NCBI GenBank assembly: GCA_027314025.1
Contig: DAHVCP010000058.1
Location: 25,711-89,710, forward strand
Direction of reading: 5' to 3'
Length of the DNA stretch: 64,000 nt
Source of the DNA: Acidobacteriota bacterium
GTDB lineage: Bacteria > Acidobacteriota > Terriglobia > Terriglobales > SCQP01
Part shown: one piece after another, positions 1 to 64,000 of the stretch
How positions within the stretch are numbered: the first letter of the stretch is position 1
How the letters are laid out: each line of letters begins with the position of its first letter
Translations under genes and position numbers: made by a program
The notes under the pieces: generated by a model
Told to the model about the DNA's origin: nothing
The model's input: the letters and a program-made list of their open reading frames with translations, nothing else
Database searches by the model: none

Positions 1-1
1 C

Positions 2-472
2 GGCTATCTGCTGGAGATGGACGCCAACGGCGACGCGCAAGGTACGATCGCGCAGCAGCAGAACGGGCCCTTCGCCACCAACGCGCTGCTGGGCGAGTAC
101 ACGCTCCAGATCAATGGCCAGGTGAACTCGTCCACCCCCGCGATCGTGCAAGGCGAACTGACCGCGCTGGGCGGCGATTTCGCCGGGCAGGTGGATTCCA
201 TGATCAACGGGGCGGTGAACAACAGCCTCTACCTGACGGGCAGCTACACCGTCAGCAGCAGCGGCGAGGCCGTGGGCACCTTATACATGTGCAGCAGCCA
301 GCCGACCAGCCCGACTGGCTGCCCGACGGGCACCCAGGTGCAGTCAACGACCCTCGATTTCTGGATCGCTACGGCGACGAACTCAACCACCGGCACGCAA
401 TCGGGCCGGGCGTTGGTCGGTGAGGGCGACACCACCGGGTACTGGCAAGGCACGCTGACACAGCAATATTAA
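2..472 (+). CDS. C-terminal part of a hypothetical Thr/Ser/Gly-rich (probably secreted) protein; 5' end lies outside the window
   Basis: The frame of listed ORF 17..472 stays open back to nt 2 (GYLLEMD...). It shows the same G/C-ending codon preference as its neighbours. No family motif recognised. Confidence 0.4.
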   Translation, partial: GYLLEMDANGDAQGTIAQQQNGPFATNALLGEYTLQINGQVNSSTPAIVQGELTALGGDFAGQVDSMINGAVNNSLYLTGSYTVSSSGEAVGTLYMCSSQPTSPTGCPTGTQVQSTTLDFWIATATNSTTGTQSGRALVGEGDTTGYWQGTLTQQY

Positions 473-762
473 GGGACCATGGGCGGCGCTGCCATTCACG
501 CGCCGCCACCGACCCCGCGCGGGCGGCGTCCCCCTGGCCGCGCGGGTGGCGGCTCGGCCCCACAATTACAGCGCCTTGCGCCATCCTCGTGTCTCTCGCG
601 ATTTGCTGTAAGAAATAGTACTTGTAGTACAGAAAACAAACGATTTAGCGACAAGATAGAGATGAAAAGTCTCTAGGAATGAAAGACTCTTTCTCGCGCT
701 GATTTCTCACGCTCGGCGCGGCCAGGTCCACCGGCGAGGGACAGAGTTGAAGGCCCGCCGCC

Positions 763-856
763 CGGAGGGCGACGCTCCGTAGGGCAGGAGCCCTACCCCA
801 CGAGGAACGGCACGCAGCGCAGAAGCCCTACCCCGCGCACGGCCGCACGTGGGGTA
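763..856. repeat. Cluster of REP-like GC-rich hairpins in a convergent intergenic region
   Basis: Read directly. CGGAG-ggcgacg-CTCCG lies at 763-779. GTAGGGC-agga-GCCCTAC lies at 779-796. TACCCCGCG-10 nt-CGTGGGGTA lies at 829-856 (one G.T pair). GCCCTACCCC occurs twice, at 790-799 and 825-834. Confidence 0.6.
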
Positions 857-917
857 TGCCTCTGGCTTGCGTGCGGCCGCGCTCGGCGCGGCCGGCGTTG
901 CGCGCGGAACAGGCGCA

Positions 918-1847
918 TCAGCCCTCCGCCGGCGCAGCGGCGCAGGCGAGGAGGCGCAGGGTGGCCGCGAGCGCTTCCGCCGAGGCGGTCGGCTCGGCCC
1001 AGGCGATAGTCCGTTCGGCGCCGGCAAGCCAAGTGGCGGTGAGCACCGTACCGCTGGGCGGGGCGGTGGCCAAAGCGGCCGCAAGCGCCGCGCCGAGCTG
1101 CGGCGCCCAGATCAGCGGCGCGGGGACTTTTTCTCGCACGGCGGCCAAAGCCCGCGGGGCTTGCAGGACGCCGTGTTCGTAGAAGAACGGGCTATAGAGT
1201 TCGACGGCCTGCACATCGCCGTGAGCGCGCAGCGTGTCTTCGACGGCGACGGCGCGGGCGTCGGCGGAATGCGAGAAGTGCACCACGACCGGAGTGAGGC
1301 GGAGGTCGAGAGCCCGCCCGATGGCCTGCCGCGCGGAGGTCAGGGCGGCCGCGGCGGCGCCGGCCGCCTCCGGGGCGGCAGCCAGGAGGGCAAAGGCGGG
1401 AGCACCGTCGGCGGAAAACGCCAGGCGCAGGGGCGCAAGGGAGATGCCCGCGGCGGGCTCCAGCAGGCCGGCAGCCGCCTCGGCGGCGGATTGCGGAGCG
1501 ATGAGGAGCAGCGCGGCGGGATGACCGGTGGCGGCGCCGGAGACTGGCGCGCGCAGTAGGCGGACGATCGCACGCCAAACCGGATCGGCCGTCCGCAGGC
1601 GGATTTCCCCGGCGTCCCAACCCCGAGCCGCACGGCGCTCCCGCAGCACGCGCTCATAATCGGCACGCACCGGGCTGGAGAGCGGCGCATCGGCGGCTGG
1701 CGCTAACCGGACATTGAGGCCGGCCGCGGCGGCTTGGCGCAGCGCCTCCGCCAAAGCGGGAGAGGGCGACGGGGCGGCGATCTCGATCAGCGGGGACACC
1801 TGGGCAGTGTAGCCGATCGGTCCGGCTTCGAGCCGCCGCCGGCGCAA
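918..1847 (-). CDS. Hypothetical Ala-rich protein, co-directional with selD and 92 nt downstream of it
   Basis: 309-aa ORF with a TTG start. Its composition looks more protein-like than the overlapping RGG-rich plus-strand ORFs. No recognisable domain. Confidence 0.45.
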   Translation of the reverse strand: MRRRRLEAGPIGYTAQVSPLIEIAAPSPSPALAEALRQAAAAGLNVRLAPAADAPLSSPVRADYERVLRERRAARGWDAGEIRLRTADPVWRAIVRLLRAPVSGAATGHPAALLLIAPQSAAEAAAGLLEPAAGISLAPLRLAFSADGAPAFALLAAAPEAAGAAAAALTSARQAIGRALDLRLTPVVVHFSHSADARAVAVEDTLRAHGDVQAVELYSPFFYEHGVLQAPRALAAVREKVPAPLIWAPQLGAALAAALATAPPSGTVLTATWLAGAERTIAWAEPTASAEALAATLRLLACAAAPAEG

Positions 1848-1939
1848 TCAAAGCAGGGCCGCCCCGGCGGCCAGCCGCGCCGGCGCGTAAGCGGGACGCC
1901 CCGCCTGTGGCGGGGCTGGGGCCCGCGCCGATCAATAGG

Positions 1940-3007
1940 TCAGGCCGTGACGCGGATGCAAATGGGAGAATCGGCGGGGGCGGACGCAACCTCGCCGATT
2001 TGCGCGGCGGGAAACCCGGCGGAGCGCAGTTGGGCCACCAGGACCGGGCCCTCCGCCGGGGGCAGGGCGGCGAGCAAGCCGCCGGAGGTCTGCGGATCGA
2101 ACATCAGCGTGCGGCGGGCCTCGGTCACTTCGGCAGCGAACGCCACGGACGGGGCGGCGAAGGCGCGGTTGTCCTGCAAGCCGCGCGGCTGGAAATTGGC
2201 GGCGTAGTTTTCCGCGCCGGGCAGCAGCGGCAGCGCCGCGGCGGAAAGATGGAGCTGCAAGGGCTGACCGGCGCATTGGCTGGCGCGGGCCAGTTCCAAG
2301 GCGTGGCCGAGCAGGCCGAATCCGGTGACGTCCGTCACCGCGTGGGGATGCAATGAACCGAGGGCCTCGGCGGCGGCGCGGTTCAGCTGGAGCATGGAAT
2401 CGGCCGCGGCGCGCGCATGCTCCGGCAGGGCCTTTTGCTGCTTCACCGCGGTGCCGATAACCCCGGTGCCCAGGGCTTTGGTCAACACCAGCACGTCGCC
2501 GGGAAGCGCGCCGCCGTTGCGCCAGATCCGTTGCGGATGAATCAGCCCGGTGACGGCGAAACCGAACTTCAACTCCTGGTCGCGGACGCTGTGCCCGCCC
2601 GCCAAGGCGCAGCCCGCTTCATCCAATTTGTTTTGGCCCCCGGCCAAAATCGCCGCCAGCAGCTCGGGCGGAGCGTCGGCGGGAAAGCCCACCAGGCTGA
2701 GGGCGGTGATGGGACGGCCACCCATGGCGTAGATGTCGCTGAGGGCGTTGGCCGCGGCGATCTGTCCGAAGGCAAATGGATCGTCCACGATGGGGGTAAA
2801 AAAGTCCGCGGTTTGCACCAGGGCCAATTCCGGCGTCAGTTGATACACCGCCGCGTCGTCGGCGTTTTCAAAGCCGACTAGCAAATTGGGATCCGCCGAA
2901 CGGACAAGGCCGCGCAGCGCCTGGTCCAACACCGTTGGACTCAGCTTGCTCGCTCAACCGGCCGCTTTGGCCATTTCGGTCAAGCGGCGAACCGGTGCCG
3001 AGGGCAT
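1940..3007 (-). CDS. selD: Selenide, water dikinase (selenophosphate synthetase) SelD, selenocysteine-containing form; Sec codon TGA at 2954-2956
   Basis: The ORF 1940..2932 product matches the SelD core (DPNLLVG..DDAAVY, AIR-synthase-like fold). Reading upstream through TGA gives MPSAPVRRLTEMAKAAG-U-ASKLSPTVLDQAL. This aligns with E. coli [24 protein letters not shown] and puts U at the Cys17 position. A GGAGG lies 7 nt before ATG 3007. Confidence 0.9.
2921..2944 (-). promoter_or_regulatory. Candidate bacterial SECIS hairpin for the selD UGA
   Basis: The minus-strand RNA is CUG(A)GUCCAA-CGGUG-UUGGAC-CAG. It starts 9 nt after the UGA. It has a 9-bp stem with one bulged A and a 5-nt loop containing GGU. 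Confidence 0.6.
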
Positions 3008-3223
3008 CACTGTACCTCCGCACAAATTATAGGCGGCGGAGCGGAGTGGGCGGGGGCCGCCTTCCGGCACTCCATGGCCTTCGCTCCGCCGGCGCTGCGC
3101 TCCGGCCTCTTGTACGGGGTTGGCATCACTTCGCTCTCGCGGCGAACTCGCGGCCTGCCGCCGGCGGCCCATGCCCTTGCCGCCAGCTCGGTTTGCTGCT
3201 TCCAATCCCAGGGGGAGGCGTGG

Positions 3224-3874
3224 ATGGCCAGCGGCTCGTGCCTGCGCGGTTGTTTGCTCGTAGCGTTGTTGGCGGCGGCGGCGCTGCCCGGCTGGAGCCA
3301 GACGTTTCGCCCGCGCTGGACCGGCGAGGCGAGTTTTGGCGTCGCCCCGGTCGTGGGCGGGATGGGCAAACACCTGTCCACGGGCTGGGAACTGACCGGG
3401 GCGTTCGGACGCCGGTTGACCCGGAGCTTTACCGTGGAAGGCGAGTTTGCCTTCGACAGCCTGGGCGTGACCGCTGCGGCGCTGCGGCGTTTGCATGTGC
3501 CCGCGGGGGCGGCGGACGTGTGGTCGCTCAGCCCGGAGGCGGTATGGAACTTCGCCCATGGGAAGCTGGGCGGCTACCTGCGAGCCGGCGTGGGCTTTTA
3601 CCGGCGGACGGTGCAGTTTCTGCAACCCACCTTTGCCAGCACCATCATCTTCGATCCTTGGTGGGGATATTTCGGCCCCGCGATCGTCCCGGTGAACGTC
3701 GTTTTGGGGTCAGTCTCGGAGAATGCCTTTGGCGCCAACGGCGGGATCGGCATTACGGCGCGTTTGCCGCACGGCCGCGGCGCGCGGGTATTTTTGGAGC
3801 TGGATTACCGTTGGGCCAACACCCATCCCACGGCGACGACGCTGCTGCCCGTGACCATCGGTATCCGCTGGTAA
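3224..3874 (+). CDS. Outer-membrane beta-barrel protein (OmpW/porin-like small barrel)
   Basis: An internal ATG is preceded by GGGGGAGG. The signal peptide is MASGSCLRGCLLVALLAAAALPGWSQ. The body has alternating amphipathic strands and ends in an aromatic residue (...TIGIRW). Confidence 0.7.
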   Translation: MASGSCLRGCLLVALLAAAALPGWSQTFRPRWTGEASFGVAPVVGGMGKHLSTGWELTGAFGRRLTRSFTVEGEFAFDSLGVTAAALRRLHVPAGAADVWSLSPEAVWNFAHGKLGGYLRAGVGFYRRTVQFLQPTFASTIIFDPWWGYFGPAIVPVNVVLGSVSENAFGANGGIGITARLPHGRGARVFLELDYRWANTHPTATTLLPVTIGIRW

Positions 3875-4067
3875 GTACGCCGGCTCATTCGCCGCGTCCG
3901 GCTGCGTCCCATTGTCCGGGCGCCGCGCCGCCTATTGGGCGCCGCGCTAGGCCCGCGCCGGGCATACCGATAGGCGCGGCCCCAGCCCCACCCGCCGCGG
4001 GGCATCCCGCTTTGATCGGCAAGACGGCTCTCGCCGAACACCGCGGCGGACCTGTATCCTCAGGATC

Positions 4068-4961
4068 ATGGGCACGAACTTCCCCGCCATTCGCAAAGCC
4101 GTTTTTCCCGCCGCCGGCCTCGGCACGCGGTTTTTACCCGCGACCAAGGCGCAGCCCAAGGAAATGCTGGCGTTGGTGGACAAGCCGATCATTCAGTACG
4201 GCGTCGAGGAAGCGCTGGCGTCGGGGATGGACAACATCATCATCGTCACCGGCCGGGGGAAAAATTCGATCGAGGATCATTTCGACGTCAGCTTCGAGCT
4301 GGAAACGATTCTGGAGCAAAAAGGCAAAACCGATTTGCTGGCGGTGGTGCGGGAAATCTCCGACATGATCCATGTCTCCTACATTCGGCAAAAGGAGGCG
4401 CTGGGCCTGGGTCATGCGGTGCTGATGGCCAAGGATTTGGTCGGCGACGAGCCGTTCGCGGTGCTTTTGGCCGACGACGTGATTGACGCCGAGGAACCGG
4501 CGCTGCGCCAGATGCTGGCGATCTATGAGCAAACCGGCGCCTCGGTGATCGCGGTGCAGCAGGTACCGCGGGCGGCGATCTCCAGCTATGGCGCGGTGCA
4601 GCCGGTGGGCGAGGTGGACGGCCGCTGGGGCGGGCGCGTCTGCCGGGTAGGGAATTTGGTGGAGAAGCCGCCGGCGGCCGAGGCGCCATCCGATTTGGCG
4701 GTGGTGGGGCGGTATTTGTTGACGCCGACGATTTTCCGACTGCTGGAGCAAACGCCGCGCGGCCGGGGCGGGGAGATCCAGCTCACCGATGCGCTGCGGG
4801 CGCTGGCGGCGCAGGAGCCCCTCTACGCGCTGCGCTTCCAGGGGCGCCGGCATGATACCGGCGACAAACTCGGCTTCTTGCAGGCCACGGTGGAGCTGGC
4901 GCTGAAACGGGAGGATCTGGGCAGCGAGTTCCGCGCCTACCTGCGCGGTTTGGCGTTGTGA
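4068..4961 (+). CDS. galU: UTP--glucose-1-phosphate uridylyltransferase
   Basis: The N-terminus AVFPAAGLGTRFLPATKAQPKEMLALVDKPIIQY and the overall length are typical of GalU. Confidence 0.92.
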   Translation: MGTNFPAIRKAVFPAAGLGTRFLPATKAQPKEMLALVDKPIIQYGVEEALASGMDNIIIVTGRGKNSIEDHFDVSFELETILEQKGKTDLLAVVREISDMIHVSYIRQKEALGLGHAVLMAKDLVGDEPFAVLLADDVIDAEEPALRQMLAIYEQTGASVIAVQQVPRAAISSYGAVQPVGEVDGRWGGRVCRVGNLVEKPPAAEAPSDLAVVGRYLLTPTIFRLLEQTPRGRGGEIQLTDALRALAAQEPLYALRFQGRRHDTGDKLGFLQATVELALKREDLGSEFRAYLRGLAL

Positions 4962-5710
4962 GCGCGGCGCGCATCTGCCCGTCCCGCCCCCTCGGCCGGG
5001 CATTCTTCCGCCGGGCGCCGGAGCAGGTGGCGCCGGATTTGCTCGGGCAGCTCGTGGTGCGCCAGACCGGCGGCCGGCGGATCGTGGGACGGATCGTCGA
5101 GGTTGAGGCCTACCAAGGACAACTCGACCCGGCGGCGCACGCCTTTCGCGGCAAGACGCGGCGCAACGCCACGCTGTTCGGGCCGCCGGGGCATGCCTAC
5201 GTCTACACCAGCTATGGGCTGCACCAATGCCTTAACGTCAGCACCCAACCCGCGGGGCAAGCGGGATGCGTCCTCATCCGCGGGCTGGAGCCGTGGCCGC
5301 CGGCACCGCCGGTGTTGCGCTGGCTGCAAGCGCGGGCGCCGGCCCGCGATCAGCGGCGGCTGCTCTCCGGACCGGGCCGCCTCTGCCGCGCGCTGGCGAT
5401 TGGGCGGGATTGGGATGGTGCGGACCTAACCACGCCCGGCGGCCTGTGGCTTGCCGCCGGGCCGGCGCCGCGGCGGATCGCCGTGACCCGCCGGATCGGC
5501 ATCCAGAAGGCGGTCGAGCGGCCGCTGCGGTTTTATGACCTGGAGAGCGCGGCCGTCTCCGGCCGGCGGGGCCCTGTCGTCATGCTGCTGTCGGGCGGGC
5601 GCGGGCGTTGGCGCATTGCCGGCGCGGCGGCCCCGCCGCGCCACTCCGCGTTGCCCGGCGCGGTTCGCGGCTCGCACTTGGCGCGCCGGCCCGGTGGCGC
5701 GGCGACGTGA
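4958..5710 (+). CDS. mpg: DNA-3-methyladenine glycosylase (Mpg/AAG family)
   Basis: Motifs: VAPDLLGQLVV, IVEVEAYQG..DPAAHAF, TRRNATLFGPPGHAYVYTSYGLHQCLNV. The GTG start overlaps the galU stop (GTGA at 4958-4961). It carries a low-complexity C-terminal tail. Confidence 0.85.
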   Translation: MSAARICPSRPLGRAFFRRAPEQVAPDLLGQLVVRQTGGRRIVGRIVEVEAYQGQLDPAAHAFRGKTRRNATLFGPPGHAYVYTSYGLHQCLNVSTQPAGQAGCVLIRGLEPWPPAPPVLRWLQARAPARDQRRLLSGPGRLCRALAIGRDWDGADLTTPGGLWLAAGPAPRRIAVTRRIGIQKAVERPLRFYDLESAAVSGRRGPVVMLLSGGRGRWRIAGAAAPPRHSALPGAVRGSHLARRPGGAAT

Positions 5711-5846
5711 CCGCTGCGTCGGAACGCCACGTGCCGGACGCCCACGGCGGCGGGCGGGATGCCGTTCTAAGGTAAGTTTTTGCTGGCCACGGGCATCGCG
5801 ACGGGAGCAAACTAAAAATCGAAATTTGCCGTGCCCGTCAGACGCT

Positions 5847-6140
5847 ATGCCCGCTGAACCGCAATCCACTCCCCAACCCACGCTCGTGGCGGATGGCCTC
5901 GCCGACTTTTTCCGCCTCGAGGAAAAAATCCACGGCATTACCGCCGCGCTCCGCCAGGCCCAGTCCGCCCGCCAGGAAGCCGAGGCGAAGGCCGAGCAGG
6001 CGCAGGCCAAATACGGCGAACTGAAGCGCGACTATGCCGTGCTGGAGAAAGAATTGGTGGGCTTGCGCAAGGAGCGGGAAGAGGTGCGGCGGCGGGTGGA
6101 GAAATTGATTCAGCAGATCGAGGCGCTGCCGGCGGAATAG
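5847..6140 (+). CDS. Small coiled-coil protein (ZapB/DUF904-like) upstream of zapA
   Basis: Internal ATG at 5847. The 97-aa product is almost entirely heptad-like E/K/A/Q/L helix (...QAQSARQEAEAKAEQAQAKYGELKRDYAVLEKELVGLRKEREE...). The long upstream extension of ORF 5535..6140 looks non-coding. Confidence 0.55.
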   Translation: MPAEPQSTPQPTLVADGLADFFRLEEKIHGITAALRQAQSARQEAEAKAEQAQAKYGELKRDYAVLEKELVGLRKEREEVRRRVEKLIQQIEALPAE

Positions 6141-6214
6141 CTCCGTTACGGCGCCGCGCGCCTGGTCCTGGGGGGCGTGACCAGGATGCCAGGGGAGTGC
6201 AGGAAGGAGGTCCG

Positions 6215-6499
6215 ATGACTGTGCAGGTGGAGATTTACGATCAGACCTATCATCTGACCGGCGCCGGCGGCGAAGCGCAAACCCAGCGGCTGGCGGAGCG
6301 CGTGGACGCGGTGATGCGGCAAATCGCGCGGCAGACGCGGGTCATTGATTCGCTGCGGGTGGCGGTGCTGGCGGCGGTGAACTTGGCGGATGAAAACGAG
6401 GCGCTGCGGGAACGCTGCCGGCGGCTGGAAGCGGCAGTGAGCGAAAAGACCGCGGAATACCACCAAATCCTGGACGGCGCCATGTCCCGCGCCAGCTAG
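6215..6499 (+). CDS. zapA: Cell division protein ZapA
   Basis: MTVQVEIYDQTYHLTGAGGEAQTQRLAERVDAVMRQI..., followed by a C-terminal coiled coil. A GGAGG lies 5 nt before ATG 6215. Confidence 0.8.
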   Translation: MTVQVEIYDQTYHLTGAGGEAQTQRLAERVDAVMRQIARQTRVIDSLRVAVLAAVNLADENEALRERCRRLEAAVSEKTAEYHQILDGAMSRAS

Positions 6500-6742
6500 G
6501 CTGACTCCTCGCATCCTCGGCCGGTCCCTAGCCCTGGCGCCGCGCACGCGTTGCGCTCCCACCGCCTGGCCCGCAACATCGCGCGAGGGGGAATGCCGCA
6601 CCCGCCGCGCCCGCCCGCGCATTTGAGCCTCGATCGGCCCACCCAGCGCCCCGCGGGCGGCTGCTTTCGTGCCGGCGATGGTTGCCGCATTTGCCCACAA
6701 ATAGGGGATAGCGGCGGGAAAACCAGACGGCTACATTCTCCT

Positions 6743-6758
6743 CAGTGTGCTCACACTG
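6743..6758. promoter_or_regulatory. 7+7 inverted repeat CAGTGTG-ct-CACACTG just upstream of the RBS of the beta-helix gene (operator or leader hairpin candidate)
   Basis: Read directly. It ends 3 nt before the GGAGG at 6761-6765 that serves ATG 6771. Confidence 0.3.
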
Positions 6759-6770
6759 GCGGAGGATTCC

Positions 6771-8153
6771 ATGCGAATGCGATTGGGGTGGGTTCTGGCG
6801 GCAACGGTATTGGGAGCAGTGCTCGCGGCGCCACGGGCCGTGGCGGCGAACTTATGCGTCCAGCCCAGCGGCGCCAACGGCTGCTCGGCGACCATACAGG
6901 GCGCGGTGGCGCAAGCCAAGGCGGGTGACGTGATTTACGTGGCGCCGGGCGTCTACCGGGAAGCGGTCACCATCGGCGTGCCGGTGGCGCTGATCGGCGC
7001 CGGGGCCGATGCGACGACCATTGACGCCACCGGATTGGCGCACGGTGTTTTCGTGGATGGCTACGATCACCCCGGGCTGACGGGGGTGACCGTGCAGGGC
7101 TTCACGATCAAAGGCGCTCTCTACGAGGGGGTGCTGGTGGTCAGCGCCGCGGATGTGATCGTCCGCGACAACCACGTGATCCACAACGACACCGTGCCCG
7201 GCGCCGTATTCGCCGCCAAAACCTACACCGGCTGCCCCGGCCAGCCGGGCAGCGGCGTATATGAAACGGATGAAACCGGCGACTGTGGCGGCGGGGTGCA
7301 TCTGGTGGGAGCGGTGGGCGCGATCGTCAGCGGCAACCTCATTACCGGCAATGCGGACGGCATTTTGGTCAGCGACGAAACCGGCGAAAGCCGCGCCAAT
7401 CTCCTGGCCAACAACGTGGTCATGGACAATCCGCTTGAGTGCGGTATCGTCCTGGCCTCCCATCCGCCCAGCGGCAAAACCGCGCCCCCGTTCGGCCCCC
7501 ATTTTGGCGTGGACGGCAACACGGTGCTCGGGAACCTTTCGCAAAATAACGGCGTCCAGGTAGGCGGCTCCGGCGTGGGCCTATTTTCCGATGGCGCCGG
7601 CCCGGGCAAGGTGAGCGGCAACGTGGTCGTGGACAATCGCTTGATTCACAACGGCCTCGGCGGCGTGGCCCTGCACACGCACGTGGGACCGGCCTTTGGG
7701 CTGCCCGCCGATGACATGAATGGCAACCAAATTATCGGCAACTACATCGCCGGCAACCTGGCCGACCAGGCGGACACGGCCACGCCGGGGCCGGTGGGCA
7801 TCAACATCAACAGCGGCGGAGGCGGATCGCCGGTGATGGGCACCGTGATTGCCCGCAACACCATCCGGGACGAAGCGGTGGACGTGGCGGTGAACACGCC
7901 GGCGTTGGTCGGCGTCCACCTGAATAACCTGCTCGGAGGCCAGACCGGGGTGGCCGACGTTTGCGCGCTCGACGGGGCCACGATGTGCGCCGGCGCCATC
8001 GCGGCTGCGCAGAATTACTGGGGCTGCCCGGCCGGTCCCGGCGCGCACGGCTGCTCCACCGCGAGCGGCGGCGACATTACCTATGCGCCGTGGCTGCTGC
8101 GGCCCGCAACGCCGCCGGGACGGCCGAATCAGGACCAGCACGGGCGGCGCTGA
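6771..8153 (+). CDS. Secreted right-handed parallel beta-helix repeat protein (NosD/CASH-like)
   Basis: Signal peptide MRMRLGWVLAATVLGAVLAAPRAVAA. N-terminus IQGAVAQAKAGDVIYVAPGVYREAVTI, then repeated G-x-x-V/I-x-x-N turns typical of pectate-lyase-fold proteins. Confidence 0.75.
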   Translation: MRMRLGWVLAATVLGAVLAAPRAVAANLCVQPSGANGCSATIQGAVAQAKAGDVIYVAPGVYREAVTIGVPVALIGAGADATTIDATGLAHGVFVDGYDHPGLTGVTVQGFTIKGALYEGVLVVSAADVIVRDNHVIHNDTVPGAVFAAKTYTGCPGQPGSGVYETDETGDCGGGVHLVGAVGAIVSGNLITGNADGILVSDETGESRANLLANNVVMDNPLECGIVLASHPPSGKTAPPFGPHFGVDGNTVLGNLSQNNGVQVGGSGVGLFSDGAGPGKVSGNVVVDNRLIHNGLGGVALHTHVGPAFGLPADDMNGNQIIGNYIAGNLADQADTATPGPVGININSGGGGSPVMGTVIARNTIRDEAVDVAVNTPALVGVHLNNLLGGQTGVADVCALDGATMCAGAIAAAQNYWGCPAGPGAHGCSTASGGDITYAPWLLRPATPPGRPNQDQHGRR

Positions 8154-8160
8154 GACGAAC

Positions 8161-8186
8161 GCCGGAAAAAACCGGGGCCAAATTCC
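8161..8186 (-). repeat. Copy of the dispersed GGAATTT+hairpin intergenic motif (reverse orientation)
   Basis: The plus strand reads GCCGG-aaaaaa-CCGGGGCCAAATTCC. It starts 8 nt after the stop of the beta-helix gene. Its reverse complement, GGAATTTGGCCCCGGttttttCCGGC, resembles 14380-14403. Confidence 0.4.
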
Positions 8187-8347
8187 GCCGCTCGCCGCCG
8201 CTCAATCCCGATTGGGAACGCTGCGCCGCGGAGATGGTGCATGCGCGTGGCCGTGGTGCGTTCGCGGAGCCCGCAAGAGTGCAATTTTGCTGCCGTTGCC
8301 GGCCTGGAATGGTAGCTTAGAAGGGCGGCGTTTGGCGCGGCGAACTC

Positions 8348-9247
8348 ATGAAAGTTGCATTCTTGGGAACTGGGATCATGGGTGGTCCCATGGCCAGCAA
8401 TCTGATCAAGGCCGGCCATGAGGTCACGATTTGGAACCGCAGCGCGGAGAAGGCGCAGCGGATTCAAGACGCGGTTGGCGGACGCGTGGCGGTTTCGCCG
8501 GCGGACGCGGCCGCCGACAGCCAGATCGTTTGGATCTGCGTCAGCGACACAGAAGCGGTGGAACGGGTGGTGCTGGCCGAGGATGGCATTTTAGGGGTGG
8601 CGCGGCCGGGACTGCTGGTGGCGGATTCGAGCACGATTTCACCCACCGCCAGCCGCGCGCTGGCCAAGCGCATTCGCGAGCGCGGCGGGGAATGGGTGGA
8701 TTGCCCCGTGACCGGCTCCAAACGGGGGGCGGAAGAAGGCAAGCTGGTGTTCATCGTGGGCGGTGAAGGCGAGGCCGTGGAGAAGCTGGAGCCGCTGTTT
8801 CAGGTGATGGGCCAGCGCGTGATCCACGTCGGTGGCATCGGCATGGGGCTGTCCGCCAAGCTGGCGATGAACCTGAACATCGCCTTGATCTTCGAAGGGC
8901 TGGCGGAAGGCTTGGTGCTGGCGCAGAAGGCGGGCGTGAGCATGCGGCAAATGCTGGACATTATCGGCGCCACCATGCTGCGCTCCGGCGTGAGCGAGTA
9001 CAAGGGGCCGTTCTTGGCGCGGCGGGACTTCAGCCCGAACTTTCCCCTGCATCTGATGCTGAAGGACATCCGCCTGATGCTGGAGTATGCGCGGGAGCTG
9101 CGGGTGAAGCTGCCGGCGCTGGAAACCGTCGAAGAGGTGTATGCGGTGGCGGCGGACGAGGGCCTGAGCGACGCCGATTATGCGGCGACGCTGACCCTGC
9201 TGGAAAAATGGGCCGGTATCAGCGCCCCGGCGGAAAACCCCGCGTAG
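8348..9247 (+). CDS. NAD(P)-dependent beta-hydroxyacid dehydrogenase (3-hydroxyisobutyrate / 2-hydroxy-3-oxopropionate reductase family)
   Basis: MKVAFLGTGIMGGPMASNLIKAGHEVTIWNRS Rossmann N-terminus, then DCPVTGS..GAEEGKL and a C-terminal 6-PGDH-like helical domain. Confidence 0.88.
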   Translation: MKVAFLGTGIMGGPMASNLIKAGHEVTIWNRSAEKAQRIQDAVGGRVAVSPADAAADSQIVWICVSDTEAVERVVLAEDGILGVARPGLLVADSSTISPTASRALAKRIRERGGEWVDCPVTGSKRGAEEGKLVFIVGGEGEAVEKLEPLFQVMGQRVIHVGGIGMGLSAKLAMNLNIALIFEGLAEGLVLAQKAGVSMRQMLDIIGATMLRSGVSEYKGPFLARRDFSPNFPLHLMLKDIRLMLEYARELRVKLPALETVEEVYAVAADEGLSDADYAATLTLLEKWAGISAPAENPA

Positions 9248-9467
9248 GGTGCCGGCCTGACCGTAGCGGCGGGGCGTGAACGGTGGAGGGTGAGTCCCGC
9301 CCCGTCGCGAGCCGTTGCCCCGGACCGCTGCGCGGCGGCAGCGCCCCGCGCCACGCAATCGTCGCCTGGGCCCGCGGGGTCCCCGGCCCGGCGCGCACGT
9401 AAGCGAAAAGCCCCGCCGCGGGCGGCGCTGGGACCCGCGCCCGCGAATGGATCCGCTCGGGCCGGAT

Positions 9468-11069
9468 TTATTCGCTAATCTCCAGCCCGGCGGGGGTGTC
9501 GGTCAGGACGGCCAACGCCGTGGGAAATCGCCGGCGGAGGGCGGCGACATCGGCCGGTGCTTCCAGGAACAGGGCGTCGGGAGCAAAATCCGGCTCGGGG
9601 GAGCGGAGGCCGAGATGAGCGCCAAGACGCGCCAGCGGCGCCGACGGTGGTTCTCCGCCCATTCCGTCTCCGGGCAGGGCGCGGGCAACCAAACCCCATT
9701 CCTCAAACCAGGCGGCGGCGTCGCCCAGACCGGCCGAGAGAACCAAGACGCGGCGGAAGCCGCCCTGATGCAAACACGCCAGGGCATGGTTGAGGTGCAC
9801 GCCGCGAATGCGGCCCAGCAGGGGAACCGTTTGCAGAAATGCCTGCTCAGCGGGTTCGATGCTGTCCATCTCCGGCATCTCCAACGCGGTGCGCAAATGC
9901 TGCTCCGATTGCGCGGGGTCCAGGCCGAAGGCTTGCTGGGCGGCGGCGAGCAGCGGCGCATAACCCAGGCGCAGGGCCAGGGTGGGTTCGCGGACCGGCA
10001 GAGCGGCGGCAAGGGCACGCCAAGCGGCGAGCACGGCGGCGGCTTCGGCTTCGCGATGGCGGCAAGCCGCGACGGCATCCCAGGAGGAAGCGAAGGCGGA
10101 GTCCAGCGCCTCCGCCAGCGAGAGCGGATCCTCGGGGTCGGCGAGCAGTCCGTTGAGGCCGTGAACCAGCCGCTCCGGCATCGCGCCGATCGCGGTCGCC
10201 ACGGGGACGGCGCCGGACCATTGCGCGGCGTCGAGCAACGGGCCATAGGCCTCCTGCCAACGCGAGGGCAATACCGCCGCGGCGGCGGCGCGCAGGCGCA
10301 GATGAAGGGCATCTCGGTCCAGGGCTCCGGGAAACTCAACTTGGTGCGGCGGGGGGAACGCGGCGCGGAAGCGGTCCTGGGCGGCGGGGTCCAGCGCACC
10401 GGTGGCGAGCAGGCGGACCGGGCTGTCGAGCTGGCGCACGGACTCGGCCAAGAGCCCGACGCCATTGGCTTCATCCCAACCGCCGGCATAAAGGATGGAA
10501 CGCGGCGCCCGCAGCGGCGGATTGGGCGGTGGTGGGGGAAGATAGGTCGAGCCTAGCGGGGGCAGGACGATCAGCCGGTCGGCCGGAGCGCCGTGGTCTA
10601 GCCAAGCGTCGCGGAGAAAACGGGTGGGCGCCAGCAGAACCTCGGCGCCGGCCATGGCAGCCTGCCACTGGGCGGGGCGTTGGCGGAATTGGGGCAGCAC
10701 GAGCGGCCAATCCAGCTTGCCGGGTGCGGCGCAAAGGGCGCACTTCAGTCCATGGCGGCTGGGGCCGGAACAGATTTCGCCGCGGCGGCGCCATAACCGG
10801 CGGATGGGACAGATTTGCAGGAAATCGGTGAGGGCGAGGGCGTAGGGAATCTCGCGCTCACGCAACTGCCAAAGGGCATCGGGAGGCAGCGGGCCGGGAT
10901 CGTGGACGATGACCGCGGCGGGGGCTTGCTGACGCAGGCAGCGGGCCCAGGCTTGCATGGGCGTTTCGCCGGATTGAATGTCGGCGGGGGAGAATGCCGC
11001 GCCGCCCAGCAATGCGGCGGCGGCGTGCGCGGCGGCCGCATCGGCGGCGACGTGAAGCGCGGAACCCAT
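9468..11069 (-). CDS. Multidomain glycosyltransferase (GT-B/GT4-like core) with an extra about 190-aa C-terminal Rossmann-like domain
   Basis: Central region ILYAGGWDEANGVGLL...VLPSRWQEAYGPLLDAAQWSGAVPVATAIGAMPERLVHGLNGLL is a typical GT4 C-domain. The C-terminal RRVLVLSAGLGDAAAWFEEWG segment is unassigned. Confidence 0.7.
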   Translation of the reverse strand: MGSALHVAADAAAAHAAAALLGGAAFSPADIQSGETPMQAWARCLRQQAPAAVIVHDPGPLPPDALWQLREREIPYALALTDFLQICPIRRLWRRRGEICSGPSRHGLKCALCAAPGKLDWPLVLPQFRQRPAQWQAAMAGAEVLLAPTRFLRDAWLDHGAPADRLIVLPPLGSTYLPPPPPNPPLRAPRSILYAGGWDEANGVGLLAESVRQLDSPVRLLATGALDPAAQDRFRAAFPPPHQVEFPGALDRDALHLRLRAAAAAVLPSRWQEAYGPLLDAAQWSGAVPVATAIGAMPERLVHGLNGLLADPEDPLSLAEALDSAFASSWDAVAACRHREAEAAAVLAAWRALAAALPVREPTLALRLGYAPLLAAAQQAFGLDPAQSEQHLRTALEMPEMDSIEPAEQAFLQTVPLLGRIRGVHLNHALACLHQGGFRRVLVLSAGLGDAAAWFEEWGLVARALPGDGMGGEPPSAPLARLGAHLGLRSPEPDFAPDALFLEAPADVAALRRRFPTALAVLTDTPAGLEISE

Positions 11070-11076
11070 CTACCTT

Positions 11077-11100
11077 TACGGTAACCGCTACGGTAACCGC
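11077..11100. repeat. Exact 12-bp tandem duplication TACGGTAACCGC x2 (each contains the near-palindrome CGGTAACCG)
   Basis: Read directly. It lies 8 bp upstream of the GT start codon (11069, minus strand), at one end of the 600-bp divergent GT/amt intergenic region. Confidence 0.7.
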
Positions 11101-11672
11101 TCGGGCAGGCGGCCGGCGGCGCCGTGCGCCGGGGCGCCGTCGGAGGCTGCCGCGTACGTTACGGCGGCCCAAACCGGCGCGGCTCCGGCTCATGTTCGTG
11201 CTGCATCTGGGCGTCGCTCCGCTGGGCGGCGGAGGCTCAGCTCCCCGGGGCAAAGGTGGCGGCGGACGAAAACCGCCGCGATGGGGCACCAAAGATAGGC
11301 GAGGCCCAGTGCCGGAGGCGGGACATCCTGCATTGATTTGCGCGGCGCGAAGGCCCGCTCGTACGCTGGGGATAGGCCGGGGGCCCCGCGCGCCCGGCCC
11401 GGCCGTGGCTGGACGCGGGGCGCTGAAGGACTTTCCAGCGTGAGCGAGGCCCGGCGGGCCGCTGCGAGCAGCGGTGGGGAGCCGACAGAGTATCTTTGGT
11501 CACGCCAGGGCGGTCGCCGGAACCCTGGCTTGCGCACCCGCTAATCTTCTTCAATTCATTGTTCATTCGTGGCTTAGCGATTCACCTCGGGCATCGCCAA
11601 ATGGGGCCATGCCAGGAGTTATTGGGGGCATAAAAACTTCCCATTGGCCTTGGCGGCGGGAGGCGGGCGATA

Positions 11673-13028
11673 GTGAGCGGCATGAGTGTGGATCTGTTGG
11701 CCGGGGCCGCGCCGGCGGCGGCGATTTCCGGGGCGGACAATGCGTGGCTGCTGACCTGCACGGCGCTGGTGCTGCTGATGACCGGGCCGGGGCTGGCGCT
11801 GTTCTACGGCGGCTTGGTGCGGCGCAAGAACGTGTTGTCCGTGCTAATGCAGAGCTTCAGTCTGATGGCGCTGGTCAGCGTGCTGTGGGCGGTGGTGGGC
11901 TACAGCCTGTGCTTCGCGCACGGTGGGTGGTTCTTGGGGGGACTGCGGTTTTTGGGTCTGCACGGAGTCGGCGCGGCGCCGAACCCGGCCTACGCGCCGG
12001 CCATCCCGCAGACCACCTACGCGCTGTTCCAGTTGATGTTCGCCATCATCACGCCGGCCCTGATCACCGGCGCCTTCGCCGAACGGATGAAGTTCAGCTC
12101 GATGATGGTGTTTTTGGGGGTGTGGTCATTGGCGGTATACGCACCGATGGCGCACATGGTGTGGGGCCAGGGGGGGCTGTTCAACGCCGTATCGGGCCGG
12201 ATTCCGGTGCTAGATTTTGCCGGCGGGACGGTGGTGCACGTCACCAGCGGCGTTTCCGCGCTGGTGTGCGCGCTGTACTTGGGGCGGCGGCTGGGATATG
12301 GCGAGGACAAGATGGCGCCGCACAATTTGGTGCTATCGGTGACCGGAGCCTGCCTGCTGTGGGTGGGATGGTTCGGCTTCAACGCGGGCAGCGCGCTGAC
12401 CTCGGGCGCGCTGGCTTCAACGGCGTTCCTGAGCACCCAGCTTGGGGCAGCGGCCGGGGTGCTGAGCTGGAGCGCCATTGAATCGGCGCGCACCGGCCGG
12501 CCGACGGCGCTGGGAGCAATCAGCGGGGCGGTGGCGGGGCTGGTGGCGATCACGCCAGCCTGCGGCTTCGTGACCCCGATGGCGGCGCTGGTGATTGGCG
12601 CGGCAGCGGGGCTGGTCTGCTATTGCATGGTCACCGGGGTGAAGCACTACTTCGGCTATGACGACGCGCTGGACGCTTTTGGCGTGCATGGCGCGGGCGG
12701 AACGCTGGGAGCGATCTTGACCGGCGTCTTCGCCACCGCGGCGGTGAACCCGATCTTCGGCGCTGGACACGCGGTCGGAGCCGTGGATGGCCGGTGGACG
12801 CAGGTGTGGCATCAACTGGCGGCGGTGGGCGTGGCTTGGGGCTTGTCCGGCGCCGGAACATTCGTGCTGCTGTGGGCGGTGGACCATGTGCTGGGACTGC
12901 GCGTCAGCCCCGATCACGAGGCGCAGGGTCTGGATTTGGCTCTGCACGGCGAGCACGGCTATCATCCCGCGGCGGACGACATGGCCGGCGGCTGGGGCGA
13001 GCTAGGCGCGGAGGAAGCGGCCAGCTAG
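11673..13028 (+). CDS. amt: Ammonium transporter
   Basis: SGADNAWLLTCTALVLLMTGPGLALFYGGLVRRKN, then DFAGGTVVHVTSG and AFGVHGAGGTLGAILTG, the Amt/MEP signatures. A GGGAGG lies 9 nt before GTG 11673 (alternative ATG at 11682). Confidence 0.93.
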   Translation: MSGMSVDLLAGAAPAAAISGADNAWLLTCTALVLLMTGPGLALFYGGLVRRKNVLSVLMQSFSLMALVSVLWAVVGYSLCFAHGGWFLGGLRFLGLHGVGAAPNPAYAPAIPQTTYALFQLMFAIITPALITGAFAERMKFSSMMVFLGVWSLAVYAPMAHMVWGQGGLFNAVSGRIPVLDFAGGTVVHVTSGVSALVCALYLGRRLGYGEDKMAPHNLVLSVTGACLLWVGWFGFNAGSALTSGALASTAFLSTQLGAAAGVLSWSAIESARTGRPTALGAISGAVAGLVAITPACGFVTPMAALVIGAAAGLVCYCMVTGVKHYFGYDDALDAFGVHGAGGTLGAILTGVFATAAVNPIFGAGHAVGAVDGRWTQVWHQLAAVGVAWGLSGAGTFVLLWAVDHVLGLRVSPDHEAQGLDLALHGEHGYHPAADDMAGGWGELGAEEAAS

Positions 13029-13106
13029 CGCCGCGGGCAGCGGTAAGCGACCGCCCCAAGGCCGAACAGAGTGCACGCCAGCCGGTCCGCCGCGGCCGAT
13101 TTCACC

Positions 13107-14138
13107 TTAATGGATGGCCGCTAGATGGCGCTGGAAGGCGGCGGCAAGGCCATAGGCGGGGCGGCCGCGGCGGGGCTTCAGCGCCGCCAATTTCAGCAAG
13201 TTCATGACATAGCGCTGGGTGTAGGCGTCGGCGGCATGGGCGATGACCGGCACCGAAGACACCGTGACCAGCCCGCGGCCGAAGCGGAAGCGAAACCAGG
13301 CATGGCAACCCGCGTATCCGGCGCCGCCCGGAGCGCGGACCAGCAGACTGAGATCCGGCGCCAGCAGGTTGATGTCCCGCTCCTGAGACAAATCGTAGGC
13401 AAAGTTGGGGCGGAGCACCTGGGATGCGGCGGGAGGCAGGCCGGCGTGCAGCTCGGGCAGCGCGCCAGGAAAGGCGGCGCCGCAGACCGGCGAATAGTTG
13501 ACCAGATGGACCCGGAAGGGCCAATAGGGCGCCATGTCCGGAGCCGGGGGGCTAAGCAGCAGGAGATTGGCGCCATGGGCGACGTCGGCCCAAATGCGGC
13601 GGTAGCGGGCGGTGATGCGGTCGCCCGGCAATTTCGGCTCGGCGATGGCGATCAGGCGGGGGTGGGCAGGGCCGAGGCCGTTGCGCAGGGCGAAGCCATG
13701 CTTGCGGAGAGCCCCGGCCAGGTCGCGCGGGAAGCCATACGCGGCCACGGAAAGGACGCCGCCGTAATAGGGCGGCGGGGGAGCGACGGCGAGAAGATCG
13801 AGCGCGGCGGCGCCGGTGTCGGCGCCGGGAATGATTGCGGTGAGGCGATAGGCGCCAGGCTTGGGCAGGAATCCGTCGAGGCGCCAAAACCCGGCATTGG
13901 AAACCGGCAGACGCTGGCGCCAGAGGGCCTTGCCGTGGGCCGGGACGAGGCGCACCACGATGCTGTCACTGGCGGGCAGCGGGGCGCTGCTGGTGACTTC
14001 GATCAGAAACTGCTGGCCGGCCATGTAATGGCGGGCGCTGGTGCGCACGCGCAGCTGGGGCACCGGGCGGGCGCGCGCGCAGCCGGCGAGCAGGAGGCAA
14101 AGGGCCAGCGCGGCGGGAAGGGAGCAACGGCGGAGCAT
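13107..14138 (-). CDS. Hypothetical lipoprotein
   Basis: The internal ATG at 14138 gives MLRRCSLPAALALCLLLAGC, a lipobox. The 137-codon upstream extension of ORF 13107..14546 is Arg/Pro/Gly junk. No family recognised. Confidence 0.6.
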   Translation of the reverse strand: MLRRCSLPAALALCLLLAGCARARPVPQLRVRTSARHYMAGQQFLIEVTSSAPLPASDSIVVRLVPAHGKALWRQRLPVSNAGFWRLDGFLPKPGAYRLTAIIPGADTGAAALDLLAVAPPPPYYGGVLSVAAYGFPRDLAGALRKHGFALRNGLGPAHPRLIAIAEPKLPGDRITARYRRIWADVAHGANLLLLSPPAPDMAPYWPFRVHLVNYSPVCGAAFPGALPELHAGLPPAASQVLRPNFAYDLSQERDINLLAPDLSLLVRAPGGAGYAGCHAWFRFRFGRGLVTVSSVPVIAHAADAYTQRYVMNLLKLAALKPRRGRPAYGLAAAFQRHLAAIH

Positions 14139-14379
14139 CGAGGGCGAGTATAGCGCGGCAGAGAGGGCGAAGCGGAGGCGTAAGGCGCGGCACGGCGGGG
14201 CGGGGGCAAGTGGGCCGGAAGGATGCCGGCGCTCCCAGGTCATTGCTTGGCGCGGGCCCCAGCGCGGCTGCCCACCCCAACGCGCACCGCTGCGCATTGG
14301 GGACCACGGCTTTGGGGGCCGCGCCGCTACATTTGCCGGGGGCGGGCCCCAGCGATTGCCAGCGCGCCTGCGGCGCGGG

Positions 14380-14416
14380 GGAATTTCGCGGCCTTTCCGC
14401 GCCTGCTTTGCACCCC
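14380..14416 (+). repeat. Copy of the dispersed GGAATTT+hairpin intergenic motif
   Basis: GGAATTTCGCGGcctttCCGCGCCTGCTTTGCACCCC. By hand alignment about 33 of 37 nt are shared with 20749-20784. Confidence 0.55.
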
Positions 14417-14569
14417 GAGCAAAAGGCGCGCCCCCAGCTCTGGCGGCAGGCGCAGGCCCGGCCGGCGGTTTCCGCCGCCGGAGGGCGGCGCGATCGGCCC
14501 CCGCGCCGGGCGCACAACCGGCGCACCCGCGAGCCGCGGCCAACAAGTCTGAGGTACAATCGGGGCGCC

Positions 14570-15847
14570 ATGAGGGCCGGGCTTTGCATTTTGGCGCTGG
14601 CGTGCCTTCTGCCGTTGCGGCTCTGGGCGCAAGAGGGCTTTTTCCACACGGAAAACCGCGACGGCGTCTGGTGGTTGGTGAACCCCCAGGGCCAGCGCAC
14701 CTTGTCCATTGGGGTGGATCACATCAGCTACTACGGCGACCGAATGAAGGGCGGCGGGCCGTCGCCCTACCTGGCGGCGGTGAAGCGGGAATACCCCAGC
14801 GAAATGGGCTGGGACTTGGGAACGCTGGGCCGGCTGGAACGGTGGGGTTTCAATACGATCGGCGCGTGGTCGGATCCGCGGTTATGGAATTATCACGTGC
14901 CGTACGTGATGATCCTGAACATCGCCGCGCGGGCCGGCGCGAATTGGCGGAAGGGCAAGCCGGTGGACGTGTTTTCGCCGGAGTTTCCCAAGGTGGCGCG
15001 GGAGGTGGCCGACCAGGCCGGCATTCCGCGCACCGGCGACCACGATTTGATCGGGTATTTCAGCGACAACGAGCTGCGCTGGGGCGCGGATTGGCGCGGC
15101 AAGCAAAGCATGCTGATGATGTACCTGGCGATGCCGCTCAGTTCACCGGGGCATCAGCATGCCGCGGAATTTCTGCGCGAGCGCTATCGCGACAACGTCG
15201 CAGCACTGGCGCGCGCCTGGGACATCCACAAGCCCAAGGATTTCGACTACATCCGCCAGGCGGGAAAAACGCCGGCCTACCGCCAAGACGCCGCCCGGTT
15301 TTTGGCGCGCGTGGCGACGCGGTATTTTCAGGTCTGCGCCAGCGCCATCCACCAGGCCGATCCCAATCATTTGTATTTGGGCGCACGCTTTTCCTTGCCC
15401 GTGCCGGACGCCGTGGCGGAGGCGGCGCGGATCGCCGACGTGGTTTCGGTCAACATCTACGCGCGCGATCCGCGGCCCATCGTGCAAAAGCTGTACCGCC
15501 TCACGGGCAAACCGATCCTGGTGACCGAATTTGCCTTTCGCGCGCAAGACTCCGGGCTGCCAAACACCCGCGGCGCGGGACCCAAGGTGGCGAATGAAGC
15601 AGCGCGCGGGGCGGCCTACCGCACTTTTGTCAGCGATTTGGAGAGCCTGCCGGAAGCGATCGGCTATCACTGGTTCGAATGGGCCGATGAGCCGGCGCAG
15701 GGACGGTTCGACGGAGAGAACTCCAATTACGGACTGGTCAACATTCACGATCAGCCGTATGCCCAATTCGTGGCCACCGTGCGGCAAGCCAATGCGGCGG
15801 CGGTGACCATTCATGCCCACTCCGCGCCGGGCGGACATGGGCCATAG
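14570..15847 (+). CDS. Secreted glycoside hydrolase, clan GH-A (TIM-barrel) type
   Basis: Signal peptide MRAGLCILALACLLPLRLWAQ. GFNTIGAWSD, SDNELRW (acid/base-like NE) and ILVTEFAF (nucleophile-like E) occur in the order expected for clan A hydrolases. The family was not assigned. Confidence 0.7.
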   Translation: MRAGLCILALACLLPLRLWAQEGFFHTENRDGVWWLVNPQGQRTLSIGVDHISYYGDRMKGGGPSPYLAAVKREYPSEMGWDLGTLGRLERWGFNTIGAWSDPRLWNYHVPYVMILNIAARAGANWRKGKPVDVFSPEFPKVAREVADQAGIPRTGDHDLIGYFSDNELRWGADWRGKQSMLMMYLAMPLSSPGHQHAAEFLRERYRDNVAALARAWDIHKPKDFDYIRQAGKTPAYRQDAARFLARVATRYFQVCASAIHQADPNHLYLGARFSLPVPDAVAEAARIADVVSVNIYARDPRPIVQKLYRLTGKPILVTEFAFRAQDSGLPNTRGAGPKVANEAARGAAYRTFVSDLESLPEAIGYHWFEWADEPAQGRFDGENSNYGLVNIHDQPYAQFVATVRQANAAAVTIHAHSAPGGHGP

Positions 15848-15931
15848 ATTCGCGGAGGCGGCGGCGGCGCGGCCGCCCGCGCAGCGAACCGCCATCCCGG
15901 GAAAATCCACGAACGCGTGCGAGGAACGACG

Positions 15932-18388
15932 ATGATGCGCAAACTGGCGAACTGCTCTTCCCTGCTGTTGATGCTAGCGATGATGCTGGCCGTGGCGCCC
16001 GCGGCGCGGGCGCAGGATGCGCCGGCCAAGATTCCGGACATCGGCTGGCAGCGCGGCATCGGCGTGCCGCCGGCAGATCCCGGCCACGCCAAGGACCATC
16101 CGATGATTGACGACGGCTACTTCAACGGAGCGCCGGTAGGGGGCTTTGGCGCGGGAACGATCGGCCGCAGCTACAGCGGGGATTTCGTGCGTTATCACCT
16201 CAAGATCGGGGCGCACAAATACGGCAATATTCCGTCCAATCAATTCGCCATCTTCACCCAGACCGCCGGCGGCAAGCGCTATGCGCAGGCGCTATGGACC
16301 GGCCAGCCACAAGTGTTGAAAAGCTGGAATTGGCGCTACCCGGTCGGCGGCGGCGATTACCATGCGCTCTATCCCAAGTCTTGGTTCGTGTACCGCAACG
16401 CCCAACTGCCGATCCAGGCGACGGTGGAGCAATTCTCGCCCATCCTGCCCAACAACTACCGGGAGACGAGCTACCCGGTGGCGCTTTACAACTGGACCCT
16501 GCACAACCCCACCAGCAAGCCGGTGAAGGTGGGCATCTTGTTTTCTTGGACCAACATGGTCGGCTGGTTCCGCAACTTCTCGCACGACTTGGACCAGAAC
16601 TCGACCGACGACTATGACACCGTGCGCAGCCAAATGACGCCGGCGGGGCGGATGGTGGGGGTGGTTTTCAACCGGCGGCGCTTCGGACCGGTCACCCAGG
16701 ATTGGGATGGCGAATACGCCATCGCGTCCTTGGATTTGCCGGGGGTCAAGATCAGCACGCACGCGACGTTTTTGGCGGATGGCAACGGCGGGGTGATTTG
16801 GCGGAGCTTTTCCCGCACCGGGGCCCTGGACAATGGCGGGCCGAACTGGACCTCCAGCGGTGAGGCGCTTGCCGGCGCGCTGGCGGCCACGGTGACCCTG
16901 GCGCCGGGCCAGACGCGGGTGATCCCGATGGTGCTGGCGTGGGATTTGCCGCGGGCGCAGTTCGGCGACGGCACGCAATGGTTCCGGCGGTACACGGCTT
17001 TCTTTGGCGCTAGCGGGCAAAACGCCTGGCGCATCGCGGCCGACGGCCTGCGGCACGACGCGCAATGGAGCGCGGCGATTGACCGCTGGCAGGCGCCGTA
17101 CATCGCCGATCACTCCACCCCGGCCTGGTACCGCGGCATGTTGTTCAACGAGATGTACGACCTGGCCGACGGCGGCACCCTGTGGACCAACGGCAGCCAT
17201 CCGGCGCGGCCCGGGGCGGCGCCTCCGCTCCCGAGCGCGGCGCGGGCGCGCAACGTGGGCAAGTTCACCTATATGGAGTGCTTCGACTATCCGTTCTACT
17301 CCACGCTGGACGTCAGGTTTTACGGCTCGATGGCGCTGGTGTATTGGTGGCCAAGGCTGGACAAGGCGGTCATGGACACATTCGCCGATAGCGTGAAGCA
17401 AAGCTTGACGACGGTGCGGCGGGTGCAATGGTCGCAGAAGCTGGCGCCGCGGAAGCTGCGCGGCGCGGTTCCGCACGACCTGGGCGCGCCGGATGAAGAC
17501 CCGCTGATCGCCTTCAACAACTACGACTGGCAAAACGTAAACATCTGGAAAGACCTAAACACAAAATATGTGTTGCTGGTCTGGCGGGACTATTATCTGA
17601 CCGGACAAAAGGACCGGCGGTTCTTGGCCTACAACTGGCCTTCGGTGGTGCTGGCGCTCGATTATCTGCAACGGTTCGACACCCAGCATCTGGATTTGCC
17701 CGAGAACAGCGGCGTTCCGGACCAGACCTACGATGTCTGGCCGATGCGCGGCGTCAGCGCCTACTGCGGCGGATTGTGGCTGGCGGCGTTGAAGGCAGCG
17801 GTCAAGATGGGCGACGCGCTGGGCCACCCGGCGGCGGCGGCGAAGTTCGAGCGCTGGTTTCGGACCGGGCAGAAGAATTATGAGCGGCTGTTGTGGAATG
17901 GGCGGTATTTCAATTTCGATACCGGCAGCCCCTACAAGAACAACGTGATGGCGGACCAATTGTGCGGCCAATGGTATGCCGACATCACCGGCCTGGGCGC
18001 GATCGTGCCGCCGGCGGAGGTGAAGAAAGCCCTGCGCACGATCTTCCGGCTGAATGTCATGGATTTCGAGCAGGGCCGGATGGGCGCGGTGAATGGCATC
18101 GAACCTGATGGACAGTTGCTGCACAGCAACGAGCAGGTGCAGGAAGTGTGGACGGGCGTCACCTTCGGGCTGGCGTAGTTTTACCTGTCGGAAGGCATGC
18201 CGCGCCGGGCGTTCGCCACCGCCAAGGGCATCTACAACGTGGTGTACAGCCGGGGGTATTGGTTCCGGACGCCGGAGGCTTGGAACGACACGGGCAATTT
18301 TCGCGCCTCCATGTACATGCGCCCGCTGGCGATCTGGGCCATGCAGATTTCCCTCCAGCAACACCACGAGGAGCGGGCCGGGCGATAA
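15932..18388 (+). pseudogene. GH116 beta-glucosidase / non-lysosomal glucosylceramidase (GBA2-type), interrupted by one in-frame TAG at 18176-18178
   Basis: ORF 15917..18178 ends ...EVWTGVTFGLA*. The same frame continues FYLSEGMPRRAFATAKGIY...YMRPLAIWAMQ to the stop at 18386-18388. This matches the conserved GBA2 C-terminus as I recall it (VWTGV.YGLAATMIQEGL...YMRPLSIWAMQ). The start is ATGATG at 15932, after GAGGA. Confidence 0.75.
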
Positions 18389-18580
18389 ACGTTCCGTTGC
18401 CTCTTAGTCCCCAAAGCCCTGGGCGGCGTTGGGGCCCATGCCGGGCCGTTGCGGCAGCGGCGGCTGCCCTCCGGCACGGCTCATTGTCTGCGCGCGCCGG
18501 AACCTCACCCGGCGCAATCCAGCGGTGCACGGCGGGATGCGGGGCGCATGGCACAATCAGAACGGAAGGAGACACACAGC

Positions 18581-19036
18581 TTGGGAAACGTCAATCACGA
18601 ACAGGCCAACTTGGTTCTGCGTTTGTATGAAGAGCGGCGCGAGGCGCGGCTGCGCGAGGCGCGGGAATGGTTCATCGCCCACTATCACCCGCAAACGCCC
18701 GAGGATACGGCGACCCTGGCGCCGCCGGGATCGCGGGAGAACGCCAACGTACGCATGATGACCAGCTATTGGGGCATGGTGGCGGCAATCGTGAACCGGG
18801 GACTGATTGACGACGAGTTCTTCTATGAAACCTCCGGCGGTGAACTCTGGATCGTGTGGGAACGGCTGAAAGCGATCGCGCCAGAGATGCGAAAACGGAT
18901 GAAAAATCCGCATGCATGGGCGGGGATTGAACGGCTAGCCAGGGGCTTCGAGGCCTGGCGGGAGAAGAACGCGCCGGGCTCGAACGATGCCATGCGGCAG
19001 ATGATGGCCGCCCCCGCGGCGGCACGGAAGAGTTAA
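18581..19036 (+). CDS. Hypothetical helical protein
   Basis: TTG 18581 lies 9 nt after GGAAGGAGA (alternative in-frame ATG at 18548). The product is NVNHEQANLVLRLYEERREARLREAREWF.... No family assigned. Confidence 0.5.
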   Translation: MGNVNHEQANLVLRLYEERREARLREAREWFIAHYHPQTPEDTATLAPPGSRENANVRMMTSYWGMVAAIVNRGLIDDEFFYETSGGELWIVWERLKAIAPEMRKRMKNPHAWAGIERLARGFEAWREKNAPGSNDAMRQMMAAPAAARKS

Positions 19037-19058
19037 GCCCCCCGCGCGGCCGGCGATA

Positions 19059-19092
19059 GCCAGCCGGTGCCGTCGTGGCGTGCTGGTTTTTG
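19059..19092 (+). terminator. Weak rho-independent terminator candidate after the hypothetical gene
   Basis: CCAGC...GCTGG stem followed by TTTTT (19087-19091). The stem is short. Confidence 0.3.
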
Positions 19093-19143
19093 GTCTTTCC
19101 GCACACGCGCGGACGGCGGCGGCAACCTACGCGCAAAGCACGG

Positions 19144-19896
19144 CTAAACCCCGTGGAGCGCGGGATCCCAGATGAATTTGTGAATCTGGAAGCTCAGGCG
19201 GACGGGAAGGCCGTCGGCCAGAATCCACTCCGCCAGTTCGCGGGGATCCAGCAGGCATTGGCCAGCCGAACGCTCGCCCTGCGCGGTCGGCCGGAACGCG
19301 GGAGAAAAATGCAGGTGGGCGACGCGTTCCGCCAAGCGGTGGCGGCGGAGAAAATCGCGGGCGAATTCGTAGTCGCCGCGGCCGGCGAGGACGAATTTGA
19401 TTTCATCGTGCGGCTGGAGCGCGGATAGGTTTTCGCCGCAAAAGGTTCCGGCCTCGCCGCTTTCGGGGCATTTGACGTCCACGATCTTGACCACCGCCGG
19501 CGGCACCGCTTCCAAGGGTCGTTCCCCGCTGGTCTCCAGCAAAACGGTATGGCCGCGGGCCAGCAGTTCGCGCGATAGGGCGACGACGGCAGGGATTTGC
19601 AGCAGGGGCTCGCCGCCCGTGATCTCGACCAATGGGGTGGCGAAGGCGGCAACGGCCGCCGTGACCTCCTCCAGCGCCATGCGCCGGCCGCCGTGGAAGG
19701 AATACTCGGTGTCGCACCAGCCGCAGCGCAAATTGCAGCCGGTAAAGCGGACGAAGACGCAGGGGCGGCCGGCGAAGCTGGACTCGCCCTGAAGGGAGCG
19801 AAAAATCTCCGTGATCTGCGCGAAGACGGGACCGGCGTTGGCCGCGGTCCCGGCGTCAGCCTTCGCTGTAGGTGGCTGAAGTGGTGTCGGTTTCAT
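19144..19896 (-). CDS. queE: 7-carboxy-7-deazaguanine synthase (radical SAM)
   Basis: FRSLQGESSFAGRPCVFVRFTGCNLRCGWCDTEYSF, the QueE-type Cx14CxxC cluster region. Confidence 0.9.
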   Translation of the reverse strand: MKPTPLQPPTAKADAGTAANAGPVFAQITEIFRSLQGESSFAGRPCVFVRFTGCNLRCGWCDTEYSFHGGRRMALEEVTAAVAAFATPLVEITGGEPLLQIPAVVALSRELLARGHTVLLETSGERPLEAVPPAVVKIVDVKCPESGEAGTFCGENLSALQPHDEIKFVLAGRGDYEFARDFLRRHRLAERVAHLHFSPAFRPTAQGERSAGQCLLDPRELAEWILADGLPVRLSFQIHKFIWDPALHGV

Positions 19897-20287
19897 AGAC
19901 CGTCACCGCGTTGAGGCAGGCCCCATGGGCCGAGAAGCGGGGCCGAAGCAGGTCATAGAAGCGCTTGGCGATGTTCTCCGCGGAGGGATTGACCGCGGCG
20001 AAGTCGGGGAGATCGTTGAGGAACTGATGGTCAAAGGTGGCGACCACGGCGCGCAACTCGGTCTTGATGGCCGCGAAGTCCTGGAGCAGGCCGATGGCAT
20101 CGAGGTGATCGCCGCGCAAATGAACGCGGACGCGATAATTGTGGCCGTGCGGGTTCTCGCACTTGCCGCGGTAACCGCGCAGGGCATGGCCGGCGGCAAA
20201 GGTTTCTTCCACGCTGACCTCGAACACAGAAACATTATCGCAAAAGACACCCGGCGCCTGGGCGACGCGGCGGTCCCGGCGGCGCAT
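19856..20287 (-). CDS. queD: 6-carboxy-5,6,7,8-tetrahydropterin synthase
   Basis: FAAGHALRGYRGKCENPHGHNYRVRVHLRGD and TVYETDTTSATY. Start taken at ATG 20287 (uncertain). The 3' end overlaps the queE start by 41 nt. Confidence 0.8.
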   Translation of the reverse strand: MRRRDRRVAQAPGVFCDNVSVFEVSVEETFAAGHALRGYRGKCENPHGHNYRVRVHLRGDHLDAIGLLQDFAAIKTELRAVVATFDHQFLNDLPDFAAVNPSAENIAKRFYDLLRPRFSAHGACLNAVTVYETDTTSATYSEG

Positions 20288-20307
20288 CCCACGGGCGGGA
20301 GTGAGCG

Positions 20308-20709
20308 GTGAACTGGGCGGCGTGGATCCAAAATGCGGCGTTGGGCGTGCTGGCGGCGAGCTTGGTGGAGTTTGTCGAGCGGCGGCCGCCGGAAAAGGGC
20401 GATTGGACGCAGCTGGCGGGCGTCGCGGGCCGTTGGGCGGCAGGCGGCGCGATGGCGGCCGGTTATGCCCGCCTGGTGCCACGGGAACATTGGGGGATGA
20501 GGTCCGGCGTTGCGTTCGCGCAGTTGCCGGTGGTGCTGACGCTGCATGAAACGCTGGGCGGCGGCGGCGATGCAGCGGGATGGATGGCGGAATTCGCCGT
20601 TTGGGGAGCCGTGGCCGGGATCCTGGTCCGATTTTTTGGGGCGGGGCCAGGAAAAGACGCAGAAAGCGAATTGGTGCTGCGGTTACCGCGACGTGCCTTG
20701 GGCGGATGA
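20308..20709 (+). CDS. Hypothetical small membrane protein
   Basis: GTG start after GGGAG. Strong G-ending codon bias and several hydrophobic segments. Confidence 0.5.
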   Translation: MNWAAWIQNAALGVLAASLVEFVERRPPEKGDWTQLAGVAGRWAAGGAMAAGYARLVPREHWGMRSGVAFAQLPVVLTLHETLGGGGDAAGWMAEFAVWGAVAGILVRFFGAGPGKDAESELVLRLPRRALGG

Positions 20710-20748
20710 CGGTGGGCTATTGCGCTGGCCGGCCACGGGCCGCCCGGC

Positions 20749-20784
20749 GGAATGTCGCGGCCTTTCCGCGCCGACTTTGCCCCA
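20749..20784 (+). repeat. Copy of the dispersed GGAATTT+hairpin intergenic motif
   Basis: GGAATGTCGCGGcctttCCGCGCCGACTTTGCCCCA, in the convergent gap between 20709 and 20909. Confidence 0.55.
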
Positions 20785-20908
20785 GTGCGCGACCCCTGTG
20801 ACAGGAGTGGCGAGGCTGCCGGAAGGGTTAGCCGACTGCCTATAGCCCCCCGCCTTCCGGCGCGCATGCGCTGGCCAACCTCAACTGCGGAGGGGTGGTT
20901 GCGCGGCG

Positions 20909-21679
20909 CTAGGGTTTGAGAATGGCGTTGTAGCCGTCGGCCTTCAATCGCGACTGCATTTCCTGCGCCTGCTGCTGGGTGGGAAACGGGCCAACCTGTA
21001 CGCGGTAGTATTGCTGGCCGATCGCGGCATCCGGTAAAAGCACATAAACCGGATATTGCCGCGCCTTCAGCGCCGCGGCGAGGTTTTCCGCATCCGAGCG
21101 ATTGACGCCGGCGAAGACCTGCACCGCAAAATTCGCGGCTCCCGGGATCTGAACGGGCGGCTTGCTGCCGACGGGAACATCGCCGGGAATGTTGGGGCTG
21201 GGTTTGGGCGTTTGCGCGCCGGACAACGCGGGCTCGGGGGGCAGTTGCGCCGAATTCGCGTTCGTGCCGCCGGTGGCAGAGGGCTGTAGCGTCGGCGAAA
21301 CGTTATTTTGCTCCGCCTGACTGAGGCCATTGGGATTGGGCGGCGCCGCAAAGCTGGCGGAGGAAGAGGAATTGGCGACGGGGCTGTTGGCCCCAGGGGA
21401 GACGGCCAGACTGTTGCCGGCGGCGGCGGGATTGACCGGCAGGGTGGTGCTCGGACTGGGCTTGTCAATGCTGGCCTGGGCTCCGCTGGCGGGCACCACT
21501 TGATTGCCGAGCGTGAAATCCGCTGGGATGGCGTGTTTGCCGAAGGTGTAACCGATGGCAAAGAACATGCCACAGAGCACGGCCACCGCGCAGAGCATGG
21601 CGACGATGCTCCATGTGCCCAATTCGAACTGGTAACCCGTGTCGGCTTCCTCGCGGGTGCGATCAAGATAACGCGGCAT
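20909..21679 (-). CDS. SPOR domain-containing membrane protein
   Basis: N-terminal TM helix (WSIVAMLCAVAVLCGMFFAIGY), a Pro/Ser/Asn-rich linker, and a C-terminal FAVQVFAGVNRSDAENLAAALKARQYPVYVL...YYRVQVGPFPTQQQAQEMQSRLKADGY SPOR fold. Confidence 0.85.
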   Translation of the reverse strand: MPRYLDRTREEADTGYQFELGTWSIVAMLCAVAVLCGMFFAIGYTFGKHAIPADFTLGNQVVPASGAQASIDKPSPSTTLPVNPAAAGNSLAVSPGANSPVANSSSSASFAAPPNPNGLSQAEQNNVSPTLQPSATGGTNANSAQLPPEPALSGAQTPKPSPNIPGDVPVGSKPPVQIPGAANFAVQVFAGVNRSDAENLAAALKARQYPVYVLLPDAAIGQQYYRVQVGPFPTQQQAQEMQSRLKADGYNAILKP

Positions 21680-21710
21680 AGTCCCTTTCAGCGGTCATGG
21701 CGAATCGCGG

Positions 21711-22511
21711 CTAATCGCCCCCCGCGGCGCCCGCCGGAGGCGGTGCGGCAGCGGCGGCGGCGGCTTTGATCTTCTTGGCGTAGGTCAGCGCCTCGATCAT
21801 ATCCAACGGAAGCGGAAACACGATCGTGGTGTTTTTCTCCACGCCGATTTCGGTCAGGGTCTGCAGATAACGGAGCTGAAGCGCAATGGGCTCCCGGGCC
21901 ATGATGGCGCTGGCCTCGGCGAGGCGCTCGGAGGCGGCGTACTCGCCCTCGGCATGAATGATTTTGGCGCGCTTCTCGCGCTCCGCTTCGGCCTGCCGCG
22001 CCATGGCGCGGCGCATACTTTCGGGCAGATCCACGCTTTTGATCTCCACCTTGGTGACCTTCACGCCCCAGGGATCGGTGTGCTGGTCGAGGATGACCTG
22101 AAGGCGGTTGTTGATCAAATCGCGGGAGGAAAGAAGGTCGTCCAATTCCACCTCACCGAGGACGGAACGGAGCGTGGTTTGGGCGAATTGCGAGGCGGCG
22201 AAGCGGTAATTTTGCACCTCGACGATGGCTTTTTCCGGATCAATGACGCGGTGATAGACCACTGCCACCACGGTCGCGGTCACATTGTCGCGGGTGATGA
22301 TGTCCTGCGGCGGCACGTCGAGCGCCGATTCGCGCAGCGTCACCCGCTGCACGCGGTCAATCACCGGAAATACCAAAATCAAACCCGGGCCCTTGGGGCG
22401 GCCCAAGAGACGGCCGAGGCGGAAGATGACCACCCGATCGTATTCCGGGACGACCTTAATGGCCGAGAGCAGGAACAGCACGACGATGATGACAGCAACG
22501 AAGATGGCCAT
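21711..22511 (-). CDS. SPFH/band-7 (stomatin-like, slipin) protein
   Basis: [34 protein letters not shown]...[20 protein letters not shown]...[18 protein letters not shown]. Confidence 0.9.
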
Positions 22512-22598
22512 GGGAACCTTTCCAGCGGAAACGGCAGTCCTGGTTTATTCTACCCGCCGGCTCCGCCGGCGGCCAGCGGGGCACTCCCAACGTACACC

Positions 22599-23966
22599 CT
22601 ACGGGCGCTGGCCTTGGGCGGCCGATGGCGAGGCGGGGTTCCCGGCGACGGGCTCAACTTCCAGCAACAGTCCCTGCATGGCGCGGACGCGCACCTGGGC
22701 GCCGGGAACGGCGGGCACCGCGGAGCGGGCGCGCCAAATTTCGCCGTGGATGCGCACCGTTCCCTCCGGCGCCAGGGCCGTGCGCACGATGGCGAGAGCG
22801 CCGACCATGCCCTGCGCCCCGGTCCGCACTTTGTTCGCGCGGGCGCGCAGCACCAGACGCATCAAAAACACCGTGATGCCGGCCATGGGCAGGGCGACGC
22901 CCAGGGCTACGCTCCAATGCACCTGGAGGGCGGGAACGGACGTGTCCACTAAAAACACCGCCCCGATCACCATGGACACCACACCGCCAATCGCCAGCAC
23001 GCCATGGGAGGGGAACTTGGCTTCCAGGATGAACAGAATGAACGCGAGCAACAGCAGTCCGGCGGCGGCCCAGTTGAGCGGCAATAACGACAGGGCGAAC
23101 AGCGACACCGCGATCATGATGATCCCGGCCACGCCAGGGACGATGACACCGGGGTGGGTGAACTCGATGTAGACCAGCAGGGCGCCGATGGCCAGGAGCG
23201 CGAACGCCAGATCGGGATCCATGTCCAGCACCCGCTCCCGCAGGCTCATCCGGTAGGGGACAAGCCGGGCGTGGGCGAGATCCAAAGTCTCCATTTGGCC
23301 GTTGATGCGGTGAATCGGCTGACCATTGAGATCCGCCAGCAGCTGCCGCGGCGAGGCGGCGATGTAGTTGATCAAACCGCCATGGAGAGCTTCCTTGTCG
23401 GTGAACGACTCGCTTTGCAGCACCGCCGCAAGCGCAAGCTTTACGTTATGCCCGCGCCCGCCGGCCAAGGTGCGAATGTAGGCGGCGGCGTCGTTTTGGA
23501 TCTTCTGCGCCTCGATCTTGCCCGGTTGCGGCCCGCCCAGCAAAACCGGATGGGCGGCGCCGGTATTGGTTCCGGGCGCCATGGCGGCGGCATCGCAGCT
23601 CATCAGAATATAGAAGCCCGCGGAGGCGGCGCGCGCTCCACTGGGATAGGCGTAGCCGAAAACCGGCGCCTGGGAGGCCAGAATCGCCTGAATGATCCGC
23701 CGCATCGAGGTGTCCAGCCCGCCGGGGGTGCTCAACTCGAGGATGACGGCGGCGGCTCGGCTTTGATTGGCGTAGCGAATGCCGCGCGTGACGTACTCAG
23801 CGGTGACGGGCGCGACGGCGCCTTGCAAGGCAATCACCACCACCCTGGGCCGCGATTGCGGCGCCGGCGCGGAACTCGCGGCGGTTGCCGCCAGCGCCAT
23901 CACCACGGTGCAGGCCAGCCAGCGGCCAAACGGGCGGCGCCCAAACAGATGGAGAGGGGTGGACAT
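22599..23966 (-). CDS. NfeD-family membrane-bound ClpP-class serine protease (partner of the SPFH protein)
   Basis: The internal ATG at 23966 gives a signal/TM segment. Then VVIALQGAVAPVTAEYVTRGI...VILELSTPGGLDTSMRRII...SAGFYILMSCDAAAMAPGTN, TM helices and a C-terminal OB-like domain. The upstream 187 codons of the ORF look like junk. Confidence 0.85.
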   Translation of the reverse strand: MSTPLHLFGRRPFGRWLACTVVMALAATAASSAPAPQSRPRVVVIALQGAVAPVTAEYVTRGIRYANQSRAAAVILELSTPGGLDTSMRRIIQAILASQAPVFGYAYPSGARAASAGFYILMSCDAAAMAPGTNTGAAHPVLLGGPQPGKIEAQKIQNDAAAYIRTLAGGRGHNVKLALAAVLQSESFTDKEALHGGLINYIAASPRQLLADLNGQPIHRINGQMETLDLAHARLVPYRMSLRERVLDMDPDLAFALLAIGALLVYIEFTHPGVIVPGVAGIIMIAVSLFALSLLPLNWAAAGLLLLAFILFILEAKFPSHGVLAIGGVVSMVIGAVFLVDTSVPALQVHWSVALGVALPMAGITVFLMRLVLRARANKVRTGAQGMVGALAIVRTALAPEGTVRIHGEIWRARSAVPAVPGAQVRVRAMQGLLLEVEPVAGNPASPSAAQGQRP

Positions 23967-24124
23967 GGCGAACGGCCGCGGATCAAGAACGGCGGTGGAG
24001 CTATTATGCGACCGGCGCAAGGGCGCGGAGGAAAACGCCACCGTCCCCACCTGAACACCGCTCTCCCGGCCAGGGGTCGGCGCCGGCCGGCCGGAGCCGG
24101 CGCCGGAGCGCTCCCAGGAAGGAT

Positions 24125-25684
24125 TCAGCGTGGTTTTAGAGCGCTGGTGTTGAGCGCGGCGATCCGCCGTTCCAAGGCCGCGATGGATTGGTCGCGAGGG
24201 GCGATGGCGCGCAGCACCGCGACCTGGGCCCGCGCGGCGGGGGCATCGTGGCGCGCCAAGTCGAGTTCCGCTAAGCCGACATGGGCGGCGGCATTGCGCG
24301 GAGCCAGCGCCAAGGCGGCCAAGAACTCCTGCCGAGCGGCGTCCAGCGCGCCTTGCCGAAGTAAGCGCCGCCCCTGGCGGAGCTGAAACGCCAGCCGTTG
24401 GGCGGGCGGCATGTCGGCCGCTTTGGCAAGATTGGACCGCTCCACCGCGGCTTCCATCCGCCGAAACCAGCCCAGCGGCAACGATCGCGCCGGCTGTTCC
24501 AAGGCGCGGGCAGTGGCATTGGGACAAGCCGCGCCCGGCGCTTGCAGCTGGGAGCGCAACGAGGCCAGGGGCGTTCCCGCCCGCGGCGCGGCCGCTTGCG
24601 CCATGCGAATGGCCTGGGCGCGATTGCCCAATTCACAGGCGACGGCGGCGCTATTGGCAGCCAGAAGAGCGCCGACGGCGCCGTCGGCGCCCGCGGCATG
24701 GCGGGCACGGTCCAGGATGGCCAATGCATCTTTCCGGCCCAGACGGGATTCGGCGAGGGCCCAATTGTTGAGCACCTGTGGCAGCGGCCAGAACGCCGCC
24801 AGGCGTTGGCTCAACTCCGCTGCGCGGGCATAACGGCCGAGGCGATAGGCGCACCGCGCGGCCAGGAACAGCGCCCGCGGATAATTGGGGTCGCGCGTGT
24901 CCACTTGGGGCAGCCAAAGCAACGCGGTGCGGTAATCGTCGTTGTGCCAGTACCAAAGACCGAGGCGGTACACCGCTTGGCTATAGTCGGGGTCCAGGTG
25001 CACCGCGGCCACCAGGAACTTATGCCGCACGGCGGGTTCGGTGGCCAGCAGCGCGCGGATATAGCGCTCATAGGCGGCCAATGGCACCTGTTGGCGCTGG
25101 GCCAGCACTTGGGCCGCGGTCACCGTGGTCTTTGGCGCCAGCACGCGCAGGACATGCCACGCCAGCCGAGCCTGGATGGTCTCCAACTGCGCCAGGCGGC
25201 CGCGGCGGGCATGGATCCGGACCAAATGCTGGCGGCGCAGATTGAAAATCGTGGCGCGGGCACGGAACTGGCCGTGAACATAGTCAAAACGGCCCAGGAT
25301 CAGCCAGCCGGCGTGGGCTTTGGCGGCAACTTGGATCAGCGTGGCTTGGCTGAGCGTGGAAAGATCGGGTACGCCTTCTTGGTTGAAGGCGGTTGCCCGC
25401 TGCTGCGCGTTGACCACCGGCACGCCGGCGCCGCGCAACGTGTCCGATAGCGCCTGGACGAAACTCTCGCCGATCCAGTCCAGATTGAGGTCGCCGGAAC
25501 GATTATTGAAGGGGAGAATCAGCACCTGCGGGCTGGCCGGGGTCAGGGGCGCCTGGGCCACCCCGGTGGCCGCCAGGCTGATCGCGAGCGACAAGCCTAA
25601 CGCCAGGCGGAGAAACGGCCAGCGCACCCGCGCCAGCGCGCATCGGCGGCACCGGGAGGGTAAGGAGGCGAAAGCGGCAGCCAT
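24125..25684 (-). CDS. Secreted TPR-repeat protein with an N-terminal TolB_N-like domain
   Basis: Signal sequence, then VLILPFNNRSGDLNLDWIGESFVQAL, then multiple A/L/Y/W-rich 34-residue repeats. Confidence 0.75.
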   Translation of the reverse strand: MAAAFASLPSRCRRCALARVRWPFLRLALGLSLAISLAATGVAQAPLTPASPQVLILPFNNRSGDLNLDWIGESFVQALSDTLRGAGVPVVNAQQRATAFNQEGVPDLSTLSQATLIQVAAKAHAGWLILGRFDYVHGQFRARATIFNLRRQHLVRIHARRGRLAQLETIQARLAWHVLRVLAPKTTVTAAQVLAQRQQVPLAAYERYIRALLATEPAVRHKFLVAAVHLDPDYSQAVYRLGLWYWHNDDYRTALLWLPQVDTRDPNYPRALFLAARCAYRLGRYARAAELSQRLAAFWPLPQVLNNWALAESRLGRKDALAILDRARHAAGADGAVGALLAANSAAVACELGNRAQAIRMAQAAAPRAGTPLASLRSQLQAPGAACPNATARALEQPARSLPLGWFRRMEAAVERSNLAKAADMPPAQRLAFQLRQGRRLLRQGALDAARQEFLAALALAPRNAAAHVGLAELDLARHDAPAARAQVAVLRAIAPRDQSIAALERRIAALNTSALKPR

Positions 25685-25719
25685 GGCGAAAGTATAAACG
25701 GCGGCTCCGGGCCGGTATC

Positions 25720-26172
25720 ATGGTAGAGATGAGGACCCGACCGATTGGCGTGAGCCTGCTGGCGGCCTTGAATTTTCTCGTCGTTGCGGGAATGGCCGGA
25801 GTGGCCGCGGCGCTGTTGGTGCGCGGCGCCGCCGTGCTGCATTCGCCGGTGGCGCAGCGGGTGTTGCAACGCGAGGGCGCCGGGGGCGTGTGGTTTCTGG
25901 TGCTGAGTACCGTGCTGCTGGCGGCGATGATGGGCGTTGGACTGCTGCGCCTGCGGGACTGGGGCCGGCAACTGATGATGATCTACTGCGGCATTGCCCT
26001 GGCCAGCAGCGGGCTGATGGTGATTGCGGAGATGCTGCGCTTTGCCGTGGCGGGGGCGCTGGCGTGGCTGGCGGGGGCAATCGTGGCGGGGTGGGTCTTG
26101 CGTTATTTGACGCGGCCGCAGATCAAGCTCGCGTTTGGCGCGCCGGTCAAATCCAAGGCGCAGGGCGCGTAA
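25720..26172 (+). CDS. Hypothetical membrane protein (about 4 TM)
   Basis: Four hydrophobic segments and good codon bias. Divergent from the TPR gene with only a 35-bp gap. Confidence 0.6.
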   Translation: MVEMRTRPIGVSLLAALNFLVVAGMAGVAAALLVRGAAVLHSPVAQRVLQREGAGGVWFLVLSTVLLAAMMGVGLLRLRDWGRQLMMIYCGIALASSGLMVIAEMLRFAVAGALAWLAGAIVAGWVLRYLTRPQIKLAFGAPVKSKAQGA

Positions 26173-26189
26173 GGGCGGAGGCTAGGACC

Positions 26190-27131
26190 GTGGACGGCGG
26201 CGATAAAACAGTCTTGATCTTGAAGCCGCGCGGGTTCTGCGCCGGCGTGGTGCGGGCGGTGGAAGCCGTGGAACAGGCGCTGGCGACCTTTGGCCCGCCG
26301 ATCTACGTGCTCAATGAAATCGTGCACAACCGCACCGTCATCGGCGATTTGCAGGCGCGCGGGGCGATCTTCATCCGCCATCTGGACGAGGCGCCGCCGG
26401 GGAGCCGGTTATTCTTCAGCGCCCACGGCGTGGCGCCGCAGATGTGGGAGGCGGCGCAGGCACGGCGGTTGGAGATCATAGACGCCACCTGCCCGCTGGT
26501 CAGCAAGGTGCATCTGGAGGCGCGGAACTACATCCGCCAGGGATTCAGCCTGGTGATTATCGGCCATCGCGCCCACGACGAGATTATTGGGCTGCTGGGC
26601 GAGGTGCCGGCCGGCACGCCGGTGGTGGAGACGGCGGAGCAGGCGGAAACGGTGGAGGTGGCGCACCCGGGTCGGGTGGCGTATTTGACGCAGACCACGC
26701 TGAGCTTGGACGAAGCCGCGGAGATCGTCACCCGGCTGCGCCGCAGGTTTCCCGCCATCGTCGGGCCGCGGGCGCAGGACATTTGCTACGCCACCCAGAA
26801 CCGGCAGACGGCGCTCAAGCAAATCGCGCCGAAGGTGGACGCGGTGTTCGTGGTGGGATCGGAGAACAGCTCGAATTCCCTGCGGCTGGTCGAGGTGGCG
26901 GCCAACGCCGGAACGCCGGCCTATCGCGTGGACGACGCCGCCGACATCCAGCCCGCCTGGCTGGAAACGGTGCGGGTCCTGGGGCTAACGGCGGGCGCGT
27001 CGGCGCCGGAGAGCCTGGTGCAGCGGGTGGTCGAGGTGCTGCGCGAGCGATTCGGCTTCCGCCACGTAGCCGAGGCGGAGGGCATCGAGGAGCACGTTCG
27101 CTTTAGCTTGCCGCCGGCGCTGGTCAATTGA
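26190..27131 (+). CDS. ispH: 4-hydroxy-3-methylbut-2-enyl diphosphate reductase
   Basis: LKPRGFCAGVVRAVEAVEQAL...VHNRTVI...FSAHGVAP...DATCPLVSKVH...TQTTLS...ICYATQNRQ are the IspH/LytB signatures with the 3 Cys. GTG 26190 follows GGGCGGAGG. Confidence 0.92.
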   Translation: MDGGDKTVLILKPRGFCAGVVRAVEAVEQALATFGPPIYVLNEIVHNRTVIGDLQARGAIFIRHLDEAPPGSRLFFSAHGVAPQMWEAAQARRLEIIDATCPLVSKVHLEARNYIRQGFSLVIIGHRAHDEIIGLLGEVPAGTPVVETAEQAETVEVAHPGRVAYLTQTTLSLDEAAEIVTRLRRRFPAIVGPRAQDICYATQNRQTALKQIAPKVDAVFVVGSENSSNSLRLVEVAANAGTPAYRVDDAADIQPAWLETVRVLGLTAGASAPESLVQRVVEVLRERFGFRHVAEAEGIEEHVRFSLPPALVN

Positions 27132-27282
27132 CCCGCGGCGGCGGCCGGCGGCGCCCAGTCGGCGGCTGGCGGACACCGCGCATTGCGGCGAACACGGAAC
27201 CGGGCAAAGCAGCCGCGCCGCGCCCGCCGTATCTCCCCCCGGGCCGGCAAAAACGCCTATCCTGGGAGTTTAGGAGGACGAC

Positions 27283-29151
27283 GTGCCCAGCCCCGACCGG
27301 AAACAATTGATTCCCGCCCTGCATAACATCGCCACCCAGCTGCGGATTGATTCTATCCAGGCCACCACGGCTGCCGGCAGCGGCCACCCCACCAGTTCCA
27401 TGTCGGCGGCCGAGATCATGGCGGCGCTGTTCTTTCATGTCCTGCGGTTGGACGTCCAGGATCCGGCGCGGGCGGAAAACGACAAATTCGTCCTCTCGAA
27501 AGGGCATGCGGCGCCGGTCCTGTATGCCGCCTGGGCGGAGCTGGGATTGTTCCCGCGCGAGCATTTGCTGACGCTGCGCAAGTTTGATTCCGACCTGGAA
27601 GGGCACCCCACGCCAATTCTGAAATTTGTCTCCGTGCCCACCGGCTCGCTGGGGCAGGGACTGCCCGTGGGACTGGGCATGGCGTTGGCGGCGCGGGTGG
27701 AAGAGCAGCCCTACCGCAGCTATGTGCTGATGGGCGATGGGGAAACGGCGGAAGGTTCGGTCTGGGAGGCGGCGGAGGTAGCCAGCTTCTATGGCGTGGA
27801 CAATCTCTGCGCCATCGTGGATGTCAACCGGTTGGGGCAAAGCCAGCCGACGATGCTGCAACACCAGATGGGGGTGTATCAGCAGCGCTGGGCGGCATTC
27901 GGCTGGAACGTCTTGGTGGTGGATGGGCACGATCTGGATCAGTTGCTAGGCGCCTTCGAGCAGGCCGCGGCGACCCAAGGCCGGCCCAGCGTGATCCTGG
28001 CGGAAACGAAAAAAGGCCGCGGCGTGTCGTTTTTGGAAGACAAGGAAGGCTGGCACGGCAAGGCGCTGAATAAAGAGGAAGCCGAGGCGGCGGTCAAGGA
28101 GTTGCAGGCGCAGTTTGTCCCCAGCGAGGGCGCCAAACCGATGCCGGCGGCGCCCGCCGCGGCACGGAAGGCGGCGGCCAAAACGGCGGCCCTGCCCGCG
28201 CCCAAATTCGACAAGCCGATGGCCACGCGGGAGGCGTTTGGCTTGGCGCTGGCCGCGCTGGGCAAGCTGGATGGCCGGGTGGTGGCGCTAGACGGCGACG
28301 TCAAGAATTCGACCTTCACCGAGGACTTCCAGCAGATCGCGCCCAACCGCTTCTTCGAAGGCTATATCGCCGAGCAAAACATGACCGGCATGGGCATGGG
28401 CATGGCGGCGGCGGGCAAGATTCCCTTCCTTTCGACCTTCGCCTGCTTCTTGACCCGGGCGGCGGATTTCATCCGCCTGGCGGCGCTGGCCAAGTCCAAT
28501 TTGAAGATCGTGGGCACGCACGCCGGGGTATCCATCGGCGAGGACGGCTCCTCGCAGATGGGTTTGGAGGATTTGGCCCTGTTCCGGGCGACGCCGGAGT
28601 CCCTGGTGCTGTATCCCAGCGATCCGGTGGCGACCTGGCGGGCGGTGGAACTGGCGGCGGGACATCAGGGCCTGGCCTACATTCGTACCGGCCGGCCGAA
28701 GAGCCCGCTGATCTATGGGGCGGAGGAGAGCTTCGCCATCGGCAAGGCCAAGGTGCTGCGGCAGAGCGCGGGCGACGCCGTCACCGTGGTGGCCGCGGGC
28801 GTGACGCTGCCGGAGGCGCTGAAGGCGCACGATGAATTGAAAAAGGAAGGCATCGCCATCCGCGTGGTGGATCTGTTCAGCGTGCGGCCCGTGGACCAGG
28901 CGGCGCTGCTGGCTTGCGCCCAGGCCACGCATAATACGATCTTGACGGTCGAGGACCATTACCGCGCCGGCGGCATCGGCGATGCGGTGGCGGAAGCCGT
29001 GGAGGGCGCCGGCGTCAGGGTGCTGCGGCTGGCGATCGAACACATCCCGCACAGCGGCACGGCGCAGCAACTGCTGCACGCGTACAAAATTGACGCCGAC
29101 GCGATCATGGAGCAGGTGCGGGCGGCCGTGCCCGCGGCGGCAAGGCGATAG
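27283..29151 (+). CDS. tkt: Transketolase (about 620-aa single-chain type)
   Basis: AAGSGHPTSSMSAAEIMAALFF...DKFVLSKGHAAPVLYA...LGQGLPVGLGMA...GDGETAEGSVWEA. The GTG start follows AGGAGG. Confidence 0.93.
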   Translation: MPSPDRKQLIPALHNIATQLRIDSIQATTAAGSGHPTSSMSAAEIMAALFFHVLRLDVQDPARAENDKFVLSKGHAAPVLYAAWAELGLFPREHLLTLRKFDSDLEGHPTPILKFVSVPTGSLGQGLPVGLGMALAARVEEQPYRSYVLMGDGETAEGSVWEAAEVASFYGVDNLCAIVDVNRLGQSQPTMLQHQMGVYQQRWAAFGWNVLVVDGHDLDQLLGAFEQAAATQGRPSVILAETKKGRGVSFLEDKEGWHGKALNKEEAEAAVKELQAQFVPSEGAKPMPAAPAAARKAAAKTAALPAPKFDKPMATREAFGLALAALGKLDGRVVALDGDVKNSTFTEDFQQIAPNRFFEGYIAEQNMTGMGMGMAAAGKIPFLSTFACFLTRAADFIRLAALAKSNLKIVGTHAGVSIGEDGSSQMGLEDLALFRATPESLVLYPSDPVATWRAVELAAGHQGLAYIRTGRPKSPLIYGAEESFAIGKAKVLRQSAGDAVTVVAAGVTLPEALKAHDELKKEGIAIRVVDLFSVRPVDQAALLACAQATHNTILTVEDHYRAGGIGDAVAEAVEGAGVRVLRLAIEHIPHSGTAQQLLHAYKIDADAIMEQVRAAVPAAARR

Positions 29152-29418
29152 GCGGGGACGGTCCGGAGGGGCCTAACAGCGGATGATTTTCGAGCGCTGG
29201 CGAACGAGGCTGCCGTGGCTTTTTGCGGTGGGCGCCCGGCTGGGGCTTAAGGCGGGCGAAGCGCGGTCCGCGCCTGCAACCGGCGCCTTGCCCGCGGGGC
29301 GGCCGGCGCCCAAACGCGCCCGTTCTCCACGGCTTCCCGCGACCCTGAAAGCACAGGCTGCGATGCCGCCGGGCGCCGCACCACCCAATCAGGCCTCCCT
29401 CTCGGTCAGCTGATCGGG

Positions 29419-29436
29419 AGGGGCGGATCCGCCCCT
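29419..29436. other. Perfect 18-nt palindrome AGGGGCGGATCCGCCCCT followed by GTTTGTCTG (terminator-like hairpin) inside a 528-bp gene-free gap
   Basis: Read directly. It lies 268 nt after the tkt stop and 244 nt before the ABC ATPase start. Confidence 0.45.
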
Positions 29437-29679
29437 GTTTGTCTGCTCGGACCAGCAGCTCAATCAGGCGGCGGCAGCCGAAGGGTTGCGTTTCCTAGAT
29501 CCGGCTGCGGTCGACTGAGCTGAGACTGATACCACAGCGCGCCGGCCCCAGCGCCGGCCGCGAAATTGCGGGCCGGCGCGGGCCCAGACCTAGGATTGGT
29601 AGGCTCCTCGTGCGTTAGGCTGGCGCCGGCGCCGCGCCGCAGGGGCGCCAATCCGCCGTGGTATAGTCCGAGGCACTGA

Positions 29680-30687
29680 ATGGCGGACGGCGCGCAAACA
29701 TCCGCGGCGGCCACGGCGCGGAATCGAGCTGCCGCGGAGGCGGCCGTCGTCGTCTCCGGGCTGAAGAAGTCCTATGGCCCGGTACGGGCGGTGGACGACG
29801 TCAGCTTTCAGATCCCGCCGGGCGAGGTCTTTGGACTGCTCGGTCCGAATGGCGCGGGCAAGACCTCAACCGTGGAGGTGCTGGCCGGGTTGCGGGCCGC
29901 CGATGGCGGCTATGTGCGCGTCTGCGGGTTGGATCCGGGCCGGGACGGAAGACGGCTGCAAGAGCGCATTGGCCCGCAGTTGCAGGCCACGATGTTGCCG
30001 GATAAATTGCGGGTCGAGGAGGCGCTGCGCCTTTTCGCGGGATTCTACGGCCGCGTCTTGCCGGTCGCTGGGCTGCTGGACCGGTTCGGCTTAACGGAGA
30101 AGCGCCGCACCTATTTTCAGCGGCTCTCCGGCGGCCAAAAGCAACGGCTGGCCCTGGCGCTCGCCTTGGTCAACGATCCGGAATTGGTGCTGCTGGATGA
30201 GCCAACCACGGGCCTTGACCCCCGCGTGCGGCGCGAGGTGCACGGCCTCATCGCAGGCTTGCGGGCGGAGCGGCGCACGGTGCTGCTGACCACTCATTAC
30301 ATAGAAGAAGCCGAACGGCTCTGTGACCGGGTCGCGGTCATGCATCGCGGGCACATCGTGGCCATGGGCCCACCGCGCCAGGTGGTCGCGGCGGCGGGTC
30401 TGGCCAGCGAGATGGAAATTCGGCTGGCCCAGCCGGCCGATTGCGGCACGCTCGCCACGCTGGATGCCGTGGCCGCCGCCTACGCGGCGGAGGGCGATGG
30501 CGGCGGCGCCGTCTACCGGCTAAGGGCCGACGCCGTGGCGCCGGCGGTGGTGGCGCTGGTGCGCTGGCTCGACCAGACGGGCAACCGCCTGCTCGACTTG
30601 CAATTGCGCCAGCCGACACTGGAGGACGCCTTCGTGCAAATGACCGCTCCTGACGGAGCGGATCGCGGCGAGGAGGGCCGAGGATAA
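29680..30687 (+). CDS. ABC transporter ATP-binding protein (ABC-2/DrrA-like exporter class)
   Basis: Walker A GLLGPNGAGKTS, signature LSGGQKQRLALA, Walker B LVLLDEPTTGLD. Confidence 0.9.
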   Translation: MADGAQTSAAATARNRAAAEAAVVVSGLKKSYGPVRAVDDVSFQIPPGEVFGLLGPNGAGKTSTVEVLAGLRAADGGYVRVCGLDPGRDGRRLQERIGPQLQATMLPDKLRVEEALRLFAGFYGRVLPVAGLLDRFGLTEKRRTYFQRLSGGQKQRLALALALVNDPELVLLDEPTTGLDPRVRREVHGLIAGLRAERRTVLLTTHYIEEAERLCDRVAVMHRGHIVAMGPPRQVVAAAGLASEMEIRLAQPADCGTLATLDAVAAAYAAEGDGGGAVYRLRADAVAPAVVALVRWLDQTGNRLLDLQLRQPTLEDAFVQMTAPDGADRGEEGRG

Positions 30688-30690
30688 GCG

Positions 30691-32160
30691 ATGCGCACGC
30701 TGCGAAACGGATGGCGTATGGGGCTGGTGGATCTGCGGCTGGCCGCGCGCACGCCCGCGGCGCTGTTTTTCACCTTCGTTTTTCCGCTGGTCTTTCTATT
30801 TGCCTACGGCGCCATCTTCGCCCAAGGCTCGCCGCGCATGGTGGCATATCTGTTTGGCCCGGTGGTGGTGCTGCAAATCCTGTCGAGCACGTTTTTCGGG
30901 CTTGGCATCCGCGTGGTGGCGATGCGGGAGCGCGGCATCCTGCGCCGTTACCGGCTGGCGCCGGTAGGCGCGGGGGCGATGGTGTTGGGCAACTTGTTGA
31001 CCAATTTCCTGCTGCTGGCGCCGACGATTGTCTTGCTGTTTGTTTGCGCCCGGCTGGCCTTCGGCATGCCCTGGCCCGGGAACGGCTGGGAAATCGCCGC
31101 GATCGTGCTCGTGGGTGATTTCGCTCTGGCTGGGTTTGGCCTGGTCATCGGCGCGTTGGCGGAATCCATGCAGGAAGCGCAGGTTTTCAGCAATGCGCTG
31201 TTCTTCCCGCTATTGTTTCTTTCCGGCGCCACCATTCCCTTGGCCGAGCTGCCGCATTGGCTGCAGCGCGTAGCCGCCTTTCTGCCGCCGACCTATCTGG
31301 TTGCCGGGTTCCAGCAGGCGATGGAGGGCAGCGGCCGCGGCGCGCTTCCGCCGGCGCAGCTCTTGGCCCTGGTCGCATCCGGCGTGTTGGGTCTGCTCGC
31401 CGCGGTGCAATTGTTCCGCTGGGACAAGGAAGAGCGGCTGCCGGCGCGCCGGAAGATGGCGGCGCTGGCGCTGGCCGTGCCGTTCCTTTTGACGGGCGCC
31501 TGGATGAATGCCCACCCGGCGGGCCTGGCGGCCTGGCGCCAGCCCCTGGCCGTGGCGACCGAGTCAACGGCAGCGAAGCAGCCCGCGTCCAGCCGACAAA
31601 AGACTGCCGGCGCCGCGCCCAGACAGGCCGCCACTCCGGCGGCCGCCGCGCCCAGCGGGCCCGTGCTAGTGAGCGCCTTCGCCGATCCTGGCGGGCCGCC
31701 GCGCACCCGCATCGGCGCCGGCTGGGCCGCCATGACCGACACCTTCCTGGGCGGGGACTCGCAGGCAAGCCTGAAGGTCATCGCGGGTGGCGCTCCCGGC
31801 AGCCGCGGTTCGCTGCTCATCACTGGGACCGTCGCCGGCGGCATCGCGCAACCCTGGGCGGGCGCGGCGTTCTATCCCGGCCCGGGCCCCTGGGCGCCGG
31901 CGGACTTGTCGGCGTGGCGCACCATCACGTTTTGGGCCCGCGGCGGCCGGCACGCCGCGACCTATGCCCTGGTCCTGCTGACCGCCCAGCGCCGCACCGA
32001 CCCGCCGGTGAAGACCTTTACCGCCGGCCCGCGCTGGCGCCGCGTCACCATCTCCCTCGCCGCGATGACCCCATACCGAAACGAGGTCGAGGCAGTCCTT
32101 TTCGCCGCGGTGCAGCCAGGTGCGTTCCGGCTGCAATTGGACCGGGTGGGCTTGCGCTAG
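30691..32160 (+). CDS. ABC-2 type permease fused to a C-terminal about 200-aa soluble beta-sandwich-like domain (CIA30/CBM11-like guess)
   Basis: The N-terminal about 260 aa have 6 TM segments with the ABC-2 pattern. An Ala/Pro/Thr linker follows. Then GAGWAAMTDTFLGGDSQASLKV...ITFWARGG...FRLQLDRVGLR. Confidence 0.8.
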   Translation: MRTLRNGWRMGLVDLRLAARTPAALFFTFVFPLVFLFAYGAIFAQGSPRMVAYLFGPVVVLQILSSTFFGLGIRVVAMRERGILRRYRLAPVGAGAMVLGNLLTNFLLLAPTIVLLFVCARLAFGMPWPGNGWEIAAIVLVGDFALAGFGLVIGALAESMQEAQVFSNALFFPLLFLSGATIPLAELPHWLQRVAAFLPPTYLVAGFQQAMEGSGRGALPPAQLLALVASGVLGLLAAVQLFRWDKEERLPARRKMAALALAVPFLLTGAWMNAHPAGLAAWRQPLAVATESTAAKQPASSRQKTAGAAPRQAATPAAAAPSGPVLVSAFADPGGPPRTRIGAGWAAMTDTFLGGDSQASLKVIAGGAPGSRGSLLITGTVAGGIAQPWAGAAFYPGPGPWAPADLSAWRTITFWARGGRHAATYALVLLTAQRRTDPPVKTFTAGPRWRRVTISLAAMTPYRNEVEAVLFAAVQPGAFRLQLDRVGLR

Positions 32161-32193
32161 TTGGCAACGGCCGGCAGCCAGCCGGCAGGACGC

Positions 32194-32949
32194 TCAGCCC
32201 CTGGCGCGGGCGGGGCGTTGAACCCGCTCGGCCACCAGGTTCTGCGAGCGCAGCAGGCTTTCGAAGGTGCCCGCGTCGGTCCACCATCCCTCCAGGCGGG
32301 AAAACTCCAGGGCGTCTTCGGCGATGTACATGTTATTGACGTCGGTAATCTCAAGCTCCTGCCGCGCCGAGGGCCGGCAGCGGGCGATTTTGTCGAACAC
32401 GGTAGCGTCGTAAAAATAAATGCCCGTGACCGCCAGGTTCGATGCCGGGCGGGCCGGTTTTTCTTCGATCCGGATCACCCGGGTTCCGGACGCATCGAGC
32501 ACCGCGACGCCAAAACGTTCCGGATCGGGGACTTCCTGCAAGAGCAGGCGGGCGCCGCGCGGCTGCGCCAGGAAGGCTTCCTTGGCGGCGATGATGTCGC
32601 GCTCAATCAAGTTGTCGCCCAGCACCACGCAGATCGGCGAGCCAGCGGCGAAATCCTTCGCCAGGGCCAAGGCCGCGGCGATGCCGCCTTCACCCCGTTG
32701 GTAGGCGTAGCGCAGCGAGCAGTTCAGCTCCTCGCCGTTCTCCAGCAGTCGAAGGAAATCCCCGGCGTTGTGGCCGCCGGTGACCAACAGGACCTCTTCA
32801 ATCCCGGCCCGCACCAGCATCTCGATGGGGTAATAGATCATCGGCCGGTCGTAGACCGGCAGCAGATGCTTGTTGGTGATTTTCGTCAGCGGCAGCAGCC
32901 GCGTGCCCAAACCACCGGCGAGGATGACGCCCTTCACGTTCTGGCTCAT
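32194..32949 (-). CDS. rfbA: Glucose-1-phosphate thymidylyltransferase (short RmlA-like)
   Basis: KGVILAGGLGTRLLPLTKITNKHLLPVYDRPMIYYPIEML. The ATG at 32949 overlaps the rfbC stop (ATGA). Confidence 0.8.
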   Translation of the reverse strand: MSQNVKGVILAGGLGTRLLPLTKITNKHLLPVYDRPMIYYPIEMLVRAGIEEVLLVTGGHNAGDFLRLLENGEELNCSLRYAYQRGEGGIAAALALAKDFAAGSPICVVLGDNLIERDIIAAKEAFLAQPRGARLLLQEVPDPERFGVAVLDASGTRVIRIEEKPARPASNLAVTGIYFYDATVFDKIARCRPSARQELEITDVNNMYIAEDALEFSRLEGWWTDAGTFESLLRSQNLVAERVQRPARARG

Positions 32950-33512
32950 TTGTACTGGTATTCCCAATCGTAGTTGAGGCCTGCATCGTTGTAGGGGATG
33001 CGGCCCTCGTCGGTGGGATCGTAAAAGCGGTTGGTCGCGTACACCAGTTGCGCCGCCGCGGCGCCGATCACCTTGTAGCCGTGGCCCACTCCGGGCGGAA
33101 TTCGCAGCCTCCACGGACGCCATTCGCCGACGTACAACGTGTTGACCCCGCCATGCGTCGGCGAATCTGGGCGCAGATCAAAGAGCACGACCTGCAACAT
33201 CCCGCGGATCGGCGCCCAGAGATCGGTCTGATGCCGATGAAAATGCACGGCCTTGATCGTGCCCGGGTGCGAAAGCGCCGTGGACACTTGAATCGCTCCG
33301 GTGAAGTCCCGGGCGATGCCGGGCTGGCCGAAGCGGAACAGTTCCGCGAAAAATCCGCGGTCGTCGGGAAAGAGCGTGGCCGGCTCGATCTCAACGCCGG
33401 CGATCAGGCCCTCCGCGCCGGCCTGGGCAATCACCTTGCCGATGTCGCGTTGCGACCGGCGAAAGGGCTGGATGGCAATCGGAGCGGGCATGGAAGCGGC
33501 GGAGTGCGTCAT
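32946..33512 (-). CDS. rfbC: dTDP-4-dehydrorhamnose 3,5-epimerase (cupin)
   Basis: DDRGFFAELFR...HPGTIKAVHFHRHQTDLWAPIRGMLQVVLFDLR...PPGVGHGYKV. ATGA overlap with the rfbB stop. Confidence 0.85.
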   Translation of the reverse strand: MTHSAASMPAPIAIQPFRRSQRDIGKVIAQAGAEGLIAGVEIEPATLFPDDRGFFAELFRFGQPGIARDFTGAIQVSTALSHPGTIKAVHFHRHQTDLWAPIRGMLQVVLFDLRPDSPTHGGVNTLYVGEWRPWRLRIPPGVGHGYKVIGAAAAQLVYATNRFYDPTDEGRIPYNDAGLNYDWEYQYK

Positions 33513-34537
33513 TGCGCGGTGCGCGCCTGGGCGAGCCGGGTGGCATATTGAGACTGATAATACTGGCGGAAGCTCCCGTCCCGGATGTGGGCAACCCAGT
33601 CCGGATGCTGCCGATACCAGCTTACGGTCCGCCCCAGCCCGTCGTCGAAGGCCACGTGGGGCCGCCAGCCAAGTTCTCGGCGGGCGCGGGTGGAATCGAG
33701 CGAGTAGCGAAAATCGTGACCGGGGCGGTCGGGCACGAAGCGGATCAGCGATTCGCTGGCGCCGGTCAACTGGAGCAATCGCCGCACCAGGGAGAGATTG
33801 TCCAGCTCGTCATCGCCGCCGAGATTGTACACCTCGCCGGGCATTCCGCGTTCCAGCGCGGCGAGGATGCCGGCGCAGTGGTCCTGGGCATGAATCCAAT
33901 TGCGGACGTTCTTCCCCTCGCCATAGACCGGGATCGGTTCGCCCGCGAGGGCATGCGTGATGACCAGGGGTATGAATTTTTCCGGGAACTGATAGGCGCC
34001 GTAGTTGTTGCTGGCGCGGGTGGTCAGCACCGGCTGCCGATGGGTATGAAAGGCGGCGCGCACCAGCATGTCGGCCGCGGCCTTGGACGCGGCATACGGG
34101 GAGTTGGGCGCCAGCGGACTGGATTCCGTGAAGCGGCCCTGTGCGCCCAGCGCGCCGTACACTTCGTCCGTGCTCACGAACAGAAAGCGCGGCGTTTGCG
34201 CCTGGCGGGCGGCGTCCAGCAGAGTTTGCGTGCCTTGCACGTTGGTGCGGATGAAGGCCGTCGCGTCCAAGATGCTGCGGTCCACGTGGGACTCGGCGGC
34301 GAAATGCACCACCGCGTCCACGCCGGGCAATAGCTGGTCCAGCAAGGCGCGGTCGCAGACGTCGCCATGCACAAAGCGATACCGCGGCTCCGCGTCGAGA
34401 GCCGCCAGATTTTCCAGGTTGCCCGCGTAGGTCAGCGCGTCGAGATTGAGGATCTCCCAATCCGGGCGTTGCGCCAACACGTACTGCACAAAATTGGCGC
34501 CAATGAAGCCGGCGCCGCCAGTCACCAAAACGCGCAT
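33509..34537 (-). CDS. rfbB: dTDP-glucose 4,6-dehydratase
   Basis: MRVLVTGGAGFIGANFV...LDALTYAGNLENL...STDEVYG...SPYAASKAAADMLV. Confidence 0.93.
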   Translation of the reverse strand: MRVLVTGGAGFIGANFVQYVLAQRPDWEILNLDALTYAGNLENLAALDAEPRYRFVHGDVCDRALLDQLLPGVDAVVHFAAESHVDRSILDATAFIRTNVQGTQTLLDAARQAQTPRFLFVSTDEVYGALGAQGRFTESSPLAPNSPYAASKAAADMLVRAAFHTHRQPVLTTRASNNYGAYQFPEKFIPLVITHALAGEPIPVYGEGKNVRNWIHAQDHCAGILAALERGMPGEVYNLGGDDELDNLSLVRRLLQLTGASESLIRFVPDRPGHDFRYSLDSTRARRELGWRPHVAFDDGLGRTVSWYRQHPDWVAHIRDGSFRQYYQSQYATRLAQARTAQ

Positions 34538-34560
34538 AAAGGCCCTATTATGCGGCCAAA

Positions 34561-35289
34561 TTACCCTCCAAAGCGGAACAGATCCGCCCCTTGCTCGGCC
34601 GCCGCCCGCGCCCGAGCGAGCCGATCCGGCGTGCCAATGTCCACCAGCGGCCCGTCGGCCGCCAGCGCCGCCATGCGGCCATCCAGGTACTGGGGCAGAA
34701 TCTCGCGCTCCAGGGAGACGGCGCGGCCGGCGGGAACGGCGGCCAGCACCTCGCGGCGGAATAGATAAATGCCGGCGTTATGCATCGCCGCCCCGGCGAC
34801 GGCCTGCTTTTCGGCAAATGCGCGCACCCGTCCGCCGGCGTCCACCCGCAGTGAGCCGGCGTCGTCGCGATCCTCGGCTGTGGCCGAGACCAGGACAATC
34901 TCCGCGCCGGTGGCTCGCTGCCGCGCCAGCAACCCGGCGCCGTCGAACGGCGCCCAGCTGTCACCATTGAGCGCCAAAACGAACGCGCCGCGCAGCTGCG
35001 CCAGCGCCAGACGCAGCGCGCCGGCCGTGCCCAGCGGTTCGGTCTCCTCCGAGAACAACACTTCCGTCCCACAGTCGCGGCGGCGGAAAAAATCCCGGAT
35101 CTGTTCCCTGCCCTGGCCGGTGCACAACACCACGCGCGGCACGCCTTGCCGCGCCAGCGCGGCGATCAGCCCCGCCAAAAAGGGCTGACCGCCGAGGGCC
35201 ACCATCGGCTTGGGCACGCCCAGCTTCAGGGCTTGCAGCCGCGTGCCAAAGCCGCCGCACAAAATGGCGGCGTCAGGAGTGGTAGCCAT
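34561..35289 (-). CDS. Sugar-1-phosphate nucleotidyltransferase (HddC/ManC-N-like)
   Basis: The internal ATG at 35289 gives MATTPDAAILCGGFGTRLQALKLGVPKPMVALGGQPFL...EPLGTAGAL. The upstream part of ORF 34561..35499 overlaps the GT4 3' end and looks non-coding. Confidence 0.75.
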   Translation of the reverse strand: MATTPDAAILCGGFGTRLQALKLGVPKPMVALGGQPFLAGLIAALARQGVPRVVLCTGQGREQIRDFFRRRDCGTEVLFSEETEPLGTAGALRLALAQLRGAFVLALNGDSWAPFDGAGLLARQRATGAEIVLVSATAEDRDDAGSLRVDAGGRVRAFAEKQAVAGAAMHNAGIYLFRREVLAAVPAGRAVSLEREILPQYLDGRMAALAADGPLVDIGTPDRLARARAAAEQGADLFRFGG

Positions 35290-36580
35290 CGTGCGGATTC
35301 TGCGTTGGCGGGGACGCTCTGGCCACGCCGGCGGCAGCCGCCGCCGCTGTTGGCGGCGCGGCATCGCCGCCCTCGCCGTGCCATCGCTCCAAACAACTGG
35401 AGACGAAATCCGCCATGCGCGGATAGAAGCGGCTGACATCAAAGCGCTCCGCTTGCTCCCGCAACACCGCGGGAGAGAATTCCGCCTCGTGTTCCTCAAA
35501 AGCGGTCATGGCAGCCACCAGGCCGTCCGCGCTCTGCTCCGGAAAGAATACCCCGGTCGCGTCCGGGGGCATCGGCTGCCCGAGCCACCAACCCCGCACG
35601 GTTTCCAGGGCGCCACCCCGGCCGAAGGCGATCACCGGTGCGCCGCTGGCCTGCGCCTCGATCGGCGTAACGCCTTGATCCTCCTCGCCCGGGAATAACA
35701 GCGCGCGGCACCGGCTGTAATGCTCGCGTACGGCGGCGCCGGAACAACCACCCAGCATACGCACGGTTGAGCCCGCACGCCGCCGTAGCGCCGCCGCCTC
35801 TTCACCGGAACCGATGACCACCAACTGCCGGCCTAGGCGGTTGCAGGCCTCGATGGCCAGGTCCACGCGTTTATACCCGACCAGGCGCGAGACCACCAGA
35901 TAGAAGGGCTCCCGCTGCACGGCGGCCTGGAACGACCCAGTGTCGATCGGACAGTAAATGACCGTGGCGTCCCGCCGGTAGAACTTCCGGATCCTGCGGG
36001 CGCTGGTGAGGCTATTGGTGGCGAAGAAATCCGGACGGGATGCCGTGGCCAGGTCCCACTGCCGCACATAATGGCTGGACAGCGCGAAGACAGCGCGGCC
36101 CAGGGCGCCACCCGGCGCCTGGCGGCGGTATTCCGGGTACATCTCCCACAAATAACGCATCGGGGAATGGCAATAACAGATATGGCACGTCTTGGTGCCG
36201 GTCACGACGCCCTTGGCAGGGCCCGAGTCGGAGCTGATGACCAGGTCATAACCGCTCAGATCAAATTGCTCCAAAGCCAGTGGAAATAACGGCAGGAACA
36301 GGCGGTGGTAGCGGCGTGAGCCGGGCACCTTCTGCAGCCAGGAGGTGGTCAGCTTCCGGCCGCGCAGCCGTATTGGAATCCCTTCGGGCCGGGCAGTGAG
36401 GGCAAACAGGTCGGCCTGCGGGAAAAGTTCGGCGAGGTGGGCGACGAACCCCTCGCCGCCGCCCTGGCGAACAAACCAATGGTGAACGATCGCCACTCGC
36501 AGGTGGGCAAAGCGCCGGATCAAATCGGGCAACGGAGTTGGGCCGGATCGAGCCCGGTCCGCATTAGGCGTGATGGCCAT
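35273..36580 (-). CDS. Glycosyltransferase family 4 (GT-B)
   Basis: LRVAIVHHWFVRQGGGE N-domain and ...ALLFPGEEDQGVTPIEAQASGAPVIAFGRGGALETV C-domain (E-x7-E-like). Confidence 0.85.
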   Translation of the reverse strand: MAITPNADRARSGPTPLPDLIRRFAHLRVAIVHHWFVRQGGGEGFVAHLAELFPQADLFALTARPEGIPIRLRGRKLTTSWLQKVPGSRRYHRLFLPLFPLALEQFDLSGYDLVISSDSGPAKGVVTGTKTCHICYCHSPMRYLWEMYPEYRRQAPGGALGRAVFALSSHYVRQWDLATASRPDFFATNSLTSARRIRKFYRRDATVIYCPIDTGSFQAAVQREPFYLVVSRLVGYKRVDLAIEACNRLGRQLVVIGSGEEAAALRRRAGSTVRMLGGCSGAAVREHYSRCRALLFPGEEDQGVTPIEAQASGAPVIAFGRGGALETVRGWWLGQPMPPDATGVFFPEQSADGLVAAMTAFEEHEAEFSPAVLREQAERFDVSRFYPRMADFVSSCLERWHGEGGDAAPPTAAAAAAGVARASPPTQNPHDGYHS

Positions 36581-37610
36581 AGACGCGCTGGCGGTCCCGC
36601 GCCAGGTCGGCGGAAAACGGCTCGCGCCGCTCGTAGTGAATCAGCTCGCTGCCGGAAGCGGAAAAGCGGAAGGGAACCAAAAGCAGCCGGTCGAGCGCCT
36701 GGCGCACCCGGGCTTGGCACTCCGGGGGCACGAAAAACAGCATGAAACCGCCGCCCCCCGCGCCCAGCAGCTTGCCGCCCAGGGCGCCCGCCTGGCAGGC
36801 GGTGGCATAGATTTCATCCAGGGCGCTATTGCTGATGTTGTCAGCCAGTTGCCGCTTCAGCCGCCAAGTCTCGTCAAGCAATGCGCCGAACTCCGCCAGC
36901 GGACGGGCGCTGTCGGTCAATACTCTGGCCGCCCTGTCCACCAGCTGCCGCATCGCCGCCAGTTCGTCCTGGCGCTGCGGCGTGTTGGCGATCTGTTGCC
37001 GCGCGATCTCCGAGGCGGTGCGGGTAAAGCCGGTGAAGAAGAGCAGGAAGTGGCGCTGGAGCTGTGCCAGACGCTCCGGCGCCGTGACGACGGGCTGCAC
37101 GCTCACCGTTCCGTCCTGGGCGAAGCGGATCAGGTTGAAGCCGCCGTGGGCGGCAAACGCCTGATCCTGCGCGCCCACGTTCTCCCGCAACAGCACCTGC
37201 TCCACATGGATCGCCTCGGCGGCCAGCTCCGCGCGGTCGCGCATTTCGCCGCGCAGGGCATGGAGCGCGTGGAGCAAGCCCACGGTAAAGGCGGAACTGG
37301 TCCCCAGCCCGGTGCGCGCCGGCAAGTCGGCGTCGTGGTGAATCTCGACCCCGTCGCCCATGCCGAGATGGGTGAGGCAGGCGCGGATGGAGGGATGCTC
37401 GAAATCGCAGTTGGCCGCCACGTTTTCGATCTTGGAATAGATGGCGCGGCTGTGATGGGCGAAAAATGGCGGCAGGTAGCGGCAGGTGATGTAGCAATAC
37501 TTGTCAATCGCCGCCCCCAGCACGGCCCCGCCGTGCTCGCGGTACCAGATCGGATAATCGGTCCCTCCGCCAAAGAACGAGATGCGAAACGGCGTGCGCG
37601 TAATGACCAT
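36564..37610 (-). CDS. GHMP-family sugar kinase (HddA-like, D-glycero-D-manno-heptose-7-P / sugar-1-kinase type)
   Basis: TRTPFRISFFGGGTDYPIWY..., PARTGLGTSSAFTVGLLHAL (GHMP motif 2), GKLLGAGGGGFMLFF (motif 3). Confidence 0.85.
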   Translation of the reverse strand: MVITRTPFRISFFGGGTDYPIWYREHGGAVLGAAIDKYCYITCRYLPPFFAHHSRAIYSKIENVAANCDFEHPSIRACLTHLGMGDGVEIHHDADLPARTGLGTSSAFTVGLLHALHALRGEMRDRAELAAEAIHVEQVLLRENVGAQDQAFAAHGGFNLIRFAQDGTVSVQPVVTAPERLAQLQRHFLLFFTGFTRTASEIARQQIANTPQRQDELAAMRQLVDRAARVLTDSARPLAEFGALLDETWRLKRQLADNISNSALDEIYATACQAGALGGKLLGAGGGGFMLFFVPPECQARVRQALDRLLLVPFRFSASGSELIHYERREPFSADLARDRQRVYGHHA

Positions 37611-37617
37611 CGGTATA

Positions 37618-38487
37618 TTATCCCCGTGCGGCGGACCGTGACTGCAAATAGCGGGCTAGGGTGTCTTCCCACTGCGGCATCGGCGCCAGACCGGCAGCCC
37701 GCAACTGCTCCTTGGCCAGCACGGAATAGTGGGGCCGGCGGACGGAACTCGCAAAGGCGGCGGAATCCACCGGCGTCAGGTCCGGGTGCAGGCCGGCGAG
37801 CGCAAAGATTTTGGCCGCGAACTCGAACCAGGAACACTGTCCCTCATTGGTGGCGTGGTAGATGCCAAAGCGCTCGGTGGCCAGCAACTCGATCACCCTC
37901 GCCGCGAGATCCACCGTATATGTGGGCGTCAGCACCTGGTCATGAACGACCCGGATCCGCTCGCCCGCGGCGGCTTTTTTCAACATCGTCTCCACGAAGT
38001 TGCCGCCTTTGCCCGCGCTCCCAGCCACCCCGTACAAGCCGGTCGTGCGCACGATGAAATAGCGCTGGCAATTGGCCGCCAGCAGGTATTCTCCCGCCAA
38101 CTTGGACATTCCATAGGCGTTCAGCGGCCGCGGTCGGTCGCTCTCTAGGTAGGGCGTCCGCTGCTCGCCGTCGAATACGTAATCGGTGCTGAAGTGCATC
38201 AGCATCGCACCGTGGCGCTGGCAGGCCCGGGCCAGATTCAGCGCGCCCAAGGCATTGGTGGCGAAGGCCTCTTCCGGCTGGCGCTCGCAGGTCTCCACAT
38301 GATGGAACGCCGCCGTGCTGATGACGGCCTCCGGGCGCTCGGCCGCCACCTGCGCCTCCACCGCCGCGGCGTCGCGCACGTCCAGTTCGGCATGCGTGCG
38401 CGGCACGACCACATGGCCGTCCGCTTGGGCGGCGGCCTCCAGATCGCGGCCCAGCTGGCCCCGCGCCCCGATCAGCACAATCCTCAC
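37618..38487 (-). CDS. rfbD: dTDP-4-dehydrorhamnose reductase
   Basis: GTG 38487 gives VRIVLIGARGQLGRDL. Then FSTDYVFDG and NAYGMSKLAGE, the RmlD signatures. The 67-codon N-terminal extension of the ORF is antisense to a beta-helix gene fragment. Confidence 0.85.
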   Translation of the reverse strand: MRIVLIGARGQLGRDLEAAAQADGHVVVPRTHAELDVRDAAAVEAQVAAERPEAVISTAAFHHVETCERQPEEAFATNALGALNLARACQRHGAMLMHFSTDYVFDGEQRTPYLESDRPRPLNAYGMSKLAGEYLLAANCQRYFIVRTTGLYGVAGSAGKGGNFVETMLKKAAAGERIRVVHDQVLTPTYTVDLAARVIELLATERFGIYHATNEGQCSWFEFAAKIFALAGLHPDLTPVDSAAFASSVRRPHYSVLAKEQLRAAGLAPMPQWEDTLARYLQSRSAARG

Positions 38488-38529
38488 TCCGCAGCCGCCC
38501 TCGCCGCAGCCAAGGGGCCTGACCCCATC

Positions 38530-38716
38530 TGTCGCATCTCCCAATAAGGGTAACCCGCCACCCGACGGTGCTAGATCGGCGGCTAATGTCCCCGCGCGGC
38601 AGCCGCTAGCGCGGGGAGCTGGGGCCTGCGCCCCCGGCGCCGTCACCGTCAGCGTCCGTGCCGTCGTCGCCGCCACCCCCGCCGCCACGGCCTACGCCGT
38701 TCGCGTCCTGCCATAG
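38530..38716 (+). pseudogene. Promoterless 3'-terminal fragment of a beta-helix (P1-like) gene
   Basis: The frame of ORF 38315..38716 ends ...APGAVTVSVRAVVAATPAATAYAVRVLP*. The full-length gene at 42122 ends ...SPGTVSVKLCAVVAARPAATVFQVRVLP*. Nucleotide similarity continues a few tens of nt past both TAG stops. The 5' boundary is approximate. Confidence 0.55.
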
Positions 38717-38798
38717 CGCCCCGCACGCGCCCGGCCCGCCTTCCCAAAACGGCAACCGGCCCCAGGGCGGCGGCGACGGCACAGGATTGGGAACCGTC

Positions 38799-38820
38799 GG
38801 CCGAAAAGCCGCGAAAGGGT
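38799..38820 (-). repeat. Partial copy (hairpin core) of the dispersed intergenic motif, reverse orientation
   Basis: The reverse complement CCCTTTCGCGGCTTTTCGGCC compares with TTTCGCGGCCTTTCCGCGCC at 14384-14403. Confidence 0.35.
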
Positions 38821-39172
38821 GCCTCCCGTCAGGGCAGGCGCGGCTTACCTTCGGCCCATGAAGGACGCGCCGGCATTCTGGGCCCAGCCGCAAACACGGC
38901 CCCCCGCCGCCCACCACACCCCGACCGCGCCGCCCCAAGAGCGGGGCGCGGCGGCGGGTCATTTACCCAAGCTCATCGACTGCCGCTGGTGCGGCGCTGT
39001 CGTCCCGCGCGAGGAAGCGGAGTGCTGCGAACGCTGCGGCTGGACCATCTCATATTGCAAAATGTGCGCGGCAACGCAGCCCCTGGGCATGGTATTCGCG
39101 CCTGCGCCAGCGCGGACAGGGAACCAGCCGGGCGAAGCGGCGGCTGGCCCAGCCGCCTCCCGCCACCAGGCG

Positions 39173-39583
39173 CTAGGTTCGCCCCGTCACGCCGCCTGCG
39201 CCGCCCGCCCGCAAGTCCGAGCTCGGCACCAGACCATAGCCGCCGAGGTCAAATTGCTCCACAGCCAGCGGGAACAGCGGCATGAACAGCCGGTGCCACC
39301 GCCGCGCCCCGGGATCGTGCTGGAGAAGCGACGTGGTCAGGCGCCGCCCCGCCAGCTCCGGCGCAAGCGCCTCCGGCCGCGCCGCCAGCACGAACAAATC
39401 CGCCTGCGGGAACAGCCGCGCCACATGCTCCACGAATCGCTCGCCCCCGCCGCGCCGGATAAACCAATGATGCACAATGGCCACCCGTAGGTGGGCAAAG
39501 CGGCGCACCAGCTCCGCCGGCGGGGCCGGCCCGCCGCTCGCGGCGGCGGCCTCGGGGGATGGGCGTTCGATCCGCTGCGGCAT
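39173..39583 (-). pseudogene. Truncated N-terminal fragment (about 135 of 435 codons) of a GT4 paralogous to 35273..36580
   Basis: The fragment reads ELVRRFAHLRVAIVHHWFIRRGGGERFVEHVARLFPQADLF...HRLFMPLFPLAVEQFDLGGYGLV. The full gene reads DLIRRFAHLRVAIVHHWFVRQGGGEGFVAHLAELFPQADLF...HRLFLPLFPLALEQFDLSGYDLV. About two-thirds are identical by hand alignment. The fragment stops at 39173, before the catalytic C-domain. Confidence 0.7.
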
Positions 39584-39878
39584 CAGCAAGCCTCCAGAAC
39601 CGCGCGCGTGCGCGCGGGCATTGAGAAGGGTAACCGTCGCCCACCAAAAAAGCGGGCGCAGCTGCGCGCCCCAAGTCGCCCTAAGGCGCCGCAGCAGACT
39701 AACCCGCAATGCGCCGAGATGCAACGTGCGGCGCAGCCTTCGGCAGCCGCCGAACGCGCCGCAGCCACCTCTCCGCGCCCCGGAGCACGGGCGCCCTGGG
39801 GCCCGGCTGCAGGGGGCGCGGAGCCGTCCGCCCGCCTGCCAGGGCTACGCTCCGGAAATTGGCGGGGTATAAAGAAAA

Positions 39879-42122
39879 ATGGGAATTTCAGCCATGACCA
39901 ATCGCTTGCCGCGCCTCCTCGCCGCCGCCCTCCTAGCCTCGACTCCGACACTCGCCCCCGCCGCAAGGGGGCCGGTACATTGCGAAGCAGCGGGCGGCAC
40001 CGTTGCTACCCGCCTAGACCGGAAGACCGGCGTATTGGCCGTCGGGACACTGTCCGGACGCGGCGTCATCGGCATCGACACCGCCGCGCTGACCGTTCGC
40101 AGCGGGCCGAAACACGAACCCAGGCGGACAGGCGCCCCGGTTCTCATTGGGGACGGGACCGCCACGGAGGCGACGGTGCTGACCAGCTCGACGCGCGCGA
40201 TCGGCGGCCCCGGCCACCGCCGGGCCACGGCTGACCTCCGGCGCCCAAGCGGCGGACGGCTAGACGCGGCGCACGGGGGCGCTGCGGTCCTCACCTCCAG
40301 GTGGTCGGGCCCCAGGGACGGGCTCGCTGGCGCCAGCGCCAGCGGCAGCAGCGCCGCGCAAATCGAGGGCAGGCGCGACGGCAGCGAGGTGGGACACAGC
40401 TGGACGCGCGGCGCCCGCCTGCCGACTGCCCGAACCAATGGGCCGACGAACGCGCCCACCGCCGGGAATGTCAAGGGCGTCCTCTACGCGGACCAATTCC
40501 CCGGGGCCGATATTGGCGCCCGGGTTAACGCGGCAGCTGAGGCCCTGCCCGGCGGCTGCGGCACGGTGGTGATACCCGCCGGCACCTACGCCTACACGAC
40601 CACGATCGTCAAGCCCCGCTGCGTCATACTCAGGGGGCAAGGCGCCGGTGCTGGCGGGGCACGGGGCGGCACCGTCCTCCGGTGGACGCCCCCATCGGGC
40701 GTCGCGCTGGCCATCGGCGACGCCGCAGGGCCCAGCGTCTACCCGATCGGCGGGGTGTCGAACCTGACCCTGGTCGGCCCGGGGCGCACCACCGAGACTT
40801 ACGGCCTTTGGCTCGGAGGGGACCCACTCGGCGCCGTTCTCCCCCCGGGCGCGTTCGCCGAGTCCCAGGGCATCCGCGGTCTCCGGATCACCCAGTTCGG
40901 CACCGGCGTCGAATGGGCAAACAACGCTTGGGTCGAGCGTTTCGATCACGATGCGATCTTCGCAAATGGCGTCGGCGTAAACGCCACGGCGGGGGCGGTG
41001 AACAGCGCCGAGCAAAACGACTTCGTCGCCGACAATATCTTTAACAACGCGGGTGCCGCGATCGCCGCGAATGAGGACTTCAACTTTGTCGGAACCAGCT
41101 TCGACTTCAACGGCGCGCCGTCGGTCGGCGCGGAATTCACGGACTGTCACTTCGAGCAACAGTCCGGACTCTTCATCAAGGGCCCCGGGGCGACGATCAG
41201 CGGGGGTTTCGCGTTCCTAGACGCGACATCGGGCAAAGACAGGGCCCTCTTCGAAGCGTCAGGCCCGAGGCCGGGCGAGTGGCATATCTCGGGCCTATAC
41301 GTGGGCTCGAACCACCCTGTCAGCGAGGTTTTGGACTGGCGGCTGCCTGCGGGCTCAAAGCTGTTTATCTCGGACCTCCGCGGTAACGGGGGCCAGGAGA
41401 TCGAAGCCCCCGTCAGCCCAAATTTCGTCTGGACCTACGGCAGCTACGTTAACGCTATGCTGTACGGCTCCTGGGCGAAGCCAGCGTACCTCGGGGCATC
41501 CCTGGATACCGGAGGCGAAATCGCTGGCGACTTCGCCAGCGCGGGAAATTACAGCCTCGAGCTCCTAGACGACGCCAATGGATCGGACGCCAACCCAGGC
41601 AAATTCCTGCGCGTCACCGGAGCGGACGGCGACCTCCAGGTCCTCAACAGCGCATTCACGAAGCCCATCCTCGACCTTTCCGACAGCGGCGCGCTAAGCT
41701 GGGGAGGGGCGGCCGCCATCGCCAGCAGCGCCCACACAGGCACGGGCAGCCTGGTGCTGGCGAGCTCGCCCAGGCTCAGCGGGTTGCCGAGGCTACCCCC
41801 AAAATACGTCGTGGGGGGTAAGACGATCGCTCAGCCGTCCGAGCCCGGCGAGCTCGCCTTGACCAGCCAGCTGCCGCTGGCCGCCACCAGCGGCAGCATC
41901 GGGGGCGTGTCGTTAGCGCCCGGTAATTGCGCCAGCGGGACGGTCGCCGTCCCCGGCGCTGCCAAGGCCGACGCGGTCGTCGTGACCCCCGAAACGTACC
42001 CTGGCGACGGCGTCTATTGGGGGGGGTACGTCGGCTCCCCGGGAACCGTCTCCGTGAAGCTTTGCGCTGTGGTCGCGGCCAGACCCGCCGCAACTGTGTT
42101 CCAGGTGCGCGTGCTGCCATAG
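39879..42122 (+). CDS. Secreted beta-helix protein P1 (Pectate_lyase_3 / tailspike-depolymerase-like) with a C-terminal 2-Cys beta-sandwich domain
   Basis: Signal-like MTNRLPRLLAAALLASTPTLAPAARG. Motif GVLYADQFPGADIGARVNAAAEALPGGCGTVVIPAGTY. Long collinear similarity to 42242..43879. Residues about 30-190 are low-complexity, so the start is uncertain. Confidence 0.7.
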   Translation: MGISAMTNRLPRLLAAALLASTPTLAPAARGPVHCEAAGGTVATRLDRKTGVLAVGTLSGRGVIGIDTAALTVRSGPKHEPRRTGAPVLIGDGTATEATVLTSSTRAIGGPGHRRATADLRRPSGGRLDAAHGGAAVLTSRWSGPRDGLAGASASGSSAAQIEGRRDGSEVGHSWTRGARLPTARTNGPTNAPTAGNVKGVLYADQFPGADIGARVNAAAEALPGGCGTVVIPAGTYAYTTTIVKPRCVILRGQGAGAGGARGGTVLRWTPPSGVALAIGDAAGPSVYPIGGVSNLTLVGPGRTTETYGLWLGGDPLGAVLPPGAFAESQGIRGLRITQFGTGVEWANNAWVERFDHDAIFANGVGVNATAGAVNSAEQNDFVADNIFNNAGAAIAANEDFNFVGTSFDFNGAPSVGAEFTDCHFEQQSGLFIKGPGATISGGFAFLDATSGKDRALFEASGPRPGEWHISGLYVGSNHPVSEVLDWRLPAGSKLFISDLRGNGGQEIEAPVSPNFVWTYGSYVNAMLYGSWAKPAYLGASLDTGGEIAGDFASAGNYSLELLDDANGSDANPGKFLRVTGADGDLQVLNSAFTKPILDLSDSGALSWGGAAAIASSAHTGTGSLVLASSPRLSGLPRLPPKYVVGGKTIAQPSEPGELALTSQLPLAATSGSIGGVSLAPGNCASGTVAVPGAAKADAVVVTPETYPGDGVYWGGYVGSPGTVSVKLCAVVAARPAATVFQVRVLP

Positions 42123-42150
42123 TGCGCACCCCGCGCCGCCCGGTTCCGTC

Positions 42151-42180
42151 CGCCGCCGCCCCGGAAGGACCGCGGCGGCG
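42151..42180. terminator. GC hairpin between the convergent P1 and P2 genes (bidirectional terminator candidate, no U-tract)
   Basis: CGCCGCCGC-12 nt-GCGGCGGCG, read directly. Confidence 0.3.
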
Positions 42181-42241
42181 CACCAGGGAGCGCCACGCCC
42201 GGCAGACGACGGCGCGACGGCGCCGGGGTACAAGTTGCCCG

Positions 42242-43879
42242 CTAGCGCAGCGCACGTGGGGCCGGGGCCGCGGCTGCGGGCTGGTAACCGCCGATGACCC
42301 AGGCACCCCAGTAATCGTCGGTGTCGGCCCCGGCGGTCCCCGCGGGGTTGCACACCTCGACCGAGACCCGCCCGTCGGCTGGTACCCTGGCCGACCATGT
42401 CATCCCGCCACCCGGCCTCCGCAGCCGGCGCAACCCCAGGGGCGGCTCGGTCGGTGACGCGATGGCGACGTCCCCGGCGACCGAACCCGGCGCAGCGATT
42501 GAAAAGGCCCGGCAGGAGCGCGGCGGAAGGCCAGCGAGCTGCACCCGCCGCCCCGCGTAGATCATGCGCGGAACGGGCTGCCCGCCCCCGACCGAAGGAT
42601 CGGTGAGCGCCGGTGTAACAATAGCAGGCGAGTTCGACATCACGAGATCACCGTTGCCCGTTTGGCTGGTCGTGGTCAGGGCCCCGCTGCTGCCCGCGAG
42701 CAATAATGCGGGCCCACCGCCAAGGACCCCTTGCGGGCCAATCGACCACCCCGACCCGCCCGGCCCCGAGAACAGCAGGGATCCCCCCGCCGCGCTGATC
42801 ACCACCGTGCCGCCGGGGCCGAGGGCGATCGAGCCCGCAACCAGCTGCCCGCCGGCGTCCCCTGCCCCCGGCTCGAATCCAGCGTCGGCGAACTCCGTCG
42901 GCTGGCCGACGCGGGAACCCGCCAGACGCCTTATCGTACCGTTCCTGTTACCCGCCACGCCCAATATGGTCACCGGCCCACCGGCGTCCCCATCCACCAG
43001 AGCGCCGGTCTGCTCGAGGGAATACGCGAAGATCCCCTCGACCACAGTGGAGCGGGAACTGGGCCCGACCAGGAAGATGCCCGGCGCCGAGCCCCCGGTT
43101 CCTGTCACGGTGGCCATACCCCCGAAGACCCTGACCGCGCCCCCCTCGGAGTCGTCGACGAGCGGCGCGGCGGAGCCCTCGAAATGGCAGCCGAAACATT
43201 GGAAGTCGGTCGAGACAATCGCCGGGCCGCCGTTGTAATCGAAGGACGTCCCCAAGAACATCAGGTCCGCGGTGCTCGCGTCGGCCACCCCGGGCCCCGC
43301 GTTGTTGAAAATATCCGAACCCACAACCCGGTTCTCTTCCGCGCTGTTCCCCGCACCCGCCGCCGCGCTGACGCCAACGCCGTTACCAAAGATCAGGCAA
43401 TCATCGAGCGTGTCGACCCAAGCATTGCTTCCCCATTCAACGCCCACCCCGAACGAGGTCACCCGTACCATCCTCACCACTTGCGAGTCCCCGAAGCCCA
43501 GTGGGCCAAGCCCAGCTCCGCCCGGGTCACCGCCCAGCCAGACTCCGACGCTACCAGTCGCGGCACCGGGCCCAACAAGCGTGACGTCCTCAATACCGCC
43601 AAGCGCGTGGGCGTTTGGCGATCCGTCGTCACCAAGGATAACCGCCGGCCCGCTACCATCGAAGTCAATCTCGGTCGCCGCGCCCGCTCCTCGGATCGTC
43701 AAACACCGCGGCTTGACCAGGGGCTGCGTGATAGTAAAAACGCCAGCCGGGACGGCAAGAAGGCCACACCCCGCGCCGTTGACCATGCCCTGAAGGCCCG
43801 CAACTCCCTGAGCGCGGCTGGACCCTAGAAACCCGGGCAAAAGCCCCACCAGCGCAAGTCCCAGAAGCCACCTCCCCAC
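42242..43879 (-). CDS. Secreted beta-helix protein P2, paralog of P1
   Basis: Signal MGRWLLGLALVGLLPGFLGSSRAQG. VKPRCLTIRGAGAA, VTLVGPG...GVWLGGDP...FGVGVEWGSNAWVD...IFGNGVGVSAAAGAGNSAEEN...IFNNAGPG...FLGTSFDYNGGP...CHFEG are collinear with P1. Confidence 0.8.
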   Translation of the reverse strand: MGRWLLGLALVGLLPGFLGSSRAQGVAGLQGMVNGAGCGLLAVPAGVFTITQPLVKPRCLTIRGAGAATEIDFDGSGPAVILGDDGSPNAHALGGIEDVTLVGPGAATGSVGVWLGGDPGGAGLGPLGFGDSQVVRMVRVTSFGVGVEWGSNAWVDTLDDCLIFGNGVGVSAAAGAGNSAEENRVVGSDIFNNAGPGVADASTADLMFLGTSFDYNGGPAIVSTDFQCFGCHFEGSAAPLVDDSEGGAVRVFGGMATVTGTGGSAPGIFLVGPSSRSTVVEGIFAYSLEQTGALVDGDAGGPVTILGVAGNRNGTIRRLAGSRVGQPTEFADAGFEPGAGDAGGQLVAGSIALGPGGTVVISAAGGSLLFSGPGGSGWSIGPQGVLGGGPALLLAGSSGALTTTSQTGNGDLVMSNSPAIVTPALTDPSVGGGQPVPRMIYAGRRVQLAGLPPRSCRAFSIAAPGSVAGDVAIASPTEPPLGLRRLRRPGGGMTWSARVPADGRVSVEVCNPAGTAGADTDDYWGAWVIGGYQPAAAAPAPRALR

Positions 43880-44006
43880 GTTCGATTTGACGCTGCCGGA
43901 CGGCGCCGGGAAGCCCTAGGAGCCCCGTGAAACCAACCCCGGGCCCAGATTGGGAAAAGCCAGCGCGCAAGCGCCGGCAGAGCAAGGAGCCAGCAGCAGT
44001 CAAACG

Positions 44007-45080
44007 CTAATCCGCGGCGGCCTGCAACACCTCCCAGGTGCGCGCGGCCGCCCGCTCCCAGGAAAATTGGGCAGCTCGCGCGAGGCCGCGGCGGCGCAGG
44101 TCAGCACGCAAGGCCCTATCACCCGCCGCGGCGACAATCCCGTCCGCCAGCGCCCCCCCGTCGCTCGGGTCGACCAGCAGCGCGGCTCCGCCAACCGACT
44201 CCTCCAGCCCAGTGCCGCGACCGGCAACCACCGGCACGCCGCAGGCCATCGCCTCAAGCGGAGGCCAGCCGAAGCCCTCATAAAGCGACGGGTACACCAG
44301 GGCAAGCGCCCCGGAGTAAAGGGCGGGCAGCACGCAGTCTTCTACCTGGCCAAGAAAACGTGTCCGCGCGATTCCGCCCGCCGACGCACCGCCGCGCTCC
44401 CCAAAGATCCGGGTCGGCGCGTCGGCACCGGCCACGGCCAAGACAACCTCAGCGTCCAACGCCCCCTGCACCCGCGCCCAGGCCGCGAGCAGCCCAGCAA
44501 GGTTTTTCCGCGGGCCGATACCACCAACGCTCAGAAGGTAGGGCCCGTGCAGGTCCAGGCGCCGGCGCATCGCCGCGACCTCGCCTTGCGGGCGCGGGCA
44601 AAACCTGGCGTCCACACCATGCGGGATGGTCACGACCTTCTCCGGCGCAACGCTGCAGTGGGCCAGGATGCGCTCCCGCGTAAACCCCGAAACCGCGATC
44701 ACGCGGCGCGCCCGCCGCGCTAAGCGGGGCAACAACCACCGGTACCACGCCGCGAAGCGCCGGCTGAGCCATTCTGGATGGTCCAGCGGGACCATATCGT
44801 GAATCGTGACAACCTGACGGGCCACGGCCAAAGGGCCGGTGTTGCTCGGGCTCCAAAGCAAACGACCACGCAGCTGGGCGGGCAAAATCACCTGCTCCCA
44901 CGCGTGCCCGAGGAAATCCCTCTGCGCCAAGCCGGGTGCCACCACCTCAACGCAACCGGGTAAGTGCCGCAGCACCTCCTGAACGTACCGCTGCACGCCG
45001 CCAATCGGCGCGCTCATCACGCGAGCGTTGAGCACGAACCCAGGAACCGGGCTCGGCTGCGGATCGGCGCTCGGGCTCAC
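44007..45080 (-). CDS. Glycosyltransferase family 4
   Basis: GTG 45080 overlaps the upstream stop (GTGA). The C-domain is LVYPSLYEGFGWPPLEAMACGVPVVAGRGTGLEESVG. Confidence 0.85.
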   Translation of the reverse strand: MSPSADPQPSPVPGFVLNARVMSAPIGGVQRYVQEVLRHLPGCVEVVAPGLAQRDFLGHAWEQVILPAQLRGRLLWSPSNTGPLAVARQVVTIHDMVPLDHPEWLSRRFAAWYRWLLPRLARRARRVIAVSGFTRERILAHCSVAPEKVVTIPHGVDARFCPRPQGEVAAMRRRLDLHGPYLLSVGGIGPRKNLAGLLAAWARVQGALDAEVVLAVAGADAPTRIFGERGGASAGGIARTRFLGQVEDCVLPALYSGALALVYPSLYEGFGWPPLEAMACGVPVVAGRGTGLEESVGGAALLVDPSDGGALADGIVAAAGDRALRADLRRRGLARAAQFSWERAAARTWEVLQAAAD

Positions 45081-46528
45081 CGGCCACCACGCGACGCCGC
45101 GGGGAGCGACCCGGGCGCGGCGAGCGGCCTGTCCCGTCGCCGCCGCCCGCGCTGCACGACCGACTCCCGCCAAACCATCGCGGTCAGGACGCCAGCAAAT
45201 GCCCAGAAGGGCAGGAAGACGAGCATGTCGGTCACGGCGGCGAACCCCGCCCCCAGCATCATCGCCAACGTCACTATCAGACCCTCCCGGTAGGGAAATC
45301 GCATCTGGGCGAGACTGCAATTGCGCCACTCGATCCGCGCCAGGCGCAGCGCGAACCAAACCGCGAGCCCAAAGCCGATAATCCCCACTGTACCCGCCAG
45401 CGTGGCCCCGAGGCTTGACGCCCGCAGGCTGCCCCAGCCCACGCCGAGGCCGCGCGTAGCGAGGAAGGCATGCCACGCAACACGGTTACTGAATGCGCGT
45501 TGAAAATACGACGCAGACCGCCATTTTCGGAACAGCAGGTCGTCGAGTAGGCGACGCACGTGCCCGGCATCCCTCAGTGCCCAGGCGGCCAATCCCAGCA
45601 GGGCCGCGCCAGCTGCCATCAGGGCAGCCGTCATGTTCGCGGTCAGGCGCCGCAGCCAAATCAATCGCAGGGGAAGTACCAACGCGATGCCGATCAGGAT
45701 CAAATAAGCCGTCGACGCTTCGGTAAGCACCAGGGCAAGGCCCACGCAGACCAGCCCGGTGAGATACCAGCCTCGTCGGCGGGCGAAGAGGGCCTGCCAT
45801 ATACAAAACACCGTCGCCGCGCCAAAGTACCACGCGGCGACGGACGCCTCGGTGAACGTACCCGTCAGGCGCGCCTGTCCCGCGACCGCCGCGGAATAGA
45901 GTTGGGCGTAGGCGGGATTCGAGTTAAAAAACCTATGCGGGTACCGCAACCCATTCTGAAAGGCCAAGACCTCGTAGAAGCCCACCACCGCAGCCACGCA
46001 TATCCCCGCCAGCGTCCACCCAATCAGGCGTCGCCCTGCGGACCCGTCCGGGCTGGCGGCGGTCTCTTCGACGACAACATGAAAAAAAAAGACGCAGCAC
46101 ACCAGGTATGCGGCCAGGCTCAAGTTTGTCAAAGATAGATGCAATGGAACGAGGTGAATCGCACCCAGGCCCTCCCTTGGCGACTGAACCGGCAACCCTC
46201 GAAAAACCCTGGGAAAAACGACGGCGCTTGCGACAGCGAACACGGTGAACAGGTACACCGGAACACAAATCCGGACTAGAGAACGGCTATACCACCGCTC
46301 GGGCCGACGCGAGAACAGCCACGCCAAGATCGCAAGCGGCGCGGCGAAGAACACCGGCTGGAGCCCGACCGGGTAGCGGCCGCCAAATCGCACGACCACC
46401 ACCGCCGCCGCCTGAAACACCGACAAAAACAGCGTCCAGCCCATCAGCCACCCGGGCCGCATGCACAGCAACGCAAACGTCACCGGGACGACGATGTATC
46501 CAAGCTCCGTTATCTTAATTGTCAGCAC
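45077..46528 (-). CDS. Wzy-like polysaccharide polymerase / O-antigen-ligase-like polytopic membrane protein
   Basis: Ten or more hydrophobic segments with a large loop. Locally lower G+C, as is typical for wzy. No soluble domains. Confidence 0.7.
   Translation of the reverse strand: MLTIKITELGYIVVPVTFALLCMRPGWLMGWTLFLSVFQAAAVVVVRFGGRYPVGLQPVFFAAPLAILAWLFSRRPERWYSRSLVRICVPVYLFTVFAVASAVVFPRVFRGLPVQSPREGLGAIHLVPLHLSLTNLSLAAYLVCCVFFFHVVVEETAASPDGSAGRRLIGWTLAGICVAAVVGFYEVLAFQNGLRYPHRFFNSNPAYAQLYSAAVAGQARLTGTFTEASVAAWYFGAATVFCIWQALFARRRGWYLTGLVCVGLALVLTEASTAYLILIGIALVLPLRLIWLRRLTANMTAALMAAGAALLGLAAWALRDAGHVRRLLDDLLFRKWRSASYFQRAFSNRVAWHAFLATRGLGVGWGSLRASSLGATLAGTVGIIGFGLAVWFALRLARIEWRNCSLAQMRFPYREGLIVTLAMMLGAGFAAVTDMLVFLPFWAFAGVLTAMVWRESVVQRGRRRRDRPLAAPGSLPAASRGGR
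46082..46090 (-). repeat. T9 (plus-strand A9) homopolymer inside the Wzy-like coding sequence (codes FFF in ...CCVFFFHVV...)
   Basis: Read directly: catgAAAAAAAAAgacg. It is the longest homopolymer I noticed in the window. Confidence 0.9.
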
Positions 46529-46564
46529 GGTTAACCCTACGCACTCCGCGTCAGCTCCGCCACG

Positions 46565-48061
46565 TCAACGCCGCAGTCGGAGCACGACCTCGACTTCGCA
46601 ACGACTGGAGCCGGGAAAAAGCGTCAGCGTAACGGGCATCTGCACCCCGACGGGAATGCTAACCCCCCAAGAAGCCGCCCCACTGGCCGGGGCCTCCAGA
46701 ACGGCAACGGCGGAGCCGCTCGCGAGGTGAACCGTCGCTCCCGCGCATGAACCCGCGGTGCGCTGGATCCTTACCAATGTCACCTCCGCGCCAAAACGCG
46801 GTATCCATGTAAATCCGGCGCCGCCCGACCGGAGGGGAAGCTGCAACGTGCGTGCTGCCGCCGCCCCGGCGGCCGCACCCTCGCGAAGCGCGGGCGCCTT
46901 GGCCGACCGGTAGCGGCGCCGAGCATGGATCAACCGGCGCGGCGGGCGAGGGGCAAGCGGCGGGGGGGAGACGTCGAACTGCCCAGGCCACACCTCGGCC
47001 GCGTAGGTGCCCCCCCCAGACACGTATGCATCGCAGCCAGGGACAATCGCGTCGGGCGCGTACGCGTCGAGCATCGCCCCGGGGCCCTCCTGGTAGATGC
47101 ATGCCGACTGGTTGGCATTACCAGCGCTGTTCCAACCCCATATGGACATCATGCCGCTGTTTTCAACGTAGGCCGACGGGGCGAAGACCTGGCCGGAGGT
47201 ATTCGAGAACTGAGGTGCGATCAGGACAGTGCCGGGGGAGGTGGAGTTATTGAGAAACGGGATCGCCATGTTCCCAGCTACATCTTCGAAATGGGGCATG
47301 AAGAACGTGTTGATTCCCGATTCGGTGCAGACCTGCACCCCGTCGAAGGAGTCCCCGGTGAAGGTGGCATTAAAGTATTGCCCGTCCAGTTTCAATTGGC
47401 AAGTGCTCGAGCCGTTAGGTATATTATTTGTGAAAAACGTGTCAATAAAACGAACGCTCTCACCAGCGTTAGTAAGGCCAGGCAAGAACTCGAGGAGCCG
47501 ATCGCCGTCGGTAATCATGCAATCGCTCACTTCCACCCCCCAGGTGTTCTCCCCCAACACCACCCCTTTATCGAAACAACTAATATCTACGCCTTTGACC
47601 ACCGCGCCCTGTGCGCCGTACTGCCCGCCGAAAAATACCGCCGTCGAGGCATCGCTGCCCACGGCGCAGTCGCCATGGGCGTCACCGCCAGAGCCGAAAA
47701 TGGCGACCCGTTCCAGCCCCCATCGGCCGTAAGCAAAATTGCAGCAGGCCACGCCTCCTGCATTGAATGTAAACATGGTGCCAGTGGTAGGTAGCCACTG
47801 GATCTTCGTGCCGCCGACCCCTTTGATCATCGCGTACTTGCCAGGGGTTGATATCAGCACTGGCGTCGTGCATTGGTACCCCGCCGGCGACCCTGCGGCC
47901 GGGACAACGATTGTGCCGCCCCCATTCGGCAGCGCCGCGTACGCTGCGTTGATCTGCGCGCAGACGTCCGCCCCGCTGAACTGCGTGGCGTTGAGCACGC
48001 CGACCGGCGATTGGGCCGCCGCCGCGGCAGCGAGCAAGATTAAGGCAACCAACGTCCGCAT
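46565..48061 (-). CDS. Secreted beta-helix protein P3, a more distant paralog of P1/P2
   Basis: Signal MRTLVALILLAAAAAAQ. GVLNATQFSGADVCAQINAAYAALPNGGGTIVVPAAG matches the P1 N-motif. It has a C-terminal 2-Cys domain (SCAGATVHL...SSRCEVEVVL) and noticeably AT-richer stretches. Confidence 0.75.
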   Translation of the reverse strand: MRTLVALILLAAAAAAQSPVGVLNATQFSGADVCAQINAAYAALPNGGGTIVVPAAGSPAGYQCTTPVLISTPGKYAMIKGVGGTKIQWLPTTGTMFTFNAGGVACCNFAYGRWGLERVAIFGSGGDAHGDCAVGSDASTAVFFGGQYGAQGAVVKGVDISCFDKGVVLGENTWGVEVSDCMITDGDRLLEFLPGLTNAGESVRFIDTFFTNNIPNGSSTCQLKLDGQYFNATFTGDSFDGVQVCTESGINTFFMPHFEDVAGNMAIPFLNNSTSPGTVLIAPQFSNTSGQVFAPSAYVENSGMMSIWGWNSAGNANQSACIYQEGPGAMLDAYAPDAIVPGCDAYVSGGGTYAAEVWPGQFDVSPPPLAPRPPRRLIHARRRYRSAKAPALREGAAAGAAAARTLQLPLRSGGAGFTWIPRFGAEVTLVRIQRTAGSCAGATVHLASGSAVAVLEAPASGAASWGVSIPVGVQMPVTLTLFPGSSRCEVEVVLRLRR

Positions 48062-48062
48062 G

Positions 48063-48986
48063 TTAGTCCGCGGCCTCGTCGCTCACGGGCACGGGGGCAA
48101 CTCGCCAGGCGAGCCGGCCGCCAGGCGAGCTGGTGCACACGGGCGCACCCCTCCCAAATGCCCTCCAGCCCGCGACGGCGCCGCACACAACCGCGCGCAG
48201 CTGCCGTGGCCGCTGTGCGAGCACGGGCCGGGCCGCACGCCGCGCAGTGCCGAGAATCGTGGCAGCGAGGGGCCATGGCGAGTATTTGCGGAGAGTTAGC
48301 GCTAACCCAGCGCTGCCGTAGAACATCTTAGCCTCGGTCGAGAGGCTCGGCCCGCGACGGTGGCGGACCAGCGCGCCCGCGGCCACGGCCAACTTCCAGC
48401 CGGCCGCGCGAAGCCGTATCCCAAGCTCGACGTCCTCACCGTACATGAAATACCCAGCGTCTAGCAACCCTATCGCATCGAGTGCTGCCCGGCGGAGGAG
48501 CAGGCAACCGCCACAGATGTAGCCAAGCGCACCGCTGTTAGGAGCCCTGCGGAAGACGCGGTGGAAGCCGGTACGCATGCTCAGTGAGCCGCCACCCCAC
48601 TCATGGACATTCTCGGGGCAATCCATGTCGCAGAGCACGCCCCCGACAGCACCAATCCGTGAGTCCGCCTCCGCCTCGGCGACTAAAGCCGACAGCGCAT
48701 CCGGCTCGACGCATGTGTCATTATTCAGCAACCAAACGTATTGCGCGCCCTGCGCCAGCGCCCAGCGCAACCCGACATTGCAGCCCCGCGCGAAGCCGTA
48801 ATTGGCCGGGTTTCGGAGCAAGCAACCGGGTGGCCGCAGCAGCGGCGCCAAGCGGGCGGCGGAGTCGTCCGCGGACCCATTGTCAACCACGACCACGCGG
48901 CAGGGGTAGGACAGTCGCGCCAGTGACTCCAGGCACCTCTGCGTGTCCCGCCAGCCGTTCCAGTTCAGCAATACCGCGATTACCAT
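48063..48986 (-). CDS. Glycosyltransferase family 2
   Basis: VIAVLLNWNGWRDTQRCLESL...VVVDNGSADDS...NYGFARGCNVG...LLNNDT. Confidence 0.88.
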   Translation of the reverse strand: MVIAVLLNWNGWRDTQRCLESLARLSYPCRVVVVDNGSADDSAARLAPLLRPPGCLLRNPANYGFARGCNVGLRWALAQGAQYVWLLNNDTCVEPDALSALVAEAEADSRIGAVGGVLCDMDCPENVHEWGGGSLSMRTGFHRVFRRAPNSGALGYICGGCLLLRRAALDAIGLLDAGYFMYGEDVELGIRLRAAGWKLAVAAGALVRHRRGPSLSTEAKMFYGSAGLALTLRKYSPWPLAATILGTARRAARPVLAQRPRQLRAVVCGAVAGWRAFGRGAPVCTSSPGGRLAWRVAPVPVSDEAAD

Positions 48987-50062
48987 TGCCCGCCCTTCCC
49001 CAGCCCCGACTCAGGAGTACCGGATCCGGCCCCGGACACGCCATGGGGGGAGCTACGCCACGCCAAATTCATCTGACCCCAGAGCCTCAAGGAGCGAGTG
49101 AGGAAAGCGCGGAACAGGTGACCTGGCGCCAGGCGCGCCAGGCCCCGGCACGGCCGCGCCTGCTTCGCAAGCAAGCGCAGGTAAACGCGCTCAAGCCCCT
49201 CAAAGCTAGCCCACCGCTGAGTCGCTGCGTGCGCCAAGCTAGCGCGGACGTCGCGCTGTCGCAGGAAGGTCGCGCTCGCCCCATGCACCCGGTATTCTGC
49301 TACACACTGATCAACAAAGCCAAGCGCCCGCTGCGCCGCGAGGCGAAGAAACATGTCCCAGTCTTCGCCGAACGGAACTGACTCATCGTAGCCGCCCAAC
49401 GCAATCAGGGCCGAACGCCGCGCCATGAAAACCGGACCGGGCACCGCCCAGTGAAAGACCACACTTCTGGCTACAAGCCCCGGGCTGGTCAGCCAACGCT
49501 TGCGCATGCCTGCGGCGCGGAACAGACCCTCGATCCCGCTCTCGAACAGCCGCCTGCCAGCGGCGTCTATTACATGGCAATCAGCAAAACAACCGAGAAT
49601 ATCGGGATGAGCCTCCATGTATTCCACGCGGGCCGAGATCCCGCGCGGCAGCAGGCGGTCGTCAGCCGCAACCAGCGCAACTAACTCGCCGTTCGCAACT
49701 CCTATCCCCTCGTTCAGGCTCCGGGGAAGACCGCGGTTCGCCGCACCCGCCACCAACGTGAACCGCGCACCCGGATTGGCAGCCCGCCAGGAACGGATGC
49801 GCGCTAGCGATCCGTCCGTCGACGCGTCGTCCACCAAAACGATCTCGACATCGGCGCCACCAGCGGCAACCACGCTGTCCAGGCAGTCGGAAACGAACGC
49901 CTCGTGATTGTAGCAAAGCACCACCACCGAGACAGAAGGCCCACCAGCGTCATGCCGGCCGCCCCCCAACCTGCCTGGAACCAAAGTCCCCACCAACCCC
50001 CTTCCGCTGGCCGAGCCTGTGCGGCCACTCGGCCCGACCCGCCCACCCTCCGGTGCGCCCAC
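48980..50062 (-). CDS. Glycosyltransferase family 2
   Basis: VSVVVLCYNHEAFVSDCLDSV...VLVDDASTDGS...NRGLPRSLNEGI...VALVAADD. GTG 50062 abuts the upstream TGA. The true start may be further in. Confidence 0.85.
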   Translation of the reverse strand: MGAPEGGRVGPSGRTGSASGRGLVGTLVPGRLGGGRHDAGGPSVSVVVLCYNHEAFVSDCLDSVVAAGGADVEIVLVDDASTDGSLARIRSWRAANPGARFTLVAGAANRGLPRSLNEGIGVANGELVALVAADDRLLPRGISARVEYMEAHPDILGCFADCHVIDAAGRRLFESGIEGLFRAAGMRKRWLTSPGLVARSVVFHWAVPGPVFMARRSALIALGGYDESVPFGEDWDMFLRLAAQRALGFVDQCVAEYRVHGASATFLRQRDVRASLAHAATQRWASFEGLERVYLRLLAKQARPCRGLARLAPGHLFRAFLTRSLRLWGQMNLAWRSSPHGVSGAGSGTPESGLGKGGQW

Positions 50063-50713
50063 TCAGTCGCGCCCAAGCCGAACGCGCGCCAACGACGGAA
50101 AAAGTAACGCCGCACCCGCGGCACGGAGAAAGGCGGCGCTGCGCACGCCTGTCGTCACACCGCAGAACTCGCAACCGGTCAGGCGCGCGCCCGAAAGATC
50201 GGCCTCGCTATCGCCGATCCAGATGGTGCGCCCATCAGCGGGAAGCCCGATAGCCCGCAGTGTCGCAGCCTTCCCGGCGCCTCCCTGGCCGCCAGGGGCA
50301 ACCAGAACCCGATCCCACAGCCCCTGCAGACGCACGTTCCGCAACTGGCGGCGAAACCGGCCGCCCCGCGAGCGACTGGTCAATAGCACCAGCCGCCAGC
50401 CAGCATTGCGCCAGGCCAATAGCGTTCGCCGAACGCCGGGCAGCACGCGATCCAAGGCTAACAGACCGGGTGCCTCAATGCGCTCCAGCCATAGCTCGCG
50501 GAACGCCGCCAGCCCGTCTGAGGCACCGCAGGCCGCCAGCAGGGCCGCGGCGTCCGCACCGCGGCGCTTCATCCGCCAGTAGCGCCCCACTGCAAGACTC
50601 GGCAGCCCAAGCGCAGTCACTATCGACAAATAGCAAGCGTAGTGCCGCGGCAGCCAACTGACCACCGTGCCGTCAAAGTCGATGATCAGCGTCCCGACGG
50701 GGCAGTCGCGCAT
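50063..50713 (-). CDS. HAD-superfamily hydrolase (phosphatase-like)
   Basis: LIIDFDGTVV (motif I), LLTSRSR (motif II-like) and WIGDSEADLSGA (motif IV-like). Confidence 0.8.
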   Translation of the reverse strand: MRDCPVGTLIIDFDGTVVSWLPRHYACYLSIVTALGLPSLAVGRYWRMKRRGADAAALLAACGASDGLAAFRELWLERIEAPGLLALDRVLPGVRRTLLAWRNAGWRLVLLTSRSRGGRFRRQLRNVRLQGLWDRVLVAPGGQGGAGKAATLRAIGLPADGRTIWIGDSEADLSGARLTGCEFCGVTTGVRSAAFLRAAGAALLFPSLARVRLGRD

Positions 50714-51405
50714 ACCGTGAAGATCTCCGCACTAATCTCGGGAAACTCCTCGCCAAGAGCGAAAAACGCATCCACCATGGACTCGGTCCATTGCTCCTCG
50801 ATCTGCGCGTGGGACAGCGGCTTTAGAAAGCACCCCCCTCTGGCAACGATTGTCAGCCCCGCGGCCGTCACGTCCCGTGCCAGCGTGTCCCACGTGTAGA
50901 CGCGCCGGTGGCCTAGCCGCAGGTCGCGATCGTTTAGCTCGTCTGGTGCGCGCAGCAGACCCATCCTCACCGCGGCAAGCCGGTGAATCGAGCGCGCATT
51001 CGGGACACCCACAACAATTCGCCCAGCCGGCGCCAGCCAAGAGCGCGCGCGGGTTAGAATCGCGACCGGGTCCGCGATGTGCTCAAGAATGTGGTCTGCC
51101 ACGATCGTGTCGAAGGGGCTAGTAGGCTGAAAGTCTTCGAAAAGCGAACAGACGGTCTTCACCCTAGGCGCAGCGAGCGGCGCCAGCAGTGCCGGCGAGG
51201 CATCAACCACCGTTAGCGACCCAAGGACCCCCGCCAGAAGCGGCGTCATCTCACCGTCGCCAGGGCCGAGTTCAAGCCCGGATGGGCCTTTCAGGTGCGG
51301 CCGAATCCGAGTAAATCGCTCACGGATCAGTCGACGGTCAATCGTCAGTTGTTCTTTGCCGTACCAGAGCGAGAGGCGCTGGATGCGCTCCGTTTCAGTT
51401 TCCAC
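50686..51405 (-). CDS. Class I SAM-dependent methyltransferase
   Basis: GLELGPGDGEMT (motif I), FDTIVADHILEHIADP and GRIVVGVPN. Confidence 0.8.
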   Translation of the reverse strand: METETERIQRLSLWYGKEQLTIDRRLIRERFTRIRPHLKGPSGLELGPGDGEMTPLLAGVLGSLTVVDASPALLAPLAAPRVKTVCSLFEDFQPTSPFDTIVADHILEHIADPVAILTRARSWLAPAGRIVVGVPNARSIHRLAAVRMGLLRAPDELNDRDLRLGHRRVYTWDTLARDVTAAGLTIVARGGCFLKPLSHAQIEEQWTESMVDAFFALGEEFPEISAEIFTVCATAPSGR

Positions 51406-52393
51406 TTGTCTCCCCTTGGCGAGGCGCGAAAAACCGCTCCTCCCAGTAGCGTGCCATGACCAGCCCGTCCTGGAAATGGAAGGCGTCGGCTGGGACGGGC
51501 ACCCCGCAAGCTAAGCGCACCAGCAGGGCAGGACCGTTCACCCCAGCCGCCACGGTTAACGGCAAGCCGCCGGAGAACCGCGGATTCACCTCGAACACCT
51601 CCGGACCGCAGCGCCCGATGCGGCACTGGACATTGCACGCGCCGCGGATCCCGAGCACCCGGGCCGCATCCGAGCCGATCCGCACGAGAGCGGGATCGTC
51701 GACGGTGCGCCCCTTGGTCGAGATGCCGGCCTTGGTTTCCAGCCGCTCCCGTGGCACCGCGGCCAGCACCGCGCCCGCTGCGTCGCTCAACACATCGATG
51801 GTAAATTCCGGCGGGTCCAGGTATGCTTGCACGACCGGCTCGGGAACGAGCCCAAGGGCGCGGGCCAGATCACCTGCCGATTCCACCCGGTACACGTCGC
51901 GGCTGCTCACACCGGCAGCAGGCTTGACGATCACCGGGAACTGGTCCGCACCCAATCCGCGCGCTTCCTCGCCGATCCAGGTGCGAGCGGCCGGGACGCC
52001 CGCATCCGTCAGCACCCGGGACGTCTGGCGCTTGTCATTGCAGGCGGCTATCGCGCTGGGCGGGGAGACCCAGACGAAAACACCGATCGCCGCGAATTGC
52101 GCCACTGCCCGGGCGACCGGCCCCAGCTCAGCGTCAACGACCGGGAATAGCACGTCAACCCGGCAGCGCGAGCATATGCCTAGGAGCGCCGAAACAAAGG
52201 CGGGATCCGAGGCTGGCGGCACGCGCTCGAAGGCATCGCACATCGTAGATCCGGCGATCTCCGAAGCGACATTGGTATCAGTACCCAAAACCCTCAAGCC
52301 GAGCTCTCGCTCCAGCCGGAGGGCCTTCAGAACCGAGATTGAGGTCGTGCTTCCCATTCCGGTAACCAGCACCGTGACCGAGCGGCGGCTCAT
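51395..52393 (-). CDS. ATP-grasp domain ligase
   Basis: VLVTGMGSTTSISVLKAL..., FPVIVKPAAGVSSRDVYRV, PEFTIDVL and FEVNPRFSGGLPL. These are the carbamoyl-phosphate-synthase-L-like ATP-grasp signatures. Start taken at ATG 52393. Confidence 0.8.
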   Translation of the reverse strand: MSRRSVTVLVTGMGSTTSISVLKALRLERELGLRVLGTDTNVASEIAGSTMCDAFERVPPASDPAFVSALLGICSRCRVDVLFPVVDAELGPVARAVAQFAAIGVFVWVSPPSAIAACNDKRQTSRVLTDAGVPAARTWIGEEARGLGADQFPVIVKPAAGVSSRDVYRVESAGDLARALGLVPEPVVQAYLDPPEFTIDVLSDAAGAVLAAVPRERLETKAGISTKGRTVDDPALVRIGSDAARVLGIRGACNVQCRIGRCGPEVFEVNPRFSGGLPLTVAAGVNGPALLVRLACGVPVPADAFHFQDGLVMARYWEERFFAPRQGETSGN

Positions 52394-52471
52394 CGGATCC
52401 TCCGACGGGGCTGGGTTCCCCGGCCCCCCCAACTGAACCGGTAAAGCATTCGGGTCCTGCTCCGAAGTCGC

Positions 52472-53920
52472 TCAGGCACGCGCCGCCTCCGCTGTTCCGG
52501 GCGCACGGCGCAGCGCCACCCAGGCAACCACGGCCGCGCCCGCGGCCAACGCCAGCGCTACCGGCGTCCTGGCCCCGGCCCAGCCCGAGGATCCCAGCAG
52601 CCGAATCGCACCCACGGCGAGGATGCCGCCCAGCAGCAGCCAGGTGTTCTGGCGGCTGAAGGTCAGCGGCAGGCTCCTGCGCAGGCAAACACGCACCACC
52701 ACATAATAAACCGCATAGGTGATAGGAAACGCAATTCCCGCGCCTACCAATCCCCACCAGCGCATACCCGCGAATGCCGCGGCGACGAGCGCCGCTCCGC
52801 CCACCGCCTCGGTGAGCAGATACATCCACCCGCTGCACCGGGCGAGAATCGCGAAACTCATCGTCCAACTCGCAACTTTGAGCACATCCCCGAGGAGAAT
52901 CCACTCCAATAAAACGACTGCAGGCAAGAAGCGGCTGGAATAAAGCAGCGGCACGGCGATGGGCGCCAATGCGAGCGCGGCTAATATCACCGGCAGCGCC
53001 AGCAACAGCAGCATGCGATGCTGCTCGTTGATCAGCCGAACCATTTCGGCGCCATCATGGCTCACCGCCGACAGGCGCGGAAAATAGTCCTGCCCCAGCG
53101 CGGTGAGGAGCACGGTCAGATAGGTAACCGCCATCGCCGCCGCGGCGCGGTAAAAACCCACGGCGGGCAGCCCCTCCAAGTGCAGCACCAAAAACGGCAG
53201 CGCCAGCTGCACCCCCGTCCCCAACAGCATGGCGGCCGCATAGAGCCCGCCGAACCGGAGCAATTCACCGCTCGCCGCAAGCACCTTGCCCGGCGCCGCG
53301 GGAACGGCGGGGCGCTCGAGGCGGCGCACGAAGAATTGGGCCGTGGCGCAGTTGGCCGCCGCCGCTGCCACGATCGCCGCCGGGATGCCCGCCTCCCGCC
53401 AGACGGCAATTATGCAGATGCCAGCCGCGGCCCCGCTGACGCTGCCAATGGCCGTGATCCGCGCCAACGCCCCGACCCGATGGTAGGCATTGAGCAGTCC
53501 GGTCTGGGTTCCGTACAAAACCGTCAGCAGAACGGCGACCCCGACCCAGACCATCTCTGACGCCATCGCTGGGCGGTCGAGTGCCCACCGGGCCAGCGAT
53601 ACTCGCAACCATACGATCGCGCTCAGCACCAGGCCCCCGGCAACCCAGGAGATCACCCACGCTGCACGGCGCAAGTGATCCATCCGGGGCACATCCCCGC
53701 GGCTGATGGCGTTGGCGCCAAGCCGCACCAGGCCGACGCCCAGGCCCATCGCCGCGGCCATCGCCAAAATCCGCACCATCGCCTGCCACAACGCCAGCAG
53801 GCCATAGCCGCCGGGACCGAGCAGCAGCGCCCATACCTTGGCGGCGGCGAGCGCGGCGAGGATTTGTACTCCCGTGGCGCCACCAAGCACCGCCGTGGAG
53901 CGCAAGATCGAAGGCCTCAT
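52472..53920 (-). CDS. wzx: Wzx-type polysaccharide flippase (MOP superfamily)
   Basis: 482 aa with about 12-14 TM segments. The N-terminus ...GATGVQILAALAAAKVWALLLGPGGYGLLALW is typical of the polysaccharide biosynthesis protein family. Confidence 0.85.
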   Translation of the reverse strand: MRPSILRSTAVLGGATGVQILAALAAAKVWALLLGPGGYGLLALWQAMVRILAMAAAMGLGVGLVRLGANAISRGDVPRMDHLRRAAWVISWVAGGLVLSAIVWLRVSLARWALDRPAMASEMVWVGVAVLLTVLYGTQTGLLNAYHRVGALARITAIGSVSGAAAGICIIAVWREAGIPAAIVAAAAANCATAQFFVRRLERPAVPAAPGKVLAASGELLRFGGLYAAAMLLGTGVQLALPFLVLHLEGLPAVGFYRAAAAMAVTYLTVLLTALGQDYFPRLSAVSHDGAEMVRLINEQHRMLLLLALPVILAALALAPIAVPLLYSSRFLPAVVLLEWILLGDVLKVASWTMSFAILARCSGWMYLLTEAVGGAALVAAAFAGMRWWGLVGAGIAFPITYAVYYVVVRVCLRRSLPLTFSRQNTWLLLGGILAVGAIRLLGSSGWAGARTPVALALAAGAAVVAWVALRRAPGTAEAARA

Positions 53921-55063
53921 TCAAGCCACGCAAGAACGCCGGATCTCCACCGCAACGCGCTCAACCTGCTCACCCATCAGGTGCGGGCCAATCGGCAGGC
54001 TCAACACCTCCGCCGCCAGTCGCTCCGTAATCGGCAGCCGCGCTCCGAGCGCCGCATAGACCGGCCCGCGGTGCGGCGGAACCGGATAGTGAATCAGCGT
54101 CCCGATCCCTTCCGCCGTCAGCGCCGCTTGCAGGCGATCCCGCTGCCGGCAGCGCACCACGAACAAGTGCCACGCCGGTTCCGCCCATTCCGGCGCCAGC
54201 GGCAACAGCACGCCGGGCAGGTCCCGCAGCGCCTGCGCATAGGCGGCGGCCACCGTCCGGCGCCGCGCGTTCCACGCATCCAGATAACGCAGCTTGACCC
54301 GGAGAAACGCCGCTTGCAGTTCGTCCAGGCGGGAGTTGACCCCGGCGACTTCGTGTTCGTATTTTTTGCGCGACCCGTAGTTCCGCAACAGGCGCACCCG
54401 ATCGGCCAGTCCAATGTCGTTGGTCACCACCGCGCCGCCGTCGCCCAGGGCGCCGAGATTCTTGCCGGGATAAAAGCTGAATCCGGCGGCGTCCGCCAAA
54501 GCGCCGGTACGGCGTCCACGATATTCCGCCCCATGAGCCTGGGCCGCATCTTCGATCACCCTGAGCCCTTTTCTTCGGGCGACAGCAATGATGGGATTCA
54601 TGTCCGCTGGCTGTCCGTACAGGTGCACGGCCATTATCGCCCGCGTGCGCGGCGTGATCGCCGCCTCCACCTGCGCCGGGTCCAGATTGAAGGTGCGCGC
54701 ATCCGGCTCCACCGGCACCGGCCGCGCTCCGGCCGCGGAGACGGCCAGCCAGCTTGCGATGTAGGTGTTGCCCGGCACGATCACCTCGTCGCCCGGACCG
54801 ATCGCCAGCCCCCGCAGGATCAGCGCCAGCGCCTCCAAGCCATTGCCCACCCCCACGCAATGGCTCGCGCCGCAATAGGCCGCAAACTCCGCTTCAAAGG
54901 CCTCAAGCTCGGCGCCCAGCAGATACCAGCCCGACGTCATCACGCGGCGATAGGCGTCGTCCATTTCCGCCCGCAACTCTAGGTAAGGAGCCTTAAGGTC
55001 GAGAAACGGCACCGGTGGCTTCGCGCCGGAATTGTTCATAATCGCGAAAATAGTCGGCTTCAT
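53921..55063 (-). CDS. DegT/DnrJ/EryC1-family PLP aminotransferase (FdtB/QdtB-like dTDP-3-keto-6-deoxyhexose transaminase)
   Basis: [44 protein letters not shown]...[14 protein letters not shown]...[17 protein letters not shown]. The start is uncertain (55063, 55039 or GTG 55012). Confidence 0.88.
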
Positions 55064-55415
55064 CGTACGGGGTGGAGGCCAGCGCCAGGCAAACCGACCC
55101 CGAGGAAAAGTTGCTGAGTTCCCGCCAGACCATCGGCGGAATGTACAAACCGTAATAGGAACGGTTCAGGCAGAAACGGCCCTTCTGCCGCCCATCGTCA
55201 ACCAGGACATCAAAGCTGCCGGACATGGCGATAAGGAACTCCTGCAGCTCCCGGTGGGCATGACCCGCCCGCTCCGCGCCGCCGGGAACGTCGTACAAAT
55301 AAAACACGCGCCGGATTCCGAACGGGACATGGCGCTCGGCCTCCACGAAGGTTAGCGTCCCGCGCGGGTCCACCACGCGGGGTAACTCGATTAACTTGCA
55401 AACGGGTTCGCTCAC
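54993..55415 (-). CDS. dTDP-4-keto-6-deoxyhexose 3,4-ketoisomerase (FdtA/QdtA/WxcM-like cupin)
   Basis: [64 protein letters not shown] 55415 overlaps the upstream stop (GTGA). Confidence 0.8.
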
Positions 55416-56416
55416 CCTTGTCCCCCTGGGGCCGAATGGCTGGGCGCAATCGCCGCGGGCGCCGCTCGGCGCAAATAAAAAGTTGCCTGGTCCCCGTCGC
55501 CATTCCGGTTGAGCGCACGGGCGGCGCGGGCGTAGCGCAGCAGCACCCACGGAGGGAAGTCCCAATATAGCCGGCTGCGGCTGACGCGCACCAGCGGCAC
55601 GCCGCGCCGATAGAGCTCGCTGCCCCAGAACTGAAACCCGGATGAATCAAACTCCACCTCGACAATCCGCATTCCGGCCCTAGCCGCCGCGATCTCCAAT
55701 CCGCGGCGAGTATGCACCATGAGGTGGCGCGGTGCATCGTGCTGAACCCAGTCGGCCCCGTAGGTCCGATGGGCCCAAGAACCCGCCAGGGGGATTCGCA
55801 CGATGCACGTACCCGTCGGCGCCAGCAGCTGCGCCACTCGCCGCAGGGTGGATACAGGGTCCGCCATGTGCGCCAGTGAATGACTCAACACGACCACGTT
55901 CCAGCCCGCCGCGTCCAGCCCATGCACATCCCTGCGCAGGACGCTGAAGCCTCGAGGGTCGCCACGGTCCTCGCTCGCAAAGGGATCAACCCCAAGGAGC
56001 TGTGTGAAGCCAAGCCTAGCCAGATCGGCGAGCAGCCGTCCGTCACCAGCGCCCACATCCAGCACGCCGGCTCGCGGACCCGGGCACCGGCCTACGCAGC
56101 GAACCAGGGGGTTGGGGCGCACCCGCGCCATTGCGCGCGCCCACGCCGGAGCGGCTGGCGAATACGCGAGATCCCGCGCGGACCGCAAACGGACCGCAAT
56201 CCCGCTCCACCGGCCGCGCCGCGCCGCCGCGAAACTATAATAGCGGTCGCCGTAGTAGGCAGCAAGATCCGCCGGAGGATCCGCGATTTGGGCGCAGCCG
56301 CACTCAACACACCTACGGTAGTGGAAGCGCTCACGCGTACCACGCATCATTTCCCGCACCTCGTACGCCACGCCGAGGGCCGCGCCGCACACTCCGCATT
56401 GCGTGGGGTCCGCCAT
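55412..56416 (-). CDS. SAM-dependent methyltransferase with an N-terminal 4-Cys zinc-ribbon
   Basis: CGVCGA...CVECGC, then VLDVGAGDGRLLADL (motif I). Confidence 0.8.
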   Translation of the reverse strand: MADPTQCGVCGAALGVAYEVREMMRGTRERFHYRRCVECGCAQIADPPADLAAYYGDRYYSFAAARRGRWSGIAVRLRSARDLAYSPAAPAWARAMARVRPNPLVRCVGRCPGPRAGVLDVGAGDGRLLADLARLGFTQLLGVDPFASEDRGDPRGFSVLRRDVHGLDAAGWNVVVLSHSLAHMADPVSTLRRVAQLLAPTGTCIVRIPLAGSWAHRTYGADWVQHDAPRHLMVHTRRGLEIAAARAGMRIVEVEFDSSGFQFWGSELYRRGVPLVRVSRSRLYWDFPPWVLLRYARAARALNRNGDGDQATFYLRRAAPAAIAPSHSAPGGQG

Positions 56417-57734
56417 TCAGGCCCGCGGCGCCTCCACGGCCGCGCCAGCCCGCGGCGCCAGCCGCGCCGGCCAGCAGGAAGAATAGCAGCGCATTGGCGG
56501 GCGAGTGGAACTGGAAATCGCCGAAGCTGTGGAAGAGGAACCCGGCGCAGGCGATGACCAGCGCCTTGCGCAAATAGATGACCCGCCGCGAGGCGCCGTC
56601 GCCCAGCGGCCGCAGGCCGAAATAGGCCAGCAGTATGGCGAAAGCCGCGACACAAACCGCGCCGGCAACGCCCGTTTCCGCCAGCATCTGCGCGTATTCG
56701 TTATGCGCCTCCAGAAACCGCTGCCCGGAATCGAAGATCTCATAGCGCGGATACACGACCGGAAACGTCGCGAAACCGGAACCCACCCAGGGATGTGCAC
56801 GCCAAATCGACAAGCAGCCCTCGGCCACGCGCAGCCGGTCCAGGGCGCTGACGTCATGTTTGTCCAGATGCCCGAGGCGCTTCACCAGCGGCCCCCAGCC
56901 GGCGAGCATGGTGAAGCCAATGAGCGCCGCGGTCGCGATCAAGACCGCCCGCCGCCGGCGCCGACGGCGGGCGAAGCTGCGCCAAAACAATGCCGCGGCC
57001 ACCACCGCCTCGACCAGCAGCGCGAACACCCCGCCCCGGGATTGGGAGACGATCACGGCAGCCAGCCCCAAGGCCGGCAGGATGCCGCGCCGCAGCCAGC
57101 GCATCCAGGCGGCCTCGCGGGAACGGCGCCGCGGCCAAAACGCCACCACCATCGCCACCGGCAAAAGCAGGTCCATGCAGCCGGCGAAATGGTTGTGATA
57201 GATGAACGGCCCGACCGGCGTGGCGTAGGCGGCGTTGCGGAAGCCGTAGATCTCTGTGCGGGAGGTGAAAAACTGAAACAGCGCCTCGGCGCCCAGCGCC
57301 CCCGTGAACCACCACAACACCGTCCCCAGCCAGCGAAGATTCTTGGGCTGGCGAAACGCGAACAGCGCTAAATAAAGGATCGCGCCGCAGCCGGCCAGTT
57401 GGAGCAATCCGGTCAGCGTCAGCGCGGGGGCGGCGCTCCACCGCCAGTGCCACTGCGCGAATACCAGGGCGGCATAGGCCAGCGCCGGCCACAGGATCGG
57501 ATGCCATGGCAAGCGCACTCCCTGCGCCGCCGCCCCGACCACCAACACCGCCAGCGCCAGCCAGAGCAGGCAGTCCACCGCGACCCAGGCTTCGACCGAG
57601 GCGGCGCCGATCAAGACCACCGCCAGCAGCGCGCACCCGGTCGCAGCCCAGAAGGCGAAGCGCGCCCATTGCCGCTCCGCCGGAACGGCCACAATGGCGC
57701 GGGCGCTCGCGACGGCCATGTCTTGGCTGGTCAT
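56331..57734 (-). CDS. O-antigen ligase family (Wzy_C domain) membrane protein
   Basis: Polytopic. It has SQSRGGVFALLVE and EAHNEYAQMLAETGVAG, typical of WaaL/Wzy_C proteins. ATGA overlap with the upstream gene. Confidence 0.8.
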   Translation of the reverse strand: MTSQDMAVASARAIVAVPAERQWARFAFWAATGCALLAVVLIGAASVEAWVAVDCLLWLALAVLVVGAAAQGVRLPWHPILWPALAYAALVFAQWHWRWSAAPALTLTGLLQLAGCGAILYLALFAFRQPKNLRWLGTVLWWFTGALGAEALFQFFTSRTEIYGFRNAAYATPVGPFIYHNHFAGCMDLLLPVAMVVAFWPRRRSREAAWMRWLRRGILPALGLAAVIVSQSRGGVFALLVEAVVAAALFWRSFARRRRRRRAVLIATAALIGFTMLAGWGPLVKRLGHLDKHDVSALDRLRVAEGCLSIWRAHPWVGSGFATFPVVYPRYEIFDSGQRFLEAHNEYAQMLAETGVAGAVCVAAFAILLAYFGLRPLGDGASRRVIYLRKALVIACAGFLFHSFGDFQFHSPANALLFFLLAGAAGAAGWRGRGGAAGLNGGPHAMRSVRRGPRRGVRGAGNDAWYA

Positions 57735-59137
57735 TGCAGGAGCGGTTGCAGGCGGACCGCAGCCAGCAGCACCGTGTTCTGCAGACGGACCTGGCCCATG
57801 GGCCGCTGATATTGGAACAACAGCCGGATCAAATCCACGCCCCGAGGGACACGAAAATTGGCCGTGTTTTGGCGCCAGTGCGACCGCAGCTTGGCGGGCA
57901 GCGCCAGCAGAACGCGCCGCGGCGACAGCATCACCATCAACCGCACTCCGGTCTCGCTGCCCCGGCCCAACCGCCGGGAGAAAAACGTAACCTCGTACCG
58001 GCCGCCCGGACGCACCGGGGCGAATTGCTCGAGCAGAGGCGTGCTTTGCGGCTGATACCCCGTAAAATCCAGGCGCACGGCGCCGCCCTGGCCGGCCGGG
58101 CCCATGCCGCCGTCACGGCTGGCGTACACGGGGCCGATTTTCGCCCAGCCGAACGCCGGACCCAGCCATCCGTGTTGAAACTCGCCATTGTTGACGCGAC
58201 CCGCCACGACCCTGGATCGGTGCAGCCATCCCATCCGCACCGCCGTGTTCCAGACCCGCGCCGCGGTCCGCGCGAGAACCCCGGGCGCCAACACCCGGTC
58301 GCCGGCTTTCCCGGCAGGCCTCGCCTCCGCGCCGCGAAACGCCAGCGCCGCGAGCCGGTTCGCGAGGCCCAGGCTGGTGGCGCGGCAAACCGCCCGCTGA
58401 TAGCTGGCGCAGCGCACCTCGCCCCAAACCGCCGCCGCACGCTGAGGCTGCCCCTGATCCAGCAGAAGATTGACCGCGACAGCGTCCACCGGCGCGCGGA
58501 GCCTGGGTAGAGCCGCCAGCCAGCGGGGAGCCGCGGCTCCCGCCGACTGGCTCCGGCGCACAGCGCGCTCACCCCCTGTGGTCTCGACGCCGCGCCCGGC
58601 GGCGAGGGCCTGATTCAGCACGGGCGCGGCTTGGCTCGGCGGCACAACGGCGAGCGCCGCCTTCATCTGCGTCCAGAACTCCTGGTTCCGGCCCAACAGC
58701 AGCGCCAAGCTCCCGAGCCGGTAATGCGCCTCCCAGCCGCTGTCGCGGGCCACTGCCCCCGCCAGCGCACGCTGCGCCGCGGCCGCATCGCCCAATTGGT
58801 ACTCCACCAGGCCCAGTTGATCCCAATTCCGCCAATCCGCCGGGTCCGTCGCCACCGCCCGCCGCGCGAACCGCAGTGCCGCCCGGGGATGGGCGAAGGC
58901 GCTGAACTGCGCGCGCAGCCGCCACGCCTTGGCCCGCCCCGGCCGGTACCCTGCCGCTAGCGCCAGATACGGCAGGGCAGCCCGCGCACCGCGCCGCAGC
59001 GCAAGATCCCGAGCCGTGTTGATGTCCGCGCTGGCGCGCCAAGTGCGCACCGCGGCCCACCCCAGCAAGCCGCAGGCGCTCACCACGATCACTGCGGCCA
59101 ACCACCGCGCCGCCCAGCGGATTCCCAGCCGGTTCAT
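57731..59137 (-). CDS. Membrane-anchored TPR-like protein with a C-terminal jelly-roll (CBM4/9-like guess) domain
   Basis: The ATG at 59137 (ATGA overlap with the upstream stop) gives MNRLGIRWAARWLAAVIVVSACGLLGW as a TM anchor. TPR-like helices follow. The C-terminus is NNGEFQHGWLGPAFGW...YEVTFFSRRL.... Confidence 0.6.
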   Translation of the reverse strand: MNRLGIRWAARWLAAVIVVSACGLLGWAAVRTWRASADINTARDLALRRGARAALPYLALAAGYRPGRAKAWRLRAQFSAFAHPRAALRFARRAVATDPADWRNWDQLGLVEYQLGDAAAAQRALAGAVARDSGWEAHYRLGSLALLLGRNQEFWTQMKAALAVVPPSQAAPVLNQALAAGRGVETTGGERAVRRSQSAGAAAPRWLAALPRLRAPVDAVAVNLLLDQGQPQRAAAVWGEVRCASYQRAVCRATSLGLANRLAALAFRGAEARPAGKAGDRVLAPGVLARTAARVWNTAVRMGWLHRSRVVAGRVNNGEFQHGWLGPAFGWAKIGPVYASRDGGMGPAGQGGAVRLDFTGYQPQSTPLLEQFAPVRPGGRYEVTFFSRRLGRGSETGVRLMVMLSPRRVLLALPAKLRSHWRQNTANFRVPRGVDLIRLLFQYQRPMGQVRLQNTVLLAAVRLQPLLQ

Positions 59138-60561
59138 TGCCCGTTCATGCGCGCCAGCACCCCCACCGTGCGCACCAGAATTTTGCAGTCCAGCCACAGC
59201 GACCACTCCCGAATGTACTGCGCATCCAGCTTCAGCCACGTCGTGAAATCGCGAATGGCGGAGCGCCCCGAAACCTGCCACAGCCCCGTCATCCCCGGTT
59301 TCATCGCCAAGCGGTGGAACGAGTCCAGATGGTATTTCTGCACTTCTTCCGGCAGCGGCGGGCGCGGACCGACCAGCGACATCTCTCCCCGCAGCACGTT
59401 CCAAAGCTGCGGCAGCTCATCCAGGCTCGTCTTACGCAGCCACCGCCCCACGCGCGTGATGCGCGGATCGCGGGCGAGCTTAAAGACCGGGCCGGACATC
59501 TCGTTGGCTGCCGCCAGCGCGGCCCTGCGCTGCTCCGCGTCGGCCACCATGGAACGGAATTTGTAGATGCGGAAAAGACGCCCGCGCAGGCCACAGCGGA
59601 TCTGCGAAAACAAAGGCGGGCCCGGCGAATCCAAACGCACCAGCAACGCGAGGATGGCCAGAACCGGACTCAAGCCCAGCAATAGCACCGCGCTAATGCC
59701 GAGGTCGGCCGCGCGCTTAATTGCCAGCAGCCACGGCGAGGCGACGCTGAACGAAAATGTGACGATCGGATTGTCGCCAAGGTAATCAACGTGGACCTGA
59801 CGATACCCCGACAGCCATTGGGCGTGGACATGCAGCCGCACGCCCGTTTGCTCGCAAAGCTCGCTCACCCCGCGGAATAACTCCCGCGCCTCGGGCCCCG
59901 CCTCCCAGATCGAGCTGGCGACGAGGATCTCGTCAATCGGCTGCTCGCGCAACAGCCGCCGCAGCCGATCCAGCACCGCCGGCGCGTCCTGCCCGGCTAC
60001 GTCCTCCCCGCGCAGGTGCGCGGCGATTTTCCACGGTCCCGCGGCGAATTCCCGGGCCATGGCCTCGCCCTCCCCGCCCACCAGCACCAGATTCCGCACC
60101 AGGGCCGCACGAGGCAGCAAATAGCGGTCCAGGCCGTCCCATAGCACCAGCGCCGCCGTCGCGAAAAGCGCGAACAGTAGGACGGTGGGCCGGCTGACCG
60201 CGGTGCCGATCGAGCGGAAAAAGAACAGTGCGATCAGCACCGCGATCGTGCTGGTCGGCACGACCGTCAGCTCCCGCGGCGCCCGTCCCAACGCCGGCGC
60301 TGGCGACAACCGCGCCGCCACGATCGAACCCACCAGGATAGCGCCGCACGCAGCCGCGGTCGGCCAGTTCATCGGTCCCCGGATATCGGGCAGGTGATCG
60401 CGGATCAGCACGGCTAGTCCGAACGCCAGGCCGCCAAAACCGCACTGCCCCAGCAGGCGGATCTGCGACAGAAATCGCCGGTAGTGGCGAAACCCGACCG
60501 CCTGCCGCAGAGCGGACGGGATGGGTTCAGCGGTCGAGGTCGAAGCGGCTGGAGTGGCCAT
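59134..60561 (-). CDS. Undecaprenyl-phosphate hexose-1-phosphate transferase (WbaP/EpsB-type initiating sugar transferase)
   Basis: The C-terminus KRAADLGISAVLLLGLSPVLAILALLVRLDSPGPPLFSQIRCGLRGRLFRIYKFRSM...GPVFKLARDPRITRVGRWLRKTSLDELPQLWNVLRGEMSLVGPRP is the bacterial sugar transferase domain. Confidence 0.9.
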   Translation of the reverse strand: MATPAASTSTAEPIPSALRQAVGFRHYRRFLSQIRLLGQCGFGGLAFGLAVLIRDHLPDIRGPMNWPTAAACGAILVGSIVAARLSPAPALGRAPRELTVVPTSTIAVLIALFFFRSIGTAVSRPTVLLFALFATAALVLWDGLDRYLLPRAALVRNLVLVGGEGEAMAREFAAGPWKIAAHLRGEDVAGQDAPAVLDRLRRLLREQPIDEILVASSIWEAGPEARELFRGVSELCEQTGVRLHVHAQWLSGYRQVHVDYLGDNPIVTFSFSVASPWLLAIKRAADLGISAVLLLGLSPVLAILALLVRLDSPGPPLFSQIRCGLRGRLFRIYKFRSMVADAEQRRAALAAANEMSGPVFKLARDPRITRVGRWLRKTSLDELPQLWNVLRGEMSLVGPRPPLPEEVQKYHLDSFHRLAMKPGMTGLWQVSGRSAIRDFTTWLKLDAQYIREWSLWLDCKILVRTVGVLARMNGQ

Positions 60562-60573
60562 GCGTCCTGGAAC

Positions 60574-61629
60574 CTATAAACCGTGGTAACCCACGAAGAT
60601 CATCAGGGCCTGGGTCGCGTCGCCGACGGCTTGCAACAGAATCTTCCGCTTGCCATCTTCCGGAACATACAAGATGTCCCCCGCCTCTAAGACGCGGTCC
60701 GGTCGCTTATGTCGGAGAATCTTGCCAAGGTTCACTGGGATCTCCACGCGTTGGCCGTCCCGTTCGGTACGGATGATCTCCGCGCCGCCCCTATTGGCGG
60801 GCGTGGTGCGGCTGAATCCCTGGGCCAGCGCCAGGGCCTTGAGTACGGTGATCGGCTCGCCCGCTTCGATCGGAAATGCCCCCGGCTTTTGCAGCGCACC
60901 GACGGCATACACCAAGCGCGCGGGCACGACGCGAATGGTCTCGCCACCGATCAGCTCCGGATCGTCGCCCGGGTTGGGATCTTGTAGCAATCGCGTAACA
61001 TCATAACTCTGGGTCACCGCCCCGTCGGGCGTGTTTTCGCTAACCAAGACCGTGGTCCCGGAACCCACGCCCAAGCCGCCCGCCCGGGACAGCACTTCCA
61101 GCAGCCGCATGGGCCGCGCCGCCTGAATGACCTCCGGATAGCGCACCGCGCCGGCCACGACGATCGGCCGGCTTTCCACCTGCGTGACAATCACGCGGGC
61201 AATCGGATTTCGCGCCAGCCCCTCCACCTCCAGCGCTCGTTGCAGTTCCGCCCGCACCTGCGGAGCAGTGTGCCCGGAGGCGGCCAGTTCCTTTTGCAAG
61301 TAAGGCACCGCGACATAACCATCCGCGTTCACCCGCACCTGCGCCGTCAGCTCCGGCATTTGGTAGACGTAGATCGAAAGCAGGTCATCGCGGCCGATGA
61401 CATAGTTGTCCGGCGCCGCCGGCACCATCATGTCCGGGCTCATGGCGGTGGGCGCTTCGGCCCGAGGCAACGGCAATGGGCTGCTGGCGCCGGATGGCCG
61501 ATACGGATAAGGATAGGGGTTAGCCTGTCCCTGCGGCGGCGACGCCTGCGCCCACGCCGCCCCGCTCGTCCCAAACAAAAAAAGGAACGCGGCCGCGCAA
61601 CCCGCAGCCCAAGCCCTAATCCTCATCAT
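60574..61629 (-). CDS. wza: Polysaccharide export outer-membrane protein (Wza-like; Poly_export + SLBB)
   Basis: The ATGATG at 61629/61626 gives the signal MMRIRAWAAGCAAAFLFLFGTSGAAWAQ. Then YVIGRDDLLSIYVYQMPELTAQVRVNADGYVAVPYL and SLBB-like repeats. Confidence 0.88.
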   Translation of the reverse strand: MMRIRAWAAGCAAAFLFLFGTSGAAWAQASPPQGQANPYPYPYRPSGASSPLPLPRAEAPTAMSPDMMVPAAPDNYVIGRDDLLSIYVYQMPELTAQVRVNADGYVAVPYLQKELAASGHTAPQVRAELQRALEVEGLARNPIARVIVTQVESRPIVVAGAVRYPEVIQAARPMRLLEVLSRAGGLGVGSGTTVLVSENTPDGAVTQSYDVTRLLQDPNPGDDPELIGGETIRVVPARLVYAVGALQKPGAFPIEAGEPITVLKALALAQGFSRTTPANRGGAEIIRTERDGQRVEIPVNLGKILRHKRPDRVLEAGDILYVPEDGKRKILLQAVGDATQALMIFVGYHGL

Positions 61630-63862
61630 CGTCCTCGCCGGCATAGCCGCCGTAATACTTGCTCTGGTAACTGTAATAGGCGTCGGTCTGCTCACTGACG
61701 CGGTTCAAAACAATGCCCAGCAGGTTCGCATGGGCGCCGCGCAGCTGCCGCAGCGCCGCGGCGACTTTTTGCTGCTCCGTCGCCCCGGCCTTCACGATCA
61801 CCAGCACCCCATCGGCTAGGTTGGCTATCGACGAGGAATCGGCGAATCCCAGCACCGGCGGGCAGTCAATCAGCACCATCTCGAACCGCGCCCGCAGTTG
61901 GTCAATCACCTCCGGCAAACCCAGATGCAGCAACTCCGAAGGCGCGGCGGCGATGGGGCCCGACGGCAATAAGGTCAAATTGTCGAAGGCGGGAGTCAAT
62001 GCCTCGTCCAGTCCGCACTGCCCGCGCAAGACGTTGGAGAGCCCGCGGCGGTTGGGTACATTAAAGATGCGGTGCACGTTCGGTTTGCGCAGATCGGCGT
62101 CCACCAGCACCGTGCGCGTGCCCAAGGCGGCAAACACCCCGGCCAGATGCGCGGTGGCGGTGCTCTTGCCCTCGCCCGGCAATGAACTGGTCACGGCCAA
62201 TAACGTGATCCGTTCGGCGCCGGAAAACTGCACGGCGGTGTGCAACGACAAAATCGCCTCACGGAACGCCGAGCGCTGGCGCAGCGCTGCCGTACCAGAC
62301 TCCCCGCCCTCGCCGGCGGCCCCCTCCGCGCCCTCCTCCGGCAGCAGCTTCGTCGCGTACTGCGCGACCTTGAGCGCATCGGGATGCTGCTTCAGGGAGA
62401 TCAGCGGCAGGGAGGCAATCGCCGGCAGACCCAGCCGCAACTCCACCTGATCGGGGCTGGAAATGGTCTTGTCCATCAAGCCCATGGCGATCGCCGCGCC
62501 CACGCCTAGCATTGCGGACAGGAGGAACGCCAATGCGCCGTCCAGCAGAGGGCGGGGAGAAACCGGTTTGTACGGCACCCGCGCCGGACTGATAATGCGC
62601 AGATCCTCCGAGCGCAGCCCTGCCGCGACATCGGCATCCTGGATGCGCTGCTCTAATCCGTAAAAGAGGTTGCTGGAGCCGTCCGCCGCCGCCTTCAGAG
62701 CCCGATACTTGATCGCTCGCAAATTGAAGGCGTTCATCGCCGCCTTCTCCTGCGTCAGGGCGCCGTAGAGCAGCCGTTCCTCGGCCACCGCCGCGCGATA
62801 CTGGTCCTGCACTTGCGCGGCGATGTGCAGCTCCTGGCCGCGCAGCACCGCCTGGTCATGCTGCACGATCTGCGCCTGCTGCCGGTAGAGCGGCTCGCGC
62901 GGCCCATAGGTAGCGGACATCCGGCTCAACTGGCGCTGGTCCGACAGCAAGCGCTCCTGGAGCGGGATCAGCGCCGTCCCGCGCTGCGACGTCAGCAGCG
63001 CGTCCAGGTCGCCGGATTGCACGATCTCGTCGTCGGCTTCCAGCGCCATGCGCTGCGCCTGCACCTTGGTGAAGTCGGCGTTGATCTGCGCGAGGCGCGC
63101 TTGATAGATATTGGTCTTCGCGTCCGGATCCACCAGGTCGTGCGTGCTCTCGTACCGCACCAACGCCATTTGGTCCCGTTCCATTTGCGCCCGCATTGCG
63201 TCCAGTTGCTGGGACATGTAGCGCGAGGAATCCTCTAGCGCTTTGGCGCGCGTTTTGAATTCCTGATCCAAAAAGGCGTTGGCGATGCCGTTGGCGCCGT
63301 CCGCGGAGAGTTGCGGGCTGTGCGTGGTGAAGTTGATGTTCATCAGCACGGTGCCCAGCGGCTGGCTGACGCTGATATCTTTCGTGACCGCCGCCAGCAG
63401 GCGGTCGCTCCGCTCCGGCTCGGGCATTTTGGCGGCGGTGCCCTTGGGCGCAAACTCCTTGGCGTGCGCCAAGTTCAGATTGCGGATCGCCTCCATCACC
63501 ACCGCCGGGCTGGTCACGATCTTGGTCTCCGTCGTGACCAGAGTCGTGGCGTTCAGTTGCCCGGTGTTGGCCTGGCTGGTCTGCCCCACCACCGGCGCGC
63601 TCAGCGGATCCACGCGCACAATGACCGTCGCCTCGTATTTTTTGGGCAGCGCCAAAGCCACCACGGTCACCAGTGTCGCGAACACCAGCACGAACGTCAG
63701 AATGCGCCACCGCTGGCGTTTGACCAAGAACAGGTAGTAGTCCAGCGTGAACTCGCGGCCCGCGGACTCAGGCTCGGGCCGATCCCAGCCGCGATGCTCG
63801 CCGGGAAAGCGCACCAGCGGCGCGGACTCAGGCTCGGGCCGTGACTCGATCATCTTAGACAT
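61616..63862 (-). CDS. wzc: Polysaccharide co-polymerase / tyrosine autokinase (Wzc/GumC-like)
   Basis: Wzz-like N-domain and a long coiled coil. Walker A SSLPGEGKST, VLVDADLRKP, and a Tyr-rich tail YYSYQSKYYGGYAGEDDDED. Confidence 0.92.
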   Translation of the reverse strand: MSKMIESRPEPESAPLVRFPGEHRGWDRPEPESAGREFTLDYYLFLVKRQRWRILTFVLVFATLVTVVALALPKKYEATVIVRVDPLSAPVVGQTSQANTGQLNATTLVTTETKIVTSPAVVMEAIRNLNLAHAKEFAPKGTAAKMPEPERSDRLLAAVTKDISVSQPLGTVLMNINFTTHSPQLSADGANGIANAFLDQEFKTRAKALEDSSRYMSQQLDAMRAQMERDQMALVRYESTHDLVDPDAKTNIYQARLAQINADFTKVQAQRMALEADDEIVQSGDLDALLTSQRGTALIPLQERLLSDQRQLSRMSATYGPREPLYRQQAQIVQHDQAVLRGQELHIAAQVQDQYRAAVAEERLLYGALTQEKAAMNAFNLRAIKYRALKAAADGSSNLFYGLEQRIQDADVAAGLRSEDLRIISPARVPYKPVSPRPLLDGALAFLLSAMLGVGAAIAMGLMDKTISSPDQVELRLGLPAIASLPLISLKQHPDALKVAQYATKLLPEEGAEGAAGEGGESGTAALRQRSAFREAILSLHTAVQFSGAERITLLAVTSSLPGEGKSTATAHLAGVFAALGTRTVLVDADLRKPNVHRIFNVPNRRGLSNVLRGQCGLDEALTPAFDNLTLLPSGPIAAAPSELLHLGLPEVIDQLRARFEMVLIDCPPVLGFADSSSIANLADGVLVIVKAGATEQQKVAAALRQLRGAHANLLGIVLNRVSEQTDAYYSYQSKYYGGYAGEDDDED

Positions 63863-64000
63863 GCAGAAACGGAATGGACCCCGACATCACTTGCAGGTGA
63901 ATATACCTCAGATTGTGCGGAGCCGCGGGCAAATCGCGGCGCCGGGCAGGTGGCGGCTCACTCGCCGCCCGCCACGCCGCGCGACACCGGCAGCACGCGA

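Follow-up and report, generated by a model that had tools for sequence, protein, structure and literature searches.

Here we show that the 1.4 kb interval between rmlD and the beta-helix gene P1 (positions 38488..39878 of the window, the 64,000-nucleotide stretch of DNA analysed here) appears, by sequence comparison, to be a mosaic of gene remnants left by rearrangement of a polysaccharide locus, and neither an assembly artefact nor a store of silent cassettes. As a whole, the interval is best explained, with a probability of roughly 0.8, as a rearrangement and deletion junction holding dead gene pieces, in which the loss of a resident family-4 glycosyltransferase gene, denoted GT4', is linked to a second GT4 copy. 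The interval joins two parts of a Wzx/Wzy-type exopolysaccharide locus of a Terriglobales (Acidobacteriota) host: the conserved part, with the nucleotide-sugar genes rmlA-D, a GHMP-type heptose kinase and a nucleotidyltransferase, and the variable part, dedicated to glycan assembly. Four gene remnants are packed into the 1.4 kb (Table 1): the tail of a P1-family gene, GT4', the end of an upstream glycosyltransferase gene and, among them, the region of a Cys-rich ORF, which is also damaged. The original prediction of a recombination scar that combines the end of a P1-family gene with the first part of a GT4 gene is upheld, as is the claim that no intact gene lies between rmlD and P1, at least for genes of known family; when the interval was compared with the intact GT4 and with P1, both similarities were recovered by blastn and tblastn. 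Nothing indicates present-day activity of the remnants, with the possible exception of a 42-nt block and the well-conserved spacer around it.

Table 1. Features of the interval between rmlD and P1 and the intact GT4 paralog, in window coordinates.
Feature	Position	Strand	Basis or remark
Intact paralog GT4 of the sugar-nucleotide (rml/heptose-type) operon	35273..36580	-	protein ~66-70% identical to GT4'
Stretch upstream of rmlD	38488..38629		non-coding; kept in L013 and L008 (three-way alignment)
Last 28 codons and stop of a P1-family beta-helix gene, APGAVTVSVRAVVAATPAATAYAVRVLP (stop)	38630..38716	+	HMM of family C-termini
17-nt inverted repeat flanking the tail stop	arms 38658-38674 and 38766-38782		perfect in L013
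Cys-rich ORF	38858..39490	+	7 cysteines in three CxxC-type groups
42-nt block, CTCATCGACTGCCGCTGGTGCGGCGCTGTCGTCCCGCGCGAG	38972..39013		inside the Cys-rich ORF; single copy in each locus
GT4', resident family-4 glycosyltransferase with an internal deletion of ~875 bp	39173..39583	-	orthologues and junction alignment
Last 10 codons and stop (ARTRAVLEAC, stop) of an upstream glycosyltransferase	39583..39615	-	homology to L008 and L015
Stretch between the remnants and the P1 start	39621..39878		counterpart absent from every locus fetched

The P1-family tail matches P1 in 18 of 28 residues at 38630..38713, with the stop codon directly after (tblastn), and the DNA similarity covers 111 nt at 69% identity, reaching ~20 nt beyond both stops (blastn). 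The DNA match is modest when taken alone (45.5 bits, which ranks at approximately the 98th percentile among the best non-self hits obtained with real 141-nt window segments). An HMM built from six P1-family C-termini aligns the scar peptide to model positions 81-110, the model end, with an E-value of 2.6e-6, and detects the copy in the related locus L013 at 4.6e-8, with noise starting at 0.15. The family motif ...V.V..CAVVA.TPA...Y.VRVLP followed by a stop is present in the tail; the family cysteine is an arginine in the window and is retained in L013. These searches confirm the predicted stretch of at least 28 codons of a P1-like gene that ends at 38716, with similarity extending past the stop. 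Upstream of 38630, similarity to the signal peptide and the beta-helix body (~550-900 aa) is absent in every frame. P1-family proteins are secreted, uncharacterised beta-helix proteins with 35-65% identity between relatives, and a weak match to the Pfam Beta_helix profile is found in the paralog P2 only.

By these similarities, the tail is the genuine C-terminus of a P1-family gene other than P1. A derivation from P1 itself is not supported, given the greater similarity of the tail to the family member P0006 (22 of 28 residues) and to the intact P1-family gene of L017 (75.9% DNA identity, E-value 2.7e-9) than to P1 (69%). The L017 gene ends with TVTVRVCAAVSATPVATAYTVRVLP and a stop, convergent with GT4', and this arrangement of a whole P1-family gene facing GT4' is likely to be the original layout. 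The L013 copy of the tail (PGGVTVNVCAVVAAAPAATTYAVRVLP, stop) keeps the stop codon, and the L008 copy lacks 45 nt and the stop in the three-way alignment; the tail was present before the lineages of the window, L013 and L008 diverged. The inverted repeat around the tail stop may be the leftover 3' hairpin of the lost P1-family gene.

The second major remnant, GT4', is recognized through the intact GT4 of the operon, which matches the minus strand of the interval at 39559..39176 (tblastn, 128 aa with 65.6% identity, E-value 1.5e-54) and, as DNA, aligns over 299 nt at 69.6% (blastn, E-value 4e-31). The remnant keeps its original start (39581-39583), stop (39173-39175) and GGAGG Shine-Dalgarno sequence. 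It had been described as the 5' third of a GT4 gene, about 135 codons from ATG 39583 to the stop at 39173; the coordinates and the identity of about two-thirds hold, but the gene carries an internal deletion and is not a plain 5' third. Intact orthologues occupy the same position in L013 (421 aa) and L015 (P0018, 429 aa), and the remnant shares 86-87% DNA identity with these two genes, compared to ~70% with its paralog in the window, and 87% amino-acid identity with P0018, which identifies it as their orthologue. Positions 6008-8666 of L013 align with 36566-39212 of the window at 90%, and positions 9514-9833 with 39182-39504 at 86%, whereas the L013 segment 8667-9513 has no counterpart in the window; the comparison with L008 agrees. 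The deletion corresponds to L013 coordinates 9543..8669, with the junction near 39214/39215 of the window, and removes approximately codons 123-413. At the junction, microhomology and short imperfect repeats (TCGGACTCCGGGC / TTGGATCGCGGGC) are found, and the gene rejoins its own last codons and original stop (...TGRT, stop). Thus, the GT4 piece is a resident orthologue shortened by a deletion between short imperfect repeats, and the original proposal of duplication or gene conversion between paralogs of the locus is not supported. Among the matches listed for a scan of genome contigs with the fragment protein, only distant genes of Terriglobia and Verrucomicrobiae appear, none of them syntenic.

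GT4' is also defective in other lineages, by different lesions: the L008 gene contains an in-frame TAG (...CHSPLR-stop-VWEMYPEY), and the L020 gene has a frameshift at approximately codon 174, both read from metagenome assemblies. In 95 conserved GT4' codons, lineage-specific replacements number five in the window and six in L008, compared to one each in L013 and L015, and those in the window include non-conservative ones (V>D, L>P, and D>G in the YDLV motif). This pattern points to relaxed constraint in the dead copies of the window and L008. The retained sequence in the window is only mildly decayed, with changes at only 2 of the positions that are 85% conserved in the family. L008 and L009, and likewise L013 and L014, may each represent one sample assembled twice.

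Next to GT4', the stop codon of the upstream glycosyltransferase remnant overlaps the GT4' start (TGATG). This gene is a 105-aa remnant in L015 and an intact 339-aa gene in L017, and its end in the window adds a fourth remnant to the three pieces recognized before. Homology of the window to L008 and L015 ceases at ~39620. Beyond this point, on the minus strand, a terminator-like hairpin (39671..39654) is followed by a T-run; this is the sole such site, within chance expectation. At the opposite edge, where rmlD begins at 38487, the stretch 38488..38629 lacks a consistent GC3 frame. In L020, its place is taken by other genes as far as the rmlD start, and homology to the window resumes at 38496.

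The intact GT4 of the operon overlaps each of its neighbouring genes by 17 nt, and the two junctions form an imperfect direct repeat, ATGGCyAyCACkCCTrA, compatible with either gain of the gene here or its loss in L013. The in-operon GT4 is absent from L013, where GT4' is intact, and is present in the window, L007, L016, L019 and L020. Of these, the window, L007 and L019 have the GT4' deletion, and L020 has the frameshifted GT4'. Hence exactly one intact GT4 copy is found in each genome scorable for both genes, which make up three genome types; L008, L015 and L016 are left out of this count because their contigs end before the second gene. This pattern, albeit for n=3 types, fits the loss of a redundant gene, and the loss of GT4' was likely tolerated because a second copy sits in the operon. 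The two proteins are only ~66-70% identical and, accordingly, may not do the same job, so that the loss of GT4' could have changed the glycan instead of being neutral. The situation resembles reciprocal loss of duplicated genes in that one of two paralogs is intact in each lineage and the lost copy carries independent lesions (deletion, stop codon or frameshift) along with extra amino-acid changes. It differs in that, at this level of identity, the GT4 paralogs do not come from a recent duplication, their common function is only presumed, and the pattern comes from only three genome types. With these qualifications, the two GT4 genes offer a modest example, open to testing, of gene loss driven by redundancy.

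From the observed homologies, breakpoints, lesions and presence/absence pattern, we infer an order of events, and redundancy as the cause of GT4' loss. A P1-family beta-helix gene would once have ended here, convergent with GT4', in the layout kept in L017. The rml block would then have come to lie next to this gene, nearly all of which was lost, leaving the last 28 codons; this loss would predate the split of the window, L013 and L008 lineages. GT4' would subsequently have lost ~875 bp between the short imperfect repeats, along with the catalytic C-terminal domain and half of the N-terminal domain, a loss that the second copy in the operon likely made tolerable. In this scenario, GT4' was inactivated in three ways, by deletion in the window, a stop codon in L008 and a frameshift in L020, and a nearby 10-nt deletion would have damaged the 3' end of the Cys-rich ORF.

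The Cys-rich ORF was described originally as a doubtful reading frame with a 6-Cys zinc-ribbon-like segment, starting from ATG 38858. The ORF does extend from this start to 39490, but contains seven cysteines, and its dismissal undersold it, as L013 and L008 each have a discrete ORF of 98-99 codons with a conserved TAG end, in which the start, the cysteines and the stop are all kept. In the window, homology to the ORF of L013 and L008 is limited to codons 1 to ~92 (38858..39134). The reading frame is then changed by a 10-nt deletion beyond 39134, TGG stands at 39145-39147 in place of the conserved TAG, and the long antisense run over GT4' to 39490 is a consequence of this deletion. The cysteines are conserved in three lineages, whereas L020 has lost five of these seven residues. 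The ORF is broken in L020 and frameshifted in the window, and hence damaged in two of the four lineages. The pattern C-x2-C ... CC-x2-C ... C-x2-C, with a core of ~30 residues, resembles zinc-ribbon proteins (DZR, PF12773; Zn_ribbon_3, PF13248), and so does the AlphaFold2 model from the single sequence, in which a beta-hairpin knuckle is followed by helices (pLDDT ~79 for residues 41-60, mean 60). Unlike members of these families, the ORF yielded neither a significant profile match nor homologues with conserved Cys ligands: a Pfam search up to an E-value of 10 gave nothing significant (best values 0.08-0.24, with DZR at 0.2), phmmer against 1.84 billion representative proteins returned no homologue but three spurious low-complexity hits, and scans of metagenome contigs with peptide patterns of the ORF and a DNA pattern of the spacer found zero matches. 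As for coding signatures, the GC3 of 0.80 peaks in the frame of the ORF, the GC3-GC2 contrast is intermediate, there is no Shine-Dalgarno sequence before ATG 38858, and dN/dS does not distinguish this frame from the other five because there are too few substitutions.

The sequence around this ORF is not freely decaying, so the term scar describes its origin, not necessarily its present state. The spacer diverges by 3-10% from L013 and by ~12.5% from L008, whereas third codon positions differ by 20-36% in the flanking rmlD and by 20-33% in GT4'. Conservation of the spacer exceeds that of synonymous sites in the flanking genes 2.5- to 4-fold; the third positions of the GHMP-kinase gene, however, differ from L013 by only ~11%, and part of the L013 contrast may accordingly reflect mosaic recombination. 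The 42-nt block is identical at 41 of 42 positions in four roughly equidistant lineages, and its 14 third codon positions show one change where ~7 are expected (rough Poisson P ~0.006). In L020, where other genes separate the region from rmlD, the ORF is broken and the sequence flanking the block has drifted to 71.5% identity, the block is nevertheless kept, which argues against coding as the only constraint. Possibly, the block and the conserved spacer are a cis-acting element or a small gene of the locus and not debris. More broadly, the segment 38488..39172 could be functional, as a leader, an internal promoter, a processing region and/or a gene for a small Cys-rich zinc-binding protein, with the P1-family tail surviving embedded in it. 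Such a role is compatible with an origin as a scar, and we consider it possible, with the odds somewhat against it. The features of the ORF kept in L013 and L008, its GC3 peak and its predicted core fit this role; the lack of homologues, Pfam match, Shine-Dalgarno sequence and discriminating dN/dS, the intermediate GC3-GC2 contrast and a frame broken in the window and L020 around a conserved block speak against it. Likewise unfavourable are the RNA and promoter searches: a search of 37500-40500 with Rfam 15 was empty at E <= 1, as was one of the whole window at the gathering score, RNAalifold produced positive, that is, penalising, covariation terms and no fold support for the whole spacer or for the block on both strands, and no sigma-70-like promoter was found in a scan of the interval.

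JUMPStart/ops leaders are conserved elements of ~40 nt in polysaccharide operons. The block is similar to them as a short (~40 nt) conserved non-coding element in or upstream of a polysaccharide cluster, but the likeness is one of position only. The ops 8-mer (GGCGGTAG) is absent from the region; no NusG/RfaH paralog was found among the genes annotated outside 1-14 kb and 46.5-51.4 kb. The block could be a protein-binding or RNA-processing/antitermination site in the operon, or the core of an orphan small zinc-binding protein that is also constrained at the nucleotide level. It is rather unlikely that the block, with or without the ORF, represents an undescribed functional element of Acidobacteriota exopolysaccharide loci. 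New biology would come from the block and the ORF alone; if functional, they would add a new regulatory element or small protein to such loci, the regulation of which in Acidobacteriota has, to our knowledge, been little studied.

The remaining alternatives to a junction of dead gene pieces are far less probable. The retention of the start and stop codons of GT4' could mean that its 136-aa product is a functional shortened protein under selection. The intact ORF with its GGAGG sequence and original stop, the lack of change in both other assemblies of the species compared and the small number of altered family-conserved positions are in line with this possibility, which is nonetheless improbable: the predicted product, with only half of the N-terminal domain and none of the Glycos_transf_1 domain, has zero Pfam matches, while the in-operon GT4 and the L013 orthologue match PF00534; eight codons past the junction are read in a different frame from the orthologue, and restoration of the frame by accident has a chance of roughly one in three; the non-conservative replacements are in excess, and the gene was inactivated by different routes in other lineages. 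Still less credible is that the P1 tail and the GT4 fragment are silent donor cassettes for antigenic variation of P1 or GT4. The support for this idea, raised originally for a silent 3' cassette donating to P1, consists in the adjacency of paralogous pieces to full-length genes and in the variability of P1-family proteins (35-65% identity between relatives). Exact matches reach at most 9 nt for the tail against the P1 3' end and 14 nt for the two GT4 genes, far below what RecA-type recombination needs, and the scar is identical to that of the window in L007 and L019, the two other assemblies of the species compared. Moreover, the tail is a single 87-nt piece and not an array, it predates the divergence of three lineages, its similarity to other family members is greater than to P1, and no recombinase was seen among the annotated genes of the locus. 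Neither multiple copies with long identical tracts nor inverted repeats accompanied by a recombinase, the marks of a silent-cassette system, were found. We give the least credence to a chimeric metagenome contig joining unrelated pieces. All sequences are metagenome-derived, but the same structure is present in GCA_027314945.1 and GCA_027314005.1, which have 6 and 41 SNPs elsewhere and none in the scar, and L013 and L008, which derive from other samples, likewise contain the spacer, the tail and the Cys-rich ORF.

As a rearrangement and deletion junction, the interval is an ordinary find for such a locus, and its value is that of a worked example of polysaccharide-locus remodelling in an uncultured soil acidobacterium. 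Anomalies of this kind, both gene remnants and non-coding gaps, are known from O-antigen clusters, where they are taken to indicate genetic events of fairly recent date; of 178 E. coli serogroups, 9 have clusters with gene remnants and 14 have clusters with non-coding regions (PMC7685785). As in O-antigen and capsule clusters, for example the O-antigen clusters of E. coli, Salmonella and Shigella, the boundary between conserved rml genes and the variable, serotype-specific part holds truncated pieces of glycosyltransferase and other genes, which are read as footprints of recombination or deletion. In contrast to those clusters, the host here appears to be an uncultured member of Terriglobales, insertion sequences and H-repeats are not involved, four remnants are packed into 1.4 kb, and one of these, GT4', has an intact paralog elsewhere in the operon, with the one-intact-copy pattern between genomes. 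For annotation, the 136-aa 'hypothetical protein' in public assemblies is a deleted glycosyltransferase, and this ORF should not be annotated as a gene. An N-terminal extension of rmlD across the tail, implied by a 355-aa gene call in L014, was rejected because the frame is not maintained in L008. A suspected frameshift in the N-terminus of P1 proved to be in frame, a 16-aa deletion relative to the family; the P1 protein is 742 aa long in the public gene call and 747 aa from the start used here.

The minus strand carries an exopolysaccharide locus of the Wzx/Wzy type, in which a Wzc-like kinase, a Wza-like exporter, an initiating transferase, a Wzy polymerase, a flippase and glycosyltransferases are followed by a sugar-nucleotide operon. 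The scar between rmlD and the beta-helix-family gene P1 was compared with two other assemblies of the same species, L007 (GCA_027314945.1; 6 SNPs in 21 kb) and L019 (GCA_027314005.1; 41 SNPs in 15 kb), and with more distant relatives (L013/L014, L008/L009, L015, L016, L017, L020, L010 and L012). No SNP falls within 38488..39878 in either same-species assembly. The source names attached to homologues indicate metagenome-assembled genomes of Terriglobales (Acidobacteriota). L013 and the window are collinear, with 90-93% identity, over the stretch that comprises the ABC transporter, rmlD and the spacer, the part of the scar preceding the GT4' fragment. Four of the six L007 SNPs are clustered in a stretch of about 100 nt inside dxs (28780-28881; dxs, 27283-29151). 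The original prediction correctly saw gene remnants between rmlD and P1, and all three items that it listed are present: a P1-like tail on the plus strand with similarity continuing past its stop, a 5' fragment of a GT4 glycosyltransferase gene on the minus strand, and a Cys-rich ORF between them.

Features of the scar and flanking genes (window coordinates)
Feature	Coordinates	Strand	Remarks
In-operon GT4	35273..36580	minus	Full-length paralog of GT4'; between nucleotidyltransferase and GHMP kinase, overlapping each by 17 nt
rmlD	37618..38487	minus	Pfam RmlD_sub_bind, E 4e-91
Spacer	38488..39172
P1-family tail	38630..38716	plus	C-terminal remnant
Cys-rich ORF	ATG 38858 to 39490	plus	Seven cysteines
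42-nt block	38972..39013		Inside the Cys-rich ORF
GT4' fragment	39173..39583	minus	Resident glycosyltransferase
P1	39879..42122	plus	747 aa, no Pfam match
P2	42242..43879		Paralog of P1; weak Pfam Beta_helix match

Judged from the relatives' sequences, the GT4' fragment is a resident gene with an internal deletion. At the same position, L013 encodes an intact GT4' of 421 aa, to the 5' end of which the fragment is 86% identical at the DNA level; about 875 nt of L013 (9543..8669) have no counterpart in the window. After the deletion, the window ORF re-enters the last codons of GT4' itself and keeps the original stop (...PAATGRT* in L013, ...GVTGRT* in the window), and an imperfect 13-nt repeat is common to both deletion endpoints. 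A second intact orthologue, P0018 of L015 (429 aa), has the same N-terminus and shares 87% protein identity with the fragment. The fragment also aligns to the first 129 residues of the in-operon GT4 (65.6% identity, E 1.5e-54; 69.6% over 299 nt of DNA). The window copy departs from the family at only 2 strongly conserved positions, so the deletion is unlikely to be very old.

Three inactivations of GT4' are seen, by lesions that differ among lineages: the internal deletion in the window, an in-frame TAG at the conserved tyrosine of the family in L008, and a frameshift in L020, where one reading frame extends to about codon 174 and another continues afterwards. Across 95 conserved N-terminal codons, the dead copies carry more lineage-specific amino-acid changes (5 in the window, including V>D and L>P; 6 in L008, one of them a W>R in the HHWF motif) than those of L013 and L015 (1 each). 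The in-operon GT4 is present in L016, L019 and L020; L013 lacks it, and there the nucleotidyltransferase and GHMP kinase genes abut directly. Three genome types can be scored for both genes: L013, with GT4' intact and no in-operon GT4; the window, L007 and L019, with the in-operon GT4 and an internally deleted GT4'; and L020, with the in-operon GT4 and a frameshifted GT4'. Redundancy with the second GT4 may, on these three genome types, explain the inactivation of GT4'; protein identity between the two is only about 66-70%. The junctions of the in-operon GT4 are a 17-nt imperfect direct repeat, which fits either its gain here or its loss in L013.

The plus-strand peptide ending at 38716 has 18 matches with the last 28 residues of P1, and the DNA similarity extends about 20 nt beyond both stop codons. 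Taken alone, this match is modest: at 45.5 bits, it lies at about the 98th percentile of best non-self matches of real 141-nt pieces of the window, and it was not recovered in a whole-window search with composition-corrected statistics. The relatives of P1 settle the question, and the tail evidently represents more than chance. Several family members end in ...V.VKVCAVVA.TPA...Y.VRVLP*, and the scar peptide is closer to such relatives than to P1 (22 of 28 residues shared with P0006). A profile built from six P1-family C-termini matches the scar peptide exactly at the model end (E 2.6e-6), as well as the homologous stretch of L013 (E 4.6e-8), the next match being noise (E 0.15). L017 has an intact GT4' (417 aa) and, 25 nt further on, a convergent 922-aa gene ending in ...TVTVRVCAAVSATPVATAYTVRVLP*, the 3' end of which is 75.9% identical to window 38642..38724 (E 2.7e-9), compared with 65% to the 3' end of P1 itself. 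Orientation and position would fit the former presence of a P1-family gene that converged on GT4' and of which nearly everything has since been lost. The tail keeps its stop and the family cysteine in L013 and has lost 45 nt and the stop in L008, so the gene loss would predate the split of these lineages. As for P1 itself, its first ~190 residues (39879-40450) are in frame with the relatives' proteins P0004 and P0009, strongly diverged and 16 residues shorter; GC3 indicates coding only weakly as far as about 40100, and in the public annotation the gene begins at 39894 (742 aa). A third, more distant P1/P2 paralog lies at ~47200-48000 on the minus strand (31% identity to P1 residues 200-390, E 9e-12).

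A fourth remnant abuts GT4': the ten codons before its start read ARTRAVLEAC*, with the stop overlapping the GT4' ATG, and match the end of a glycosyltransferase that is intact in L017 and reduced to a remnant of 105 aa in L015. Homology to L008 and L015 ends at about 39620, and 39621..39878 matches none of the fetched loci; it contains one terminator-like hairpin on the minus strand, which is within chance expectation.

The borders of polysaccharide clusters are well known to contain gene remnants and non-coding gaps. According to a review covering 178 E. coli serogroups, 9 O-antigen clusters contain remnants and 14 contain non-coding regions, both taken to reflect rather recent events (PMC7685785). 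The scar is of the same kind, in an uncultured acidobacterium, and provides a fresh example well resolved through the relatives' sequences. Its proposed origin by duplication or gene conversion between locus paralogs was a misreading, as the GT4 piece would be a deleted resident gene and the tail not derived from P1. The suggestion that the silent 3' piece, or the remnants generally, serve as donor cassettes is very improbable: exact matches reach at most 9 nt for the tail against the P1 3' end and at most 14 nt for one GT4 copy against the other, the tail is a single short piece rather than an array and is old, the scar is invariant in both same-species assemblies, and no recombinase is found among the annotated neighbour genes.

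The Cys-rich ORF does run antisense into the GT4' fragment, as originally described, but contains seven cysteines, not six. In L013 and L008, it spans 98-99 codons and is closed by a TAG common to both, immediately ahead of the GT4' stop; its long antisense run in the window results from a 10-nt deletion after 39134, which shifts the frame, and from the TAG reading TGG. That the ORF is, or was, a gene would agree with its conserved start, stop and cysteines, with a core (LPKLIDCRWCGAVVPREEAECCERCGW.I.YCK.C) identical in three lineages (window, L013 and L008), with a GC3 of 0.80 in its frame and with a single-sequence AlphaFold2 model in which residues 41-60 reach a pLDDT of about 79. However, no homologues were found among 1.84 billion representative proteins, Pfam gives no significant match, a Shine-Dalgarno sequence is absent, dN/dS does not set its frame apart from the others and gene callers predict the ORF in no assembly. 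Deletions of 2 nt and 5 nt disrupt it in L020.

The spacer is not drifting freely: it diverges by 3-10% from L013 and about 12.5% from L008, compared with 20-36% of third codon positions in rmlD and 20-33% in the GT4' N-terminus. Mosaic recombination may account for some of the contrast with L013, because only about 11% of GHMP kinase third positions differ from that relative. The contrast is clearest in L020, where other genes lie between the Cys-rich region and rmlD: identity to the window falls to 71.5% in this region, but the 42-nt block is still identical at 41 of 42 positions. The four lineages are separated by similar distances. At the 14 third positions of the block, the expectation is about 7 changes and 1 was observed (rough P about 0.006), which indicates that the nucleotide sequence itself is constrained. 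RNA folding gave no covariation support, no ops motif was found, the block has no second copy in the window, and Rfam has no match in the scar or elsewhere in the window. The block and the surrounding ORF are the part worth follow-up.

The conserved block of sugar-nucleotide genes is itself a mosaic, because third-position divergence from L013 is so unequal between rmlD (20-36%) and the adjoining GHMP kinase (36564-37610; 4-16% across the gene), and the recombination history of rmlD appears to differ from that of its neighbours. In L012, a 271-aa ORF (1746-2561) next to the P1-family gene P0004 fuses a C-terminal portion of the GHMP kinase to an N-terminal portion of rmlD, and window 37170-38220 has no counterpart there; a different lineage thus carries a further deletion scar at this junction. 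The L020 insertion between the Cys-rich region and rmlD (6390-9127) comprises a second dTDP-sugar isomerase-like gene, an epimerase and a methyltransferase that overlaps the rmlD start; L020 also lacks the rmlC normally located between rmlB and rmlA. Upstream of the locus, a GH116-family beta-glucosidase (15917-18178; Pfam DUF608 and Glyco_hydr_116N) is nearly equal in length to P1 and unrelated to it. The window also contains three GC-rich repeat pairs of 40-47 nt with 81-88% identity (1883-1929/9395-9441, 13138-13176/29134-29172 and 14370-14414/20739-20783), several with hairpins, e.g. GCCCCGCC...GGCGGGGC, which may be terminator-like elements near gene ends.
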